Assembly: GCA_018382125.1 (NCBI GenBank)
Contig: JAGZQO010000005.1
Coordinates: 11,195-75,194 of the forward strand
DNA: 64,000 bases
DNA from: Collinsella sp.
Lineage (GTDB): Bacteria; Actinomycetota; Coriobacteriia; Coriobacteriales; Coriobacteriaceae
Reading direction: 5' to 3'
Part shown: positions 1 through 64,000 of the stretch, one piece after another
Layout: every line of letters begins with the position of its first letter
How positions within the stretch are numbered: the stretch's first letter is position 1
Notes under the pieces: generated by a model
Database searches by the model: none
What the model was told of the DNA's origin: nothing
What the model saw: only the letters and a program-made list of their open reading frames with translations
Position numbers and translations under genes: made by a program

Positions 1-3000
1 CAGTCATCTCGAGGTGAGCCTGACCGCCCGGGAAGAGCATGGCGAAGATCTCGCGGAAGTTCGCGTCGACCTTCTCAAAGGTCACGAGGAACGCCTTACG
101 CATCTTGCGGTCGATCGCCACGGTGATCTTGGTGAGCGCCTTGCGCGCGCTCTCCAGATCGGCCAGCTGCTCCTCGATGTAGTCGGCACGTCGCTTGAGC
201 TGCTCGTACTCCTCCATGGCAACCTGGTTCACAGGACCCAGGTTGTTGATTTGGCGCACGAGCTGGTTGAGCTCGCGCTCGGCGGCGTCACGGTCGGTGG
301 GCGCCGGCAGCATGAGCGCTTCCTCGAGCACCGTGGTGCCGTCGGCGGTAATGGCCTTGATCGCAGCCTCGACCTGCACCTCGAGCTTGCCGCGTGCGAC
401 TTTGAACTCGTTTTGCGTTGCGGTGGCGGTGTTGACCTTCTCCTTGGCGCGAGCGACCTCGGCCTTGGCGTCCTCGATGGTCTTCTTGAGCGAAGCCGAG
501 TCCGCCTCCTCGAGCGAAGCCTGATCACGCAGGCGTGCGGCCCAATCTGACGCGCGCTCCAGCAGGGCCGAATAGCGCTCGTGCATGGGATCGACGCGCA
601 GGCGCAGCAGCTCGAGCGAACGCGAAGCCTGACGTGTTCCGCGGATACGACGGTCGATACCCTCAAGACGATGCTCTAGGTCGGGCACGCGGCCCTTCAG
701 CGAACGCAGACGCTCGCTCGTCTGGGCCAGGCGAACCTTGGCGTCGGCGAGCTTGCCAGCAGCCTCGGAATCGTCACGGCGAACGCGGTCGAGTTCGTCG
801 TTGGCCTCGGCAATCTGAAGGCCCAGGTCGCTCGCCTGCGCACGGGCCTCGTCGCGCGAACGGGTGAGCTCGTCCACACGCGGGTGCGCGGCGCGAACGG
901 CCTCGGCAGCCTGCTCACGGCGCTTGGAGATACGCACGCGCTCGACCTCGGCATTGTTGGCGCTTTGCTCCAAGCGGCCGATCTCGGAGAGCAGTGAGCG
1001 GCGCTCGCCCTCAAGACGGGCGATCTCGCCGGCGGCATCGCCCTCGGCGGCACGCGCCTCTTCGACGGCCGCATTGGCCTCGACGACTTGATCCGAAACA
1101 TGCTCAAACACAGCGGCCAAATCGGGCTCAAGCCCCTCCAGCTCGCGGATACGGCGCTTGCGCTCCAAGGCACCCGACGCCTCGCCGGCATCGAGGCCCA
1201 CGCGCACCAGGCCGCCGCAGGCGACGCGGGCGCCATCGGGGGTCACGTAAGTCACGCCGTCAACGACCGGCGCCGACAGCGCGGCAGCAAGATCGTCCAC
1301 GACGTAATAACCGCCGAGCAGCGCCTCGACGACGGGACCGTAGCCCGCACGCACGGACAGACGATCGACCAGGCGGGAACCGGCAGCGCCCTTAGCGGCA
1401 GCAGAGGTGCTCACGCCGCGCGCCATCAGCAGTGCCTCACCCGAGGCCTTCTTTTGGTCCAGAGCCGCGCGACCGGCACGCTCAAGCGTGGCGGCGTCAT
1501 CAAACAAAAGAGCATCGATATCGCCGGCGAGCAGCTGCTCGACCAGGCCCTCGAGCTCACGAGGGGCCTCGAGCACGTCGCCCAGACGACCCGAGACATC
1601 ATCGCCCAGCGCGCCCATCAGACGGCTCACCAGCGGCGAGCTGTCAGCCATGCGGGCATCGATCTTCTTTTGGCTGACAAGCTCCGAGCGCACCTCGGAT
1701 AACTTGTTGCGTGCCTCGCTCTCGCGGGCACGCAGGTCCTTCAGGGCCGCGCGTGCCGTCTCGGTGGCCTCACGCGCATCGGCCCGGGCCTGGCGCGCTT
1801 CCTCAAGAGCACCCTCAAGCTCCTCAGCGCGGTCGCGACGGCTCTCGAGCGAGGCCGTGACCTCCTCGAGCTGCTCGTCAATCTGCTCCAGGCGCGAGGC
1901 ATACATGTTGTCCTCGACCTCGGCATTGCTCAAGGAATCCTTCACCTTAGCGAGCTCGAGCGCGGCGTTATCGGCCAAGCGCTGCACATCGCGTTGCTCA
2001 CGCGTAAGCTGCGAAATCTGATTGTCGAGCGCAACGCGACGCTCGTGGAGCTCGGCGGCGGCAGGTCCGGCGGCGTCAACGTCCTCCTGGGCCTGCATGT
2101 GCGCGCCGGTCACTTCCTCAAGCTGCGCACGTGCATCCTCGAGCTCCTCTACCACGCGACGACGCTGATGCTCGGAGCTCGAAATCTGCCCGCGCATGTC
2201 GGACAGGCGCGACACCATGTTGTGGCCCTTTTCCTCGAGCAGGCGCATATCGGAGTTAATGCGACCGACCACGTCTTGCATATGGCGGCGCTGCTCGCCC
2301 AGGTCGCCCACAAACAGGCCCTTTTCCTCAAGCATAACCTGGAGCTTCTCGAGCTCGCGCTCCTTTTCGCCCATGCGGTACTGCGCAAGCTCCAGCTCGG
2401 CGGCGCCTTCCTTGGAGCGGCTCTCCAGGTCGTTCCACTGCGACTGCAGCGAACGCAGCTCGTCGACGGCCAGCATCTGCGTAAGCTCGTTCGCGCGCGA
2501 GGACAGCTCTTTGTACTTGCGCGCACGATCGACCTGACGCTCCAGCGGTCGCAGCTGACGGGCAATTTCCTTATTGATGTCGCGGGCACGCGTCAGGTGC
2601 TCGTCCATCGATTTAATCTTTTTGAGCGCACGCTCCTTGCGGCGCTTGTGCTTGGAGATGCCGGCGGCCTCCTCGATGAGGGCACGGCGCTCCTCGGGGC
2701 GGCTCTGCAAAATGGCATCGAGCTTGCCCTGGCTGATGATGGAATGCGTATCCTTGCCCAGGCCCGAATCGTGCAGGATGTCCTGAATGTCCATCAGGCG
2801 GCACGGACTCGAGTTGATGAGGTACTCGCTTTCGCCCGAGCGATACATGCGGCGGGTGATAGCCACCTCGTCAAAGTCGACAGGCAGCATATGGTCCGAG
2901 TTATCGAGCACCAGCGTGACCTCGGCGACACCCACAGGCTTGCGCGCTGACGAGCCCGAGAAGATGACGTCCTCCATGGCCTGGCCACGCAGCTGCTTGG

Positions 3001-3157
3001 CGCTCTGCTCGCCCAGGACCCACAGAATCGAGTCGGATATGTTCGATTTTCCCGAGCCGTTGGGACCGACGATGACGGTTAGGCCCGGCTCAAACGTCAT
3101 ATGGGCGCGGTCGGCAAACGACTTGAACCCTTTGAGCGTGAGGGACTTGAGATACAC
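1..3157 (-). CDS. smc: Chromosome segregation protein SMC (3' end runs off the window)
   Basis: Read manually; absent from the ORF track because it has no stop in the window. GTG at 3157 gives MYLKSLTLKGFKSFADR..., Walker A VGPNGSGKSN, long coiled coil. The same frame reads FREIFAMLFPGGQAHLEM at the left edge. Confidence 0.95.
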   Translation of the reverse strand, partial: MYLKSLTLKGFKSFADRAHMTFEPGLTVIVGPNGSGKSNISDSILWVLGEQSAKQLRGQAMEDVIFSGSSARKPVGVAEVTLVLDNSDHMLPVDFDEVAITRRMYRSGESEYLINSSPCRLMDIQDILHDSGLGKDTHSIISQGKLDAILQSRPEERRALIEEAAGISKHKRRKERALKKIKSMDEHLTRARDINKEIARQLRPLERQVDRARKYKELSSRANELTQMLAVDELRSLQSQWNDLESRSKEGAAELELAQYRMGEKERELEKLQVMLEEKGLFVGDLGEQRRHMQDVVGRINSDMRLLEEKGHNMVSRLSDMRGQISSSEHQRRRVVEELEDARAQLEEVTGAHMQAQEDVDAAGPAAAELHERRVALDNQISQLTREQRDVQRLADNAALELAKVKDSLSNAEVEDNMYASRLEQIDEQLEEVTASLESRRDRAEELEGALEEARQARADAREATETARAALKDLRARESEARNKLSEVRSELVSQKKIDARMADSSPLVSRLMGALGDDVSGRLGDVLEAPRELEGLVEQLLAGDIDALLFDDAATLERAGRAALDQKKASGEALLMARGVSTSAAAKGAAGSRLVDRLSVRAGYGPVVEALLGGYYVVDDLAAALSAPVVDGVTYVTPDGARVACGGLVRVGLDAGEASGALERKRRIRELEGLEPDLAAVFEHVSDQVVEANAAVEEARAAEGDAAGEIARLEGERRSLLSEIGRLEQSANNAEVERVRISKRREQAAEAVRAAHPRVDELTRSRDEARAQASDLGLQIAEANDELDRVRRDDSEAAGKLADAKVRLAQTSERLRSLKGRVPDLEHRLEGIDRRIRGTRQASRSLELLRLRVDPMHERYSALLERASDWAARLRDQASLEEADSASLKKTIEDAKAEVARAKEKVNTATATQNEFKVARGKLEVQVEAAIKAITADGTTVLEEALMLPAPTDRDAAERELNQLVRQINNLGPVNQVAMEEYEQLKRRADYIEEQLADLESARKALTKITVAIDRKMRKAFLVTFEKVDANFREIFAMLFPGGQAHLEMT

Positions 3158-3167
3158 GGTTCCTCGC

Positions 3168-3893
3168 TTAAACAGGCTTCTTGTTGAGAATCACGCCGTT
3201 AGTGGTGTAACCCATGCGGTCGAGCGCCTCGAGCGCGGCAGCTCCCTCGGCTTCCTTCTTGGAGGAGCCGGTGCCGCGGCCCTGGCGGATACCGTCGATA
3301 AGCACCACGGCGGTAAAGGTGGGCGCATGCGCGGGGCCCTCGGAGCCGACCAGCTTATACGCGGGAGGCTCATGGCCGTCTGCCTGAACGCACTCCTGCA
3401 AGAACGACTTGGGGTTCGCAGGGTGCTCGGCACGCTCGGAGGCCAGGTGCGGCTTGAGCGTACGATGGATAAAGTCCGCCGCAACATCCCAGCCGGCATC
3501 CAGATACAACGCGCCCACAAGCGACTCGTAGACGTTCTCAAGCGCCGAGTGCAGGCCGCGCGCGCCGGTACCGGTCTCGGAGGCACCAAAGATGATGATG
3601 TCGTCGATGCCCAGCTCATGCGACACCTCGGACAGCGTGGCGCCCGAGACAAGGGACACCTTCAGGCGCGTGAGCTTGCCCTCGTCAAACTCGGGATAGG
3701 ACTCAAAGAGTGAACGGGCGACGACGGCGCCCAAAATGGAATCGCCCAAAAACTCAAGGCGCTCATAGCTGGCAGAGACCGGCTGGCCCTCGACGGCCGA
3801 GGGATGCGTGAGCGCCGCGCGCAGCAGCACCTTGTCATTGAACTCGTGGCCCAGAATCTCCTGTGCGCGCGTAAGTCGTTCGGATAAAGCCAA
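3168..3893 (-). CDS. rnc: Ribonuclease III
   Basis: RNase III signature ERLEFLGDS, C-terminal dsRBD (GTGSSKKEAE); acpP-rnc-smc synteny. Confidence 0.97.
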   Translation of the reverse strand: MALSERLTRAQEILGHEFNDKVLLRAALTHPSAVEGQPVSASYERLEFLGDSILGAVVARSLFESYPEFDEGKLTRLKVSLVSGATLSEVSHELGIDDIIIFGASETGTGARGLHSALENVYESLVGALYLDAGWDVAADFIHRTLKPHLASERAEHPANPKSFLQECVQADGHEPPAYKLVGSEGPAHAPTFTAVVLIDGIRQGRGTGSSKKEAEGAAALEALDRMGYTTNGVILNKKPV

Positions 3894-3896
3894 GAC

Positions 3897-4139
3897 CTAA
3901 GCCTCCCTGGCGTTTTCAATCGCGTCGACGGCGTCGGCAACAGAGTTGAGCGAGAGCAGGGTCTCATCATCGATCTCGAGATTAAACTCGTCCTCGATAG
4001 CCGTAACCAGCTGCAGGCGCTCGAGCGAGTTGGCATCGAGGTCGTCAAAGGTGGTCTCATCGCTAATTTCGGCAACATCGACGCCCAGAACGTCAGCAGC
4101 GACCTCGGCGATCTTGTCGAAGATTTCGGAGCGGTCCAT
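3897..4139 (-). CDS. acpP: Acyl carrier protein
   Basis: Small acidic protein with DLDANSLE (variant of the DSL phosphopantetheine motif); lies between plsX and rnc. Confidence 0.9.
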   Translation of the reverse strand: MDRSEIFDKIAEVAADVLGVDVAEISDETTFDDLDANSLERLQLVTAIEDEFNLEIDDETLLSLNSVADAVDAIENAREA

Positions 4140-4253
4140 AGCGCTTCCTCTCATAGTGCATGAATACCAAAAGAATGGTACCGCCCGGGCGGTACCAAGA
4201 CACGGTTCTGATTCTACCCCACGACGTGCGCCCCAAGACGCATAACGCCGCTG

Positions 4254-5279
4254 TTATAAAACGATACCGTCCATAGAGTTGGCGACATTCTCGACCAGCC
4301 CGGCGCGCACGGCTTCGGCCGCCGCGAGCGTACCGTTTTTAACAGCCTCGACCGAGGTGGCGCCATGGCCGATCAGGACCACGCCGCGCAGGCCCAGAAG
4401 AATCGCGCCGCCCTTGGCGTCGCCAGAGAGCTTGGCCTTAATCTCGCGCATTTGCTTTTTGATGAGCAGCGCGGCAATCTTGGTGCCGAGCGAAGACATA
4501 AAGACGCCCTTGAGCTCCTGCAGCAAAAACTTGGCAGCGCCCTCGGTAGCTTTGAGAGCGATATTACCCGACATGCCATCGGCAACGACGACATCGAAGT
4601 TACCTGAGGTGAGGTCGGTGCCCTCGCAGTTACCAACAAAGCCGGGAACGGCGGCCTTCATAGCAGGGAAACAGGCCTTGGTAAAGTTGGAGCCCTTCTC
4701 ATCCTCGGTGCCATTGGCAAGCAGGCCCACGCGAGGATGCTCGATGCCCAGGACGACGCGGGCATAGGCGCTACCCATCTGGGCAAAACGCACCATGTCA
4801 TCGACCTCCACATCGGGGTTGGCACCCATGTCGCACAGCACCGTCAGACCGCCGGCGCGATTGGGCAGCGCATTGGTCAGACAGGGGCGCACCGGCTGCT
4901 TCTTGCCTTCGGCCTGATACCTAAACGGCGTCACATAGGCGGTGGCGGCGGCGGTCATGGCACCGGTGGAGCCGGCGGAGAAGAACGCATCCGCGTTGCC
5001 CTTCTTAATGGCGCGGCAAGAAAGCACGATCGACGACTTACGCTTGGTCATCACGGCGCGAATGGGATCGTCATCCATGGCGATAACGTCAGGCGCCTCA
5101 AGGGCCTCAACACGTGCATGGGAAGCTGCAAAGGGATTGACGATTTCGGCGGGACCAGCTGCCAAGACCTCGATATCGGGATCGGCGGCAAGCGCAGCTT
5201 CGATACCATCGAGAACAACCTGAGGTTTCTCGTCTCCGCCCACAACGTCTACACAAACGCGAACGTTACTCATATACAT
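4254..5279 (-). CDS. plsX: Phosphate acyltransferase PlsX
   Basis: VDVVGGD, SAGSTGA, DMGAN, GNIALKATEG, IGHG motifs. Confidence 0.95.
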   Translation of the reverse strand: MYMSNVRVCVDVVGGDEKPQVVLDGIEAALAADPDIEVLAAGPAEIVNPFAASHARVEALEAPDVIAMDDDPIRAVMTKRKSSIVLSCRAIKKGNADAFFSAGSTGAMTAAATAYVTPFRYQAEGKKQPVRPCLTNALPNRAGGLTVLCDMGANPDVEVDDMVRFAQMGSAYARVVLGIEHPRVGLLANGTEDEKGSNFTKACFPAMKAAVPGFVGNCEGTDLTSGNFDVVVADGMSGNIALKATEGAAKFLLQELKGVFMSSLGTKIAALLIKKQMREIKAKLSGDAKGGAILLGLRGVVLIGHGATSVEAVKNGTLAAAEAVRAGLVENVANSMDGIVL

Positions 5280-5360
5280 GCTCCTTATACAAAAATGGCC
5301 GACTCATTGAGCCGGCCATTGTGGTTCCATTTGGAACGGCATCGCATCCAGAGTATACCG

Positions 5361-5540
5361 TTACTCGGTAACGATAACCTCGCGGTCCTTGTAGAAACCG
5401 CAGCTGGGGCACACGTGGTGCGGAAGCTTAACAGCGCCGCAACGGGGGCACGTGGACTGAGCCGCAGCCGAGATCTTCATGTTGGCGGAACGACGGGTGT
5501 GAGTGCGGATACGACCCTGCTTTTGTTTAGGTACGGGCAT
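5361..5540 (-). CDS. rpmF: 50S ribosomal protein L32 (Zn-ribbon form), 59 aa
   Basis: Manual translation MPVPKQKQGRIRTHTRRSANMKISAAAQSTCPRCGAVKLPHHVCPSCGFYKDREVIVTE; below the ORF-track cutoff. Confidence 0.95.
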   Translation of the reverse strand: MPVPKQKQGRIRTHTRRSANMKISAAAQSTCPRCGAVKLPHHVCPSCGFYKDREVIVTE

Positions 5541-5604
5541 AGTGACCTTCCTTATGAACTATCCAGTGTGGCGATTACGCGCAAGTAGCGATACTACCAC
5601 AGTT

Positions 5605-6159
5605 TTACTCATCAAGCTTGAGATTCTTCAATGCTGCAAATGGATTTTCCGTGGCAGCGGCCCATTCTGCCTCTGCCTGGGCGGCGCAATCGCATTGCTC
5701 GACGTTGAGATTGCAACCGCAAGTGGGGCAAAGGCCGCGGCAATCGGGCTTGCACAGGACAACGAACGGCGTGTCCATGACGACCGCGTCGTTGATGGGC
5801 TCTCCCAGATCGACGATGCGATCCTCGCCCAGGAGCTCGTAGCCGTCTTCGTAGGCCTCGGGATCCTCGGGCTCCTCAAAGAGGTAGAACTCCTCGATCT
5901 CGCCGGCGATATCAAACGAGGCAGGTTCCAGGCAACGGTCGCACTCGCCGGTGGCGTGCGCGCGGACCATGCCCGTGAGCAAGACACCGGTACCGGCATT
6001 GGTAAAGACAACGTCGTAGTCGATGCCGTCCTGAAGCTGGTACTCCTTCTCGCCTACCGTGTAGGTGGCGACATCGACCTTACCGGTCAGCGGATACGAA
6101 TCTCCAGGAAACTCGAGCTGCTCGGAAAGATCGACGGTAACGCTCGGGAACTCAGCCAT
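5605..6159 (-). CDS. YceD/DUF177 family metal-binding protein
   Basis: CDRCL and LCKPDCRGLCPTCG motifs, C-terminal PFAALKNL; upstream of rpmF. Confidence 0.9.
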   Translation of the reverse strand: MAEFPSVTVDLSEQLEFPGDSYPLTGKVDVATYTVGEKEYQLQDGIDYDVVFTNAGTGVLLTGMVRAHATGECDRCLEPASFDIAGEIEEFYLFEEPEDPEAYEDGYELLGEDRIVDLGEPINDAVVMDTPFVVLCKPDCRGLCPTCGCNLNVEQCDCAAQAEAEWAAATENPFAALKNLKLDE

Positions 6160-6656
6160 TACCACTGACCATTCTGTTGGGCGGCACCCTCGTTGAGCTG
6201 CTGACGGCAACGGGTAACGGTGCCGGTCAGGCTCTTGAGGTTCTCCTCCAGGTGCGTAAAGACCTGCTCTGCGTAGTCCTCGGCAGCATAACGCGTCTCG
6301 CGCTCGTACTGCTGGGCACGATCGCGGATGTCGTCGGCCTGCTGCTGCGCAAGGCGGACGATCTCCTGCTCACCGGCAATGGTGAGGGCCTGCTGCTGAG
6401 CGTCAGCGATGATGGAATCGGCCTGAGCGGCGGCGGAAGCCATAAGCTCCTCGCGCTCCTTAAGGATACGGCGGGACTTCTGCCACTCCTCGGGATAGCT
6501 CATGCGGATCTCGTCGAGGATGTTGAAGAACACGTCGGCGTCGATGACCTTGAACTGAGCGTTCTTGCCGAAAGGCGGCTTGGCTTCCTCGATCAGCCCT
6601 TCGAGCTCATCGACCAAGCTGACGATCCTATCGCCAGGAAAATTCTCGCCCGGCAT
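6159..6656 (-). CDS. DivIVA/SepIVA-like coiled-coil protein
   Basis: Long A/Q/E-rich coiled coil; position between coaD and yceD matches actinobacterial sepIVA-type genes. Confidence 0.65.
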   Translation of the reverse strand: MPGENFPGDRIVSLVDELEGLIEEAKPPFGKNAQFKVIDADVFFNILDEIRMSYPEEWQKSRRILKEREELMASAAAQADSIIADAQQQALTIAGEQEIVRLAQQQADDIRDRAQQYERETRYAAEDYAEQVFTHLEENLKSLTGTVTRCRQQLNEGAAQQNGQW

Positions 6657-6724
6657 CCGGTCTCCTTTCATAGGTAACATATCATCGTGCTAGTTTACCA
6701 CATGCCACCAGGCAATAAGAAACG

Positions 6725-7222
6725 TCACGAAAAGCGATGTTTGAGCGCTTCGACCACGTTGGACGGGACAAACGTCGATACATCGCTGCCGAGCGAGGCG
6801 ATCTGGCGAACAACCGAGCTCGAGATATAGCCGTACTGCGGCGCACTCATGACAAAGATGGACTCCAGCTCGCTATCCAGGCGATAGTTAAGGTCGGCCT
6901 GCTGCAGCTCATATTCAAAGTCGGTCATGGCGCGCAGGCCCTTGACCACGGCCCCCGCCCCCTGCTCGCGAGCGAAGTCGACCAAGAGGCCGGTAAAGGG
7001 CAGGACCTCGACGCCGTCGATATCACCGAGCGCCTCGCGGGCCAGCGCCACGCGCTCATCGAGCATAAACGTGGTGCCCACGCCGTTTTTACCCTGCGAC
7101 TCGGCAACAGCGACGATCACGCTGGGAAAGATGCGGCGGGCGCGGCGAATCACATCGATATGGCCAAACGTGATGGGATCGAAGGTGCCCGGGACGATCA
7201 CGCGGTTGATGGTGTCATTCAT
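6725..7222 (-). CDS. coaD: Phosphopantetheine adenylyltransferase
   Basis: PGTFDPITFGH, KGLRAMTDFEYE, ISSS motifs. Confidence 0.97.
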   Translation of the reverse strand: MNDTINRVIVPGTFDPITFGHIDVIRRARRIFPSVIVAVAESQGKNGVGTTFMLDERVALAREALGDIDGVEVLPFTGLLVDFAREQGAGAVVKGLRAMTDFEYELQQADLNYRLDSELESIFVMSAPQYGYISSSVVRQIASLGSDVSTFVPSNVVEALKHRFS

Positions 7223-7871
7223 GGGCGTCCTCCTGAAACGTCGTGGCATCGTTGTTGTCGGCATCTGCGCCGGCGCTGTCGCCCCCACCGTCGTCATCGC
7301 CGACCCAACGAAGCAGGTCGACCGAGGTAATGCCGTAGCGCTTCTTACGTACAGTCTCAAAGCCTACCGGATGCGCGCCCGCATCGGCGGCGGCATGCTC
7401 AAACAGGGCAAAAGCGCCAGGTGCAAGCAGACCCTGCTGAGCCAGGTTCTGCAGCAGTTCCTCGACCGGCTCGGCACCAAAAGCATAGGGCGGGTCAAGC
7501 AGGACCAGATCAAAGGGGGCGCCCGGTACACGACCGCGCGAGGCACTCGCCAGCATGTCGCCCGTGACCACGCGCCAACGCGCACGGTCACGGCAGAGCG
7601 ACTCGATATTCTTGGTAATGAGCCGCGCGGCGTTGCGATCGATCTCAAACGTCGTGAGCAAGCGAGCCCCACGAGAGAGCATCTCTAACCCTAAGGCACC
7701 GGAGCCGCCAAAGGCGTCCAGCACACGGACCTCGTCCAGATCGAAGTCGAATGCCGACATGACCATAGATGCGCACGCCTCGCGTACGCGATCAGTCGTG
7801 GGGCGGGTGACATCGCGACCACGGGGCTCCTCGATCTTACGACCGCGCCATTCGCCGCCGATGATTCTCAT
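7215..7871 (-). CDS. rsmD: 16S rRNA m2G966 methyltransferase
   Basis: MRIIGG, RPTTDRVRE, LDAFGGSGALG, DPPY. Confidence 0.95.
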   Translation of the reverse strand: MRIIGGEWRGRKIEEPRGRDVTRPTTDRVREACASMVMSAFDFDLDEVRVLDAFGGSGALGLEMLSRGARLLTTFEIDRNAARLITKNIESLCRDRARWRVVTGDMLASASRGRVPGAPFDLVLLDPPYAFGAEPVEELLQNLAQQGLLAPGAFALFEHAAADAGAHPVGFETVRKKRYGITSVDLLRWVGDDDGGGDSAGADADNNDATTFQEDAHE

Positions 7872-10045
7872 CCTCCGCTGACCTCCTTAAAAATGTGTCG
7901 ATATCGCATGGCGACCGCATCGCGCAGGGGGCGCGTCGCCACGGAGTCAAGGGTGCAAGCATACCGCAAGAGCTCGACCGCGTCCAAATGGGCCCACTCG
8001 ATCAGTTCCTCGTCGGCATCCAGGTCGACAAAGCGCAGGGTCACACCACCATGCTGGCGATAACCCAGGATCTCGCCTTCATGGCGCAGGCGCAGGTCCA
8101 TCTGGGCGAGCGTAAAGCCATCCGAGGTTTTTTCGAGCGATTGCAGACGATCTTGCGCCGCCGATGCGCCGCCGTTGCCCTTGGAGTGCGTCATGACTAG
8201 GCACGTGCCCGACACGCCGCCACGGCCCACGCGGCCGCGCAGCTGGTGCAGGGCAGCCAAACCAAAGCGCTCGCCGTTCTCGATGACCATGACGGTGGCG
8301 TTGGGCACGTCAACGCCCACCTCGACCACCGTAGTCGAGACGAGCACGTCAATCTCGCCACGCTTGAAGGCATCGATCACGCGGTCCTTCTCCCCCGCTG
8401 GCATACGGCCGTGAAGGCGCTCGATGGCAAGACCCGGCAACGCCAGACGCAGGCGATCGAGCTCGGTCGCCGTATCATGCAGCGGCACGGGGACCGTCAC
8501 GCGGCCCTCCTCGTCGCGGGCGATACCGGGCACGTCCTCCAACTCATCGGCCGAGTCACTCGGCTCCACGAGCGGGCAAATCACGTAGGCCTGCTGACCT
8601 TTTTCATGCGCTTCGCTGATGGCGCCATAGGCGAGGTCGCGGCTCGACTCGGTGAGCACGCGTGTCGACACGCCAGCGCCAGGGACGGGCCGATGGCGGA
8701 TGATGCTCGTATCCAGATCGCCGTAGACCGAAAGCGCCAGCGTACGAGGGATGGGCGTTGCCGTCATAACGAGCAGATCGGCACCGGGGCCCTTCGCGCG
8801 TAGGGCGTTGCGCTGGCCAACGCCAAAGCGGTGCTGCTCGTCGATGACAACAAGCGACAGATGCTTGAACGCAACGTTATCCGAAAGCACCGCATGGGTG
8901 CCAAAGAGCACGTCAAGCTCGCCCGATTCCAGCTGGGCATGGATGCGCTCGCGCTCTGCGGCCGGCGTGGCGCCCGTCAGAAGCGCCCGGGACATGCCAG
9001 CCTGCGAGAGCAGAGGGCCGGTCTTATCGGCATATTGGCGCGCCAGCACGCCCGTGGGCGCCATAACGCAGGCCTGCGTGCCGCTATCGGCAGCCACAGC
9101 CAGCGCGCAGGCGGCAACGGCGGTCTTACCGGTACCGACATCGCCCAGCAGCAGACGGTTCATCACGCGCCCGCCATCGCACATGTCATGCAGGATGTCT
9201 TGGAATGCGGCCTCCTGCTCGTCGCTCAGCGAAAACGGAAGGGCCTGTTTAAGCGCGCCCAGATGCTCGCCCGCAGTGTGGGCATAGGGCACCACATCGA
9301 CCAGGCCGCCGTCGTTGCGCAGACGCAGCGCCAGCTGCAGGTAGAGGCACTCCTCGTAGGCAAGACGCCGGCGTGCGATGTCGCGCTCAGCCATGCTCGA
9401 GGGAAAGTGGATCGAACGCAACGCGCGGGCATTGCTCATGAGCTTCCGCTTTGCGCGCAGCGGCGCGGGAATCGGATCGAACGGATTGCCGACGACCTCG
9501 AGCGCGCCGCTTACGATGCGGCGCATCCACGCCTGGCTCACGCCATCGCTCACGTAATGGACCGGCAGAATGGTGCCTGCGGCGCGCCTGTCCTCGAGCT
9601 TTTCAAAGTGGGGCGAGGCCATCTGCTTAAAGCCGTAGGCAAACTCGACCTTGCCCATCACGGCCAGGCGGTCGCCCTGCTTAAGCTGCTGGGCAATCCA
9701 GGGCTGGCGGAAAAAGGCGACCTGCAACACGCCCGTCTCGTCCACCAGCGATACCTCGGTCACCTGCATGCGCGGACGCGGCTGCTTTTGGACGATGCGG
9801 TCGACCGTGGCGATGATGGTGCACACGGTACCGATGGGCGCCATCTCGATGGACCACGAACGGGTAAAGTCGAGGTATCGATGAGGGATATGGAGAAGGA
9901 GGTCCCCCACCGTCCGAATTCCCAGACGGCGAAGGGCCTCCTCACGTTTACCCGAAACATATTTGAGTCGCGCGATATCCTCGTCGAGCGCATTGCTCTG
10001 GGCAAAGCGCTCCGAGACGCGCGGCACGGAGCACAGCTCGGACAT
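7868..10045 (-). CDS. recG: ATP-dependent DNA helicase RecG
   Basis: GDVGTGKT, DEQHRFG, MTATPIPRTL, QLRGRVGRG. Confidence 0.97.
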   Translation of the reverse strand: MSELCSVPRVSERFAQSNALDEDIARLKYVSGKREEALRRLGIRTVGDLLLHIPHRYLDFTRSWSIEMAPIGTVCTIIATVDRIVQKQPRPRMQVTEVSLVDETGVLQVAFFRQPWIAQQLKQGDRLAVMGKVEFAYGFKQMASPHFEKLEDRRAAGTILPVHYVSDGVSQAWMRRIVSGALEVVGNPFDPIPAPLRAKRKLMSNARALRSIHFPSSMAERDIARRRLAYEECLYLQLALRLRNDGGLVDVVPYAHTAGEHLGALKQALPFSLSDEQEAAFQDILHDMCDGGRVMNRLLLGDVGTGKTAVAACALAVAADSGTQACVMAPTGVLARQYADKTGPLLSQAGMSRALLTGATPAAERERIHAQLESGELDVLFGTHAVLSDNVAFKHLSLVVIDEQHRFGVGQRNALRAKGPGADLLVMTATPIPRTLALSVYGDLDTSIIRHRPVPGAGVSTRVLTESSRDLAYGAISEAHEKGQQAYVICPLVEPSDSADELEDVPGIARDEEGRVTVPVPLHDTATELDRLRLALPGLAIERLHGRMPAGEKDRVIDAFKRGEIDVLVSTTVVEVGVDVPNATVMVIENGERFGLAALHQLRGRVGRGGVSGTCLVMTHSKGNGGASAAQDRLQSLEKTSDGFTLAQMDLRLRHEGEILGYRQHGGVTLRFVDLDADEELIEWAHLDAVELLRYACTLDSVATRPLRDAVAMRYRHIFKEVSGG

Positions 10046-10055
10046 GGGCAGTTGC

Positions 10056-11717
10056 CTACTCGATCGAGAAGATCACGGGATAGAGCGGCTGCTCGCCACG
10101 ATGGGCGTCAATCTCCAGATCGGGCTGAGCCTCCTCGATAGCGTCGACGATCTCCTGGAAGGCCTCATCGGACAGCTCCTCGCCGGCCAGAATCGTCAGC
10201 GCGTCGCCCTCCTCTTCCTCCTGCATGCGGTTGATGCAGTCGAGCGTGACCTGCTTCACGTCGGAGCCGACCACGTCGATGGAGCCGGCGATGATACCCA
10301 TGACGTCACCGGAGTGAATCGGAGAACCGTCAGAGGCACTGGAGTCGCGCACGGCGCGGGTGACCTCGCCATCGCGGACCTCGCTGATGGCGTCGACCAT
10401 GGCGGCGACGGCATCCTCGAGCTCGGAATCGGGCAGGACCGCGAACAGCGCGGAGAAGGCCTGCGGGACGGTCTTGGTGGGAACGACGGCGACCTTCTTG
10501 TCGGTGCAGGCTGAGGCAGCAGCCTCAGCGGCCATGCGGATGTTGCCGTTGTTGGGCAAGATGATGACCGAGGTCGCGTTGACCTGGTCCACCGCGCCCA
10601 GCAGGTCGGCGGTCGAGGGATTCATAGTCTGGCCACCGGACACGATCACGTCGACGCCGAGGGACTTGAGGATGTCGGCCTCGCCGGAACCGGCGGCAAC
10701 GGCGACAAAGCCCAGCGCCTTGGCGGGCTCGGCGGCCTTTTCCTGATCCTCGTGGATCTTGGCGGTACGGTCGTGGGCCTCCATCTCCATGTTGTGGATA
10801 AAGACCTCATAGATCTGACCGAGCTGCAGCATGTGCTCGAGCACCAGGTTGGGGGTGTTGGAGTGCACGTGAATCTTGTAGTCGGGGTAGGCACCCACGA
10901 GCAGCTCGCAGTCGCCCATGGAACCCAGGAACTTAAGGCACTCGTCCTCGTCAAACGGGGCGTCGGCCTTAAACAGGAACTCGTTGCAGTAGCGGAACTC
11001 CGAGCCCTCCCAATCGTCGTTGGCCTCGATCTCAACGCGACCAAGGGCCGCGTCGCGGGCAGAGCCAGCGGAATCAAACGTGGCGGAGAAATCCTCGACA
11101 ACGGTACTGCGGCCAAGTGCTGCAGCCACAAAGTTCTCAAGGAAGATGGCGAAGCCAAAGGCGCCGGAGTCGACCACGCCGTTCTCCTTCAGAACGGGCA
11201 ACAGATCGGGTGTGCGGGCGACGGACTGGTACGCCTCAACGACGATGGCATCGAGCGCATCCTCAGCCGAGAACTTCTTCTTCTCGCACTCATCGGCCTT
11301 GGTCGAGACATCGCGCAGGACCGTGAGGATCGTGCCCTCGATGGGCTTGCGGACGGCCTGGAAGGCGACCTTGACGGCGCGACGGAAGGCGAAGGCAATG
11401 TTGGCGGACGTAATGGGCTCATCGGCAGAGACAAGGCCCTCGGCCACGCCGCGCAGAATCTGCGAGGTGATGACGCCGGAGTTACCGCGGGCGCCCATAA
11501 GGGAGCCGTGGGTGATGGCGCCTGCGATGGCCTCCATGTCGGCATCGGCAGGAAGGGCGGAAAGCTCCTTGGTCACCGAGGCGAGCGTGAGCGACATGTT
11601 GGTGCCGGTATCGCCATCGGGTACGGGGAAGACGTTGAGCTTGTTGATCTCCTCGGCCTTGTCGGAAACGGCAGCCGCAGCGATCGGAAAACAGGTGCGA
11701 ATGGTCTTTGCAATCAT
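10056..11717 (-). CDS. DAK2-domain protein (fatty-acid kinase FakA/YloV family)
   Basis: LNVFPVPDGDTGTNM, GARGNSGVI, GGQTMNPS. Confidence 0.93.
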   Translation of the reverse strand: MIAKTIRTCFPIAAAAVSDKAEEINKLNVFPVPDGDTGTNMSLTLASVTKELSALPADADMEAIAGAITHGSLMGARGNSGVITSQILRGVAEGLVSADEPITSANIAFAFRRAVKVAFQAVRKPIEGTILTVLRDVSTKADECEKKKFSAEDALDAIVVEAYQSVARTPDLLPVLKENGVVDSGAFGFAIFLENFVAAALGRSTVVEDFSATFDSAGSARDAALGRVEIEANDDWEGSEFRYCNEFLFKADAPFDEDECLKFLGSMGDCELLVGAYPDYKIHVHSNTPNLVLEHMLQLGQIYEVFIHNMEMEAHDRTAKIHEDQEKAAEPAKALGFVAVAAGSGEADILKSLGVDVIVSGGQTMNPSTADLLGAVDQVNATSVIILPNNGNIRMAAEAAASACTDKKVAVVPTKTVPQAFSALFAVLPDSELEDAVAAMVDAISEVRDGEVTRAVRDSSASDGSPIHSGDVMGIIAGSIDVVGSDVKQVTLDCINRMQEEEEGDALTILAGEELSDEAFQEIVDAIEEAQPDLEIDAHRGEQPLYPVIFSIE

Positions 11718-11744
11718 GGGTATTTGAATCTCCGTTTTCGGATG

Positions 11745-12101
11745 CTAGTTCAGACGGCTCTTGAGCGCGTCGATGTGGATGCCGATCTTAAGGCTAGCGG
11801 GATCGATCTGGGCGACCTCCTGCAGAGTGAAGGCAACGGAACTCGAAAGATTGTGGCAGACGGACTTCATGTTGACGCCGTTCTCGAGCACGACGTGAAG
11901 ATCGACCGTAAGGCCGTTCTCGTCGGCGGAGACAAGCACGCCCTTGCGGAGGCGCTGACCGGCAAGCAGGCGCACGCTCTCGGCGCCCTGGAGCTGCTCA
12001 GCCATACCGACGACGCCATAGCACGTCATCGCGGCATAACCGGCAATATCGGCAATAACGTCGTTCGAGACGCTCAGGCTGCCGTTAATGGTCTCAGACA
12101 C
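11745..12101 (-). CDS. Asp23/Gls24 family protein (YloU-like)
   Basis: VIADIAGYAAMTCYGVVGM motif; GTG start with AAGGAG RBS; upstream of DAK2 gene. Confidence 0.88.
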   Translation of the reverse strand: MSETINGSLSVSNDVIADIAGYAAMTCYGVVGMAEQLQGAESVRLLAGQRLRKGVLVSADENGLTVDLHVVLENGVNMKSVCHNLSSSVAFTLQEVAQIDPASLKIGIHIDALKSRLN

Positions 12102-12258
12102 AAGAATCTCCTTATCTGGTGCTCGCGGCACCATGTCGTGGGAGCAATCATTGCAATATTCTACAACGAGCGCGCCGTGTTGAGGTGGTGGGTCGCGGGA
12201 TTACATCCTCGACACGAAATGTTGATATGGTAACGTTCGCGAACGGCGACCGCGACAT

Positions 12259-12290
12259 GAAAAAACCCGCCGCATAAGCGACGGGTTTTA
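12259..12290 (-). terminator. Intrinsic terminator after the tRNA-Asn pair
   Basis: AAAACCCG...CGGGTTTT hairpin followed by a U-run on the minus strand. Confidence 0.7.
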
Positions 12291-12295
12291 CAACC

Positions 12296-12370
12296 TGGCT
12301 CCCCGGGTAGGACTCGAACCTACAACAGCGCGGTTAACAGCCGCGTGCTCTACCATTGAGCTACCGAGGA
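12296..12370 (-). tRNA. tRNA-Asn (GTT), copy 2
   Basis: 75-nt cloverleaf TCCTCGGTAGCTCAATGG...CTGTTAA...GGTTCGAGTCC...GGGGAGCCA. Confidence 0.97.
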
Positions 12371-12403
12371 ATTTAAAGCCCAACGGAAAGGGCTGATAAA
12401 TTC

Positions 12404-12478
12404 TGGCTCCCCGGGTAGGACTCGAACCTACAACAGCGCGGTTAACAGCCGCGTGCTCTACCATTGAGCTACCGAGGA
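12404..12478 (-). tRNA. tRNA-Asn (GTT), copy 1
   Basis: Identical to the copy at 12296-12370; encoded CCA. Confidence 0.97.
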
Positions 12479-12508
12479 ATAGGTGCGTGCTCTCAAGCAA
12501 CGAAGTTT

Positions 12509-12536
12509 ATTATACGGACGAATCAGCTCAGGGCAA
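12509..12536 (-). promoter_or_regulatory. Sigma-A type promoter of the tRNA-Asn pair
   Basis: TTGCCC-16 nt-TATAAT with an A/T-rich UP-like tract upstream. Confidence 0.7.
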
Positions 12537-12562
12537 GAACTTTTTTAAGAAATTTTCCGACC

Positions 12563-12618
12563 TAGTCATTGGGGACGTTCTTAAACGACCAGTCATTCAA
12601 GAATGTCCCCAACGACTA
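12563..12618. repeat. 56-bp near-perfect palindrome (REP-like)
   Basis: tagtc-ttggggac-ttctt ... aagaa-gtccccaa-gacta. Confidence 0.7.
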
Positions 12619-12623
12619 CATGA

Positions 12624-12660
12624 AAGCGCCCCCAAGCGGATGTGCTTGAGGGCGCTTCTT
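12624..12660 (-). terminator. Putative rpoD terminator
   Basis: aagcgccc..caagc / gcttg..gggcgctt hairpin directly after the stop codon. Confidence 0.6.
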
Positions 12661-12666
12661 GCTTGA

Positions 12667-14031
<1,365 letters not shown>

Positions 14032-14126
14032 AGTCCACAGGACTCAATACTTTAGCACACACATTGACGTCTATACCCAAAAAGAGGACTGGATATAGGC
14101 GAGAATACGCTGGTTGACCACAACAT

Positions 14127-16235
14127 CTAGGCTTGTTCGGTGCCCGCGGCCTCCAGGCCGATCAAACGGAACGGGTCCGCCACGCCGCCGATCGACTTTT
14201 GCAGTTCGCGTTGACGCTGCGAATCCTGCGCGGCCTGAACGGTCAGCGCGCGACGGGCCTCATCATCGAGTGAACGGTCCTGGCGCAGCTTGGCCTGTGC
14301 AGCACGCATGCGGCGCTTGATGGTGTAGAGCTCGAGCGTATCGAGCATAAACACGATGTTCGTCTCGGTGGGGTGCTTGCTCGTCGCCGAGATGCGCCCG
14401 GCACTCACAAGCGTTGCCGCATCGGGACACACCGAGCGCGCCGCATCCATGCAGGCTGCAGGATCGGTTCCCGGCGGCGTTGCCAGAACGGCCCACGCGA
14501 TGGACTCGTGACGTGAGTCAACCCACTCGATGGAGCAGATGCGGTCGGCATACGTGCGGAACAGGTCGGGATAGCTCGTGAGCATGGTCAGCAGCTCGCG
14601 CTCCCCTGCCAAGGACTTGCGCTCCAGATCGGTAAGAACCATCGGCGCCGCCGCAGCCGGTGCGCCCAAACCATCAGCCACAGGCACAGCGCCCACACCA
14701 TCGGGCACATCGATTGGCGGCAAGTCGTCAACGACCTCCACTGGTGCAGCGCCATAGGCATCGAGCGGGACGCAGTCGTACGGTTCTTCCTCGACCGGCG
14801 CCGCTACGGCCGGAGTCGCGCCCGAAGCCCAAGCACCACGAGATGTCCCCTGCGAACCAGACGCCCGACCGCCCGCGCTACCGGACCGCTCAGCCTGTGC
14901 CCGCTGGCGCTCATAGTTCTGCTCACGACGTCGTTCCGCATCCTCGCGCTTGGCGACATCGCGAAACACACGGCCCGAGCTCGCACGCACCGTCTCCAGA
15001 TCCAAACCCAGCAGATCGGCAATCTGGATAAAGTACGTATCGATCATATAGCTATCGCGCAGCGGATAGATGAGCGTGAGAGCGTCCTCCAGCGCCTTGG
15101 CGCGACCGCCCGGCGTGGTGATATCGCTCGACTCCTGCAGCGAACGGTACACGAAGTCCATGAGCGGCTCGGCAGCGTCGATGCGCGCCTGCAGTGCCTC
15201 ACCACCATGCGCCGTAATGAACTCCATGGGATCGTTACCGTCGGGCAGCACCACGCAGCGCAGGTCCATAGAATCCTGCTCGATAAACTGAATCGCACGG
15301 CGAGCAGCCTTTTGACCGGCGGCATCGCCGTCAAACATATACACGATGCGCTTGGCAAAACGGGTGAGCGTCTTGACGTGATGCTCCGTGAGCGCGGTGC
15401 CCAGCGTAGCGACAACGTTTTTAATCCCCGCCTCCCAACAGGCGATGCAGTCGGTATAGCCCTCCACCACGATGGCAGTATCCTGCGCGACGATAAACTC
15501 CTTGGCCCAATTAAAACCGTAGAGGTTTCGTTTTTTATGAAACACGCTCGTCTCGGCGGTATTGAGGTACTTAGGCTGGCCGTCGCCCATAATACGACCG
15601 CCAAAGGCAATATTGTGACCCTGCTCGTCAAAGATGGGAAACATCACGCGGTCGTAAAAGCGGTCGGCAAGCTGCCCGCGCCCGCGGCTCACGGCAACGT
15701 TGGCATCGATCATCTCCTGCGGGGTAAAACCCGCCTGGGACAGGTGCGACACCAGCGCGTTACGGCCCGGTGCAAAGCCCAGGCAGTAGCGGCGGCAGAC
15801 GTCGCCACCCATGCCGCGGCTGGCAAAGTACTCGCGCGGACGGCCGTCCTTACCGCGCATAAGCATGGTGTGGTAGAACTGGGCGGTCTCGGCGCACAAA
15901 TCGTAGATGCGGGCACGCTTGGTGCCGCGCTCGCGGCGATCTCCGGTGTCATGCAGCTCAATACCCGCGCGATCGGCCAAATAACGGATTGACTCGGGAA
16001 AGCTCAGGTTCTCGCGCTTCATGATATACGTGAAAACGTCGCCACCCTCGCCGCAGCCAAAGCAATGCCACACCTGCGTGGCGGGGATAATGTGGAAGGA
16101 CGGCGTCTTTTCGCCATGGAAGGGGCAGCATCCCCAAAACTCATGGCCGCGGGGCTTGAGCTCGACCGTTTCCTGCACGATGGCAACCAGGTCAGACGCA
16201 GCGCGTACCTGGTCTTTTTCCTCATCGCTAATCAC
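14127..16235 (-). CDS. dnaG: DNA primase
   Basis: CPFHGEKTPSF/HCFGC zinc finger, PKYLN, VEGYTD, FDGDAAG TOPRIM; long low-complexity linker. Confidence 0.97.
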   Translation of the reverse strand: MISDEEKDQVRAASDLVAIVQETVELKPRGHEFWGCCPFHGEKTPSFHIIPATQVWHCFGCGEGGDVFTYIMKRENLSFPESIRYLADRAGIELHDTGDRRERGTKRARIYDLCAETAQFYHTMLMRGKDGRPREYFASRGMGGDVCRRYCLGFAPGRNALVSHLSQAGFTPQEMIDANVAVSRGRGQLADRFYDRVMFPIFDEQGHNIAFGGRIMGDGQPKYLNTAETSVFHKKRNLYGFNWAKEFIVAQDTAIVVEGYTDCIACWEAGIKNVVATLGTALTEHHVKTLTRFAKRIVYMFDGDAAGQKAARRAIQFIEQDSMDLRCVVLPDGNDPMEFITAHGGEALQARIDAAEPLMDFVYRSLQESSDITTPGGRAKALEDALTLIYPLRDSYMIDTYFIQIADLLGLDLETVRASSGRVFRDVAKREDAERRREQNYERQRAQAERSGSAGGRASGSQGTSRGAWASGATPAVAAPVEEEPYDCVPLDAYGAAPVEVVDDLPPIDVPDGVGAVPVADGLGAPAAAAPMVLTDLERKSLAGERELLTMLTSYPDLFRTYADRICSIEWVDSRHESIAWAVLATPPGTDPAACMDAARSVCPDAATLVSAGRISATSKHPTETNIVFMLDTLELYTIKRRMRAAQAKLRQDRSLDDEARRALTVQAAQDSQRQRELQKSIGGVADPFRLIGLEAAGTEQA

Positions 16236-17235
16236 GGATGCTCACCCCCTGCTTGCCCAAGTTGTGACGAATGTCCTCGATATTACCCTCGACGGTCGCG
16301 ATCAACTCATCCAGCGAATCGAACACGTGCGACGGACGCAGCCAACGCGTAAACGCCAGCGAAACAGAAGAGCCGTACAGGTCGCCCGTATAACCAATTA
16401 AATTAGCCTCGAGATGCGCCGAAGCGACATCGTCGGCATACGTCGGCGGCAGTCCGACGTTCACGGCAGCGGGCCACGCGGTGTCATCGACCAGCACCAG
16501 ACCCTCATACACGCCATCGGCAGGCACCTGAATACCGTCGGGAACCTGCAGGTTTGCCGTGGGAAAGCCCATGCCAGAACCCTCGTGACGGCCGCGAATA
16601 ACACCGCCACGCACCATATACGGACGGCCGAGTAACTCAGCAGCAAGCTCCACATGGCCCTGTCCCAGCTCATGACGAATGCGGGTGGCGCAAATGGCCT
16701 CACCGCCCTCGCAAAGCAGGTCGTGACCATACACGTCAACGCCGCGCTCGGCACCCCAGGCGCGCATCTCGTCAACACCAGAAGCACCGCCACGACCCAG
16801 CCTAAAGTCGCTGCCAACGCGAATCGATCGAATGTCGACCAGACGCGACACCAGCGAGAGAAAAGCAACATGGTCAAGCGCCGCAACCTCAGGCGTAAAG
16901 GGAACGGCCACCACCGCATCGACCCCAGTTTGAGCCAGGGCATGCAGACGGTCGGCCGTCGTCATCAATTTTTGAGCGGGCGAAGGGCTCACCACGACGT
17001 CCGGGTCGGGATCGAAGGTAACTACGACCGCCTTGCAGCCATGGGCACGGGCATCACGGACAAGCGCCGCAATGAGCTCCTGGTGTCCACGGTGCACGCC
17101 ATCGAACACGCCGATGGCAATCGATGCGGCACCCAGGTGCTCACACTTATCAAACACATCGGCAGTAACGATGCGAGCCTCTTCCGACTCGCCGGCGAAA
17201 AAGATACGCGCGAGCTCGCGAGCGGCCAGCATCAT
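16228..17235 (-). CDS. ribF: Bifunctional riboflavin kinase/FAD synthetase
   Basis: GVFDGVHRGH, GFPTAN, NVG..PT motifs. Confidence 0.95.
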   Translation of the reverse strand: MMLAARELARIFFAGESEEARIVTADVFDKCEHLGAASIAIGVFDGVHRGHQELIAALVRDARAHGCKAVVVTFDPDPDVVVSPSPAQKLMTTADRLHALAQTGVDAVVAVPFTPEVAALDHVAFLSLVSRLVDIRSIRVGSDFRLGRGGASGVDEMRAWGAERGVDVYGHDLLCEGGEAICATRIRHELGQGHVELAAELLGRPYMVRGGVIRGRHEGSGMGFPTANLQVPDGIQVPADGVYEGLVLVDDTAWPAAVNVGLPPTYADDVASAHLEANLIGYTGDLYGSSVSLAFTRWLRPSHVFDSLDELIATVEGNIEDIRHNLGKQGVSIRD

Positions 17236-18164
17236 CGAACACCGCCGATGGCCTGCGGAAACACGTGCTCCATGACAAAGCGGCCACCCTCAATGCGGGC
17301 GAGCGCCTTGAGCCCCCCATCGAGCACCAACGCAAACGGCGCCTTCGAGGCATCGAAATCGGCAAGCGCACGCTCAACGGGAATGCGTCGGCCGCAGAGC
17401 AGGTCGTCGGCAAGATTGCCCGGCAAGTCAACACGCGTGGCGCCCAGGGCTGCAATGGGATCCAGGGCAAAGCCAGCCGCGGACTCGGGAGAAAGCTCCT
17501 CGACCGCATGACAAGCGCCAATGGAAACAACACCGGAAGCCGTGCGGCGCAGCGCGGAAATATGCGCGGCGCTATCGCAAGCGCGGCCCAGGTCGCGAGC
17601 GAGCGCACGGATATAGGTGCCCTTGCTCACCGAGAACGCCACGGTCCACACACACGTATCACCTTCGCCGCCCACGGCGATCAGGTCGGCGGCATAGACC
17701 TCGACGGGGCGCGGAGGTAGGTCCACCGCATTGCCCTCGCGAGCAGACTTGTAGGCGCGAACGCCATTGACCGAGATAGCCGAAAACGCCGGCGGCACCT
17801 GCATCTGCGGACCCAGCACGGCGGCCAAGTGCTCACGGGCAAAGGCAGGATCGCGCAGCTCGTTGCCAACAGCCACCGTGCGGACCGCCTCGCCCTCCGC
17901 ATCATCGGTATTGGTCTCGGCGCCAAACGAAATGTCGGCGACATAGCTTTTGGTATCGAGGGTAAGCATGCCCAGCAGACGGGTGGCCTGGCCCACGCCC
18001 ACCACCATGACACCGGATGCCATGGGGTCGAGCGTGCCGGCATGGCCGACGCGCCGCTCATGGAGGGCGCGTCGGCATTGCGAAACCACGTCATGGGACG
18101 TGCAGCCCACCGGCTTATCGACGGCGAGTAGCATATTCAATTGAGAAGGCGTTCGACGAGCCAT
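17232..18164 (-). CDS. truB: tRNA pseudouridine(55) synthase
   Basis: VGHAGTLDPMASG, SKGTYIRALARD. Confidence 0.97.
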   Translation of the reverse strand: MARRTPSQLNMLLAVDKPVGCTSHDVVSQCRRALHERRVGHAGTLDPMASGVMVVGVGQATRLLGMLTLDTKSYVADISFGAETNTDDAEGEAVRTVAVGNELRDPAFAREHLAAVLGPQMQVPPAFSAISVNGVRAYKSAREGNAVDLPPRPVEVYAADLIAVGGEGDTCVWTVAFSVSKGTYIRALARDLGRACDSAAHISALRRTASGVVSIGACHAVEELSPESAAGFALDPIAALGATRVDLPGNLADDLLCGRRIPVERALADFDASKAPFALVLDGGLKALARIEGGRFVMEHVFPQAIGGVR

Positions 18165-18179
18165 GTACCATCCAATTAG

Positions 18180-19223
18180 TTAGAGCTCGACGGTCACCGA
18201 AGCGGGATCCTCCCCCACCAGCTCGGCCAGCATGGGAAGTGCCACGGCGAGCGTCTCGCGAATCGTTCCGTTGTTGGAGAAACCGGCGGCAGCATGATGC
18301 CCGCCACCGCCAAAGTTGGCAGCAATCTCGGACACATCGAGGTCGCCCTTGGAGCGCAGGTTGCCACGCACCTTGGTATCGCCCTCAATGCCCTTTAAGA
18401 ACATGCAAACCTCGACGCCCATCACCGAACGCACCACATCGACCAGGCCGTCGCACTCGTCCGAGGTGACACCGCAGGCCTCAAGGTCGCTCTGGTAGGC
18501 ATAGCTATACGCCACGCGCCCATGCGCGACCGTCTTAATGCGACCCATGACAATGGACTTGAGGTGCAAAAACTCAACGCGCATGCTCTGATAGACCTCG
18601 AGCGCAACGCGCGCCGGATCGGCACCGTGCGCCACCAGGCGCGAGGCCGCATGGAACGCGGCGGCATCGGCGTTTTGGTACTGAAAACGGCCGGTATCGG
18701 TCACCAAGCCGCACAGCAAGCAGGTCGCGACGCCATCACGTGCGACAATGCCGCAATTGTCCAAGAAACGGTCGATGATCATGGCGCAGGCCGCGGCATC
18801 GACGCGCCTCAGACTGAGCTCGGCAAACTCCTCGCGCGCCGGATGATGATCGAAGCACACCACATGCTTGGAGCGACGAAGCACCTCGGCAGAATTATTG
18901 AGGCGCTCGACGACCGGTACGTCCACCGAGATGAACAGGTCAGGATTGCCGGCGTACGCAGATGCCGGCACCAGGCGATCGGAGCCTTCCATAAAGCGGT
19001 AGATACGCGGAACCGGGTCATCGTCTGCCAGCAGCAGCGCAATGTCCTTGTTGGGGAAAAACTTCATGAGCGAAAGGCCCAGACCCAATACGGAGCCCAA
19101 GGCGTCGCCATCGGGAGAAGTATGTCCCGAAATCGCAATGGAGGACGCACCCTCGATGAGCTCGAGGATGCGTCGCTGAATATCTGCAGACTCGCACGAG
19201 GCGAGGTCGGCGGAATTAGTCAT
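18180..19223 (-). CDS. DHH family phosphoesterase (NrnA-like oligoribonuclease/pAp phosphatase)
   Basis: HTSPDGDALGS, DHH, DTGRF, GGGGHHAAAG. Confidence 0.92.
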   Translation of the reverse strand: MTNSADLASCESADIQRRILELIEGASSIAISGHTSPDGDALGSVLGLGLSLMKFFPNKDIALLLADDDPVPRIYRFMEGSDRLVPASAYAGNPDLFISVDVPVVERLNNSAEVLRRSKHVVCFDHHPAREEFAELSLRRVDAAACAMIIDRFLDNCGIVARDGVATCLLCGLVTDTGRFQYQNADAAAFHAASRLVAHGADPARVALEVYQSMRVEFLHLKSIVMGRIKTVAHGRVAYSYAYQSDLEACGVTSDECDGLVDVVRSVMGVEVCMFLKGIEGDTKVRGNLRSKGDLDVSEIAANFGGGGHHAAAGFSNNGTIRETLAVALPMLAELVGEDPASVTVEL

Positions 19224-19626
19224 CTAAAGCTGCCTCCTGGGCGGCATCCGCTATCGGATAGCCGTCCTCGTCCTTTTCGATCGCAAGCGTGGCGGGAACG
19301 TTTTCCAGCGCACGCGTGATGCGCTCGGCCTCATCGGTCGAGCGATCGATGCGAAAATCGAGCTCGGGCGTAACACGCCAATCGAGCGAGCGAGCCAACA
19401 GGCTGCGAATACGGCCCTTAGCGCTAGCGAGCGCCTCCATGACCTCGTCGTAGCGGCTCGCATCGCACGACACGTACACGCGCGCGAACGAACGGTCCAC
19501 CGCGACTTCGACCGCGGTCAAAGTAACCAGGTCGAGACGCGGATCGGAAACCTCAAAGAGCAGGATATAACCGAGCTTCTCGCGAAGCTGCTCGCCCAGT
19601 CGGCGGGTTGCCTGCGTTTGCTTCAT
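19216..19626 (-). CDS. rbfA: Ribosome-binding factor A
   Basis: DPRL, RVTPELDF motifs; follows infB. Confidence 0.95.
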   Translation of the reverse strand: MKQTQATRRLGEQLREKLGYILLFEVSDPRLDLVTLTAVEVAVDRSFARVYVSCDASRYDEVMEALASAKGRIRSLLARSLDWRVTPELDFRIDRSTDEAERITRALENVPATLAIEKDEDGYPIADAAQEAALDD

Positions 19627-19637
19627 AGCGCTACCCC

Positions 19638-22352
19638 CTACTCGGTACGGGCAACCTGGTCGATACGGTAACCCTCGATCTGGTCACCGGGCTTGATGTC
19701 CTGGAAGTTCTCCAGGCCAATACCGCCCTCGGAACCGCTCTTGAGGCTCTTGGCCTCGTCCTTGTAGTGGCGCATCGAGGCGATCTTGCCGTTGAAGACC
19801 ACGATGCCGTCGCGCACCAGACGCACGGAATCGGTCGCGGCGATCTCGCCCTCCTCGACGCGGACACCGGCGGCGATACCGACTTTGGGCACCTTGAAGG
19901 TGTCCAGGACGGTCGCGGTACCCGTGGCGACCTCGACCTCGGTGGGCTTGAGCATGCCGATACGGGCGGCGTCGAGCTCCTCGAGGCACTTGTAGATGAC
20001 GTCGTAGCAACGGATCTCGACGCCCTCGCGCTCGGCGGCGGAGCGAGCCTTACCGTCGGGACGGACGCCAAAGCCGATGATGATGGCGTTGGAGGCGTCG
20101 GCCAGGACGACGTCGGTCTCGTTGATGGCGCCAACGGCGGAGTGGATCGTGTTGATGCGAACCTCGGACTGATCCATCTTGTCGAGCGAGTCCTGAAGAG
20201 CTTCGATGGAACCCTGGACGTCGGCCTTGATGATCAGGTTGAGCTCCTTGACCTCGGCGTCGGCGATGGTCTCGAAGAGGTTCTCGAGCGTGACGTGCCT
20301 GACGCGGCTCTGCTCCTCGATACGGGCCTTCAGCGAACGCTCGTCGGCCAGGGCGCGTGCCTCGCGCTCGTCCTCGAACACGCGGAACTCGTCGCCGGCG
20401 TTGGGCACGGACTGCAGGCCCAGGATCTCGACGGCGTCGGAGGGACCGGCCTCGGTGACGGCGCGGCCCTTGGGGTCGAGCATGGCGCGGACGCGGCCGT
20501 AGGTAAGGCCGGCGACCAGCGTATCGCCCACGTGCAGGGTACCGCGGGTCACGAGCACGGTAGCGACCGAGCCGCGGCCCTTGTCGAGCTTGGCCTCGAG
20601 GACGTTGCCGGAGGCAAAGGTGTCCGGGTTGGCCTTGAGCTCGAGCACGTCGGCCTGGAGCAGCACGGTCTCCAGAAGTTCGTCGATACCGATCTTCTGC
20701 TTAGCCGAGATGTTGACGAACATGTTCTGTCCGCCCCACTCCTCGGGGATGACTCCGTACTCGGTGAGCTCCTGACGCACACGGTCGGGGTTGGCGCCCG
20801 GCTTATCGATCTTGTTGACGGCGACGACGATGGGTACGCCGGCGGCCTTGGCGTGGTTGATCGACTCGACGGTCTGGGGCATGACGCCGTCGTCGGCAGC
20901 CACGATCAGAATGACGATGTCGGTCACCTTGGCGCCACGGGCACGCATAGCCGTAAAGGTGGCGTGGCCCGGGGTATCGATGAAGGTGATCTTGCGGTCG
21001 TTGATCATGACCTGCGAAGCGCCGATGGCCTGCGTAATGCCGCCCGCCTCGCCGGCAGCAACGCCGGTGTGACGGATGGCGTCGAGCAGCGACGTCTTGC
21101 CATGGTCGACGTGGCCCATGACGGTGACGACCGGGGCGCGCGGCTTGAGGTCGGCGGGATCGTCGTAGAACGAGAAGGTGTTCTCCTCCTCGGGGGTGAT
21201 GATCTTGATCTGACGGCCCAGGTCGTCGGCAACGAGCTCGACAAGGTCGTCGGACATGGACTGCGTCATCGTGAGCGGAGTACCCAGCAGGAACAGGCGC
21301 TTGATGATGTCGTTGGCCGGAACGTCGAGCGCCTCGGCAAGTTCCTGAACGGTAACGCCCTGGGAGACCTTGATGGCGTCGAGGTCCTCGGGGTTCACGC
21401 CCTGGGCCAGCGCCTCCTCTATCTTGCGCTCCTCCTGAGCCTTGGCAGCCTCGCGCTCGCGCTTCTCCTTGCGCTTCTTGCGGCGACCGGTGGACTCGCG
21501 AGAGGCCTCCTCGACGGCGGCACGAGCCTCCTCGAGCACCTTCTCGCGGCTGTACTCCTCGGCCTCGCGAGCCATGCGGCTGTAGTGGTCCTCTTCGTTG
21601 TTGTGACCGCCCTTGCGCTTCTTGCCCTTGCCCTGCTTGTCGGGGTTGGGGAAGTCCATGCCGGCAGCGACGTTGTTGCTGGCGTTGGTGCGATGGCTGT
21701 GCGGACGGCTCTCGGAGGCGTTGCGCTCGGAGTTGTTGTCGGAAGCGTTGCGATCGTTACGACGGCCACCGCGGCGGTCGTTGTTGCCGCCACGACGGTT
21801 ACCGCGCTCGGCGGCGCGCTCGGCCTTGGCCTTGTCCTCGGCGTCCTTCTTCTCCTTGAGCACGGTCTCCTGTGCGGCGATCTGGTCGAGCAGCGAACGG
21901 AAACGCGAACCGGAGTCGGAAGCGGGAACGGCGCGGCGCTGGGCCTCGCGGGCAGCCTCCTCCTTCTCGCGGGCAAGGCGCTCCTGCTCGGCCTTCTTCT
22001 TGGCCTCGGCCTCGGCGCGGGCAGCCTCCTCGGCAGCCTGGGCTGCAGCAAACTGGCGACGCTCCTCCTCGCGGGCCTTCTCGGCGGCGATGCGCTCGCG
22101 CTCGGCCTCGGCGGCGCGAGCGGCCTCCTCGGCGGCAGCTGCCTGCTCCTCGGCCTGCTTGGCGGCCTCGACTTCCTGGGCGCGGGCCTCGATCACCGAG
22201 GCGAGCTGCTTGCGGACCATGGCGACATAAGCGTCCTCCAAGGTGGAGGAAGCGGACTTAGCGGGAATCTTCATATCGGCGAGATGACCCATCAGTTCCT
22301 TGGAGGTCATGCCGAACTCTTTGGCCAGGGTGGACACACGGACTTTTGCCAT
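19638..22352 (-). CDS. infB: Translation initiation factor IF-2
   Basis: [24 protein letters not shown]. Confidence 0.98.
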
Positions 22353-22443
22353 ATGACTTCACCTACCCTTTCTGGCACCTTGGGTGCCTAGAGACTGAAC
22401 GAGCGTGGGAGACGCGCCGGGACCCGCCCGGCGCAAGCGCGCG

Positions 22444-23691
22444 CTAGATCAGGTCCTCCGCATCATCGAAGGCGTCGGTGTCGTGGACACCGCAGAATCG
22501 GGAGCCGGGACGAGCCTGGTTGCGGCACTGGATGCCGTCCTCGGACACGTACTCGCAGCGGCGGACGTCCTCGTCCTCCTCGTCACCGATCAGGTCGGCG
22601 GCGGGCTCCTCGTGAACGGGAACGTTCTTGAGGATGTCGGCGGCAAGCGTCTCGGACTTGATGTCGATGTGCCAGCCGGTCAGGCGCGCGGCGAGGCGGG
22701 CGTTCTGGCCCTCCTTGCCGATGGCGAGGGACAACTGGTCGTCGGGCACGATGACGCCGGCGTAGGCCTTCTCCTCGTCGATGAGGACGCGGGTGACCTT
22801 AGCGGGCGACAGGGCGTTGGCGACGTAGACGGCAGGATCGGCATCCCACAGGATGACGTCGACGCGCTCGCCACGGAGCTCGCCCACGACAGCGCGGACA
22901 CGGCTGCCCTTGGGGCCGACGCAGGCGCCCACGGGATCCAAACGGTCGTCGAGCGAGTGAACGGCGACCTTGGAGCGCTGGCCGGGCTCGCGGGCGATCG
23001 ACTTGATCTGGACGGTGCCCTCATAGATCTCGGGCACCTCCTGCTCAAACAGACGACGCATGAGCTCGGGGTGGGTACGGGAGATGACAATCGGCGGACG
23101 GCTGTGCTCGCCACGAACCGGCTGCAGGTTGGAGTTGGGGTCGCGAACGTCGATGATCACGGCCTTGATGTGCTGGTTGTGCAGGTAGCGCTCGCCCATC
23201 GGACGCTCGTTGCGCTCGTTCTCGTAACGGCGCTGGTCGAAGTGCGGAAGCTCGGCCTCGACGCCCTCGCGAATCTTGACGATCGTGAAGTCGGGCGTGG
23301 ACTGCAGCACGGTACCGCTGATGAGGTCACCGATGCGGCCGGAGAACTCCTCGTAGATCTGCTCGCGGGCGGAGTTGCGCACGATGGCGTTGATCTCGGC
23401 CTTGGCGTGCTGGGCGGCGATGCGGCTCGTGTTCTTGGGGGTGACGTCGATCTCCTCGAACTCGGTGAAGTTGCCCTCCTCGTCCATGGAATCGTCGATC
23501 GGCTCCAGGCGGTAGACGTAGATCTTGCCGGTGGTGCGGTCGATGGTCACCTTGGCGCCCCACTCAAGATGCAGGATCTCGGCATAGCTCTTGGCGAGCG
23601 ACTGCTCCAGGCGGTCGATCAGGTAGAGCTGGTCGATGTGCTTCTCCTGGCAAAGCTCCATCAGGGCGGACATCATGTCGGATGCTGCCAT
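22444..23691 (-). CDS. nusA: Transcription termination/antitermination factor NusA
   Basis: [37 protein letters not shown]. Confidence 0.97.
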
Positions 23692-23692
23692 C

Positions 23693-24187
23693 TTACTTTC
23701 CTTCCTTCGCGGGCTTGAAGTCGTAGGTGGGCTTCAACTTGCACTTTTTAACATCAGAGAAATCGAGGGTAACGGACTCGCCGCCCTCGAGCTCAAGGGT
23801 CACGTTCGTCTCGGTGGCGGCGGCAATCTTGCCGGCGTACTTGCGACGACCCTCGGTGGCGGTGGAGGTGAGCTCGCAGTTCTCGCCCACAAAGCGGGCA
23901 AAGTCGCACGGGCGGCGTAGCGGGCGCGCCATGCCCGGGCTCGACACCTCGAGCGTATAACTCGAAGAGATGGGGTCGAGCTCCTCAATCACATCGCCGA
24001 CCCATTTGGTGTTGGCCGTGACGTCGTTGAGCGACAGGCTCTGACCCTCGGCACCCTCGATACGCACGCGCACGCAGGGGGCCTTGGTGGCACCCACGAG
24101 CTCGACGTCGACGATGTCGACATCGTGCTGGGGAGCGACGGCCTCGAGCGCGTCGATGATCGCCTGCTCGGTCTTGGTCTTGACCAT
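23693..24187 (-). CDS. rimP: Ribosome maturation factor RimP
   Basis: YTLEVSSPG motif; first gene of the nusA-infB operon; ATG with GGAGG RBS. Confidence 0.95.
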   Translation of the reverse strand: MVKTKTEQAIIDALEAVAPQHDVDIVDVELVGATKAPCVRVRIEGAEGQSLSLNDVTANTKWVGDVIEELDPISSSYTLEVSSPGMARPLRRPCDFARFVGENCELTSTATEGRRKYAGKIAAATETNVTLELEGGESVTLDFSDVKKCKLKPTYDFKPAKEGK

Positions 24188-24206
24188 TGCGGCACCTCCA
24201 TCCATA

Positions 24207-24240
24207 CAAAAAAGAAGCGGGGCCGAAACCCCACTTCTTT
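24207..24240 (-). promoter_or_regulatory. Leader terminator/attenuator upstream of rimP-nusA
   Basis: AAAGAAGTGGGG-TTTCGG-CCCCGCTTCTTTTTTT just 5' of the rimP RBS. Confidence 0.65.
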
Positions 24241-24380
24241 CAATTACAACTTCATTTGCAAGCAAACTATACCAATAGCTGCGGAAACGTGCAAGCACAG
24301 TACGAATCTGCAGGTCAGCGTGCGCACAGCTTCTCCACAAGAATAGGACAATTGACCGCAGACATCAGGGCAGGTACATG

Positions 24381-24422
24381 AAAAACGAGGGACGACCCAA
24401 CCGGATCGCCCCTCGTCTTTTA
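24381..24422 (-). terminator. leuS terminator
   Basis: acgaggg...ccctcgt hairpin with flanking A/T runs. Confidence 0.6.
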
Positions 24423-24445
24423 TGCGTCAGTTAAGCGCGCAATGC

Positions 24446-27022
24446 TTACTTGACCACCAGGTTGACCAGCTTGCCAGGCACGCAGATGGCCTTGACGACC
24501 GTCTTGCCCTCAAGCCACTTGGCGACGGCGGCCTCGGCGGCAGCCTGCATATCCTCATTAGAGGCATCGCGGGCAACGTCGACACGACCGCGAACCTTAC
24601 CGAGCACCTGGACCACGATCTGCACCGTGTCCTCAACGGACTCGGCCAGGTCGAACTCGGGCCAGGCGGCGGTGTAGGCGTTGCCCTCGCAGCCGAGGGC
24701 CTCGTGCCACAGCTCGTCGGCCCAGAACGGGCAGATGGGCGCCAGGACGCTCACGATATCCTTAGCCACGCCATAGCACAGCGCCTTGTCGCGCGCGGTA
24801 CCCTCGGTGGCGTTGAGGTAGGCGCTCGCCGCGTTGACGAGCTCCATGACGGCCGAGATCGCGGTGTTAAACTGGCCGCGGTCAAAGTCCTCGGTGCACT
24901 TGGCGATGGTGCGGTGACGCTCGCGATAGAGCTTCATCGCAACCTCGTCGAGCGCGGACTTGTCGAAGGCCACGTTGGCGTCGCCGGACTGGACGAGCTG
25001 CCAAACGATACGCCAGGCGCGCTTGATGAAGCGGTTGGCGCCCTCAACGGCCTTGGGATCCCAGTCGAAGTCCTTCTCGGGCGGGGCGATAAACAGGATC
25101 GCCAAACGCATGGTGTCGGCGCCGTAGGGCTCGATGACCGAGCTCGGGGGCACGACATTGCCCTTGGACTTGGACATGGTGTCGCCGTTCTCGTCCTTGA
25201 CCATGCCCTGGCACAGCAGGTTGGTGAAGGGCTCGTCCACGCTCAGCAGGCCCAGGTCGCGCAGTGCCTTGGTAAAGAAGCGGCTGTAGAGCAGGTGCAG
25301 AATAGCGTGCTCGATGCCGCCGATGTAGTTATCGACGGGCATCCAACGGTCGGCGGTCTCACGGGAGAAGGGCAGCTCGGTGTTGTGCGGATCGGTATAG
25401 CGCAGGTAATACCAGCTGGAGCAGGTGAAGGTGTCCATGGTATCGGTCTCGCGCTTGGCCGGGCGACCGCAGACCGGGCAGGTGGTCTCGTAGAACTCCT
25501 TGCACTCGGCGAGAGTCTCGCCGGCGCCCAGGTCCAGGTTCTCGGGCAGCGTCACCGGCAGCTGATCCTCGGGCACGGGCACGATACCGCAGTGCTCGCA
25601 GTGAATGGCCGGGATGGGGTTGCCCCAATAGCGCTGACGGGAAATGAGCCAGTCGCGCAGACGGAACTCGACCTTGCGACGACCGCAGCCCATGGCCTCG
25701 AGGTCGGCCACGATCGCAGCCTCGCCCTCGGAGTGCTTACCGCCGCGCATGCCGGTGTACTTGCCGGACTGGACGAGCGTGCCCTCGGCAGCGTGGGCGC
25801 AATCCCAGTCGACGGTCTCGGCATGGAAGGTATCGATGGTCTCGCCGCTGGCCTCGACGGCAGCGCGATCGTCATCGTCCAGGATGATCGGTACGATCGG
25901 CAGGTCGTACTTGCGGGCGAACTCAAAATCGCGCTGGTCGCCGCAGGGAACGGCCATGACGGCGCCGGTGCCGTAGTCGGCAACGACATAATCGGCAACC
26001 CACACGGGAACCTTCTCGCCGTTGACGGGGTTCACCACGTAGCGGCCCGTAAAGGCACCGTGCTTCTCGAGGGTGCCCTGGGCACGCTCGACAGCAGAGA
26101 TATGCTTGGAGTCCTCGACGATCTTAGTGACGGCCTCCTCGTACTCCGTGCCCTCGACGAGCTCGTGAAGACGGGCGTACTCAGGAGCCAGGACAAAGAA
26201 GGACACACCAAAGAGCGTATCGGCACGCGTGGTGAAGACGGTGATCTTACCCTCGTCGCCCTCGATGGGCTCGCCATCCTGGTCGCAAAGGGTAAAGTCA
26301 ACCTCGGCGCCCTCGGAGCGACCGATCCAGTTGGCCTGCATCTGCTTGACGCGCTCGGGCCAGCCGGGGAGCTTCTCCAGGTCGTCGAGCAGCTCCTGGG
26401 AGTACTCGGTAATCTTGAAGTACCACTGCTCAAGGTCGCGCTTCTCGGGCTCGGTGCCGCAGCGCCAGCACTTGCCCTCGGTGACCTGCTCGTTGGCCAG
26501 AACGGTCTTGCAGTTAGGGCACCAGTTGACCGGGTTCTTCTTGCGGTAGACCAGGCCCTTTTCCCACAGCTTCTCAAAGATCCACTGACCCCAACGGTAG
26601 TAGTCGGGGCTGCAGGTCTTGACCATGCGATCCAGATCGTAGGAGAAGCCCATGCGCTTCATCGTGGCGAGCGCCTGGTCCATGTTCTTATACGTCCAGG
26701 CGGCAGCTTGCGTGTTGTGCTTGATGGCGGCGTTCTCGGCAGGCAGGCCAAAGGCGTCAAAGCCGATGGGGTGCAGCACGTCGTAGCCGCGCATGCGGGC
26801 CTGACGGGCCATGGCATCGCCGATGGTATAGTTGCGCGCGTGGCCCATGTGCAGGTCGCCCGACGGATACGGGAACATCTCGAGCACATACTTCTTGGGC
26901 TTGCTCTCGTCGGTGTCGACGGCAAAGAGGTTGGAGTCCTCCCAGGCCTTCATCCACTTGGACTCAATGGCCTGCGCGTCGTAGGCAGGGATCTCGTCCT
27001 TATGATCTGTGCAATCGCACAT
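24446..27022 (-). CDS. leuS: Leucine--tRNA ligase
   Basis: [33 protein letters not shown]. Confidence 0.98.
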
Positions 27023-27045
27023 ATCAGCTCCTTTAATCTTAGCTG

Positions 27046-27164
27046 GGGTCGGGCGGCTTGGCTTTATTCGCTACTGCGGACAGTCCTGCGCAAGACGAAG
27101 AGCACATTAAGTGCTCTTCTTTGCGTGCGGAACTTGTAGCGAACAAAGCCAAGCCGCCCGACCC
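27046..27164. repeat. 119-bp long hairpin immediately upstream of the leuS RBS
   Basis: 29-bp arms GGGTCGGGCGGCTTGGCTTT(A/G)TTCGCTAC plus inner GAAGAGCAC/GTGCTCTTC stem. Confidence 0.85.
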
Positions 27165-27198
27165 TAAGGTTAACTTGACTGATGATAGCAAATACGAC

Positions 27199-27234
27199 AA
27201 GCGAGATGCCTGCGACTTGCGGGCATCTCGCTTT
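27199..27234 (-). terminator. Putative guaB terminator
   Basis: aagcgagatgcc...ggcatctcgctt hairpin. Confidence 0.6.
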
Positions 27235-27281
27235 ATCTAAATAACGTGGTTGAAACTCAACCTTTATGTGAGGCTCTTACC

Positions 27282-28793
27282 TTATCGATAAGATACGGAC
27301 TGCTGAGAATCCTTCACGACTACATCGTGGGCGCCGCCTTCGACGATCGAGGTCGAGCTCACCAGGGTCAGGCGTGCCTTTTCCTGAAGCTCGGGGATCG
27401 AGAGGGCACCGCAGTTGCACATCGTGGACTTGACCTTGTAGAGCGTGCCGCCCACGCCGTCTTTGAGGGAGCCGGCATAGGGAACATAGGAGTCGACGCC
27501 CTCGACGAAGCTGAGCTTCGCGGCGCCGCCCAGGTCGTAGCGCTGCCAGTTGCGGGCACGCGCAGAGCCCTCGCCCCAGTACTCCTTCATGTACTGACCG
27601 TTCACGTTGACGCGCTCAGTCGGGCTCTCATCAAAGCGGGCGAAGTAGCGGCCCAGCATCATAAAGTCGGCGCCCATGGCAAGGGCGAGCGTCATGTGGT
27701 AGTCGTAGACGATGCCGCCGTCGGAGCACACGGGCACGTAGACGCCGGTCTCCTCGTAGTACTCGTCGCGAGCACGGCAGACATCAATCAGCGCGGTGGC
27801 CTGGCCACGGCCGATACCCTTGGTCTCACGGGTGATGCAGATGGAGCCGCCGCCGATACCGACCTTGATGAAGTCGGCACCACAGTCGGCCAGGAAGCGG
27901 AAGCCCTCGGCGTCGACGACGTTACCGGCACCAACCTTGACGTCCTCGCCGTAGTTGGCGCGGATCCACTCGATAGTGCGCTTCTGCCACTCGCTGAAGC
28001 CCTCGGAGGAGTCGATGCACAGAACGTCGGCACCGGCCTCGATGAGCAGCGGCACGCGCTCGGCATAGTCGCGGGTGTTGATACCGGCGCCGACCATGTA
28101 GCGCTTGTCGTTATCGAGCAGCTCGTTGGGGTTGCTCTTGTGGCTATCGTAGTCCTTGCGGAAGACGATGCCCATGAGGTGATCGTTATCGTCGACGATG
28201 GGCAGGGCGTTGAGCTTGTTGTCCCAGATGACGTCGTTGGCGACCTTGAGGCTGATGTTCTTGTCGCCCACGATGAGCTGCTCACGCGGGGTCATGAACT
28301 CGGAGACCTTCGTCTGGTGGTCATCGCGACTGGGACGATAGTCACGGCTGGTGACGATGCCCAGGAGCTTACCCTTGGGAGTGCCGTCGTCGGTAACCGG
28401 CATGGTGGAGTGACCGGTCTTCTCCTTGAGCTCGATGACCTGCTCCATGGTCATGTCGGGGGTCAGCGTGGAATCGGACTGAACGAAGCCGGCCTTGTGA
28501 TCCTTGACGGCCTTGACCATGGCGGCCTCGGACTCGGCGCTCTGGGAACCGTAAATGAAGGACAGGCCACCCTCGGTAGCGAGCGCGACACCCATGTCGA
28601 CGCCCGAGACGGACTGCATGATGGCGGAAACCATGGGGATGTTCAGGGTGATTGCCGGCTTCTCACCGCGCTTAAAGCGGGTTAGCGGCGTCTTAAGAGA
28701 GACGTTGTTGGGAATGCACTGCGAGGACGAGTAACCAGGGACCAGCAGATACTCCGAAAACGTGTGGGACTCACCGGGAAAGAACGTAGCCAT
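27282..28793 (-). CDS. guaB: Inosine-5'-monophosphate dehydrogenase with CBS domains
   Basis: [20 protein letters not shown] (catalytic Cys), SDGG, YWGEGS. Confidence 0.95.
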
Positions 28794-28986
28794 GTTTCTC
28801 CTTTTTCCATGCGACCGGTCGGCTGCAGGCCTCGTAGGACCCAGCCCAACCTTGGGCGCCCAATACTGGGGAAGTATCTTAACGCACTTTGACTGCTACA
28901 ATGCATGATTTAAGAAGAGCACACGAGGGTTTGACGCAGGCTTTGCGTTTGCCCAGCAAACACTTTAGCGGGGAGACGTGGAGCGT

Positions 28987-29331
28987 ATGGAGTACAAGAC
29001 GACGGCAAAGTTGGTCATTCAAGCGTGCGACAAAGATCTGCCGGGCGTGTTTGGACACGGCTGTGTCTTGCTGCTGCAGGGTATCGCCCGCGAGCACTCG
29101 CTCAACCGCGCCGCCAAGAGCATGGGCATGGCGTATTCCAAGGCCTGGCGCATTGTAAACGAGGCAGAAGGTCAGCTGGGCTGCAAGCTCATCGAGCGCG
29201 ACGGCGCCCGCGGATCCACGCTCACGCCCGCCGGAGAGCGAGCCATAGCGGCCTACGAGGAGCTGCAGACCGACATCAACAACGTCATTGCCACCAAAGC
29301 AAACGACCTCATCGCCAGCATCAAAGAGTAG
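28987..29331 (+). CDS. Stand-alone ModE-type winged-HTH regulator (no TOBE domain)
   Basis: SLNRAAKSMGMAYSKAW...GSTLTPAG pattern of the ModE N-terminal domain. Confidence 0.85.
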   Translation: MEYKTTAKLVIQACDKDLPGVFGHGCVLLLQGIAREHSLNRAAKSMGMAYSKAWRIVNEAEGQLGCKLIERDGARGSTLTPAGERAIAAYEELQTDINNVIATKANDLIASIKE

Positions 29332-29370
29332 CCAATTTGGGACGGGGCTTTTAGCTACCCAACCCCTTCT

Positions 29371-29445
29371 CATAAGTTGCGGTGAAGTAGGGACTGTTTA
29401 TGCGGTTAAAGCCGTAAATCAATCCCTATTTCACCGCAACTTATG
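29371..29445. repeat. 75-bp palindrome between convergent genes
   Basis: CATAAGTTGCGGTGAA...TTCACCGCAACTTATG; 16-bp perfect outer arms that continue imperfectly inward. Confidence 0.85.
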
Positions 29446-29463
29446 GAGTCGAGGATGATTTAG

Positions 29464-30456
29464 CTAGTTGCGGAGGGCGTTATCTAGGGCGGACGCTACG
29501 ACCAGGGGGTTGTCGGTGCCGGCGAAGAGGCGGATGGTGCTCCCCTGCTTGCCGCGCGTGGCCGAGAGGCGCGTCGTTGCGCCGCCGGCAGGCGATGTGC
29601 GAAACTCCCCCGGCAAAGCGTCGAACAGCTCTCCCGCGCTACGCTCGATAAGGTCAAATTCAACTGCCGGGCCAAAACCATGCTCGAGGATTCCCGTTGC
29701 AACCGCATGGTCGGGATGAGAGCTCAGCCCGGGATAGCGCACGTTGCGCACCATCTCGTTGGCGGCCAGATACTCGGCCAGCGCACGTGCGCGGTCAAAG
29801 TGAGCCTGCATGCGAGCGTCGAGCGAGTCGAACCCGCGCTCCAGCACAGCGGCCTCGTCAGCAGGCAAATCAAGCTTGGCCAAGCCACAGCCCTCAAGCA
29901 GGGCATGCGCGCACTCGGCAGCAGCATCCACATGATGGCGTTTGAGCTGCGACCGCGCCACCGAAGCGGCAACGAGTTTGCACGGAGCCTTGCCGGCGCA
30001 CACGCGATCGAGCGCCTCAAGCGACAGCGCAGCACCCAGCCGCAGCGGATCGCAGCCAAAAGCCGACGCCACGATGTTGTCCACAACCAGCAGCGCGTGG
30101 GCCTCACGAGCAGCGCGGCCCAGAGCGCGCAGATCGGGCACACGCAGACCAAAGCCACCGATTGAGTTAACAAACCACCACAGGTGCGACCCCTCGGCAT
30201 CAAACGAAGCATCAAAGCCCTCGGACGCGGCAGCAAACGCATCGGCGGACCCCGAGCCCACCAGCGCGACATCGCAGCCATCAAAGCCGCGCGCAAACGC
30301 ATCGACAAAGTCGTCCGCAAAGGCCACCAGGCGGTCACCGGGACGCACAATACCCAGCAGCGACAGAGCCGCCGGCACATGCGGGGCCGCAACAAGACGC
30401 GCCTCACGCGCGCCGGTCCTTACAGCCCAGGCCTCTTCTAGCTGCTGTACATCCAC
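29464..30456 (-). CDS. Divergent Cys/Met-metabolism PLP-dependent enzyme homologue (probable pseudoenzyme)
   Basis: LLVVDN, VRYPGLSSHPDH, GFG and C-terminal IRL.AG.D motifs of the cystathionine gamma-synthase/lyase fold; the SxTK lysine position reads ALDR. Confidence 0.7.
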   Translation of the reverse strand: MDVQQLEEAWAVRTGAREARLVAAPHVPAALSLLGIVRPGDRLVAFADDFVDAFARGFDGCDVALVGSGSADAFAAASEGFDASFDAEGSHLWWFVNSIGGFGLRVPDLRALGRAAREAHALLVVDNIVASAFGCDPLRLGAALSLEALDRVCAGKAPCKLVAASVARSQLKRHHVDAAAECAHALLEGCGLAKLDLPADEAAVLERGFDSLDARMQAHFDRARALAEYLAANEMVRNVRYPGLSSHPDHAVATGILEHGFGPAVEFDLIERSAGELFDALPGEFRTSPAGGATTRLSATRGKQGSTIRLFAGTDNPLVVASALDNALRN

Positions 30457-30477
30457 AAGGCATCGCCCCTTCATAAG

Positions 30478-30514
30478 CAAAAACCCACGATGCGGGTGTT
30501 CCCCTCATCGTGGG
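30478..30514 (-). terminator. Terminator-like hairpin after the GH32 gene
   Basis: cccacgatg/catcgtggg stem followed by a U-run on the minus strand. Confidence 0.55.
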
Positions 30515-30552
30515 CAACGGCTGCAGTATAGCGCCGATATGCGACGAAACGC

Positions 30553-32094
30553 CTAGATATTGAGCGTGTGATAGTTCACGCTCGCACCCGGAGCGTCAAC
30601 GGTCACGCCATAGGCCTCGGGATAGATGCGCGTCGAAAACACGAGCGCGCCATCGTTCACAAACACCTCGACCGACGAGACATCACCAACAATGCGCACA
30701 TTACGAACCTCGTCGATGGGCTCCCAGCGCATGGTACGACCGCAGCCGGCAGAAGCGCGACCCTCATCGGTAAATCGCATCTCAAAGCGCGAGGGCAGTT
30801 CGTCCCCAGCGGGCACAAGCGCCAGCTTTAGCTCGCCATCAACGGTCGCGGTAAACGCGCCGTCGACACCGTCAACAACAACGTCAAAGCAGGTATCGCC
30901 GGCAACCTCCAAAGAGCCCTCCCCCACACGCACCGAGGCATAATGGAGCTCGATCTCGCGCGCCGGCTGCTGCAGCACCACGCCGCCGTCACCGGCCGTA
31001 AGCTCGCGCGGCACTGTCATGCAGTGCTGCCAGCCGCACGCCACGGTGGGCGCATTGTCATAGGTCGGCTCATCGGGCATGCCCATCCAGCCGATCAAAA
31101 TGTGGCGACCATCCTCGGACGTAAACTCCTGCGGAGCATAGAAGTCAAAACCGGCGTCCCACAGGCGGAACTCGCCCAGCTCATAAGCGTCATTGCCACC
31201 GGTAATGTCGCCCGTTACAGGCATGTAGCCAGCAGCGTATACGTTGCCGCGGTCCCAACGGCCGCCCTCAAGCCCCTGGGGAGAGAAGGACAGCCACTTC
31301 GCCGGCACACCACCATCCGCCTCAAGCTCCAGATACCCCGGGCACTCCCACATAAAGCCAAAGCGCTCGGACGTAGAAACACGGCTCTCGAGCTCCCAGC
31401 TCAGCATATCGGGCGAGCCATACACCAGGATCTCGCCCACATCGCGCCCGGCACCCTCGCCGTGCATCGCACAAAAACGGCTCTCGACATGCGGCCCGTC
31501 CACGCGACGACGCGCGCCCAGCACCATGTGATTACGCCCATCATCATCGCGCCACACCTTGGGGTCACGCACGTGGCAGGTCAAATCCTCGGGATAATCC
31601 TCGGACGCCAACACCACGCGCTTTTGGCTGAACTCCCGACCGGCAAGGCCATCAACGCTCTCGACATAAACAGTATCGGCGCGGCGGCCGGTATTGACGT
31701 AGTCGTACGTGCCGTCCGCATCGGAAAGCTTCACGTTGCCCGTGTACAGTACGCGAATGCGACCGTCTTCGGCAAGCGCGGAGCCCGAATACACGCCATG
31801 GCAATCGAACGGCTCGTCGGGCAGCAGTGGAGCGCCCACGTAATCCCACGTCATAAGGTCGCGACTCGTCGCATGACCCCAAGCCTTAACGCCACCCTCG
31901 ACATCAAACGGCGCATACTGAAAATAGGCATGGAACACGCCGCCCGCCTGGCAAAGACCGTTGGGGTCGTTGAGCCAGCCAGCCGGCGGCATAATATGGA
32001 AGCGCTGGCCATACACGCCATGACCGCACTCAGAGGCGGCGGCGTCAACAGCGGCAACCAACTTTGCAAGGTCGCGGCCAAGTGCATTAGACAT
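30553..32094 (-). CDS. scrB: GH32 sucrose-6-phosphate hydrolase / beta-fructofuranosidase
   Basis: WLNDPNG, RDP, WECP, DFYAPQ catalytic motifs; adjacent to a sucrose PTS gene. Confidence 0.9.
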   Translation of the reverse strand: MSNALGRDLAKLVAAVDAAASECGHGVYGQRFHIMPPAGWLNDPNGLCQAGGVFHAYFQYAPFDVEGGVKAWGHATSRDLMTWDYVGAPLLPDEPFDCHGVYSGSALAEDGRIRVLYTGNVKLSDADGTYDYVNTGRRADTVYVESVDGLAGREFSQKRVVLASEDYPEDLTCHVRDPKVWRDDDGRNHMVLGARRRVDGPHVESRFCAMHGEGAGRDVGEILVYGSPDMLSWELESRVSTSERFGFMWECPGYLELEADGGVPAKWLSFSPQGLEGGRWDRGNVYAAGYMPVTGDITGGNDAYELGEFRLWDAGFDFYAPQEFTSEDGRHILIGWMGMPDEPTYDNAPTVACGWQHCMTVPRELTAGDGGVVLQQPAREIELHYASVRVGEGSLEVAGDTCFDVVVDGVDGAFTATVDGELKLALVPAGDELPSRFEMRFTDEGRASAGCGRTMRWEPIDEVRNVRIVGDVSSVEVFVNDGALVFSTRIYPEAYGVTVDAPGASVNYHTLNI

Positions 32095-32200
32095 ATCAAA
32101 GTCCTAACGGATCGAAAGTTACAAGGCGCCAGAGATCGGCACCAGATACGGGAAACGCCCGCGAGCATACAACCCGCGGGCACCCCTCAATCAAAAACTC

Positions 32201-33601
32201 TTAGGCCTGCTCGGAAGCCTTGGGCTCATCCTTGTACAGGACAAACGAGATGGCAAAGGACACGACCGCGGCGACCGCAAACATGATCGCGTACTGCACG
32301 GGCTGTGCCAGGCACAGCAGGATACCGAAGATGCCGGTAACGCCGGTGCCGGAAGCGGCAAGCGAGGTGAGAGCGCAGACCAGGGCACCGCAACCGCCGC
32401 CGATGCAGCCGGCGATGAAAGGCTTAAAGAAGCGCAGGTTCACACCAAAGATGGCCGGCTCGGTAATGCCCATGAAGGCGGACAGAGCGGAAGGAAGCGC
32501 CAGGCCCTTGATCTTGGCATCGCGGGTCTTAAAGGCAACGGCAAGTGCGGCGCCACCCTAGGCGATATTGGCAGCGCTGGCGATGGGCAGCCAATAGGTC
32601 ACGCCGTACTGGGCGAGCTGGCCCAGGTCGATGGCGGTGTACATCTGGTGGATACCGGTAACGACCGTGGGGGCATAGAACAGGCCGACGATAAAGGAAC
32701 CGATGCCGAAGGGCAGGGTCAGCAGGGTCTGGATCAGACCGAGGATGGCGTTCTCGGCCCAGACAAAGATGGGGCCGACGGCAACAAGAGTCACGAGCAC
32801 GGTCACGAACACCGAGACAAGCGGAGTCACAAAGAGATCGAACATCTCGGGAACGATCTTGTGCAGGCGCTTCTCGAGGAAGGCGAGAATGGCACAGGCG
32901 ATGACGATGGGGATCACATGACCCTGATAGCCGACCCACTCAAAGCTGTACACGCCGGGGATGACGTTGACCATGGTCTGCACGCCCTCGGAGGCAACCG
33001 TATAGGCGCTCTGCAGCGAGGAGTTGATGAATGCACCACCGACGACGGCGCCCAGGTACGGGTTGGCGCCAAAGGCCTTAGCCGCGGAGTAACCGATCAG
33101 GATCTGCAGAATGCCAAAGGACGTGCCCGAGACCAGGTCGGCAATCTTATAAATAAAGTTATTGGTGTCGAGCGCGATAAAGCCGTTGGAGGCCATAAAG
33201 TTGAGGGCGCTCATAATGCCCAGCAGCAGGCCCGAAGCCACGATGGCGGGGATGATGGGGACAAAGACGTCGCCGAGCACCTTAATGGCACGCATAAAGA
33301 TGTTCTGCTGCTGCGCCGCTGCCTCCTTGACCTCGGCCTTGGTGGCAGCCTCGACGCCGCTGAGCGCAATGAACTCGTCGTAGACCTTGTTGACGGTGCC
33401 AGTGCCAAAAATAATCTGGAGCTGGCCCTGGGCCTCAAAGACGCCCTTGGCGCCGTCGATATTCTCGAGGGCCTCCTTGTCGACCTTGGCGTTATCGGCA
33501 ATCACAAGGCGCAGACGCGTGGCGCAGTGTGCGGCCGAAACAACGTTGCCGGCGCCACCGATGTTGTCGAGCACCTCTTGGGCTGATTTGCGGTAGTCCA
33601 T
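32201..33601 (-). pseudogene. scrA: Sucrose-type PTS EIIBC interrupted by in-frame TAG at 32558-32560
   Basis: HCATRLR (EIIB) and GITEPAIFGVNL (EIIC); the two track ORFs are in the same frame and read ASAANIA*GGAALAVAFK across the stop (CAG->TAG likely). Confidence 0.88.
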
Positions 33602-33657
33602 GACTTCCCTTTCCTCCAACGGGCGCATCTGCACCCGGCCATCTTTGACACTTACAC

Positions 33658-33697
33658 TGTAATCGTTTTCAGTCTCATATGTCTGTAATCGTTTTCA
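33658..33697. promoter_or_regulatory. Two identical LacI-family operators upstream of scrA
   Basis: TGTAATCGTTTTCA at 33658-33671 and 33684-33697. Confidence 0.8.
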
Positions 33698-33785
33698 CAG
33701 TAGGGTGAACGGTAGAAATAAGCCGGCGAATGGTAGTTTTAGGACAAAAAACAGGGGCTCAAAGGCAGGCAGACGCGTCCAAGGC

Positions 33786-34766
33786 CTAGACATTCATGAG
33801 CTGATGCCCAAGTTTGAGCGTCTTGAGACCGCTCTCCCCCTCCTCGCCATCGAGTGCGTCGAGCAGCATATTGGTCGCCTCGACGCCGCTGGTCAGGTAG
33901 CCGTAATGCACGGTGGGAATGCCGCCCGTCAGCGCGCTCAAAAATGCGTTGTCGCCAAAACCGCTCACGCGGTGCACGCCCTCGCCCATACCGCGCACCT
34001 CGTCAAGCGCGCGCAAGGCGCCCGCCGCCATGGTGTCGGTCGCGCAGGCGATAAACGAAACATCGGGCACTTCGCCCAGCAGCTCGCGCGACGCACGATA
34101 GCCGGAATCGAGGGTAAAGGACCCGCGGCGAATCAGCTCGGGATCGAGCGCAACACCCGCGGCGCGTAAGCCCGCTTCAAAACCACGACGACGGTCGTAA
34201 CCGGCGGCACGGTCTTCCTCGGTAACACCGATATAGGCAATCTTGCCCTCAACATGCTTCGCGAGCGCCTGGCCCAGCTCAAAGGCGGCCTCGTAATCGT
34301 CATGGTAGACGCAAGCCGCGCCCTCGACGTTTTGACCGATCAGCACAATGGGCACACGGCAAGACGCAATGGCCGCACGATGTTCGTCGGTGATCATGGT
34401 CGCCACGAGCACGATGCCATCGACCGGGTGGTTCTGGAACAGGTCGAGATACTCGAGCTCACGCTCGGCCACGTTATCAGTATTCGCGAGCAGCATCTGG
34501 TAGCCACGGCGACCGAGCACCTGGCCAATACCGGCGGTAATGCGGCTCACGGATTCCGAGTTAATCTTAGGCACGATGACGCCGATGAGCTTGGTGGAAC
34601 CGGTGCGCAGCGCGCGAGCCTGACTAGATCGCACGTATCCGGTCAGCTCAATCGCCTGCTTAATGCGCTCGGCCTTGTCCGCCGAGATATATCCACCGTT
34701 GAGGTAGCGCGAGACCGCGGCGCTCGAAACGCCAGCCAACTCGGCCACATCTTTCATCTTTACCAC
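33786..34766 (-). CDS. scrR: LacI-family repressor (ScrR-like)
   Basis: MKDVAELAGVSSAAVSRYLN HTH plus sugar-binding domain; GTG start with AGGGG RBS. Confidence 0.88.
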   Translation of the reverse strand: MVKMKDVAELAGVSSAAVSRYLNGGYISADKAERIKQAIELTGYVRSSQARALRTGSTKLIGVIVPKINSESVSRITAGIGQVLGRRGYQMLLANTDNVAERELEYLDLFQNHPVDGIVLVATMITDEHRAAIASCRVPIVLIGQNVEGAACVYHDDYEAAFELGQALAKHVEGKIAYIGVTEEDRAAGYDRRRGFEAGLRAAGVALDPELIRRGSFTLDSGYRASRELLGEVPDVSFIACATDTMAAGALRALDEVRGMGEGVHRVSGFGDNAFLSALTGGIPTVHYGYLTSGVEATNMLLDALDGEEGESGLKTLKLGHQLMNV

Positions 34767-34781
34767 GAGCACCCCTGTCAT

Positions 34782-34795
34782 TGAAATCGCTTTCA
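34782..34795. promoter_or_regulatory. LacI-family operator upstream of the repressor gene (autoregulation)
   Basis: TGAAATCGCTTTCA, related to the two scrA operators. Confidence 0.7.
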
Positions 34796-34859
34796 CCATG
34801 ATACCCGTGACGGCGCTTCGGATAAATCAATATCACCCAGGTCGAGCAAACGTCAGCGA

Positions 34860-34959
34860 GCGGGCAGCTGCCGTGGCGAGGTGCCGCGAAAGAGGAGCGA
34901 AGCGTACTTCATGTACGCGAGCGACGGTTTGAGCGGCAGATCGCCCGGCAGATGCCCGC
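34860..34959. ncRNA. Long bulged hairpin, candidate structured RNA or dispersed repeat (resembles skipping-rope-type motif)
   Basis: Nested stems gcgggca/tgcccgc, tgccg/cggca, ggcga/tcgcc, tgccgc/gcggca, gcgtac/gtacgc, separated by GA-containing internal loops; family assignment from memory only. Confidence 0.45.
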
Positions 34960-35003
34960 GCAGCGTCGAGCGGTCCGGCGTTCGTTAGAACACCGGAACA
35001 TAG

Positions 35004-35669
35004 TTATCCATGATACTCGCCGTTGTACTGGATGAGCGTCAGGTCTTTCACGCCGTCGAGCGCGCGAATGGCGTCGGCATAGGGCATATCCGCACCGTCA
35101 GAGAACACCTCGACGGCCATCTCGACCTTGTCGCCGCGCATCGTCTTGGATTTGACGGAAAACTTGGTGCGCCCAAACGCGCGCACGATATCGTCGCCGG
35201 TGGTCTGGCCCGTGTAGTGGATGACCATCATGTACACGCGCGACTTGTCCTGGTGGCTCGCAAAGCCGGCGATCATCACCACGATCACCACCGCCGTGAG
35301 CCCCACGAGCGCGTACATGCCGGCGCCGGCCGTAATGCCCGTGGTAATGGCCCAAAACAGATACAGCAGGTCGAGCGGGTCCTTGACCGCCGTACGGTAG
35401 CGGACGATGGACAAAGCGCCCACCATACCGAGCGAGATGACCACGTTCGTCGAGATCGCAAGCGTAACCATGCAGGTAAGCACGCACATACCCACGAGCG
35501 TCACGGCAAAGCTGCGCGAATACACCACGCCGGTAAAAAAGCGCTTGTACACGCAATAGATCAGGATGCCCATGGCGAGCGCAACGAGCAGCGACAGGCC
35601 GATCTTGGCAGGGTCGACCTGACCAAACGCCTCCAAGACGGAGTTCTTAAAAAAGTCCCTGGTGCTCAT
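35004..35669 (-). CDS. DUF4956-family membrane protein (TM domain + C-terminal ACT-like domain)
   Basis: SLGMVGALSIVRYRTAVKDP motif, several TM helices. Confidence 0.88.
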   Translation of the reverse strand: MSTRDFFKNSVLEAFGQVDPAKIGLSLLVALAMGILIYCVYKRFFTGVVYSRSFAVTLVGMCVLTCMVTLAISTNVVISLGMVGALSIVRYRTAVKDPLDLLYLFWAITTGITAGAGMYALVGLTAVVIVVMIAGFASHQDKSRVYMMVIHYTGQTTGDDIVRAFGRTKFSVKSKTMRGDKVEMAVEVFSDGADMPYADAIRALDGVKDLTLIQYNGEYHG

Positions 35670-35672
35670 GGT

Positions 35673-36464
35673 CTAAATATCCCCTCGGTTCTCAAAATCC
35701 GATTCCCAGTAGTTAAAACCGCGCAGGTAGGCGGTCTTTTCGTAACACAGGCAGTACTTGGAGACCGCCGTAAGCTCGGCCGCGTCAGGCGGCACCATAT
35801 CGCGCACCAGCTGCGGGCAAAACTCCGTAAACTTGACCTCCATCACCAGCTTGCCGGGCTCCAAGACCGGCAACGCGGGCAGTGTCGCATCAAAGATGTC
35901 AAAGCTCCCCACCGCGGCACGCACGTTACTATCAAAGGTAATGCGCACGGTGCCCTCGTCCATCACCCACGGCTCGCGCTCGTAGTCCACGATGGTCCGC
36001 GGGCGCATCATGTTGCAGATGCACTCGATGTAGAACTCGCGGCACAGCTGGTGGGGACTTCTCAACAAAAAGTCGTACTCGCCGGCCAGGATGCGCTCAA
36101 ACTCGTCGCGCGTAAGCGGCGCGTCCTCCTTGTAGATCCAGCTGCCGTACTTCTTTTTACGCTCGAGCTTAATCACCTTATCGCTGCCGTTATAGATGCG
36201 CACGCGATACTTATTTCGCATGAGAATGCCGGCATCTTTTTCCTCGTAAGCAGAGTTGCTGTAGTCATCGAAGTACAGGCTGCGAATGGTGTAACCGCCC
36301 GAGCGCGCATGCTTGTCCAGCTTAAACACCGGCGACATGCGGCAGGCAAGCGCAGCGTGCTCACCCTCGTTGATGAGATATTTGAGCTCGTGGCGGTAGC
36401 GCTCCTGCGTGCTGCGCTCGGGCGGAGCCGCCAAGCGCTCAAGCAGTGCGCTAGCCCTCCTCAT
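35673..36464 (-). CDS. VTC/CYTH polyphosphate-polymerase-domain protein
   Basis: RHELKY, IRSLYFD, KYRVRIY, LERK, YEREP, RITFD, MEVKF, SKY motifs. Confidence 0.9.
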   Translation of the reverse strand: MRRASALLERLAAPPERSTQERYRHELKYLINEGEHAALACRMSPVFKLDKHARSGGYTIRSLYFDDYSNSAYEEKDAGILMRNKYRVRIYNGSDKVIKLERKKKYGSWIYKEDAPLTRDEFERILAGEYDFLLRSPHQLCREFYIECICNMMRPRTIVDYEREPWVMDEGTVRITFDSNVRAAVGSFDIFDATLPALPVLEPGKLVMEVKFTEFCPQLVRDMVPPDAAELTAVSKYCLCYEKTAYLRGFNYWESDFENRGDI

Positions 36465-38220
36465 ACGTATCCTCCACGACCTTACCGCCGTCCTGCACGT
36501 AAAAGCACTTCATGCCGTACTGCTTGCCATCGTCGGTCACATAGTAGTCAAACGCATCCTGCGTATAGCCGTCTGAGTTGGTGGCGCGCACGCGTACAAA
36601 ATACTGGCCGGCATCGGGTGCATCGCAGGTCACCTCGGGCAGCAGCACGTCCTCGGCCCTAAAAAGCACGTCGCTTATGACATAGTCGTGCGCCAGCTCC
36701 ACGGTATAGCGAATGTCACGCGCCTTAAAGTCGTAGGACGCATCCCAGTTAATGCGCAGCTTACCGTTATCGATCTGCGGCACGCCAATGTAGAACGGCA
36801 TGGGCTTTTTATAGCTCTCGCGAAAGCTCTTGTAGTTCTCCTCGATCTCGAAGGGAATCGCCGCGGCAATCTGCTCGTATTCGTCCTTGGTGACAGGCAG
36901 ATTGTCGATATCGGGCGAAGCAAAGACCAGCGATTCGGTAACCTCGCGATAATGTTTGATCATCTTGCTCAGGCGCGCCTCGGTCATATACGAGCGCAGG
37001 TCCTTTACGGCGCGGTCGAGCTCGCTGCGGAACGATTTGCTACGCAGTGCACGATTGAATAGCACGTTGCCCCAGTAGTTGCTTACGCCGCGCTCCCAGC
37101 TCGCATAGTCCGAAAACCCCTTCAGGCCCAGCTCAAGCTTACGCAGCATGCCGTCGTTGTCCCAATCCAAAAAGTACCAGGTATTTGAGTTGAGCGGGCT
37201 GTACAGATAGCAGTTGCGGTTCTGCTTATCGCAGTTGCCCGTCAGGATCTGAAACGCCATCCAATAGACCAGGTTCTCAGTATCGAAGTAGGTGTCGAGC
37301 ACATCGTCGATCTTTTGCGTATCGTCGTTGAGCGCATCGAGCATCTCGATTAACTTGGTATGGTCCGAATCGCCCTTAATCTCGAGCATGCCCTCAAACG
37401 CCGTCTGGTTATAGTCGGGGTCATCTGTGAGCTTAATAGTGTCCTCAAAGCGATGGAAATCGAAACTGTTCACCTTATAGAGATGCCCGCTCTTATCCAG
37501 ACCGTGGGCCTTGAGCGCCGTCTTGTTGAGCTGCTCGACCTGCGTAAACAGTCCGTAGTCCTCAAAGGTGTCGTTAGATTTTTCGGTCTGGTCGCACACC
37601 CACAAGTGTACAAACTGCGTGCGCAGGCCCATCATCTGGGGAATGCCGCGGATCAGATCGTAAGCCATCTTGTTACGAAAGCGCATGCCCTCGCCCATGT
37701 GCTTGTTAAGCGCAATCGCATGTTGCTGGCGCCACGTGCCCTTGCCCTTTTTGAGCTCCACCTTGTAGTTCTTTTGCGTATAGGTACTCGACGTCTGACC
37801 GCGCACCTGCACCGTGGCGTTGGGCGCCTTCTCGCCATAGCCCACCTCGCCAGCAACGGGACCCTTATCATCGCCAGGCTGCAGCAGGCCCATAACCTGA
37901 TAGCGCGTCACGCCCATGTCGGCATAGTCATACACCGAGTAGGTATTGATCTCGGCCCAGCTATGATCGGTATTCTCGGAGCTGTTGCCGCGAGAGACCG
38001 TCAGGTACATACATACGATACCCGAGTCGTCGTAGACCTCGTACAGCTCATCCTTGTCGCGAAGATGCTTGGTCTCGCTAGACGCATCGGCCTTTTTAAT
38101 CTTGCCTTGCTTCTTGGTCTTTTTTGTCGAGGATTCGTCCTGCGAAGAGCAGCCCGAAAGCAGCAATGTGCCGGCAGCCGCCTCAATCAAGCGGCGACGC
38201 GATATCATCCTATCGGTCAT
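36451..38220 (-). CDS. CotH-family kinase, predicted Tat-exported lipoprotein with C-terminal Fn3-like domain
   Basis: SRRRLI twin-arginine and LSGC lipobox; VRGQTS, NYKVEL, YGLFTQVEQ, GNCD..N, WDND CotH motifs. Confidence 0.85.
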   Translation of the reverse strand: MTDRMISRRRLIEAAAGTLLLSGCSSQDESSTKKTKKQGKIKKADASSETKHLRDKDELYEVYDDSGIVCMYLTVSRGNSSENTDHSWAEINTYSVYDYADMGVTRYQVMGLLQPGDDKGPVAGEVGYGEKAPNATVQVRGQTSSTYTQKNYKVELKKGKGTWRQQHAIALNKHMGEGMRFRNKMAYDLIRGIPQMMGLRTQFVHLWVCDQTEKSNDTFEDYGLFTQVEQLNKTALKAHGLDKSGHLYKVNSFDFHRFEDTIKLTDDPDYNQTAFEGMLEIKGDSDHTKLIEMLDALNDDTQKIDDVLDTYFDTENLVYWMAFQILTGNCDKQNRNCYLYSPLNSNTWYFLDWDNDGMLRKLELGLKGFSDYASWERGVSNYWGNVLFNRALRSKSFRSELDRAVKDLRSYMTEARLSKMIKHYREVTESLVFASPDIDNLPVTKDEYEQIAAAIPFEIEENYKSFRESYKKPMPFYIGVPQIDNGKLRINWDASYDFKARDIRYTVELAHDYVISDVLFRAEDVLLPEVTCDAPDAGQYFVRVRATNSDGYTQDAFDYYVTDDGKQYGMKCFYVQDGGKVVEDTYEEG

Positions 38221-39755
38221 CAGGACCTCCCCAACGATTGCGATACACGCGAACCACCGTGCGCTCAAACGCACCATGCGGCTCGCCCTCTAGACGCAGT
38301 TCCTCGTAGCGCTGTTCGGCACGGTCAAGCAAGCGGCCCAGCTCCGTAAAGCGCCCCTTCTTGTCGGTCGCCACAATGGGCTGCTGGCTCAGAATACGAT
38401 ACGGCAAGTTGGCGGTATAGGTATCGAGCCGCATTAGGGCCACAACAAAAAATACCGCCGCGCCGAGCAAAAAGCCAAAGCCATAAAACTGCTGCGGAAA
38501 GAACAGCGAGACGACGGTCGCCAGCCCCGCCACGCCCGCGAACAGCCCGGAGGCAAGCACGGCGCCCTTGTAGTCGGTAAAGTACAGCAAGATCAGCAGA
38601 ATCGTATTGCCCACGGCATACAGGCCATAGCCCACGCACAGCGTGCGAAAATACCCGTGCATAAGGTTGTTAAAGCCCAGTGGCAGGGCCGAGAGCACCG
38701 TGGTCTCGAGCGAAATGACCGCCGCGGTCACAAACAGCTGCTTGAGCGCACAAAAGCGCAGTTCGCTGTTGAGCGTGGAGAGCATCTCCTCCTCGGCCAC
38801 CACAATATCGCCTACCACGCCGCCGTCATTGAACAGGCTGTAGTAGTCACGGTAGCGCGGATAGAAGTTGACCTCGACCGAGACCACAAAGTTGACGGTC
38901 GTGACCAGGATCGTCAAAAACGCGATGAGCGCCGGCACATCGTAGTAGGGCGCACCATAAAACAAGCCCTTGACCTGCACGCCAATGGGACCGGCCCAAA
39001 TAATCACCAGGTGCGCAAAGAGTCCCAGATTGGTTAACAGGCCCGTGAGCGCCAGCGGCATAAACTGATCGAGCCACCGCAAAAAGGGCCAGGGGCTGCG
39101 GTCGCTCTGAGGAAAATACCGGTACAGCAGCACCACGTCCCAGGCGAGCATGACGCCGTAGCCCAGAGCAATTGACGCCAACAGGCCCTCGACCGGCGGC
39201 AGTCCCAGCGCCAGCGCGGCCAGGGCGCACAGGCACGCCACGCCAATGGCAGCCGCAAAGCTGCACAGGATGCCGCGGTAGTCCTTGATGGCCGTGAGGT
39301 AACTCATGCCGTTCCAGTTGACGATCATAATGTTGAACAGCCACAGGCACAGCAGCCCCCTGCAGCAGCGTGGCACCCGAGAACAGCAAAAAGACGCCGT
39401 AGAGCACCGTGCCCGCAACGAGCATGACAGCATTGGAGCCCCAAAACGAAGGCAGAATCTCGTCCTCGCGCTCGGCAAAAAGCATGTCGGCCAAAAAGCG
39501 CGTGACCGGCATAGAGAAAAAACTCGTGAGCGTGAGCGACGCCAGCAGCGTATAGGTCACCATGCACACCAGCAGATCTTGGTTGGCACGGCCCACACCC
39601 CACAGACCGCACAGCACCAAGATACCCACCTGGAGCAGCACGCCCAGCAGCATGGGGCCCGTGCACACAATGCCAGCGTAGCCATAGGCGCGCATCGTGG
39701 CAAACAGACCCTTGCGCCTAAACAGGCGCTTGAGCTCAAAACCGATTCCGGCCAC
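38210..39755 (-). pseudogene. pelG: Pel exopolysaccharide transporter PelG, +1 frameshift in G5 run at 39356-39360
   Basis: N-terminus MAGIGFELKRLF in one frame, C-terminal half (YDVPALIAFL, VEVNFYPRY) in another; removing one G restores ...LLQGLLCLWLF... Confidence 0.85.
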
Positions 39756-39758
39756 CGG

Positions 39759-41186
39759 CTACTCCCCCTCTCTGGGCAGGTCAAACGCTTGCGCCGTCTC
39801 GTCGTACAGCGCGCGATAGTTGGCGAGCATCTGCTCGTGCAAGAAGTACGTGGCAACGCGACGCTGGCCGCGCTCCCCCATCTCAATGCGACGAGCGCGG
39901 CTTGTGCACATGCGTTCCATGGCATCGGCCAAGCCCTTGCGATACATAGGCGGCGTCACAAAACCCGCCACGCCAAAATCATCGCCCGGTGCGCCTTCGA
40001 GCAGCTCGCGGCAGCAGCCCACCTCGGTCGTCACGCAGGGACGGCGCGCGGCAAGCGACTCCAGCACGCTGAGCGGCTGGCCCTCGGAGATGCTCGTCAA
40101 AATGGTAAAGTCGAGCTTTTCCATGTACTCGACCACGTTGACGCGGCCGGTAAAGATCAGGTCGCGCACGCCCAGGGTTTCGACCAGCGCGTGGCACTCG
40201 GCGCCGTACTCCTCGTCGTCCACGCCGCCCATGATGTGCAGGCGCACCTTGGGCAGGCGCTCGTGCAGCTCAAAGAAGGCATAAATCATGGTCTTGACAT
40301 CCTTGATGGGCGCCAGGCGCACCACCGCGCCAATGTCCACCCAGCCGTCATCTTGCTTTAAGGGAATATCCTCAAAGCGGTCGAACTGGATGCCGTTGGG
40401 GATGACTAGGCATTTACCCGCATCGCAGCCCATATCGATCTGCGTCTTGCGGGCGTTATGGAACAAACTGGTCACGCGGAAGGCGCGGCGGTAGATCTCC
40501 TCCGAAAGCAGGTAGAAAAAGCGAATCCAGCGGTCCTTAAACGACGGCACCACCCAATCGGCGCGAATGATCTCTTCCTCGCGCTCGCGGGTATAGATGC
40601 CATGCTCGGTCAGCAGCACCGGCGCATGGTGAACGCTTGAGCCCAGGCAGGCGAGCAGGCCACCGTAGCCGGTCGAGATGGCATGGTACACATCGGCCAC
40701 CGGCACCTCGCTGCCCAACAGGTAGAGCACGGGCAGCAACATGGAGCGCATGGTGTGGAATGCATCGGCAAAGGGCGTATAGGGATACTCGGCCAGGCAC
40801 ACGTCGCGAAAGATATCCATAAACGTGCGGCTCTGCAAAAACGAGAGCGGATGCACGCGACGGCGGTGGAAGATATCAAATAACACGTCCCAGTCCGGAT
40901 TGGAGAGCGACACCAGACGGCGTAGCGCCTCGCGCTCACGGTCGTTAAAACTGGCTTCGTGCTGCTCGCCCGAAAGCCGCAGGGCATCGTCTAGGAACAC
41001 CTCGTGCACCTCGACCACGTTGCCGGGCAGCTCGTAGACAAACTTGCCGCGGTCGGCAGCATGCGCGCCGATCACCCACAGCACAAACTCGTGCTCGGGC
41101 ATGGCCTGGATATAGCCATGCATCCAGGTAGATACGCCGCCGTGCACATAGGGGTAGCAACCCTCGAGTACCAAGCAGATTCTCAT
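39759..41186 (-). CDS. pelF: GT4 glycosyltransferase PelF
   Basis: EGCYPYVHGGVSTW, TEHGIYTRER, SISEGQPLSVLE (EX7E). Confidence 0.93.
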   Translation of the reverse strand: MRICLVLEGCYPYVHGGVSTWMHGYIQAMPEHEFVLWVIGAHAADRGKFVYELPGNVVEVHEVFLDDALRLSGEQHEASFNDREREALRRLVSLSNPDWDVLFDIFHRRRVHPLSFLQSRTFMDIFRDVCLAEYPYTPFADAFHTMRSMLLPVLYLLGSEVPVADVYHAISTGYGGLLACLGSSVHHAPVLLTEHGIYTREREEEIIRADWVVPSFKDRWIRFFYLLSEEIYRRAFRVTSLFHNARKTQIDMGCDAGKCLVIPNGIQFDRFEDIPLKQDDGWVDIGAVVRLAPIKDVKTMIYAFFELHERLPKVRLHIMGGVDDEEYGAECHALVETLGVRDLIFTGRVNVVEYMEKLDFTILTSISEGQPLSVLESLAARRPCVTTEVGCCRELLEGAPGDDFGVAGFVTPPMYRKGLADAMERMCTSRARRIEMGERGQRRVATYFLHEQMLANYRALYDETAQAFDLPREGE

Positions 41187-43063
41187 TTATCGCCACCCTC
41201 CTTGCGCTCGATCGTCACGGTCTTATCATTTGCCTTGAGCAGATACAGATTGCCCGTAAGGTGCGTCAGTTCGCCACCCGTGACTGCACCCGGCTCGCCA
41301 TTATTGGCGCGGAACATGAGCCACGCCTCGTCGTGGAAATTGCCCAGACTGAGCGTCCAGGCATCCGCACTGGTATTCACGCTCACCGTCACGGACGAAA
41401 AACGCTGGATGGCACCGGAGCACTCCGAGCCGGTCTGGCGGCGCAGGTCGGGCGCAGACTTGGTAAGCCAGTCCAGGTAGTCGGTCAGGCCGCCCTTGTA
41501 GACTTCCCAGCCCTCCTTGGCGCCGCGATCGGGATCCAGCAGGTCATCGGGATGCATAAAGTGAGTACTCACGTAGTGCATGTTGAGCTCGGACACCGCG
41601 GCCAGACGCATATAGGTGTCATCGACCATGCCGCCCGAGACGATACGCGGCTGCTCCACAATGCCATCGCTCGCCACGCCAAACTCCTGCACGTAGGGCA
41701 GGTCGGTTCCGTCCTCAAAGTACGTGCTTGCAATGGTCTTAATGCGCGGCACATCCTCGCCAATAATCTTGCGGGCGCGGGCCGAAAGGATATTCGACGG
41801 CGGCACGTAGACCGAGCCGTGCGCGTTGGGCAGTACCTCGTCCTGGAAGGCGATAAGCTCGTTGAGCGATGCAACAAGCGTCTCTTTGTTCTTCCATGTC
41901 TTGTAGTCGTACAGCGTGCCATAGTCGGTATCCCAGAGCGCCAGCGGCTGATGGTTGTAGCCGTGAAAGCCCAGCTCTCCGCCCATCTGCAGCAGCATGC
42001 CGCCAAAATAGCGGAACTGCGTGGTATCGGGTTGGCGCGCGGGCTCGGTCTGGTTGACCGCGTCCTCGTAGTTTTCGATCATCACGCCGGTAAAGCGAAC
42101 GCCATATTTTTGCGCGAGCTTTTGCAGATCGGGCCACCAGACCTTGGCATAAAAGTCGGCGACAGAAAGCCCGTAGTCGCGCTTGATGTAGGTGCCGTCG
42201 CCCGAGGGCACGGGGCTGGGAAAGTCGTCCAGGTAGAAAACGGCGCTGTTGATGACCGGATAGGCCGTGACATCGCCCAGCAGGCTGACCGCCGCGGCGT
42301 AAAAGCCGCGCATGACCTTGTCATAGATACCGATATTGCATACCACGGTGCGCCCGTTACCGCAGGCATTCGACCAAATGAGCGGGGCACCCGCATCACC
42401 GGTCTTAGCCCACACACGAGCCGTCTCGCGCAGCGAAACCGAAAGTGACGAATCAAAGGGGTCCGAGAGCTCGTAGCGCTCTCCCCCGCCCAGCATAAAG
42501 TCCTCGCTCGGCACAATGCTTTCGGCTTTTACATAGTCATATCCGGCCGATTCGATCCCAAGCTTGGAAGCAATAGCCTGCAGGCAGTTCGAGTTATCTG
42601 GCGTCATGCCCAGCATGAGTGAGCCGCCCACACTCACCCAACTCATCAGATCGGTCAGATGCGTACCCAGTCCGTCAAGCGAGGGCATAAGCACAATCAC
42701 GCGATCAAACGACGTGAGCGATGGGATCGCGTCCGCACCGTCGGTGGCAATATCAACATCGCGATGGGCGATCTTCATGTCGAGCAGGATCTGGTCGAAC
42801 TGTTCCTTTACGTCCTCGACGCCAGCTTGATCGGAATCGGTAATGACCAGGCACGTGGGCTTTTGGCCAAAGATTGCCGAGGAGGCCGGCACCGCATCGT
42901 TGGCGGCCAGCATCCCCAGCTTATGCTGGCCCGCACTGTACTGCACGCCGGCACGCTCCACCAGCAGCACAGCGGCCATGACAATAAAGACCGCCCACAC
43001 CACGAGGAGTCCCATCCAACGAAAGCGCCCTGCACGGTCGCGGATATGTTGCGCCACGCTCAT
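41183..43063 (-). CDS. DUF2194 / PelA-deacetylase-like polysaccharide deacetylase, N-terminal TM anchor
   Basis: LDDFPSP, HGYNH, YVPPSN, HFMHPDD CE4-type motifs; position between pelE and pelF. Confidence 0.85.
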   Translation of the reverse strand: MSVAQHIRDRAGRFRWMGLLVVWAVFIVMAAVLLVERAGVQYSAGQHKLGMLAANDAVPASSAIFGQKPTCLVITDSDQAGVEDVKEQFDQILLDMKIAHRDVDIATDGADAIPSLTSFDRVIVLMPSLDGLGTHLTDLMSWVSVGGSLMLGMTPDNSNCLQAIASKLGIESAGYDYVKAESIVPSEDFMLGGGERYELSDPFDSSLSVSLRETARVWAKTGDAGAPLIWSNACGNGRTVVCNIGIYDKVMRGFYAAAVSLLGDVTAYPVINSAVFYLDDFPSPVPSGDGTYIKRDYGLSVADFYAKVWWPDLQKLAQKYGVRFTGVMIENYEDAVNQTEPARQPDTTQFRYFGGMLLQMGGELGFHGYNHQPLALWDTDYGTLYDYKTWKNKETLVASLNELIAFQDEVLPNAHGSVYVPPSNILSARARKIIGEDVPRIKTIASTYFEDGTDLPYVQEFGVASDGIVEQPRIVSGGMVDDTYMRLAAVSELNMHYVSTHFMHPDDLLDPDRGAKEGWEVYKGGLTDYLDWLTKSAPDLRRQTGSECSGAIQRFSSVTVSVNTSADAWTLSLGNFHDEAWLMFRANNGEPGAVTGGELTHLTGNLYLLKANDKTVTIERKEGGDK

Positions 43064-43965
43064 CTGGCCTCCTCCCCGTCGCGCCAAAACGCCAACTTTT
43101 CGCGGTTGTCGGCGCTCAAATACACATGTTGCTTGTCAATCGCATCGATCACACGGTGGACCTCGTCACCGTCGCGGCGCATCACGGCCAGGCGCAGGCA
43201 AAGCATCCAAACCTCCTGCTCCTCGGGCACGTCGAGCACCAGCTGGTCGATCACGGCCTGCGCCTCGTCGATCTGTCCGACATCGGCCAGCGCCGTCGCA
43301 TATCGAATGCGCAGCTCAAAGGTGTCCTCGCGCTCGCAGCGACGCGCAAGCAGGCGCGCGTACTGTTGACGCTGAATCTGAGCCACACGCCCCTCGGCCA
43401 AGCCCGAGCCCAAGTATTCACCAAGAAAATCACAGTATTCGTTGAGGTTTTGCGCGCTCGGATCCGTCTTAAAGGCACGCTCCAACTGCTGCAGTTTAAG
43501 GTCGGACTCCTTGGAGATCTGCGCCACCGCCGTCGCGGCATAGTGCGCCACCTCAGCGTCGTCGTTAAGCTTAGCCGCCTGCAGCTGCGCCAGGTACGCG
43601 TCGGGCTCCTCGGTGAGCATGGAGAGCATTAGGCGGCGCCGGTATGCCGGGTCGTTGACGATGAGCGCCTCCTCGAGCGGCACTACGCCTGCATCGTCCT
43701 CACCACTCGGTACCGACATACTACGATGCAGGTCGTCGTTGAAGCGCAGCGACTCCAGCGCAGACTCTTTCAGCCCCTCGCCAAACACCGCGCTGCGGAC
43801 CGATAGCAGAACCACCAGCAACGGGCCCCACAGCGGCACCAGCACTATCACGGCCAGCATGTGCCCGCGCACCGGCAGCAGGCCCAGCTTCATGAGCGTC
43901 CACAGCATCAGGCAAACCAGCGTATGAATCAGCAGCAAGACGGCAGCAACGACAAGCGAGATCAA
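43060..43965 (-). CDS. PelE-like protein (2 TM + helical/TPR region)
   Basis: Two N-terminal TMs, VVPLEEAL, DAEVAHYAA motif, C-terminal TPR-like repeat; operon position. Confidence 0.75.
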   Translation of the reverse strand: MISLVVAAVLLLIHTLVCLMLWTLMKLGLLPVRGHMLAVIVLVPLWGPLLVVLLSVRSAVFGEGLKESALESLRFNDDLHRSMSVPSGEDDAGVVPLEEALIVNDPAYRRRLMLSMLTEEPDAYLAQLQAAKLNDDAEVAHYAATAVAQISKESDLKLQQLERAFKTDPSAQNLNEYCDFLGEYLGSGLAEGRVAQIQRQQYARLLARRCEREDTFELRIRYATALADVGQIDEAQAVIDQLVLDVPEEQEVWMLCLRLAVMRRDGDEVHRVIDAIDKQHVYLSADNREKLAFWRDGEEAR

Positions 43966-46100
43966 GCGGCACCCCCCTCACCGTCACCGGTGTAAGAGAT
44001 GTGCTGCAGCAACGCCACGATGTCCTCGCCATCGACGGGCTCCACCGCAATCCGCTTTGCGCTCAGGCGCTCGCGGATAATGGGCAGATCGCACGCCTTT
44101 GCCTGGCGCATAAGCAGGTAGAGCACGTCGTCGTCGACCAAGCCCGCCGCGTCGCTCTCGCGGATTGCCGACCCAATTGCGCCCACCAGCTCGCCGACAG
44201 GCTCCATGCCCGGTACCACGCGCAGGAGCAAAAAACTCCCCATCTTGCTATCTGCCAGCGCCTGCTCCGCCGCGAGCTCTTGGCCAAAGGCAGCCTGCTT
44301 GAGCACGCAAGTGCCGTCAACGCAGCGTTTATCCTGCGCCACCGCCTCATAGTCAAAGGCACGGCCCAGCGCGCTTTCGACCAGCCCGCACAAGATGCGG
44401 AACAGGTTTTGATAATAGAGGGTCATTTGGTTTTCGGCCGCACTACGCACAAAGATCAACACGGCGGGTGCCCCGTCGCGCTCGATCGTGTATCCAAACA
44501 TGGGAAGCCCCGGCGTCAGCTCGCGGTTCACCCATAGGTTCGAACGACCCCCGTCGCCCAAAAGAGGTGCAAGCTGCTCGAGCGTGAGCGAGCGTGCGGC
44601 ATCTTCGGCAATCGCGGGACTTGCTGCCACCAGGCGTGCAAATGCCCCGCCCGAAACATGGTAGATCGCCACCGAATCGTTCTCGAGGATCTCGCCCAAA
44701 AGCTCGCAGCACTTGCGATAGATGTCGCGCGGGTTGAGTACGTCGAGCTCCTGCGTCACGGCAAAGATCTTGCCAAAGCTGTCGTGGCGACCCACGATCT
44801 GGCGCCTGTACGCGCGCTTGTCCTCGATCGCGTCGTGGTAGAGCTGCGTAAGGAACGTATTGCGGTTGCGCACGAGCTCGTTTTGATCGCGCTCCGCCCT
44901 AATGGCTTCGCTGTTGCGCAGCTGAACATAGCCGCACACGGCACCCACAACAAAGTACGCAATAAACGGCAGCCAGTTGGACGGCTCGTAGAACAGGCCC
45001 TGGAAGGTATAGCCGTACTGAGTAAAGTAGCTCGCGGCCAAACCCACCGACGCCAGCAGCGCCGCAATCAGGCCAAAGTCCAATCCATACAGCGTGCCGA
45101 TCAGCACCACGTAGAGCAGGCGATAATCGAGCACGTTGAGCTGGGCCGATTGGGAGAAAAGATGCTCAAGCACCTCGAACAGGACCCAGGCAACGCCCGT
45201 CTCTAGGCATTTAATAGGCAGCGTGCGCATTTGGATGCGGTCGATGGCGGCGCGCAAGGGGTTGACCTTCTTTGCGCGGCCAGCATCCCAACGCGCTTGA
45301 ATGGTCGAAAGATCGCGCAGCAAGTCGTAGCGCTGAAACCAGCCATAGCGCACGCGAGCGACGTCGCTGGCGGGCAGGGCATAGCCGGCAGAATCGCCAT
45401 AGGCAGCTGAAAGCCCTGGGAACAGCGCCTGAAGAGCCTCGCCCACTTCACCCGCCGTGTGATGGAAGGCATCGGCAACGTCGAGCGTCTCAAAGTTACC
45501 ATCCCAGCTGTCGAAGATACGGCGCACCAGCACCGCAAGCTCCTCGGCATACAGCAGGGGAAACGCCGCATCCTGCGCGCCCTGCAGAGCGACCGATCCA
45601 GTTGAGCACGCATCGAACAACGGCACCAAAAACGGATCTTCCAGCGCGGCGGAGGCAGTGTACAGGAAGGGCACGCGCAGGATCTTGGTCTGAACGCCAT
45701 CGCGAGCAGCGTAGTAGCGGCACAGGTCGTTGGCTGCGTGCGCGATAATGCCCTTGCCCGTTCGTCCCGCGGCATCGGCGGCACCCTCGGCACCCGCGGG
45801 CCCCGCTACATACAGCAGTTGTACGCGGCGACCCGCGCACGCACGAAAGACCGAACGCAGCAGCTCGATATCGCCCACGATATCGGTATGCGGGGTAAGG
45901 TAATTGGATAGGTAGACCACGCGGTCGAACTCGTAGGCCTGATCCAGGTGTTGCAGAAGCTCTTTCCACGAGGCATGGGGCGATGACTCGTCGCGGCGCG
46001 CTTCCGCGGCAGCGACGACCTGGACATGGTCCCCGGGGAACGCCTTGGCACAAAAGTCATCGTCAACATATGCGGTGTTGCCAACAACCAGCACCTCCAT
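43962..46100 (-). CDS. Gram-positive PelD-like protein (degenerate SDR + TM + GAF + degenerate GGDEF with RxxD)
   Basis: Rossmann-like N-terminus, 3-4 TMs, GAF-like region, C-terminal IRESD I-site; first gene of the pel operon. Confidence 0.8.
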   Translation of the reverse strand: MEVLVVGNTAYVDDDFCAKAFPGDHVQVVAAAEARRDESSPHASWKELLQHLDQAYEFDRVVYLSNYLTPHTDIVGDIELLRSVFRACAGRRVQLLYVAGPAGAEGAADAAGRTGKGIIAHAANDLCRYYAARDGVQTKILRVPFLYTASAALEDPFLVPLFDACSTGSVALQGAQDAAFPLLYAEELAVLVRRIFDSWDGNFETLDVADAFHHTAGEVGEALQALFPGLSAAYGDSAGYALPASDVARVRYGWFQRYDLLRDLSTIQARWDAGRAKKVNPLRAAIDRIQMRTLPIKCLETGVAWVLFEVLEHLFSQSAQLNVLDYRLLYVVLIGTLYGLDFGLIAALLASVGLAASYFTQYGYTFQGLFYEPSNWLPFIAYFVVGAVCGYVQLRNSEAIRAERDQNELVRNRNTFLTQLYHDAIEDKRAYRRQIVGRHDSFGKIFAVTQELDVLNPRDIYRKCCELLGEILENDSVAIYHVSGGAFARLVAASPAIAEDAARSLTLEQLAPLLGDGGRSNLWVNRELTPGLPMFGYTIERDGAPAVLIFVRSAAENQMTLYYQNLFRILCGLVESALGRAFDYEAVAQDKRCVDGTCVLKQAAFGQELAAEQALADSKMGSFLLLRVVPGMEPVGELVGAIGSAIRESDAAGLVDDDVLYLLMRQAKACDLPIIRERLSAKRIAVEPVDGEDIVALLQHISYTGDGEGGAA

Positions 46101-46255
46101 GGCGTACCCCTCCCCTAAAATCCACTTTAGTCATAGTCAAACATGCGTATTTTACGCTGTCAACGCGAGCTGGGGCGCCTTTAAGGCTGTTTTAAGAACT
46201 TTTCTAGGGAATGTGGGAGTGGCAACTCGTCCGACCCAGGCTCATTGAAAGGCTG

Positions 46256-46642
46256 CTATTCGCTCTGAAATGGCACATCGCAATCTGCTGACAGCTCTGC
46301 AGGGAGAATGGCAGGCAATGTACATTGCTCTCGCACAGAATAGTTGGATGGAAGAAACGGCAGTTCTTTGGAATAGCTGACGATAACCTGCGGAACGATC
46401 TTAATGCCCAGAGCAAGTTCGAACTTTGCAATCGTCTTTAGAGTCATATTAGGTTGAGAATTCAAGAGCTTAGAAAGCGACTGAAGGCTTATGCCCATAC
46501 GATTTGCCAGCTCACTTTTGCTCAATCCCAAACGTTTCATTTCGCGATGAACAATAAACTCAATATCTAGTGCATGTTCACAAGCGCGCGTTTCGCTACT
46601 TTCTGTTTCGGCATAAAAATCAGATAAATCTACTTTATTCAT
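46256..46642 (-). CDS. XRE/HigA-like HTH protein (antitoxin-like)
   Basis: LSKSELANRMGISLQSLSKLLN..NMTLKTIAKFELAL HTH_3 pattern. Confidence 0.8.
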   Translation of the reverse strand: MNKVDLSDFYAETESSETRACEHALDIEFIVHREMKRLGLSKSELANRMGISLQSLSKLLNSQPNMTLKTIAKFELALGIKIVPQVIVSYSKELPFLPSNYSVREQCTLPAILPAELSADCDVPFQSE

Positions 46643-46856
46643 TGTATTCTCCGTTTCAGAAACCAGGCATAAAAGTCAGCGCCCAGGCTCCAGAAGCTGA
46701 CGCGCTATTCTGGCCGATCATTGTTTGAGCGGTTAATTTCCGCTCATGGTCTGACAACATTTTCTGGAATTGAGAGTTATCGGGAGAAGCCGTCAATTCC
46801 CAAAACGGTCGACCCTTGAGGTCTCTATATTCGACAAGTTCATATCCTTCTGCCAA
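46639..46856 (-). pseudogene. Probable decayed toxin gene of a toxin-first TA pair
   Basis: GGAGGT RBS + TTG start gives MAEGYELVEYRDLKGRPFWEL...; a second frame (RVSFWSLGADFYAWFLKRRIQ*) ends in ATGA overlap with the HTH gene. Confidence 0.4.
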
Positions 46857-46875
46857 AGGGCACCTCCCATTTCTA

Positions 46876-46905
46876 GATGAACTTAACTTATAGGTTAAGT
46901 TCATC
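46876..46905. promoter_or_regulatory. 30-bp palindromic operator upstream of the TA-like pair
   Basis: GATGAACTTAAC-TTATAG-GTTAAGTTCATC (perfect 12-bp arms). Confidence 0.75.
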
Positions 46906-47770
46906 CATTTAAATACATATAACGAGGTCCAGACAAGATTCCTCTGCCCCAATCGATAAACAAACCAGTCGAGCTTATGCAAAATCCGGAAGTGTGTGGC
47001 AAATTCTAGACACGTCAACCACACTGGATAGTGACAAAGTTTCTACCTGCGAGTTCTTTTCATAAAAAGGACGATGTGCTCGAGGGTTCCGAAATTTGCC
47101 GCATACTTCCGTCGGTCATTTCCGGAAGTGCGGTAAAAAACCGAGATCGACAGACCAGACCCCTGTTTTAGCTTTCCGCGACCTGCGGTTTTGTTGCCGA
47201 AATTCGGTTTATGCTCGGAGGTTTCCGATTTTTTCCCCGCACTTCCGAAAAGCACGCTTAAACCGCGCGTCCCGAAGCGGAAAACCGCCGGATATTTGTT
47301 TCTCCCCAAATGAGATCCTTGTTTCGCCTGGCCGAATCTTACATCCAAACAAAAAAAGAGGACCGACGCATCAGCCCTCTTCAGGTGTCGCCCGAAGGCT
47401 TCCAGCGCAATTGATTTAATTCTAATCGATATCACTTGTTTGACCACGATCACGTCAACCAGTAGAAGCCGCCCATGCTCGATCATTCCATTGCCGGGAT
47501 GGTGCTTGGCCAGTACGTCACACATTGCATACATGAAAAAAGGGCAACACTCTCAGTTTGAAAGCGTCACCCTTAAAGTTCCCAAAGAGCTTTTGTACTG
47601 CGGGAAGATACTCTACACCATCTTCCCTTGATTGGCAGGTCGAAACAGACACCATTGTGATTTCAAGCAGAAAGCGTTATATTAAGAATGCATTTGCACG
47701 TGGTGTTCGCACTATACGCTCAGATGCCATAGTTTACAAAGATGGCCTTCTTCATAGACGCTAGGTGGGA

Positions 47771-49366
47771 TTACTCACTAGTAGCCGATATGTCGAAGGC
47801 CTTCTTGTACTTAAGGAAATCATACATTCTAATAAGCCGTTTCAGCTCGCTATTACCGTGGATTATCTTACGATCATCCGTGATGAGCGCCCTCAGATAC
47901 TCGAGCAACTCATTTAAATCGAGCTCATCCTCCTCAAGTAAAACTAACTTTTTAAATGCTTCCTCAAAGCCTTCGTTAGCTATAACAGACTTAACCGAGT
48001 ATCTAATTCCCGAAAGATGATAGCTACCTTTTGCCTTTCGTAGGCTGTTGTTTAGAAAAGCATCTAAATCCTTCTTCTCATCTATTTCCTTTAGCATCCT
48101 TGGATTAAGAACTTCCCCTGAATACGCGCTTAAATACTTATACATGGGCAAACCACCCGAGTTAGAAGCAAGCAGCGCAGGAAGATATTCCTCGACGGCA
48201 AGTTTGGGAGCGACATGTTCATCATCAAACACGACATCGCGATATAAAAGCTCGGCTTTGACCATATGACCGTGGCCCAAAGATGCATTTGCGACACCGA
48301 TGCCCAGCACAAGATGCTGTCCCTCCGGAAGTCTCTCGAGGTCGCTAAAACTCGCTTCGACTACCAGAGAATCATTTGGCTCGCCCTTATCTGCCAGGGC
48401 GTAGATACTCCTGCGCAACTCACGAATGATCCTGGGCGAGAAGGAGCATTTGGAATGTCCAATTGCTTCATACACTGCGCCAAAATCATTCGTCCTAATC
48501 GCGGTCATGCTTATCTCGCCAATACCCGGAAATGTAATCGAATGTGTCGAGGTTGCGTTTTCGCCCCTAGTTAGGAAAATAAAACGCTCTTTGAGCAATA
48601 CAAGATTATTTGAACCGAGGCAGCGCGAAATCGACATGAGGATAGCTTGGATATCGGGGTCGTTAAGGGAATAGCCGATAAAAATAATTGGGTATTCCAT
48701 AAAAATAGTTAGCAACTTGGCTGCCAAGTAATCCTGGGTTTCGGCGAGTTTTGCGTAATCTGCCTCCTCAAGAACCATAGATTCAGGATTATCCATAGAC
48801 CCGTGGATCTTATAGATTTCACCCATTTCAAAAGTTCTGTGAAAGACAAGATCGTCCTGGCCTACAAAAACTTTAAACTCGGGAAACAGCGACTCCAGTA
48901 GACAGTCATAGTTGGTTGTAATGACTCCAGAAATACGCCGCCTGCCGACCTCTCTCAAGATATCAAGTTCATGCGTCATATGGTCAGGTTTGAACGAGGA
49001 TAACCTCTCGGCCGCCATAATCTTTAAAACAGATTTGCGCTGACGAATGTCCTCTGCATGATCGTCTCTAAAAGAAGCGAAGCGAGGGTCCTCAAGAACA
49101 GCTATGCGCATATCCTTATCAAGCATCGTCGCGGCAGAGGGCAAAGCACCATAATCAGGATTATCTGGACAGCGAGCAAGGTAGGAATCGAGTCGAAAAG
49201 GATCATCAGAAAGACGGGAGCAGAGGTGCCTTAACAAGCCGTCCCAATCGTCGGTCCCCATATATCTACGGGAAAACCCCGAGCCAACGAATAAATAGGG
49301 GCTACGGCCCACCCCATTTATCAGACGGACAACGCTGTCTACAATGTCATCTCTTCCGACTTCCAT
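47771..49366 (-). CDS. SIR2-like (SIR2_2) domain protein, putative defence NADase
   Basis: LFVGSGFS, ITTNYD, KIHGS, FIGYSLND motifs; about 230-aa uncharacterised C-terminal region. Confidence 0.88.
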   Translation of the reverse strand: MEVGRDDIVDSVVRLINGVGRSPYLFVGSGFSRRYMGTDDWDGLLRHLCSRLSDDPFRLDSYLARCPDNPDYGALPSAATMLDKDMRIAVLEDPRFASFRDDHAEDIRQRKSVLKIMAAERLSSFKPDHMTHELDILREVGRRRISGVITTNYDCLLESLFPEFKVFVGQDDLVFHRTFEMGEIYKIHGSMDNPESMVLEEADYAKLAETQDYLAAKLLTIFMEYPIIFIGYSLNDPDIQAILMSISRCLGSNNLVLLKERFIFLTRGENATSTHSITFPGIGEISMTAIRTNDFGAVYEAIGHSKCSFSPRIIRELRRSIYALADKGEPNDSLVVEASFSDLERLPEGQHLVLGIGVANASLGHGHMVKAELLYRDVVFDDEHVAPKLAVEEYLPALLASNSGGLPMYKYLSAYSGEVLNPRMLKEIDEKKDLDAFLNNSLRKAKGSYHLSGIRYSVKSVIANEGFEEAFKKLVLLEEDELDLNELLEYLRALITDDRKIIHGNSELKRLIRMYDFLKYKKAFDISATSE

Positions 49367-49401
49367 CTAACGCCTCCAAACAAGTCTACTTCCATAAGTA
49401 T

Positions 49402-49415
49402 AGAACATATGTTTG
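49402..49415. promoter_or_regulatory. LexA/SOS-box-like site in the SIR2 gene promoter
   Basis: AGAACATATGTTTG (GAAC-N4-GTTY) directly abutting a minus-strand TATACT -10 box. Confidence 0.55.
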
Positions 49416-49814
49416 ATTATTGCTAGAATTGCAAGACTTCATCGAAGACAAAAGCTGCTCGACAATTGAAAATTCGAACCGCACAGGTGACCCAATATTC
49501 AGCAGTGCTCCGACGAGCAAATATTCATTTCGCATCTCAGACAATCTAGCACAGCGGCATCAGTTAGAACGCCATGACTCTCTAGGAGTTCGATAAGTTG
49601 AGCGAAAGTCTAAAAATCTATCGCCAAAGTAACTCCTAAAATCAAAGAGCCGTTGCCGGCAACAACCGAACAACGACCCTCCTTTGTCATCGCCTCACTT
49701 AGAGTCAACGATGACTGTATCACTATCGACATAGTAACCTGTTTTCGTCGCTATTGCGGAGCATGCAGAACTACATTCAATGTCCGGGCAAATCGATTGG
49801 CCTGATTCGGCACG

Positions 49815-50786
49815 TCAGTCATTATTCTCCCCATCAACAAAATCAGCAAAGGTCAGCTGTTCACATCTTTTCATCGGACGGTAATCTCTAACTTTAGTTA
49901 TATGGCATGCGGCGGTTCGGACTTTTTGCGTCCTCAAATTAATGACCTCTTTAATGGTCATATCGACACGCATTAGGTCGCCACTATTTAAACGATACTC
50001 ACCATCTCGCACGCGTTCGAGAAAATCACGGTCGTCTATTTGAACCTTATTGTATGTTCGTTGCTCGTCCTCGTAGCCCGACTCAAATGTATATCCGGAA
50101 ACATCTCCACCGTAGGAACCAAATAACGGTCGAACCCAGATATTGTGGGACGAATACTCAACCGTCTCTTCTTGCGTTGCCTTTAAAGCTTCTTCTTTAT
50201 AGCTGTCAAAATAAGTCGCCTCGCTTGAAGAAAAAGAAATAGCATCCTCTGAAGCCTTACTACCGGCAATCTTAATCTCAATCTCCCTCGAAGGCCTCTT
50301 GAAAGATTTCATCGGACCAGTGATGACCTTAGAAAATTTCTCAGCGATTTCTGGGGACTGGACTAGCGCGTGGATCTCAACAGGAACAACGACTGCGTCC
50401 GAGCCCTCTCCATATACGAAAGTTCCATTGTCAGTTGGCTTATATTTAGAGATATGTCCTTTAACTTTTTTAATTATGTGCGCTATAGCAAATAGAACCT
50501 CCACAAGACCGCCGGCATTATTAATTGCAGATATAGCGTCACTGTTTAACGCGTCAATCAATCCGGGCACACAATGGATCACGAATTCCGTAATAAAAGA
50601 GCCTTCTTTAAATGGGCGCACTTTTATAGACGTATTTTCTAAGGTGCCCGACTCTTTTGCGACCTCTTTTATCAGTCCGTCAAATTGGCTTAGGAACTTA
50701 GAAAGGTCCTTGGCGTCCAGGCCTTCTTCGGGATCTACATCGACAAAGCGATATACGAGCGTTTGATTTTTTGTAGAAGTGTCCAT
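49815..50786 (-). CDS. Hypothetical protein (N-terminal KEGSF motif, C-terminal OB-fold-like beta domain)
   Basis: 323-aa ORF with GAGG RBS; fold assignment is inference from residue pattern. Confidence 0.7.
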   Translation of the reverse strand: MDTSTKNQTLVYRFVDVDPEEGLDAKDLSKFLSQFDGLIKEVAKESGTLENTSIKVRPFKEGSFITEFVIHCVPGLIDALNSDAISAINNAGGLVEVLFAIAHIIKKVKGHISKYKPTDNGTFVYGEGSDAVVVPVEIHALVQSPEIAEKFSKVITGPMKSFKRPSREIEIKIAGSKASEDAISFSSSEATYFDSYKEEALKATQEETVEYSSHNIWVRPLFGSYGGDVSGYTFESGYEDEQRTYNKVQIDDRDFLERVRDGEYRLNSGDLMRVDMTIKEVINLRTQKVRTAACHITKVRDYRPMKRCEQLTFADFVDGENND

Positions 50787-50818
50787 GTTGTCCTCATACC
50801 CTTATAAGATCATGGGTC

Positions 50819-51466
50819 CTATTTCCTGCGACCGAAGCGTTTTATTCGAAAGCGATCGAGCGCAAAATTAAACGAAATAATAAAAACCAACGTAAACGTA
50901 TAGATAACAAATTGATATATTTCAGATACCGAATCAGGCAAATAGACCGCACAGAACGCTTCCGCGACAAGCACGGTAAGAAGCGTACACAACCCGATAA
51001 ATACCATTCTTCCCACATCAATGCGAAAGACATTCCGATACTTCCAAAGCAGAAAAACTGCAACACAATAGATAGCAAGAAGTGAGATTAAGCCTGGCAT
51101 TAGATTCCAACAAAATAGAGAAAGAGCAACGGGAAACGTCCAAATGGCATTCCCCGACGCACCTGAATCCATAAACGTATAGCCTTTATCCCTCATTCCG
51201 TTTCTCTCCACGACAAGCTGGAGATAACTTCTCAATATCCATCCTGAAAATGATGCAAAATAGATAATGAACAATCGGTCGACAGACCACAAGGAATTAT
51301 CCCCAAAGGCAAGCGTAAGGATGCGCGAGGCGACCGGAAGGGCCGCAGAGGTTAAAACCGTGATCAGGACATCGGAGGTTTCAAACCCACCATCCCTGCC
51401 CTCTCGGGACTTGTTAACCATCAATCTCCCAACACAAATAGAAATCAGCATAAGCTCAAGCACCAT
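50819..51466 (-). CDS. Hypothetical multi-pass membrane protein
   Basis: About 6 hydrophobic segments in 215 aa. Confidence 0.65.
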   Translation of the reverse strand: MVLELMLISICVGRLMVNKSREGRDGGFETSDVLITVLTSAALPVASRILTLAFGDNSLWSVDRLFIIYFASFSGWILRSYLQLVVERNGMRDKGYTFMDSGASGNAIWTFPVALSLFCWNLMPGLISLLAIYCVAVFLLWKYRNVFRIDVGRMVFIGLCTLLTVLVAEAFCAVYLPDSVSEIYQFVIYTFTLVFIISFNFALDRFRIKRFGRRK

Positions 51467-51627
51467 ACCACTTCACTGCGTATGGAAAATAGCAGGTCTA
51501 GGCATTGTTAAACACTTAAAGGGTAAAACCTACGGATGAAAGTTAGACAAGAAGAAACCCTTCGATCCTATTTACAGAACGAATAAGACCGAAACGAAAC
51601 CCCGCCCACAGAAAGAAGGCACTCACC

Positions 51628-52986
51628 ATGAAACGAGCCGACGAAGAACCTACACCGAAAGCAATTGAAGACGCTCTTACCCAAGACCCGCTTCACCGCA
51701 AGAGAGAAATCGAGGACTTTCTAAAGATGCTCATTGCGGTTGAGCCTCCGTATACCTTTGTCATTGATGCACCTTGGGGCTCTGGCAAGACATTCTTTGT
51801 AAAGCAAGTTGCGAGAGTCCTGCAAATGGCAAATCCGGCTCTCGATATCAACCTAGAGACACTTAACGCGACGCTAGGAGAAACCGCGACAGAACTCCCC
51901 GCGACGCCATGTCTGCCCATTTATTTCAACGCATGGGAAGACGACCATTTCGAGAATCCGATCTTGCCCATATTGGCCTCCATCGCTAATGCCGCAGACG
52001 AACAGAGCGTCAAGGGGGGAAAGGATTTCGGCAAGGGGGTCATTGGCGCCATAGAAGCCGCCGCTTCCCTTATCGGATATGGCGGTGACATCAATGGTGT
52101 CATTGAAAATATCAGCGGAACCGATTTTCTCGAACAGTACAAAAATGAGAAAGAACTTCGAGGCAAAATTGACGAACTCATTAAGACCAATCTTCCCGAG
52201 GTAGCCGACCGAGCCATCATCTTTATCGACGAACTCGACCGCTGCCGGCCCGAATTCGCAATAAAGGTACTCGAACAAGCAAAAACGCTGTTTCAGCAAG
52301 ACAACATCGTTGTAGTTTATTCGACCGACATTACGCAGCTTGCACATTCCCTCCAGGGCGTATATGGCCCAAGATTCGACGGCAGAAAATACCTCGAGCG
52401 CTTCTACGACAAACGTCTTGAGCTAAATCCGATAAAACCGGCTGATTACCTTCTGTATAAAGGAATCAATACAATGGATGGATATACCTTCATGGATATA
52501 ACCATCGATTTGCTCGGCTACAAACAAGCCTCACTAAGAGCCTGCAACAGGCTTATCGACTCTATAACAAATCTATCTAGATACATTGCTAACCACTGGG
52601 AGCACTTTGGGAATGGAAGGGTTCAGCATTTCCCAGACCAGGGTCTGCTTCCTGTAGTAAACATTCTCGCTTACTATGACCCGTTCGCCTGGCACGAAAT
52701 GAAGACCAGTACTGGCTACGAAGCTATCTACGAACTTGCGAAACACAGCGATCACTTCATCCAATATCTTGATGAAGTGATTGAATCGGTATGGGGAGCC
52801 AATAAAGATGAGCTTCCCTATAAGCAGGATATTGAAAATAGACGCAAGCGTTTTGTAGAAGATCTATCCGCGTTGATATACGGCAACAATGACAGGGACC
52901 CGCGGGTCAAAGAACTGGGCAATAGTGAACTTACCAGAATGTCTTTCAATCAGCAGCTATATCAGCGTCTGGCACCGCCATTGTAG
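51628..52986 (+). CDS. KAP-family P-loop NTPase
   Basis: DAPWGSGKT Walker A, FNAW, IFIDELDRC Walker B, YLERFYD. Confidence 0.9.
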   Translation: MKRADEEPTPKAIEDALTQDPLHRKREIEDFLKMLIAVEPPYTFVIDAPWGSGKTFFVKQVARVLQMANPALDINLETLNATLGETATELPATPCLPIYFNAWEDDHFENPILPILASIANAADEQSVKGGKDFGKGVIGAIEAAASLIGYGGDINGVIENISGTDFLEQYKNEKELRGKIDELIKTNLPEVADRAIIFIDELDRCRPEFAIKVLEQAKTLFQQDNIVVVYSTDITQLAHSLQGVYGPRFDGRKYLERFYDKRLELNPIKPADYLLYKGINTMDGYTFMDITIDLLGYKQASLRACNRLIDSITNLSRYIANHWEHFGNGRVQHFPDQGLLPVVNILAYYDPFAWHEMKTSTGYEAIYELAKHSDHFIQYLDEVIESVWGANKDELPYKQDIENRRKRFVEDLSALIYGNNDRDPRVKELGNSELTRMSFNQQLYQRLAPPL

Positions 52987-53284
52987 AGCACCGAAGATCC
53001 ATCAAGTGGCCTTGTGCGCAGCTCCATGACGACTGCATCCAGGCCCAAAGTGATAGCGCTCGATCACTTCGTCCGGAAAGATACAACCATCGCGGATAGA
53101 GGCGCATAATACGACCTGCATCAACATGAGCGAAGCCAACATGCAACAGCGCTGCCAAGCCAGACGTTAGCAAATAGGCATTGGGGCCCATGTCGGCCAC
53201 GGCGCCTAGGCTAATGCCACGGTGCTGCTTCACAATATTCAACAGTGGCTAATTAAACAAACACCGCATCCCACCAAAACGCTA

Positions 53285-53322
53285 GTGCCCAAGCCGTTCT
53301 AGCCAAAGAACAGCTTGGGCAC
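53285..53322. terminator. Hairpin between convergent KAP NTPase and helicase genes
   Basis: gtgcccaagc..gttct / agaac..gcttgggcac. Confidence 0.55.
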
Positions 53323-53395
53323 ACTCCATGAGACCACAGCAAGAGCCGCAACCGGACCTCGCGTCAGTAGCAGACACGCCCCATCCCGCCGACAA

Positions 53396-55213
53396 TCACC
53401 CCTCTCCGTCCATGACCGACCAGCTCACAGGTTCAATACCCGGAAGAGACGTTAGGCAAGAGGGGCAAGCAACCTGATAGTTCCCGTTATTTGTCCTGCG
53501 CTGCATAGAAGCGGAGACATATACCGCTTTGCGGGCGCGAGTGACGCCGACGTACAGCAGGCCCATTTCCTCAATAAGCCCGTCTGGCATATTCATCGCA
53601 TCAACGATCCGGCATCCATACGCAGAACGCGAGCATATACCAGCTCTTTCGCACCGAGAGCAAATCACTCCAGGCCAATCGAAACGCGTAACGCCCGGAA
53701 TGAAAACAGTGTCCCACTCGAGCCCCTTAGCGGAGTGAATGGTCATGATCGAGATATCTGCATCAAGGTAATCGGAGAAACGCCGCAGGGAGCCCTCGGA
53801 AAAGATGCTAACGATATAGTCGAAGCGCTCAGACGGATCCATCGCGACGCAGTCTGTTTTAAGGTGTTTCCGCAGCGCTCCAAGAAGCATGGCATAGGAC
53901 CGCCCATACTCGAATCTCCTGGAGCCAGTCAGCAGTTCATCAGAGACGGAGTCAATTATTTTGTTCGCAGCTGACCGGCTGACGCCCTTTTCTCCAGACG
54001 CTGCATCGGTAATCCTGGATAAAGTAAACGCATTGAATTCAATGAACTCTGGGTCTGTATCAGAGAAAAGCCCGTTGAAGTATGGCATCTCCTCCTTAAC
54101 CAATTCGTTCATAATGAGATCGGCAAGGGCACCACGCTTACGAACAAGAATCGCGATCTTCCCGCCACCGACTTGGATGAGCGCCGCAACCTTAGAAACA
54201 ATGGCTGTCGCTTCGTCTTGCTGTGCAGCGCCAACAAATATGGGAAGTCGGGGCGTACCGCTGACAATGGCACCCTTCATGTGGGAGCGAATCGCAGCAC
54301 CAAGCTCCCCAACAATAGATCCCCCAGAAAACCTATGATTATGTTCGAGCTCCAGCGGCGATAGACACAGGTCGGTAGTGGCCTTTGCCTTTAAGCCTTC
54401 CATTGCGCCAATAAAACCATAGACACGCTGAATAGGGTCACCGAACATGCAGATTCCTGATTTATCAGAAACCAAGCCGTTTAGAAAGATATAGCACAAC
54501 GCATTCGTGTCCTGCGCCTCGTCGACGAGCACGACAGGGTACACTGCCGACAGATAGGACCTTAACTTGGGAAAATGAGAGAGCAATTCAATTGCAAGGG
54601 AAATCATTGCAGAATATGGCAAAAGACCGTTCGGAACGAACCGATCCCTGACGATCCTATTAAAGGAAAACATCACGCGCCTCAAGTCCATGTCCTGACC
54701 GTTTCTCATAAAACGGAGGAAGTCGTCAACGGCATTCTTTTCATTCCAGGTCAGCCTGACACCTCGCGAAATCAGCTCGTCAACGGCTCCGTTGTCATCA
54801 ACCATAGAAAGCTCGTCGACGTTTACCGGGAGCGAGAGCGATCTCCAATATCTGCGCAGCAGGGCCCAAGCAAAGCCATGGAAATTAGTCGCCATGACGC
54901 TGTCCTCAAAATGCTTGGCCACGTGACCAGGAAGCGCCGACATAGTGGCGCTTAAATCAGTACGCATTCTCCGCGCGGCAGCGACGCTGAAGGTTAGGGC
55001 CAAAATCCTTTTTGGCGGCTGAACTTCGCCAGATGCCAGTAACCAGCAAGCCCGCCCAGTCATAACTGTGGTTTTCCCGTATCCTGCCGGCGCCTCTACG
55101 AATACCCTCTTCGATGGAGAAAAGATCGCGGAGCGCTGCGATGCATCTCCACCACAGCGCGCCTCAATCGCAGCTCTAACACTATCCAGCAAGTCAGTCT
55201 GGCTCACTAACAT
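53396..55213 (-). CDS. UvrD/Rep SF1 helicase (GajB-like)
   Basis: APAGYGKT, VDEAQDT, GDPIQRVY, TIHSAKGLEW, YVGVTRAR; start overlaps the OLD nuclease stop. Confidence 0.9.
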   Translation of the reverse strand: MLVSQTDLLDSVRAAIEARCGGDASQRSAIFSPSKRVFVEAPAGYGKTTVMTGRACWLLASGEVQPPKRILALTFSVAAARRMRTDLSATMSALPGHVAKHFEDSVMATNFHGFAWALLRRYWRSLSLPVNVDELSMVDDNGAVDELISRGVRLTWNEKNAVDDFLRFMRNGQDMDLRRVMFSFNRIVRDRFVPNGLLPYSAMISLAIELLSHFPKLRSYLSAVYPVVLVDEAQDTNALCYIFLNGLVSDKSGICMFGDPIQRVYGFIGAMEGLKAKATTDLCLSPLELEHNHRFSGGSIVGELGAAIRSHMKGAIVSGTPRLPIFVGAAQQDEATAIVSKVAALIQVGGGKIAILVRKRGALADLIMNELVKEEMPYFNGLFSDTDPEFIEFNAFTLSRITDAASGEKGVSRSAANKIIDSVSDELLTGSRRFEYGRSYAMLLGALRKHLKTDCVAMDPSERFDYIVSIFSEGSLRRFSDYLDADISIMTIHSAKGLEWDTVFIPGVTRFDWPGVICSRCERAGICSRSAYGCRIVDAMNMPDGLIEEMGLLYVGVTRARKAVYVSASMQRRTNNGNYQVACPSCLTSLPGIEPVSWSVMDGEG

Positions 55214-56934
55214 TCGAGCCCCACGGCCTTGCGAATAATGCTTTCGTAACATACGGGAACGCCATCGGCACCAAGAGCTTCTGCAAGGGCGACGCCAGAC
55301 ACGACACCTTTATTCGATGAAAGCCATGCATACATAAGCGCACGCGATTTGGGCGTATCGGCGAATTGCCCGTCAAACTCCGGTCCCTGAAAATCATACT
55401 CAGAGTCCGGCAAACAAACATCGTAGATAGTTCGGGCTTTATTTAATGCATTACTATTACCCTTAATGGAAGTTGCCCTCTGAGAATCCGTCGACTCAAG
55501 AAGTTCTATGAACGCGCTTTGGTTATCGCCAGCGAAGAACGCGTCAATAACCTCAGCTTCAAAATCCCGTTCAATTGTCGTTATATGGTCCCCAGAAGTT
55601 TCCGGCAGCTCGGCATCCCTGTCGACAATGGAATAATTTGGAATCTCGAATTTGCCCAAAAGTTCGCAGATCGGGTTTACGTTCTCTTTCCCGCCAGCCC
55701 TGATGGGCACAACTCCATAATCGTCCAGATCCATCCCAAGGTTGCGAGCGAACACCGGAATGGCCCCAGACTCCGTCTGCCCCTCAAAAGTCAAAACAGA
55801 CCGCGCGAAAAAGGCCTCTCGTATTGACTCAAAGTTCAGCATAAGATGTTTTTCAACCTTGTCGGACAGGTCAATATCTTTGCCGCACGTGACCCTTGGA
55901 GAAGCTTCGCCCTGTCCAAATCGCACGATGTTCTTATAGCCTCGAGCCAGAATGTTTGGCGAATGCGTCACCATGATCAGCTGAGCTTTGATTGAATCAA
56001 TCCCGAAATACTCCTTTAGAAGGGCGTTGAACTTGGCATCCTCCCCTTCGCAAATCCTATGCAAGCTCTTCGAGAGCCGTCTTTGCATATATGGGTGAAG
56101 ATGAGCTTCGGGTTCGTCATAAACCAGCACGGCATGCAGCACGCGCTTGTCATCGCCATCCGAGCAGAGGCTCTCTTGAAGGCGTTTAGGCGAAAGTCGC
56201 ATAATGCTCTCGATTATCGAAAGCGAGGCAATGGCAAGGTACTGCAAGCCTACCCCCGCCTTTTTAAAATGAACGCCCCTCTTATCAAGCAAGGTAACCA
56301 AACTTCCAAGCGTTCCGCCATCCGATGAGTCGACGCCCGTCCTCACGCCATATGATGACAAGATGGGTACGTCACCGACAATCGTACCGAGATCTGCAAC
56401 CAGACCTTCGAGCTCATTCCCGTCTAGAAAGTCGGAGACCTCTTTGCCCTCCCTATCTAGGTAAAGAGCGATGCCTTTGGCGAGAACTTTGCCGACGCCG
56501 CGCGTACCGTCAAACGCCAAGTCTCCCCTATTGAAAGATGCAGTAGAGTACCTGAACATGTGAACGGATCTCATAAAAGAAGGGGGAATCTTTTCCCCGC
56601 TTTCCTCGGCCACAAACTCTATACGAGAATCCGGATCGTCGGCAAAGGCGCAGACGGTAATAGTGTTTCCGGTCGTAGGATCGATATCGGGCCCCGATAT
56701 TCCGATCTCGTCCTCGTCCATCTTTAAAGTTACTACAGCACCTGAACGCTTTTCGGTGTCTGCGAAATCCTCTTCGCCAATCGTCGCCTGATTGAAGATT
56801 GTATTGAGCAAGTCGAGTACATTCGTTTTGCCGAGATTGTTCTCGCCAACAATATAGGTCACGTCCTCGTCAAAACTAATCGCAACACCATCGAGATTCC
56901 GATAGTTCTCAATCCTCAGTTTAGAGATCCTCAT
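55207..56934 (-). CDS. OLD-family ABC-ATPase/TOPRIM nuclease (GajA-like)
   Basis: GENNLGKT, DEPEAHLHP, THSP, FFARSVLTFEGQTE, IVDRD. Confidence 0.9.
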   Translation of the reverse strand: MRISKLRIENYRNLDGVAISFDEDVTYIVGENNLGKTNVLDLLNTIFNQATIGEEDFADTEKRSGAVVTLKMDEDEIGISGPDIDPTTGNTITVCAFADDPDSRIEFVAEESGEKIPPSFMRSVHMFRYSTASFNRGDLAFDGTRGVGKVLAKGIALYLDREGKEVSDFLDGNELEGLVADLGTIVGDVPILSSYGVRTGVDSSDGGTLGSLVTLLDKRGVHFKKAGVGLQYLAIASLSIIESIMRLSPKRLQESLCSDGDDKRVLHAVLVYDEPEAHLHPYMQRRLSKSLHRICEGEDAKFNALLKEYFGIDSIKAQLIMVTHSPNILARGYKNIVRFGQGEASPRVTCGKDIDLSDKVEKHLMLNFESIREAFFARSVLTFEGQTESGAIPVFARNLGMDLDDYGVVPIRAGGKENVNPICELLGKFEIPNYSIVDRDAELPETSGDHITTIERDFEAEVIDAFFAGDNQSAFIELLESTDSQRATSIKGNSNALNKARTIYDVCLPDSEYDFQGPEFDGQFADTPKSRALMYAWLSSNKGVVSGVALAEALGADGVPVCYESIIRKAVGLEC

Positions 56935-57094
56935 GCAGCCTCCTGACCGTTAGGGTTTATGGCTACCAATAATTTAGCACGCCTCGTGTTGTGCTAAGCG
57001 GACACCAACAGATGTTCGTTATTACTCGCGCAAAGGCCATCACAAGGACATCTTTGCTCGTAAGGCCGCGTTCTATTCCGCTTCAGTTAAGAGG

Positions 57095-58357
57095 CTAAGC
57101 ATCCAAGCCAAACAAATCCAAGCTTACAAGCCCAGACGTTTGGCTCAATGTCTCCTTAAAAGAAGTCGAAGTCAAACGTTTCTCTATATAGGCTTCATAG
57201 CAACGAAGCAACGTCTCAGTCGAAAGAACCGCAATGTCGTTTTTACGGGCAATGGTAATCTGGGTTTCAGGGAAAGGATCTCGCTCTTCAGGTTTTAATT
57301 CAATCTGTGATGCAAAAATTAGGACGCCTTTTAACTTGCTGGTGCTGCCTTCGTCTTCCATCGCGTCCGCTTTTATTTGGACATGATCATATGTCTTCGA
57401 AATATGCTGTCGCTTCAATCCACCCTTACTACCTTTAATTTCAATTAAATAGAGAGTGTCATTGTATGAGAACCTAAAATCCTCTTCCTTACAGTCTTCA
57501 AAGTCCTCATCCACCTCAACGATCTTTGCCAAAAGATGACGAGTCATTTTTTCAAGTTCAAAATCCTTGGAGCAGAGGACTGATTTAATATCTTGATAAT
57601 TAGAGAGGACTCCCTCGATTTCTTTCTTTTCCTTGTCCAGAAGAGCCATTTCTTCGTCTATCTCTTTTATTCGCGCTCTTTGGGCCGTTTCATCATGATA
57701 TTCGACTTCGTCAAGCCAATCTGGAATCAGAACGGACAGAACTACTGCCGGGAATATAGCATCAATAACCGCCGATAAATCCTCATTGGTGTTTATCTCA
57801 AGCGTTGTAGCCGCGAGGGTCTCAGATATCAGTACCGTTGAGATCGTAGAAGCGTTCGAAGTTAATAGTGGCTTGAGGGGAGAGGTGATTGGCATACTGA
57901 ACGAAAAATCAGAATGAAGCTCTTTATTAGAAACAAGAGTTATCGACTTCCCAAAACAAATACGAAGTGAGAAGGAAAACAACTCGCCTATCGGAGAGAC
58001 AGCGAAATCTTTAATAAAATCCTTTAGAGGCTTCTTTTTCTTATATCCCTCAGAATGAGTCTCTAGATTGTATCCATAAGAATATAAAAACGAATAGTTT
58101 TGCGGAAGCACAACAATGCACTTAGCCTTATTTGACTGCAGCATCATTTGCCGAATAGAGGAAATGTCCGCATGATCTTGCAGAATTTTATCGTTGGTGT
58201 AATCGCTTTTCCATAAATACTTATCCTGCAAGTCGATAACCGTTAGATCAAAAGCATCGAACGCGAGCGCTTTACAGAATTCCCTTATCGTCAAGTCGAT
58301 TGTTTCCGTAAAACCGCAATTCGATTTTTTGTAGACCAATATCTGAGTTTTCATCAC
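57095..58357 (-). CDS. Hypothetical protein with coiled coil and C-terminal PD-(D/E)xK nuclease-like domain
   Basis: ED..F...LIEIKG motif after a K/E-rich coiled coil. Confidence 0.65.
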   Translation of the reverse strand: MMKTQILVYKKSNCGFTETIDLTIREFCKALAFDAFDLTVIDLQDKYLWKSDYTNDKILQDHADISSIRQMMLQSNKAKCIVVLPQNYSFLYSYGYNLETHSEGYKKKKPLKDFIKDFAVSPIGELFSFSLRICFGKSITLVSNKELHSDFSFSMPITSPLKPLLTSNASTISTVLISETLAATTLEINTNEDLSAVIDAIFPAVVLSVLIPDWLDEVEYHDETAQRARIKEIDEEMALLDKEKKEIEGVLSNYQDIKSVLCSKDFELEKMTRHLLAKIVEVDEDFEDCKEEDFRFSYNDTLYLIEIKGSKGGLKRQHISKTYDHVQIKADAMEDEGSTSKLKGVLIFASQIELKPEERDPFPETQITIARKNDIAVLSTETLLRCYEAYIEKRLTSTSFKETLSQTSGLVSLDLFGLDA

Positions 58358-58513
58358 ACAAATCCCTTTGCAACCAGAACGGATTAGCCCTAAGTATTAA
58401 TATCACTTCAATGTTGAAGTCATCTAGCGCAATGAGTACGCGGCTCCGTATCCATTGCCGATGCAAACACAAGTCCCTATCCCCTTGGCAGGAAGGGGCC
58501 TGTGTCCACGAGA

Positions 58514-58632
58514 AACGTCATGCACCAGGCAGTAAGCGCCTGAAGCAATGGTACTCCCTGGTACTTTTGTAAAGAGCGTTGGTCTAACTCTTTTCGTCAA
58601 ACGGTAGTCTATAAATCAAACTGCCGAAACAC
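58514..58632. repeat. Diverged direct repeat, copy 1
   Basis: First 20 nt identical to 60189-60208; similarity continues for about 120 bp. Confidence 0.85.
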
Positions 58633-58844
58633 GACTTGGGGGCTGGACTCAATCAGTCCGCCCAGCAGGCGAAGGGAGCGTCGATGCATTGAATCAAACA
58701 TGCCTATGCGCTGATTTATATATAGCCCCACTGATTAAACCGAATTGCCCATCGTCTAGATACACAATAATGGACACGCGCACACCGAACCATTCAATAA
58801 TCTGAAGTAGGACCACGACCGACATGGTCGAAATGAGTTAGAAC

Positions 58845-58883
58845 AAAGAAAGGGCACTGGGGCCCGCATTAGCCCCAGTGCCC
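58845..58883 (-). terminator. Terminator of the 58965-59963 gene
   Basis: gggcactggggc/gccccagtgccc stem + TTTCTTT on the minus strand. Confidence 0.7.
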
Positions 58884-58964
58884 ATAAGCAATACCGACAA
58901 TACTGCATTCGTTATAGTGCGTCACTCAAATAAACAAATACGCAATGCCAGCTCAAGCGGCCAC

Positions 58965-59963
58965 TCATTCTTTAATCAGCTTGACGCTACTAAGCAAAAC
59001 CGGAATACCATTACCGGTATATCCCTTAGTGGAGTAAACCCTGAACTCAAGCCAATCGAAATCAGATAGATCAATTTCATTCGACGGAATGTCAGTAGGT
59101 GCGGTATTCATCGTAATGTGGTCCTTTTGCCAAATTACTTTTGAATCGGACCCATCGACAGAGCCCCTTAGTTCAAGTCTCGCCTCAAAGTCCTTCAAGA
59201 TGCTCGTGTCCTCTACGTATTCAACAGCAATTTTGCCATTCAACGAACGGTACTTCTTGCCGATATAAAATGATATAACCGAAGGAGAATCGGCACTAAG
59301 AGGGCGACCAACCCAAGTATCGTCGGATGAATAACTATTCCCGGCAGTGTCTTTCTGGGAACCTTCAATCAACTCAAAACGATCGGAAGAAGCAACCGTA
59401 AGAGAGGTCAACGCCACTTCGGAAACACCATCAAGTTCATCCAGGAGATCATTGATTCTTGCCGGATCTTTCACAATCTTCGAAGCAGCTTTCAAAACGC
59501 TCTTCGCTTCATCATACTTTTTTGATGAGACCAGCTCGTCAGCCTTGGCTAAAACCTCATCGGTGTAAGCAGAAGAGTAGTCAGCAAAAGCAACAGCACA
59601 GTCTCCAGATTTCTTAGAAGCCTTTTGCAGCGAAGTCAAAGCTTCCTCATGTTTACCAGAATCCCAGGCAGCACGAGCGTTCGCAAGAACCTGTTTACCC
59701 GCTTCCTCATCCTTAAGAGCATTTAGTTCAGCCTCGACATTCGCATAATCTTTATACGCGCTTTCGAGCGCATCATTAAGGCTCATGCTTTCTTCCACGG
59801 AATCGAAGCGTTTGGACAACTCATCAACTATCTCAGACTGACCATGCAAGTCGCCAAGATACGCTGTCAGGAGGCACGGAATTATTGCAAACAGGATACC
59901 GAAAATGACCGGATGTTTAGCATAAAATCGAGACTCTTTAGAAATGGAATCTTTATCAGCCAT
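58965..59963 (-). CDS. Membrane-anchored protein with helical repeat region and C-terminal NPCBM/NEW2-like domain
   Basis: One N-terminal TM, TPR-like A/K/E helices, C-terminal D..GN.Y...FYIGKKYRSLNGKIA beta-sandwich pattern. Confidence 0.65.
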   Translation of the reverse strand: MADKDSISKESRFYAKHPVIFGILFAIIPCLLTAYLGDLHGQSEIVDELSKRFDSVEESMSLNDALESAYKDYANVEAELNALKDEEAGKQVLANARAAWDSGKHEEALTSLQKASKKSGDCAVAFADYSSAYTDEVLAKADELVSSKKYDEAKSVLKAASKIVKDPARINDLLDELDGVSEVALTSLTVASSDRFELIEGSQKDTAGNSYSSDDTWVGRPLSADSPSVISFYIGKKYRSLNGKIAVEYVEDTSILKDFEARLELRGSVDGSDSKVIWQKDHITMNTAPTDIPSNEIDLSDFDWLEFRVYSTKGYTGNGIPVLLSSVKLIKE

Positions 59964-60188
59964 TGTCTCCCCTAACGCAAAACAAACAATATGAGTAACG
60001 TGTCTCTCAAAGGCACAAGCATGCCGGGCCACCATTTCAAAAGAAAACAGTGTGACAATCTGTGCAATCAATCGGACGAGCCGACAACCAACTTATTACT
60101 TCCGGTATTTTGTATAGCTCTATTGTTTAGCGACATGACAACCCCCAATAATCAGTTGACCAAATTCAATGGTCAACAAGTGGATGTT

Positions 60189-60308
60189 AACGTCATGCAC
60201 CAGGCAGTGAACGCCTGAAACAATATTACTCCCCGACACTTTAGAAGAGCGCAGCAGTCTATTTATTTCCGTCAAATGGCAGTCTGATGATCGAACAGTT
60301 TGGAACAC
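60189..60308. repeat. Diverged direct repeat, copy 2
   Basis: Homologous to 58514-58632; ends 3 bp before the IS256 left end. Confidence 0.85.
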
Positions 60309-60311
60309 AGC

Positions 60312-60853
60312 AGTGACGCAAAATTTCTTTCGCAAATTGACAACCGCATTGCGGAACACGGTGTGCGCCCTGTCATATGATTTCTAGCAACCAAACAGCA
60401 AATCACCGACAAAGGGACCGCGGACCGTGTCTGCGAACATAATATCGGTCGACGAGGGGTCGCTCGACGCATTGCTCGACGAGGTGACGTCCGAGCTCGT
60501 CGGGCAGAGCGCAACGAGAGGACGGTGCGCGACGGGTTCGCCGAGACGCTTGCCTACATGAAATTCCCGCCTGAGCACTGGCGCCGGATCAGGACGAACA
60601 ACGGGATCGAGCGCATCAACCGCGAGATCAGGAGGAGGGCGAGGGTCGTCGGGACCTTCCCGGACGGCAACTCGGCCCTCATGCTGGTGTCGGCGAGGCT
60701 GAAGTACATAGTGGAGCACGAGTGGGGCAAGAGGAGGTACCTGGACATGTCGAAGCTGGAGGAGATGGACGAGCTGAGGGGAAAGGCAGAGGGCTAGAAG
60801 AGGACGGGGCCGAGGACGGCTAAATCAATTTGCGAAAGTATATTGACGGTACC
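60312..60853 (+). mobile_element. Internally deleted IS256-family element
   Basis: About 29-bp imperfect terminal IRs sharing CTTTCGCAAATTGA; fused N-terminal transposase scraps and C-terminal RIRTNNGIERINREIRRR...FPDGNSALMLV (60525-60797); high-GC patch. Confidence 0.85.
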
Positions 60854-61159
60854 TCCCAAAAGAGGTTGCCGGTTTAGCGCGATGGACGCATGGGGCGATC
60901 TTTACCCACCGGATTATATCAACCTAGTGGAGCCATCTCTTTCATTACAAAACGGTCATCTACGCTCGTTCGTTCCACTGGACTACGTTCATGCTCCATT
61001 CAAAATCATCATGAACGGTTTCCCCACCAAAAACGGAAGCCAAAACGCCTTGTCAACGTGAAAACCCAGAGAAGAACAGAGCGCGGAACCAATGACGTTA
61101 ATCAGTTCGCACACAATGCAGGACAGTATTTCCCATATTCAAATGAGGTTAGCCGAAGC

Positions 61160-62062
61160 CTAATTCGAAGAGGAAGGGTCGGCAATCATGGCCTTTCTGC
61201 CTACGTATTCCAATTTGGAAACATAGGATCCATCTTCTTCCTTATCGACACTTAAGTCGAAAGTTTGCATATTCCTGTAACCGAAGCAATCATAGTAAGC
61301 AATTCCCAGCTCATAGTATCCAACTGGAGAACATTTTTCGGTGTCGATATAAATCCCAAGGTAAAAGCTCTCACCATGATCGAGCGTCATCGCTCTGACT
61401 CCTCGCCATTCTTCGCCCTTAGAGTAAACACCGACCCTAACGTTGGTCGCACAACCTGGGCCAGTATTTGTAAATCTCAAAGGAGCATAAATGGTTTGGT
61501 TGGGTAATGAAAGTTCAAGGCCGTTCACAACCATACGCATATACTTAGATTTCACGCACTCCCACTGATGCCTGTTAAGTCCATCTTCATACTCAATCTT
61601 ATTGCCGATTATTACGTAAGTCTCGCGCTCATCAGCCTCACAATACTCATTGGAGATTTCCCTATAGCCAGCATCATTAGTGTGCGATTCGACAGCATCG
61701 TCGCTGCCAAAGGGAAGCATAGAAGATAAGCCTTTCCTATTCTTCTGAGCCAAGATCACCATCGAAAAATGCGGCGCGATGCTTTTCCTGCTCTGCACCC
61801 GTTGCTGCTCCCAAGCGTCAAATACGCCGTAAACGATACCGAGTAAGGCTATGAAGGCTGCACCCATCGTTCCGCAATACCCAAGCATATCCCCTGCACT
61901 CCAGGGAGTTTTTATAACATTTGGCGAGTCGACTGAATACAGCAGCATCACTGCAATTGGAATAAAAACAATGATCGTCAAGCTGACAAAGCACAGCAGA
62001 GCCGGGCTACCTTTAAGGCCAGAGTTCGCACCTATTCTTTCCTCGTCAGCTTTCTTCGACAC
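61160..62062 (-). CDS. Hypothetical protein, 2 N-terminal TM helices + soluble C-terminal domain
   Basis: GTG start at 62062 overlapping the upstream stop preferred to the track start at 62155; WSAGDMLGYCG segment. Confidence 0.65.
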   Translation of the reverse strand: MSKKADEERIGANSGLKGSPALLCFVSLTIIVFIPIAVMLLYSVDSPNVIKTPWSAGDMLGYCGTMGAAFIALLGIVYGVFDAWEQQRVQSRKSIAPHFSMVILAQKNRKGLSSMLPFGSDDAVESHTNDAGYREISNEYCEADERETYVIIGNKIEYEDGLNRHQWECVKSKYMRMVVNGLELSLPNQTIYAPLRFTNTGPGCATNVRVGVYSKGEEWRGVRAMTLDHGESFYLGIYIDTEKCSPVGYYELGIAYYDCFGYRNMQTFDLSVDKEEDGSYVSKLEYVGRKAMIADPSSSN

Positions 62063-62996
62063 AGTAGTCCAATCCGCCAAAATTAACACGCTTAACGTTA
62101 TCCCAATTATGGCGCATATAAAGAGCAGCAAACTCCGTCTGCAAAAGAGATACAAAAGGAGGGATGATAACGTGCTGAAGCGTGAACTTAAATGAATCTA
62201 CATTTACAGAATCACCGTCTATGGGGACAAAATTAATGCCGTAAGTTGAAAGCAATAACACTGCCTCGAGAAGAACGGAAGATGCATTTCTGCATTCTAG
62301 ATTAATGGCGAAATAGGACCCCTGACACCCAAATAGACGATCACGTCTACCTGGAGCATAAAATGAAGAGGCGGACTTATCGTTGCAAAATATAGGATTG
62401 TCACATCTGCAATTTATTAAATTAAAGTACAGAGTGGATGGATCTTCAATAAATCTTTTTAACTCAGCGCCACCACTAAGACCTGACCTTCCAACAATCC
62501 ACTTCCAATCACTATCATTCGCATCATCGGGATAACGGTAAATAAGCGAAACGTCGATGTTATTAATATTCGCCGAAATGACTTCCGAAACAACAGACTC
62601 CATTGAGCCGCATATCTCCCTGAGATACTGATGGACGTTGTAACAGTAAGGAAAATCTCTGGGATGCAGGTGAAGTGAATAAGTGTTTTCCTTTATCAGA
62701 TCTGTCTTTCGTTCGTTAAGCCTAACCAGCTGCGAAACAACGATCTGCTGGACATTCTGTTTGAAAAGCTTTGACTCCAATTCAAAATTAGCTCGCTTTA
62801 TCCTTTGTTTCGAAAACTCATGGACAACAATCAGGACCACGGAGCCCGCTACTAAAAGAAAATACAACAAGGCTTTAACGTGAACTTGATTACCGTCTGA
62901 AACAAAATGATCGACAGCAATCAATCCCGGCGTTGCCAGAAGCGCAAGCATAACCGAAGAAGCATATGCAATTCTCTTAATAGTATTCAGATTCAT
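62046..62996 (-). CDS. Hypothetical protein, 2 N-terminal TM helices + possible GAF-like domain
   Basis: 316-aa low-GC ORF with two hydrophobic helices, then a coiled coil and a globular domain. Confidence 0.65.
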   Translation of the reverse strand: MNLNTIKRIAYASSVMLALLATPGLIAVDHFVSDGNQVHVKALLYFLLVAGSVVLIVVHEFSKQRIKRANFELESKLFKQNVQQIVVSQLVRLNERKTDLIKENTYSLHLHPRDFPYCYNVHQYLREICGSMESVVSEVISANINNIDVSLIYRYPDDANDSDWKWIVGRSGLSGGAELKRFIEDPSTLYFNLINCRCDNPIFCNDKSASSFYAPGRRDRLFGCQGSYFAINLECRNASSVLLEAVLLLSTYGINFVPIDGDSVNVDSFKFTLQHVIIPPFVSLLQTEFAALYMRHNWDNVKRVNFGGLDYCVEES

Positions 62997-63057
62997 CGCG
63001 CGCCCCATGCCCAAACACAAACGCGGCGCCAGCATCAAACCAGCGCCGCATCAATAA

Positions 63058-64000
63058 CTAGTCCCTCTTAAACAGATCCCTCGTGTACACCTTGTCCGCC
63101 ACGTCCGCGAGCTCGTCGCTCCAGCGGTTGGCGACGATCACGTCGCAGCCGGCCTTGAAGGCCTCCAGGTCGTGGGTCACCTCGGAGCCGAAGAACTCCG
63201 GCGCGTCCAGCGTGGGCTCGTAGACCACCACGGGCACGCCCTTGGCCTTCACGCGCTTCATGACGCCCTGGATGGAGCTCGCGCGGAAGTTGTCGGAGTT
63301 CGACTTCATCGTCAGGCGGTACACGCCCACGACCGGCTTTTCCTTGCCCTCGTACACGCGGTCCCACACCATCTGCAGCACCTCGTCGGCGACGAAGTCC
63401 TTGCGGGTGCGGTTGGACTCCACGATGGCTTCGATCAGGTTCTGCGGCACGTCCCTGTAGTTGGCCAGCAGCTGCTTGGTGTCCTTGGGAAGGCAGTAGC
63501 CGCCGTAGCCGAAGCTGGGGTTGTTGTAGTGGCTGCCGATGCCGGCTCCAGGCAGACGCCGTCGATGACGTCGCGGGTGTTGAGGCCGCGCACCTCGCAG
63601 TAGGTGTCGAGCTCGTTGAAGTAGGCCACGCGCAGCGCCAGGTAGGTGTTGGCGAACAGCTTGACGGCCTCGGCCTCGGTGGTGCCCAGCACGAGCTCCG
63701 GGATGCCCACGGTGCCGTCGGCATTCTCGCGCTCCAGCTCGGCGGGGTCGGCGCCCTGTGCGAGCAGGCCGGCGAAGCGCTCGGCGGCGGCCACGGCCTC
63801 GGGGTCGTCCTTGGGCGCGCCCACCACGATGCGGCTGGGGTGCAGGTTGTCGTAGAGCGCCTTGCTCTCGCGCAGGAACTCCGGGCTGAAGAAGATCTTG
63901 CTGTCGCCCAGCCTCTCGCGCAGGCCCGCGGTGTAGCCCACCGGGATCGTCGACTTGATGACGATCCAGGCGTCCGGGTTCACCGAGCGAACGGCGGCGA
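63058..64000 (-). pseudogene. ugd: UDP-glucose 6-dehydrogenase (5' part outside the window), -1 frameshift at about 63542
   Basis: [25 protein letters not shown] in one frame; [20 protein letters not shown]...KVYTRDLF in another; one C missing from CCG CGC ATC. Confidence 0.88.

Follow-up and report, generated by a model that had tools for sequence, protein, structure and literature searches.

The Pel exopolysaccharide locus considered in this work is already known. The layout pelDEA(DA)FG followed by cotH, a polyphosphate-polymerase gene and a DUF4956 gene was published in 2020 (Whitfield et al. 2020, PMC7112168). PelG of Collinsella aerofaciens appears in a supplementary table of that paper, which also states that the last three genes, the trio, were not found outside pel (PMC7112168). 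In Streptococcus intermedius, the trio corresponds to SIR_1594/1593/1592, each of the five pel genes is needed for Pel, and deletions of the trio genes were reported in 2025 (PMC12345266). In sputum medium, loss of either the DUF4956 gene or cotH cut aggregation by more than 50%; Pel rose in the former case and fell in the latter, and no change was reported for deletion of the VTC polymerase gene (PMC12345266). The opposite effects on Pel, with none reported for the polymerase, do not fit a simple linear pathway. A second VTC copy could mask the VTC deletion in S. intermedius, judging from streptococcal genomes: CotH was found in 5 of 89, with a VTC gene beside it in all five and a second VTC copy in four.

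Other described systems resemble parts of the locus. In the yeast VTC complex (Vtc4/Vtc3/Vtc1; PDB 3G3Q, 7YTJ, 8I6V), the channel mouth carries rings of basic residues. Bacillus CotH is a spore-coat kinase (PDB 5JD9). The role described for MgtC is that of a regulator, not of a polymer channel. According to a 2026 preprint, extracellular polyphosphate of Bacillus cereus is made without PPK1 or PPK2; since this species is said to have no Vtc4 homologue, a VTC-DUF4956 module would not explain that case.

As a published locus, the Collinsella genes add little as a discovery. The current work adds counts of VTC-DUF4956 pairing, the trio outside pel, the variable third gene of the module, its association with exported CotH, and residue-level comparisons. 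The questions touched are the phosphoryl donor of exported bacterial kinases and the route of polyphosphate to the outside of Gram-positive cells. The initial annotation had regarded the coupling of these genes as uncharacterised, which stands in part: the gene set had been published and deleted gene by gene, whereas a search mostly confined to literature outside subscription found no publication in which a bacterial VTC-DUF4956 pair had been tested for making or exporting polyphosphate.

The Pel locus of Collinsella

The window (the whole stretch of DNA analysed, 64,000 nucleotides) is part of a Collinsella contig and contains eight genes, all on the minus strand, in the order pelD-pelE-pelA(DA)-pelF-pelG-cotH-VTC-DUF4956. 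Their junctions are overlaps of 4, 4, 4, 11 and 14 nt, and the others are 3-nt gaps. An operon of eight genes, overlapping or at most 4 nt apart, had been proposed; ORF coordinates and family matches agree on eight real and tightly packed genes, but pelG is not intact, a frameshift having been overlooked.

The five pel genes are contiguous and co-oriented, and pelD and pelE were assigned mainly through position and homology. The pelD-type gene (43962-46100; 712 aa) encodes an SDR-like N-terminus with weak SDR matches (E 0.003), a membrane region, a DUF4118 match and a C-terminal RxxD-type motif that is visible in the translation. The Pfam PelD model does not match this protein; the assignment is based on its position, on homology to the gene at the same place in the Streptococcus gordonii locus L089, and on the weak SDR matches and the RxxD-type motif. 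The pelE-type gene for a TPR membrane protein (43060-43965; 301 aa), likewise assigned by position and homology, is followed by genes for the pelA(DA)-type deacetylase-like protein (41183-43063; 626 aa; DUF2194, E 3e-171) and the PelF GT4 glycosyltransferase (39759-41186; 475 aa; NF038011, E 1e-95; DUF3492/GT).

The exporter gene pelG (38210-39755) yields two PF16933 pieces, and its intact relatives encode 514 aa. A single additional G in the G run at 39356-39360 breaks the reading frame past codon 133, so that not all five pel genes are intact in the assembly. The frameshift is missing from all 11 close relatives compared, one of which (L004) has an in-frame stop in pelG instead, and the extra G is absent from the four public sequencing runs of related strains that were compared; a search for runs of the sequenced strain itself found none (best share 0.33). 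The frameshift may be an assembly error or a true mutation.

Directly downstream of pelG are cotH (36451-38220; 589 aa; CotH, E 3e-65; FN3-like C-terminus), the gene for the VTC-domain, Vtc4-like tunnel enzyme (35673-36464; 263 aa; VTC, E 2e-33) and the gene for the DUF4956 membrane protein (35004-35669; 221 aa; DUF4956, E 1e-11). A structured intergenic repeat (34838-34999, minus strand; fold z -5.25) lies directly past the DUF4956 stop codon. It is dispersed through the genus, with many copies in relatives, and probably terminates the transcript. No consensus promoter was found on the minus strand, and the promoter and terminator scan gave chance-level results; RNA-library contigs cover the region, as they cover most of the genome.

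Compared with the described Gram-positive pel locus (PMC7112168; PMC12345266), the same eight genes are present in the same order, including the SDR-like N-terminus of PelD. The differences are that neither a DUF4832 hydrolase gene nor a diguanylate cyclase gene lies downstream, that pelG is frameshifted, and that the lipoprotein signal of CotH is of the twin-Arg kind.

The tunnel enzyme and its membrane partner

When a profile of 95 VTC sequences was compared with the PDB, Vtc4, Vtc2 and Vtc3 were the only significant matches (E 5e-19). By hand count on the profile alignment, residues K28, R87, R89, K103, Y161, R163, E209, S235 and K236 correspond to Vtc4 K200, R264, R266, K281, Y359, R361, E426, S457 and K458, which are listed as binders of substrate and metal. 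Seven of them are conserved in 69/69 homologues, S235 in 68/69 and Y161 in 60/69. R24, K112 and K211, at putative counterpart positions of an acidic patch found in tunnel enzymes that act as hydrolases, are basic in 69/69. Position 26 is acidic in 69/69 and, as placed through the ExK motif, matches a second-metal glutamate of the hydrolases that is absent from Vtc4. The proposal that this protein is a polyphosphate polymerase is thus favoured by a full Vtc4 catalytic set and weakened by a hydrolase-type glutamate. Like the yeast complex, the module has a Vtc4-homologous tunnel domain with all nine listed catalytic residues; unlike it, the Collinsella enzyme stands alone as a soluble protein, lacks both an SPX domain and a membrane part, and has an extra Glu. 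No signal or membrane segment is apparent in it, and the long VTC homologues examined are extended at the N-terminus by low-complexity sequence that matches no Pfam family. PPK1 is also present in the host genome, so cytoplasmic polyphosphate would need no second enzyme.

The DUF4956 protein has five predicted membrane helices and, at its C-terminus, an ACT domain, an arrangement shared with the MgtC family, and the MgtC C-terminal domain is its top Foldseek match. Similarity to the MgtC family in Pfam (PF02308) is weak: 39 of 69 members match at E up to 1, the best at 2e-4, below the curated cut-off, and the Collinsella protein itself gives no match. R92 is found in 68/68 sequences and R or K at position 90 in 68/68, where the third predicted helix ends; this RxR motif is absent from the one MgtC that was aligned. 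A further contrast with MgtC is that a VTC-domain gene almost always accompanies DUF4956.

The initial annotation envisaged a split VTC-like synthase/translocase formed by the VTC-domain enzyme and DUF4956. Conserved basic residues in a membrane partner are indeed common to both systems; the five helices and the ACT domain, however, come with no detectable likeness to Vtc1/DUF202, and "split VTC" is therefore an analogy only. For the modelled membrane part (pLDDT 80), Foldseek gave no match under E 1, and unrelated helical proteins had the best Z, 7.6. No Vtc chains are among the listed fold matches, a model search that alone neither shows nor excludes a common fold. Alignment to 20 DUF202 proteins by hhalign gave 0.7%, DUF202 is absent from the 25 families listed for DUF4956, and no DUF202 gene was found in the host genome. 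Homology of DUF4956 to Vtc1, considered as a candidate, thus found no support in fold-model, profile and family searches.

By analogy with yeast, the VTC-DUF4956 pair may couple polyphosphate synthesis to export, a possibility that we rate somewhat short of an even chance. The Vtc4-like enzyme would make polyphosphate from ATP in the cytoplasm, and DUF4956, in contact with it, would carry the product outward through a pore presumably lined by the RxR motif. Such a synthase-exporter would give bacteria an equivalent of the yeast VTC complex, built with a different membrane protein.

The MgtC-like membrane part and the ACT domain would also suit a regulatory module without transport, in which the VTC enzyme acts in the cytoplasm only, making polyphosphate or hydrolysing triphosphate, and DUF4956, as an MgtC-like regulator with a ligand-sensing ACT domain, tunes Pel output together with CotH. 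The S. intermedius phenotypes of the DUF4956 and cotH deletions, with none reported for the VTC gene, are in keeping with this, as are the hydrolase-type acidic residue retained in the enzyme, the bare VTC-DUF4956 pairs without a third gene, and the expectation of preprint authors that polyphosphate would remain in the cytoplasm. We nevertheless regard regulation without transport as unlikely: it leaves unexplained the RxR motif, missing from the aligned MgtC, the interchangeable exported partners of the pair, and the tracking of the pair by exported rather than signal-less CotH (27/30 against 1/7 genomes).

The putatively exported CotH kinase

An ATG at 38220 behind GGAGG is the start of cotH, and residue numbers are counted from it. 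The protein was said to carry a twin-Arg signal and a lipobox; both are found downstream of this ATG (S-R-R-R-L-I, and L-S-G-C24), and TatC is encoded in the host genome. By eye, the twin-Arg signal is confined to CotH homologues of Coriobacteriia, while those of Bacillota have ordinary lipoprotein or anchor signals. In alignment with 5JD9, D331, N336 and D354 are the catalytic Asp, the Asn and the metal-binding Asp, invariant in 23/23 sequences. The adenine-stacking Tyr142 and Trp245 of 5JD9 correspond to Y248 and W353, which are invariant in 23/23 pel-type CotH. Tyr142 was placed on Y248 by profile and multiple alignments; a single-sequence alignment, off by one, had suggested replacement of the stacking Tyr by Lys in module-linked CotH, a candidate change that was rejected. 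Catalytic Asp, Asn, metal Asp and both stacking residues are thus shared with the Bacillus spore-coat kinase. The Collinsella CotH differs in that it is an exported lipoprotein, ends in an FN3-like domain and belongs to a host that does not sporulate.

Retention of the adenine pocket disfavours the earlier suggestion that CotH uses polyphosphate directly as donor. In the synthesis-export reading, the exported lipoprotein kinase would draw on the supply and phosphorylate targets at the surface. The weakest step is how it does so; given the retained pocket, CotH would more likely be fed by a nucleotide that is recharged at the surface, or supplied there, than by direct transfer from polyphosphate.

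The complete adenine sandwich and kinase catalytic residues of pel-type CotH may also point to delivery of ATP itself. The tunnel enzyme would bind or regenerate ATP, from polyphosphate made by PPK1, and DUF4956 would pass it outward to an ATP-dependent CotH. PPK1 is present in the genome, and the co-occurrence counts given below apply equally to this route. It accounts poorly, however, for the Cthe_2159 and phytase-like partners, which show no evident ATP use, and for the many other module-linked CotH proteins, of the lamin-tail type, that have lost both aromatic residues and retain the catalytic Asp and Asn. We consider ATP delivery improbable.

Pairing and distribution of the module

In both phylum samples, VTC and DUF4956 act genetically as a single unit. 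In the host phylum, the two genes share an identical set of 21 genomes out of 251 and are adjacent in all 21; in the Streptococcus phylum, the set is likewise identical, 21 genomes out of 151, where 24 of 25 pairs lie within 2.5 kb and the last lies at contig ends. Both gene orders were found. An earlier scan of 80 loci, in which DUF4956 lacked VTC in 2/80, was left out of the co-occurrence counts because its loci were ranked by likeness and 50 of them were Collinsella-like.

The claim that exported CotH kinases go with the pair holds in genome counts, though relatedness of the genomes makes these overstate independence: the pair is present in 27/30 genomes with exported-looking CotH (three have such CotH without it) and in 1/7 with signal-less CotH only, with 2 genomes unclassed. 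Export signals were scored by eye and hydropathy only, and the four signal-less actinobacterial CotH proteins all come from one family.

The third gene of the module varies among CotH, a Cthe_2159 lipoprotein, a phytase-like protein, or none. An adjoining CotH (13) or Cthe_2159 (6) gene accompanies 19 of 21 modules in the host-phylum sample, while no third gene of this kind adjoined the pair in 10 of 20 regions picked by hand, and one region had VTC without DUF4956. Loci for sugar polymers are frequent neighbours. Co-occurrence with pel and other exopolysaccharide loci had been put forward as a check; the module does occur with pel but is not specific to it, since at family level the trio was also found outside pel, contrary to the published statement (PMC7112168). 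The module is likely portable, a device of general use in the envelope that was taken over by Pel loci and is not needed for making Pel.

The reading of synthesis coupled to export may be widened in scope, to a widespread bacterial machine in which polyphosphate would be made and threaded across the cytoplasmic membrane by a pore that derives from MgtC and has no relation to the yeast channel. The machine would supply energy and phosphate to the large class of exported CotH kinases, so that surface sugars or proteins could be phosphorylated where ATP is scarce, and Pel loci would be one client among several. This broader picture is tentative, and we hold it with more doubt than conviction.

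On alphaproteobacterial plasmids, a phytase-like gene lies beside the module, once together with a phosphate transporter. Such neighbours would suit inward scavenging, in which the exported partner captures polyphosphate or another phosphorylated polymer outside, DUF4956 brings the polymer in, and the tunnel enzyme either hydrolyses it or makes ATP from it. The acidic second-metal residue is retained, and the direction of transport is not given by sequence alone. Three of four acidic-patch positions are nevertheless basic, as in Vtc4, and the exported kinase and sugar-polymer neighbours fit supply better than uptake; scavenging appears very unlikely.

A metagenome scan for more distant contexts gave only 2 short loci, a phage search gave 4 unannotated records, and in the Atlas there were DUF4956 clusters only. 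Among 43 longer proteins that were candidate VTC/DUF4956 fusions, 17 were scanned and 12 examined, most of which look like frameshift or deletion artefacts. P0288, a single record, is the sole clean full-length DUF4956-VTC fusion among those examined.

The Pel operon and its gene breaks

Reading of the open reading frames bore out the tight packing described in the initial annotation: eight genes, pelD-pelE-pelA(DA)-pelF-pelG-cotH-VTC-DUF4956, run on the minus strand between 46100 and 35004, with junctions that overlap or leave 3-nt gaps. Pfam and NCBIfam recognised DUF4956, VTC, CotH, PelG, PelF, DUF2194 and TPR, and the first gene is a putative pelD, backed by indirect evidence. Two GGDEF-domain genes elsewhere in the host genome (G000:C36:29264-29710 and G000:C44:47712-48140) could be the source of c-di-GMP for PelD. 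The DNA of the region has near full-length matches in many Collinsella genomes and hardly any in the rest of the order.

A Pel locus with cotH, VTC and DUF4956 is already known. In the available portion of Whitfield et al. 2020 (PMC7112168), cotH, a poly-phosphate polymerase gene and DUF4956 adjoin the pel genes of streptococci, clostridia and bifidobacteria; the PelG of C. aerofaciens is included in the list. The accessible text of a study of S. intermedius (PMC12345266) reports that deletion of DUF4956 or of cotH decreased aggregation in sputum medium by more than 50%, with Pel increased in the former and decreased in the latter, and reports no change upon deletion of the polymerase gene. 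The locus is an ordinary published one; the question attached to its VTC-DUF4956 part is real and testable.

In the window, a single surplus G at 39356-39360 splits pelG over two frames. The frameshift is absent from all 11 close relatives, and the extra G from four of four public sequencing runs of related strains; reads of the strain itself were sought in the read index and none were found. If the base is real, Pel is probably not made by this strain: in S. intermedius, according to the accessible text (PMC12345266), deleting pelG abolishes it. Among the fully covered copies of 62 Collinsella-like loci (partial copies excluded), breaks were found in pelG (5/48, the window's copy included), cotH (5/54), pelA (3/45), pelF (1/45) and pelE (1/45); VTC had 0/55 and DUF4956 0/58, the latter being biased towards intact copies because 50 of the 62 loci were chosen by DUF4956 likeness. 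An identical 7-nt deletion at codon 476 of pelA is shared by two genomes (loci L012 and L043), and in the Collinsella loci L078 and L080-L082 a deletion has removed the operon as far as a truncated VTC gene. These deletions suggest that the Pel locus decays recurrently in Collinsella.

Just upstream of pelD lies a low-GC (44-51%) defence island (46256-58400) containing an HTH gene, PDC-S25 (SIR2-like), a PDC-S42-like gene, a PDC-S20-like KAP NTPase and a Gabija gajA-gajB pair. On the other side, an intergenic repeat of about 160 nt (34838-34999) has a strong predicted fold (z -5.25) and recurs at many scattered sites in Collinsella genomes. The sucrose-type PTS gene at 32220-33634 encodes 358 aa, versus 466 aa in locus L049; a premature stop is likely, since no frame-breaking indel is listed there.

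The VTC-DUF4956 pair and its neighbours

The core of the module is the two-gene VTC-DUF4956 pair. Both genes occur in the same 21 of 251 genomes of the host phylum, adjacent in all 21, and in the same 21 of 151 genomes of the S. gordonii phylum, where 24 of 25 pairs lie within 2.5 kb. DUF4956 was found without VTC in 2 of 80 loci, and VTC without DUF4956 in 1 of 20 hand-picked regions. Three of 14 control genomes carry both (Bacteroides thetaiotaomicron, Corynebacterium glutamicum and Methanosarcina acetivorans); CotH occurs in the same three and also in B. subtilis. Among 89 streptococcal genomes, 50 have VTC genes, in most cases with no CotH.

The pair is not confined to pel loci: no pel match was found in the 10-20 kb examined around any of the other 20 host-phylum modules. 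In annotated records, cotH-polymerase-DUF4956 stands free in Deinococcus, lies within a different glycosyltransferase cluster in Pseudobutyrivibrio, and is followed by HEAT and glycosyltransferase genes in Planococcus. A preprint on S. intermedius (10.1101/2024.04.20.589940), in its available part, states that the trio was not found outside pel. A Clostridium perfringens locus with similar gene order is tabulated in the accessible portion of PMC2879425, and its 'tubulin' genes are probably DUF4956.

CotH lies beside 13 of the 21 host-phylum modules and a Cthe_2159 lipoprotein gene beside six; in one of the remaining two CotH lies on a separate contig, and the other lacks both. The 20 hand-picked regions, mostly streptococcal, comprised seven with Cthe_2159, two with CotH, ten with neither and one at a contig edge. 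Cthe_2159 is a calcium-binding beta-helix whose ligands are anionic sugar polymers. On alphaproteobacterial plasmids, a phytase-like gene accompanies the pair, once also with a phosphate transporter. The order in locus L136 (a Nitratireductor plasmid), DUF4956-polymerase-phosphate transporter-phytase-like, may parallel phosphate storage and recovery in the yeast vacuole. Locus L203 has a bare pair; downstream of it are the genes of an S41 peptidase and of an AMP-binding enzyme that is probably DltA.

A putative polymerase and its candidate membrane partner

The VTC-domain profile matches Vtc4 (E 5e-19) and, in the same search, no other tunnel enzyme at E up to 10. The bacterial enzyme has all nine of the Vtc4 residues that the available part of the VTC cryo-EM preprint (10.1101/2023.01.27.525886) names, and their conservation is high. 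At the positions that appear to correspond to the four glutamates setting hydrolases apart from Vtc4 (Martinez et al., PMC4641920, as far as accessible), three basic residues and one acidic residue occur in 69 of 69 sequences. On balance, polymerase activity is favoured. The available part of the S. intermedius preprint (10.1101/2024.04.20.589940) compares the polymerase to Vtc4 and expects polyphosphate to remain cytoplasmic. The host genome encodes PPK1, and a search of it for PPK2 gave no match. About 28 VTC-domain proteins (in the range P0140-P0263) carry N-terminal extensions of 80-390 aa with no further Pfam domain; the six that were read are low-complexity and charged.

Structure models of DUF4956 show five helices followed by an ACT domain. 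The latter is similar to the C-terminal domain of MgtC, whereas no clear solved relative of the membrane part was found; in Pfam the protein has a weak similarity to MgtC. Of the split VTC-like synthase proposed initially, the Vtc4-like enzyme is supported by the sequence; a Pfam similarity search found no likeness of DUF4956 to DUF202. By analogy, the pair may work like yeast VTC. A near-invariant R90-x-R92 follows a glycine-rich helix; from the positive-inside rule it would face the cytoplasm, and by analogy it may line a pore, as do the basic rings that are a feature of yeast VTC.

The best mechanism, put forward tentatively and at somewhat less than an even chance, is a portable unit in which the VTC-domain enzyme would make polyphosphate, synthesis would be coupled to outward transfer by VTC-DUF4956, and exported partners would be supplied. 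The literature searched yielded no test of polyphosphate synthesis or export by the pair. A regulatory module without transport ranks behind coupled synthesis and transfer and is distinctly less probable.

Exported CotH and the phosphoryl donor

The twin-Arg signal and lipobox claimed for CotH were both seen from the start at 38220, and TatC is encoded in the genome. CotH is present in 20 of 251 host-phylum genomes and 19 of 151 of the S. gordonii phylum. Exported CotH tracks the pair: across both samples, the pair is present in 27 of 30 genomes with exported-looking CotH and in one of seven with signal-less CotH only (there unlinked to CotH), a pattern and not a statistic because kin are not independent; N-termini were judged by eye and hydropathy, with two genomes left unclassed. 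CotH occurs in 5 of 89 streptococcal genomes, always beside a VTC gene, and four of the five have a further VTC copy.

The catalytic residues of CotH are invariant in 23 pel-type proteins. A review (PMC12189002), in its accessible part, assigns the adenine sandwich to Tyr142 and Trp245, and alignments place equivalents of both in the window CotH. Since the sandwich is intact, direct use of polyphosphate by this CotH becomes the weakest step of the earlier model. Delivery of ATP by the pair is unlikely, ranking behind the regulatory module, and inward scavenging is more unlikely still.

Many lamin-tail-type CotH proteins lack equivalents of Tyr142 and Trp245. A subfamily lacking the two aromatics retains the catalytic Asp and Asn (loci L116, L117, L119, L120, L164, L184, L185, L192-L195, L198 and L199), with the lamin-tail domain confirmed in four members; for use of a non-nucleotide donor, its members are more promising than the pel-type enzyme. 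Next to the pair in loci L130-L132, within polysaccharide gene clusters, are large proteins (1150-1250 aa) that contain two CotH domains in tandem, of which the first is catalytically degenerate.
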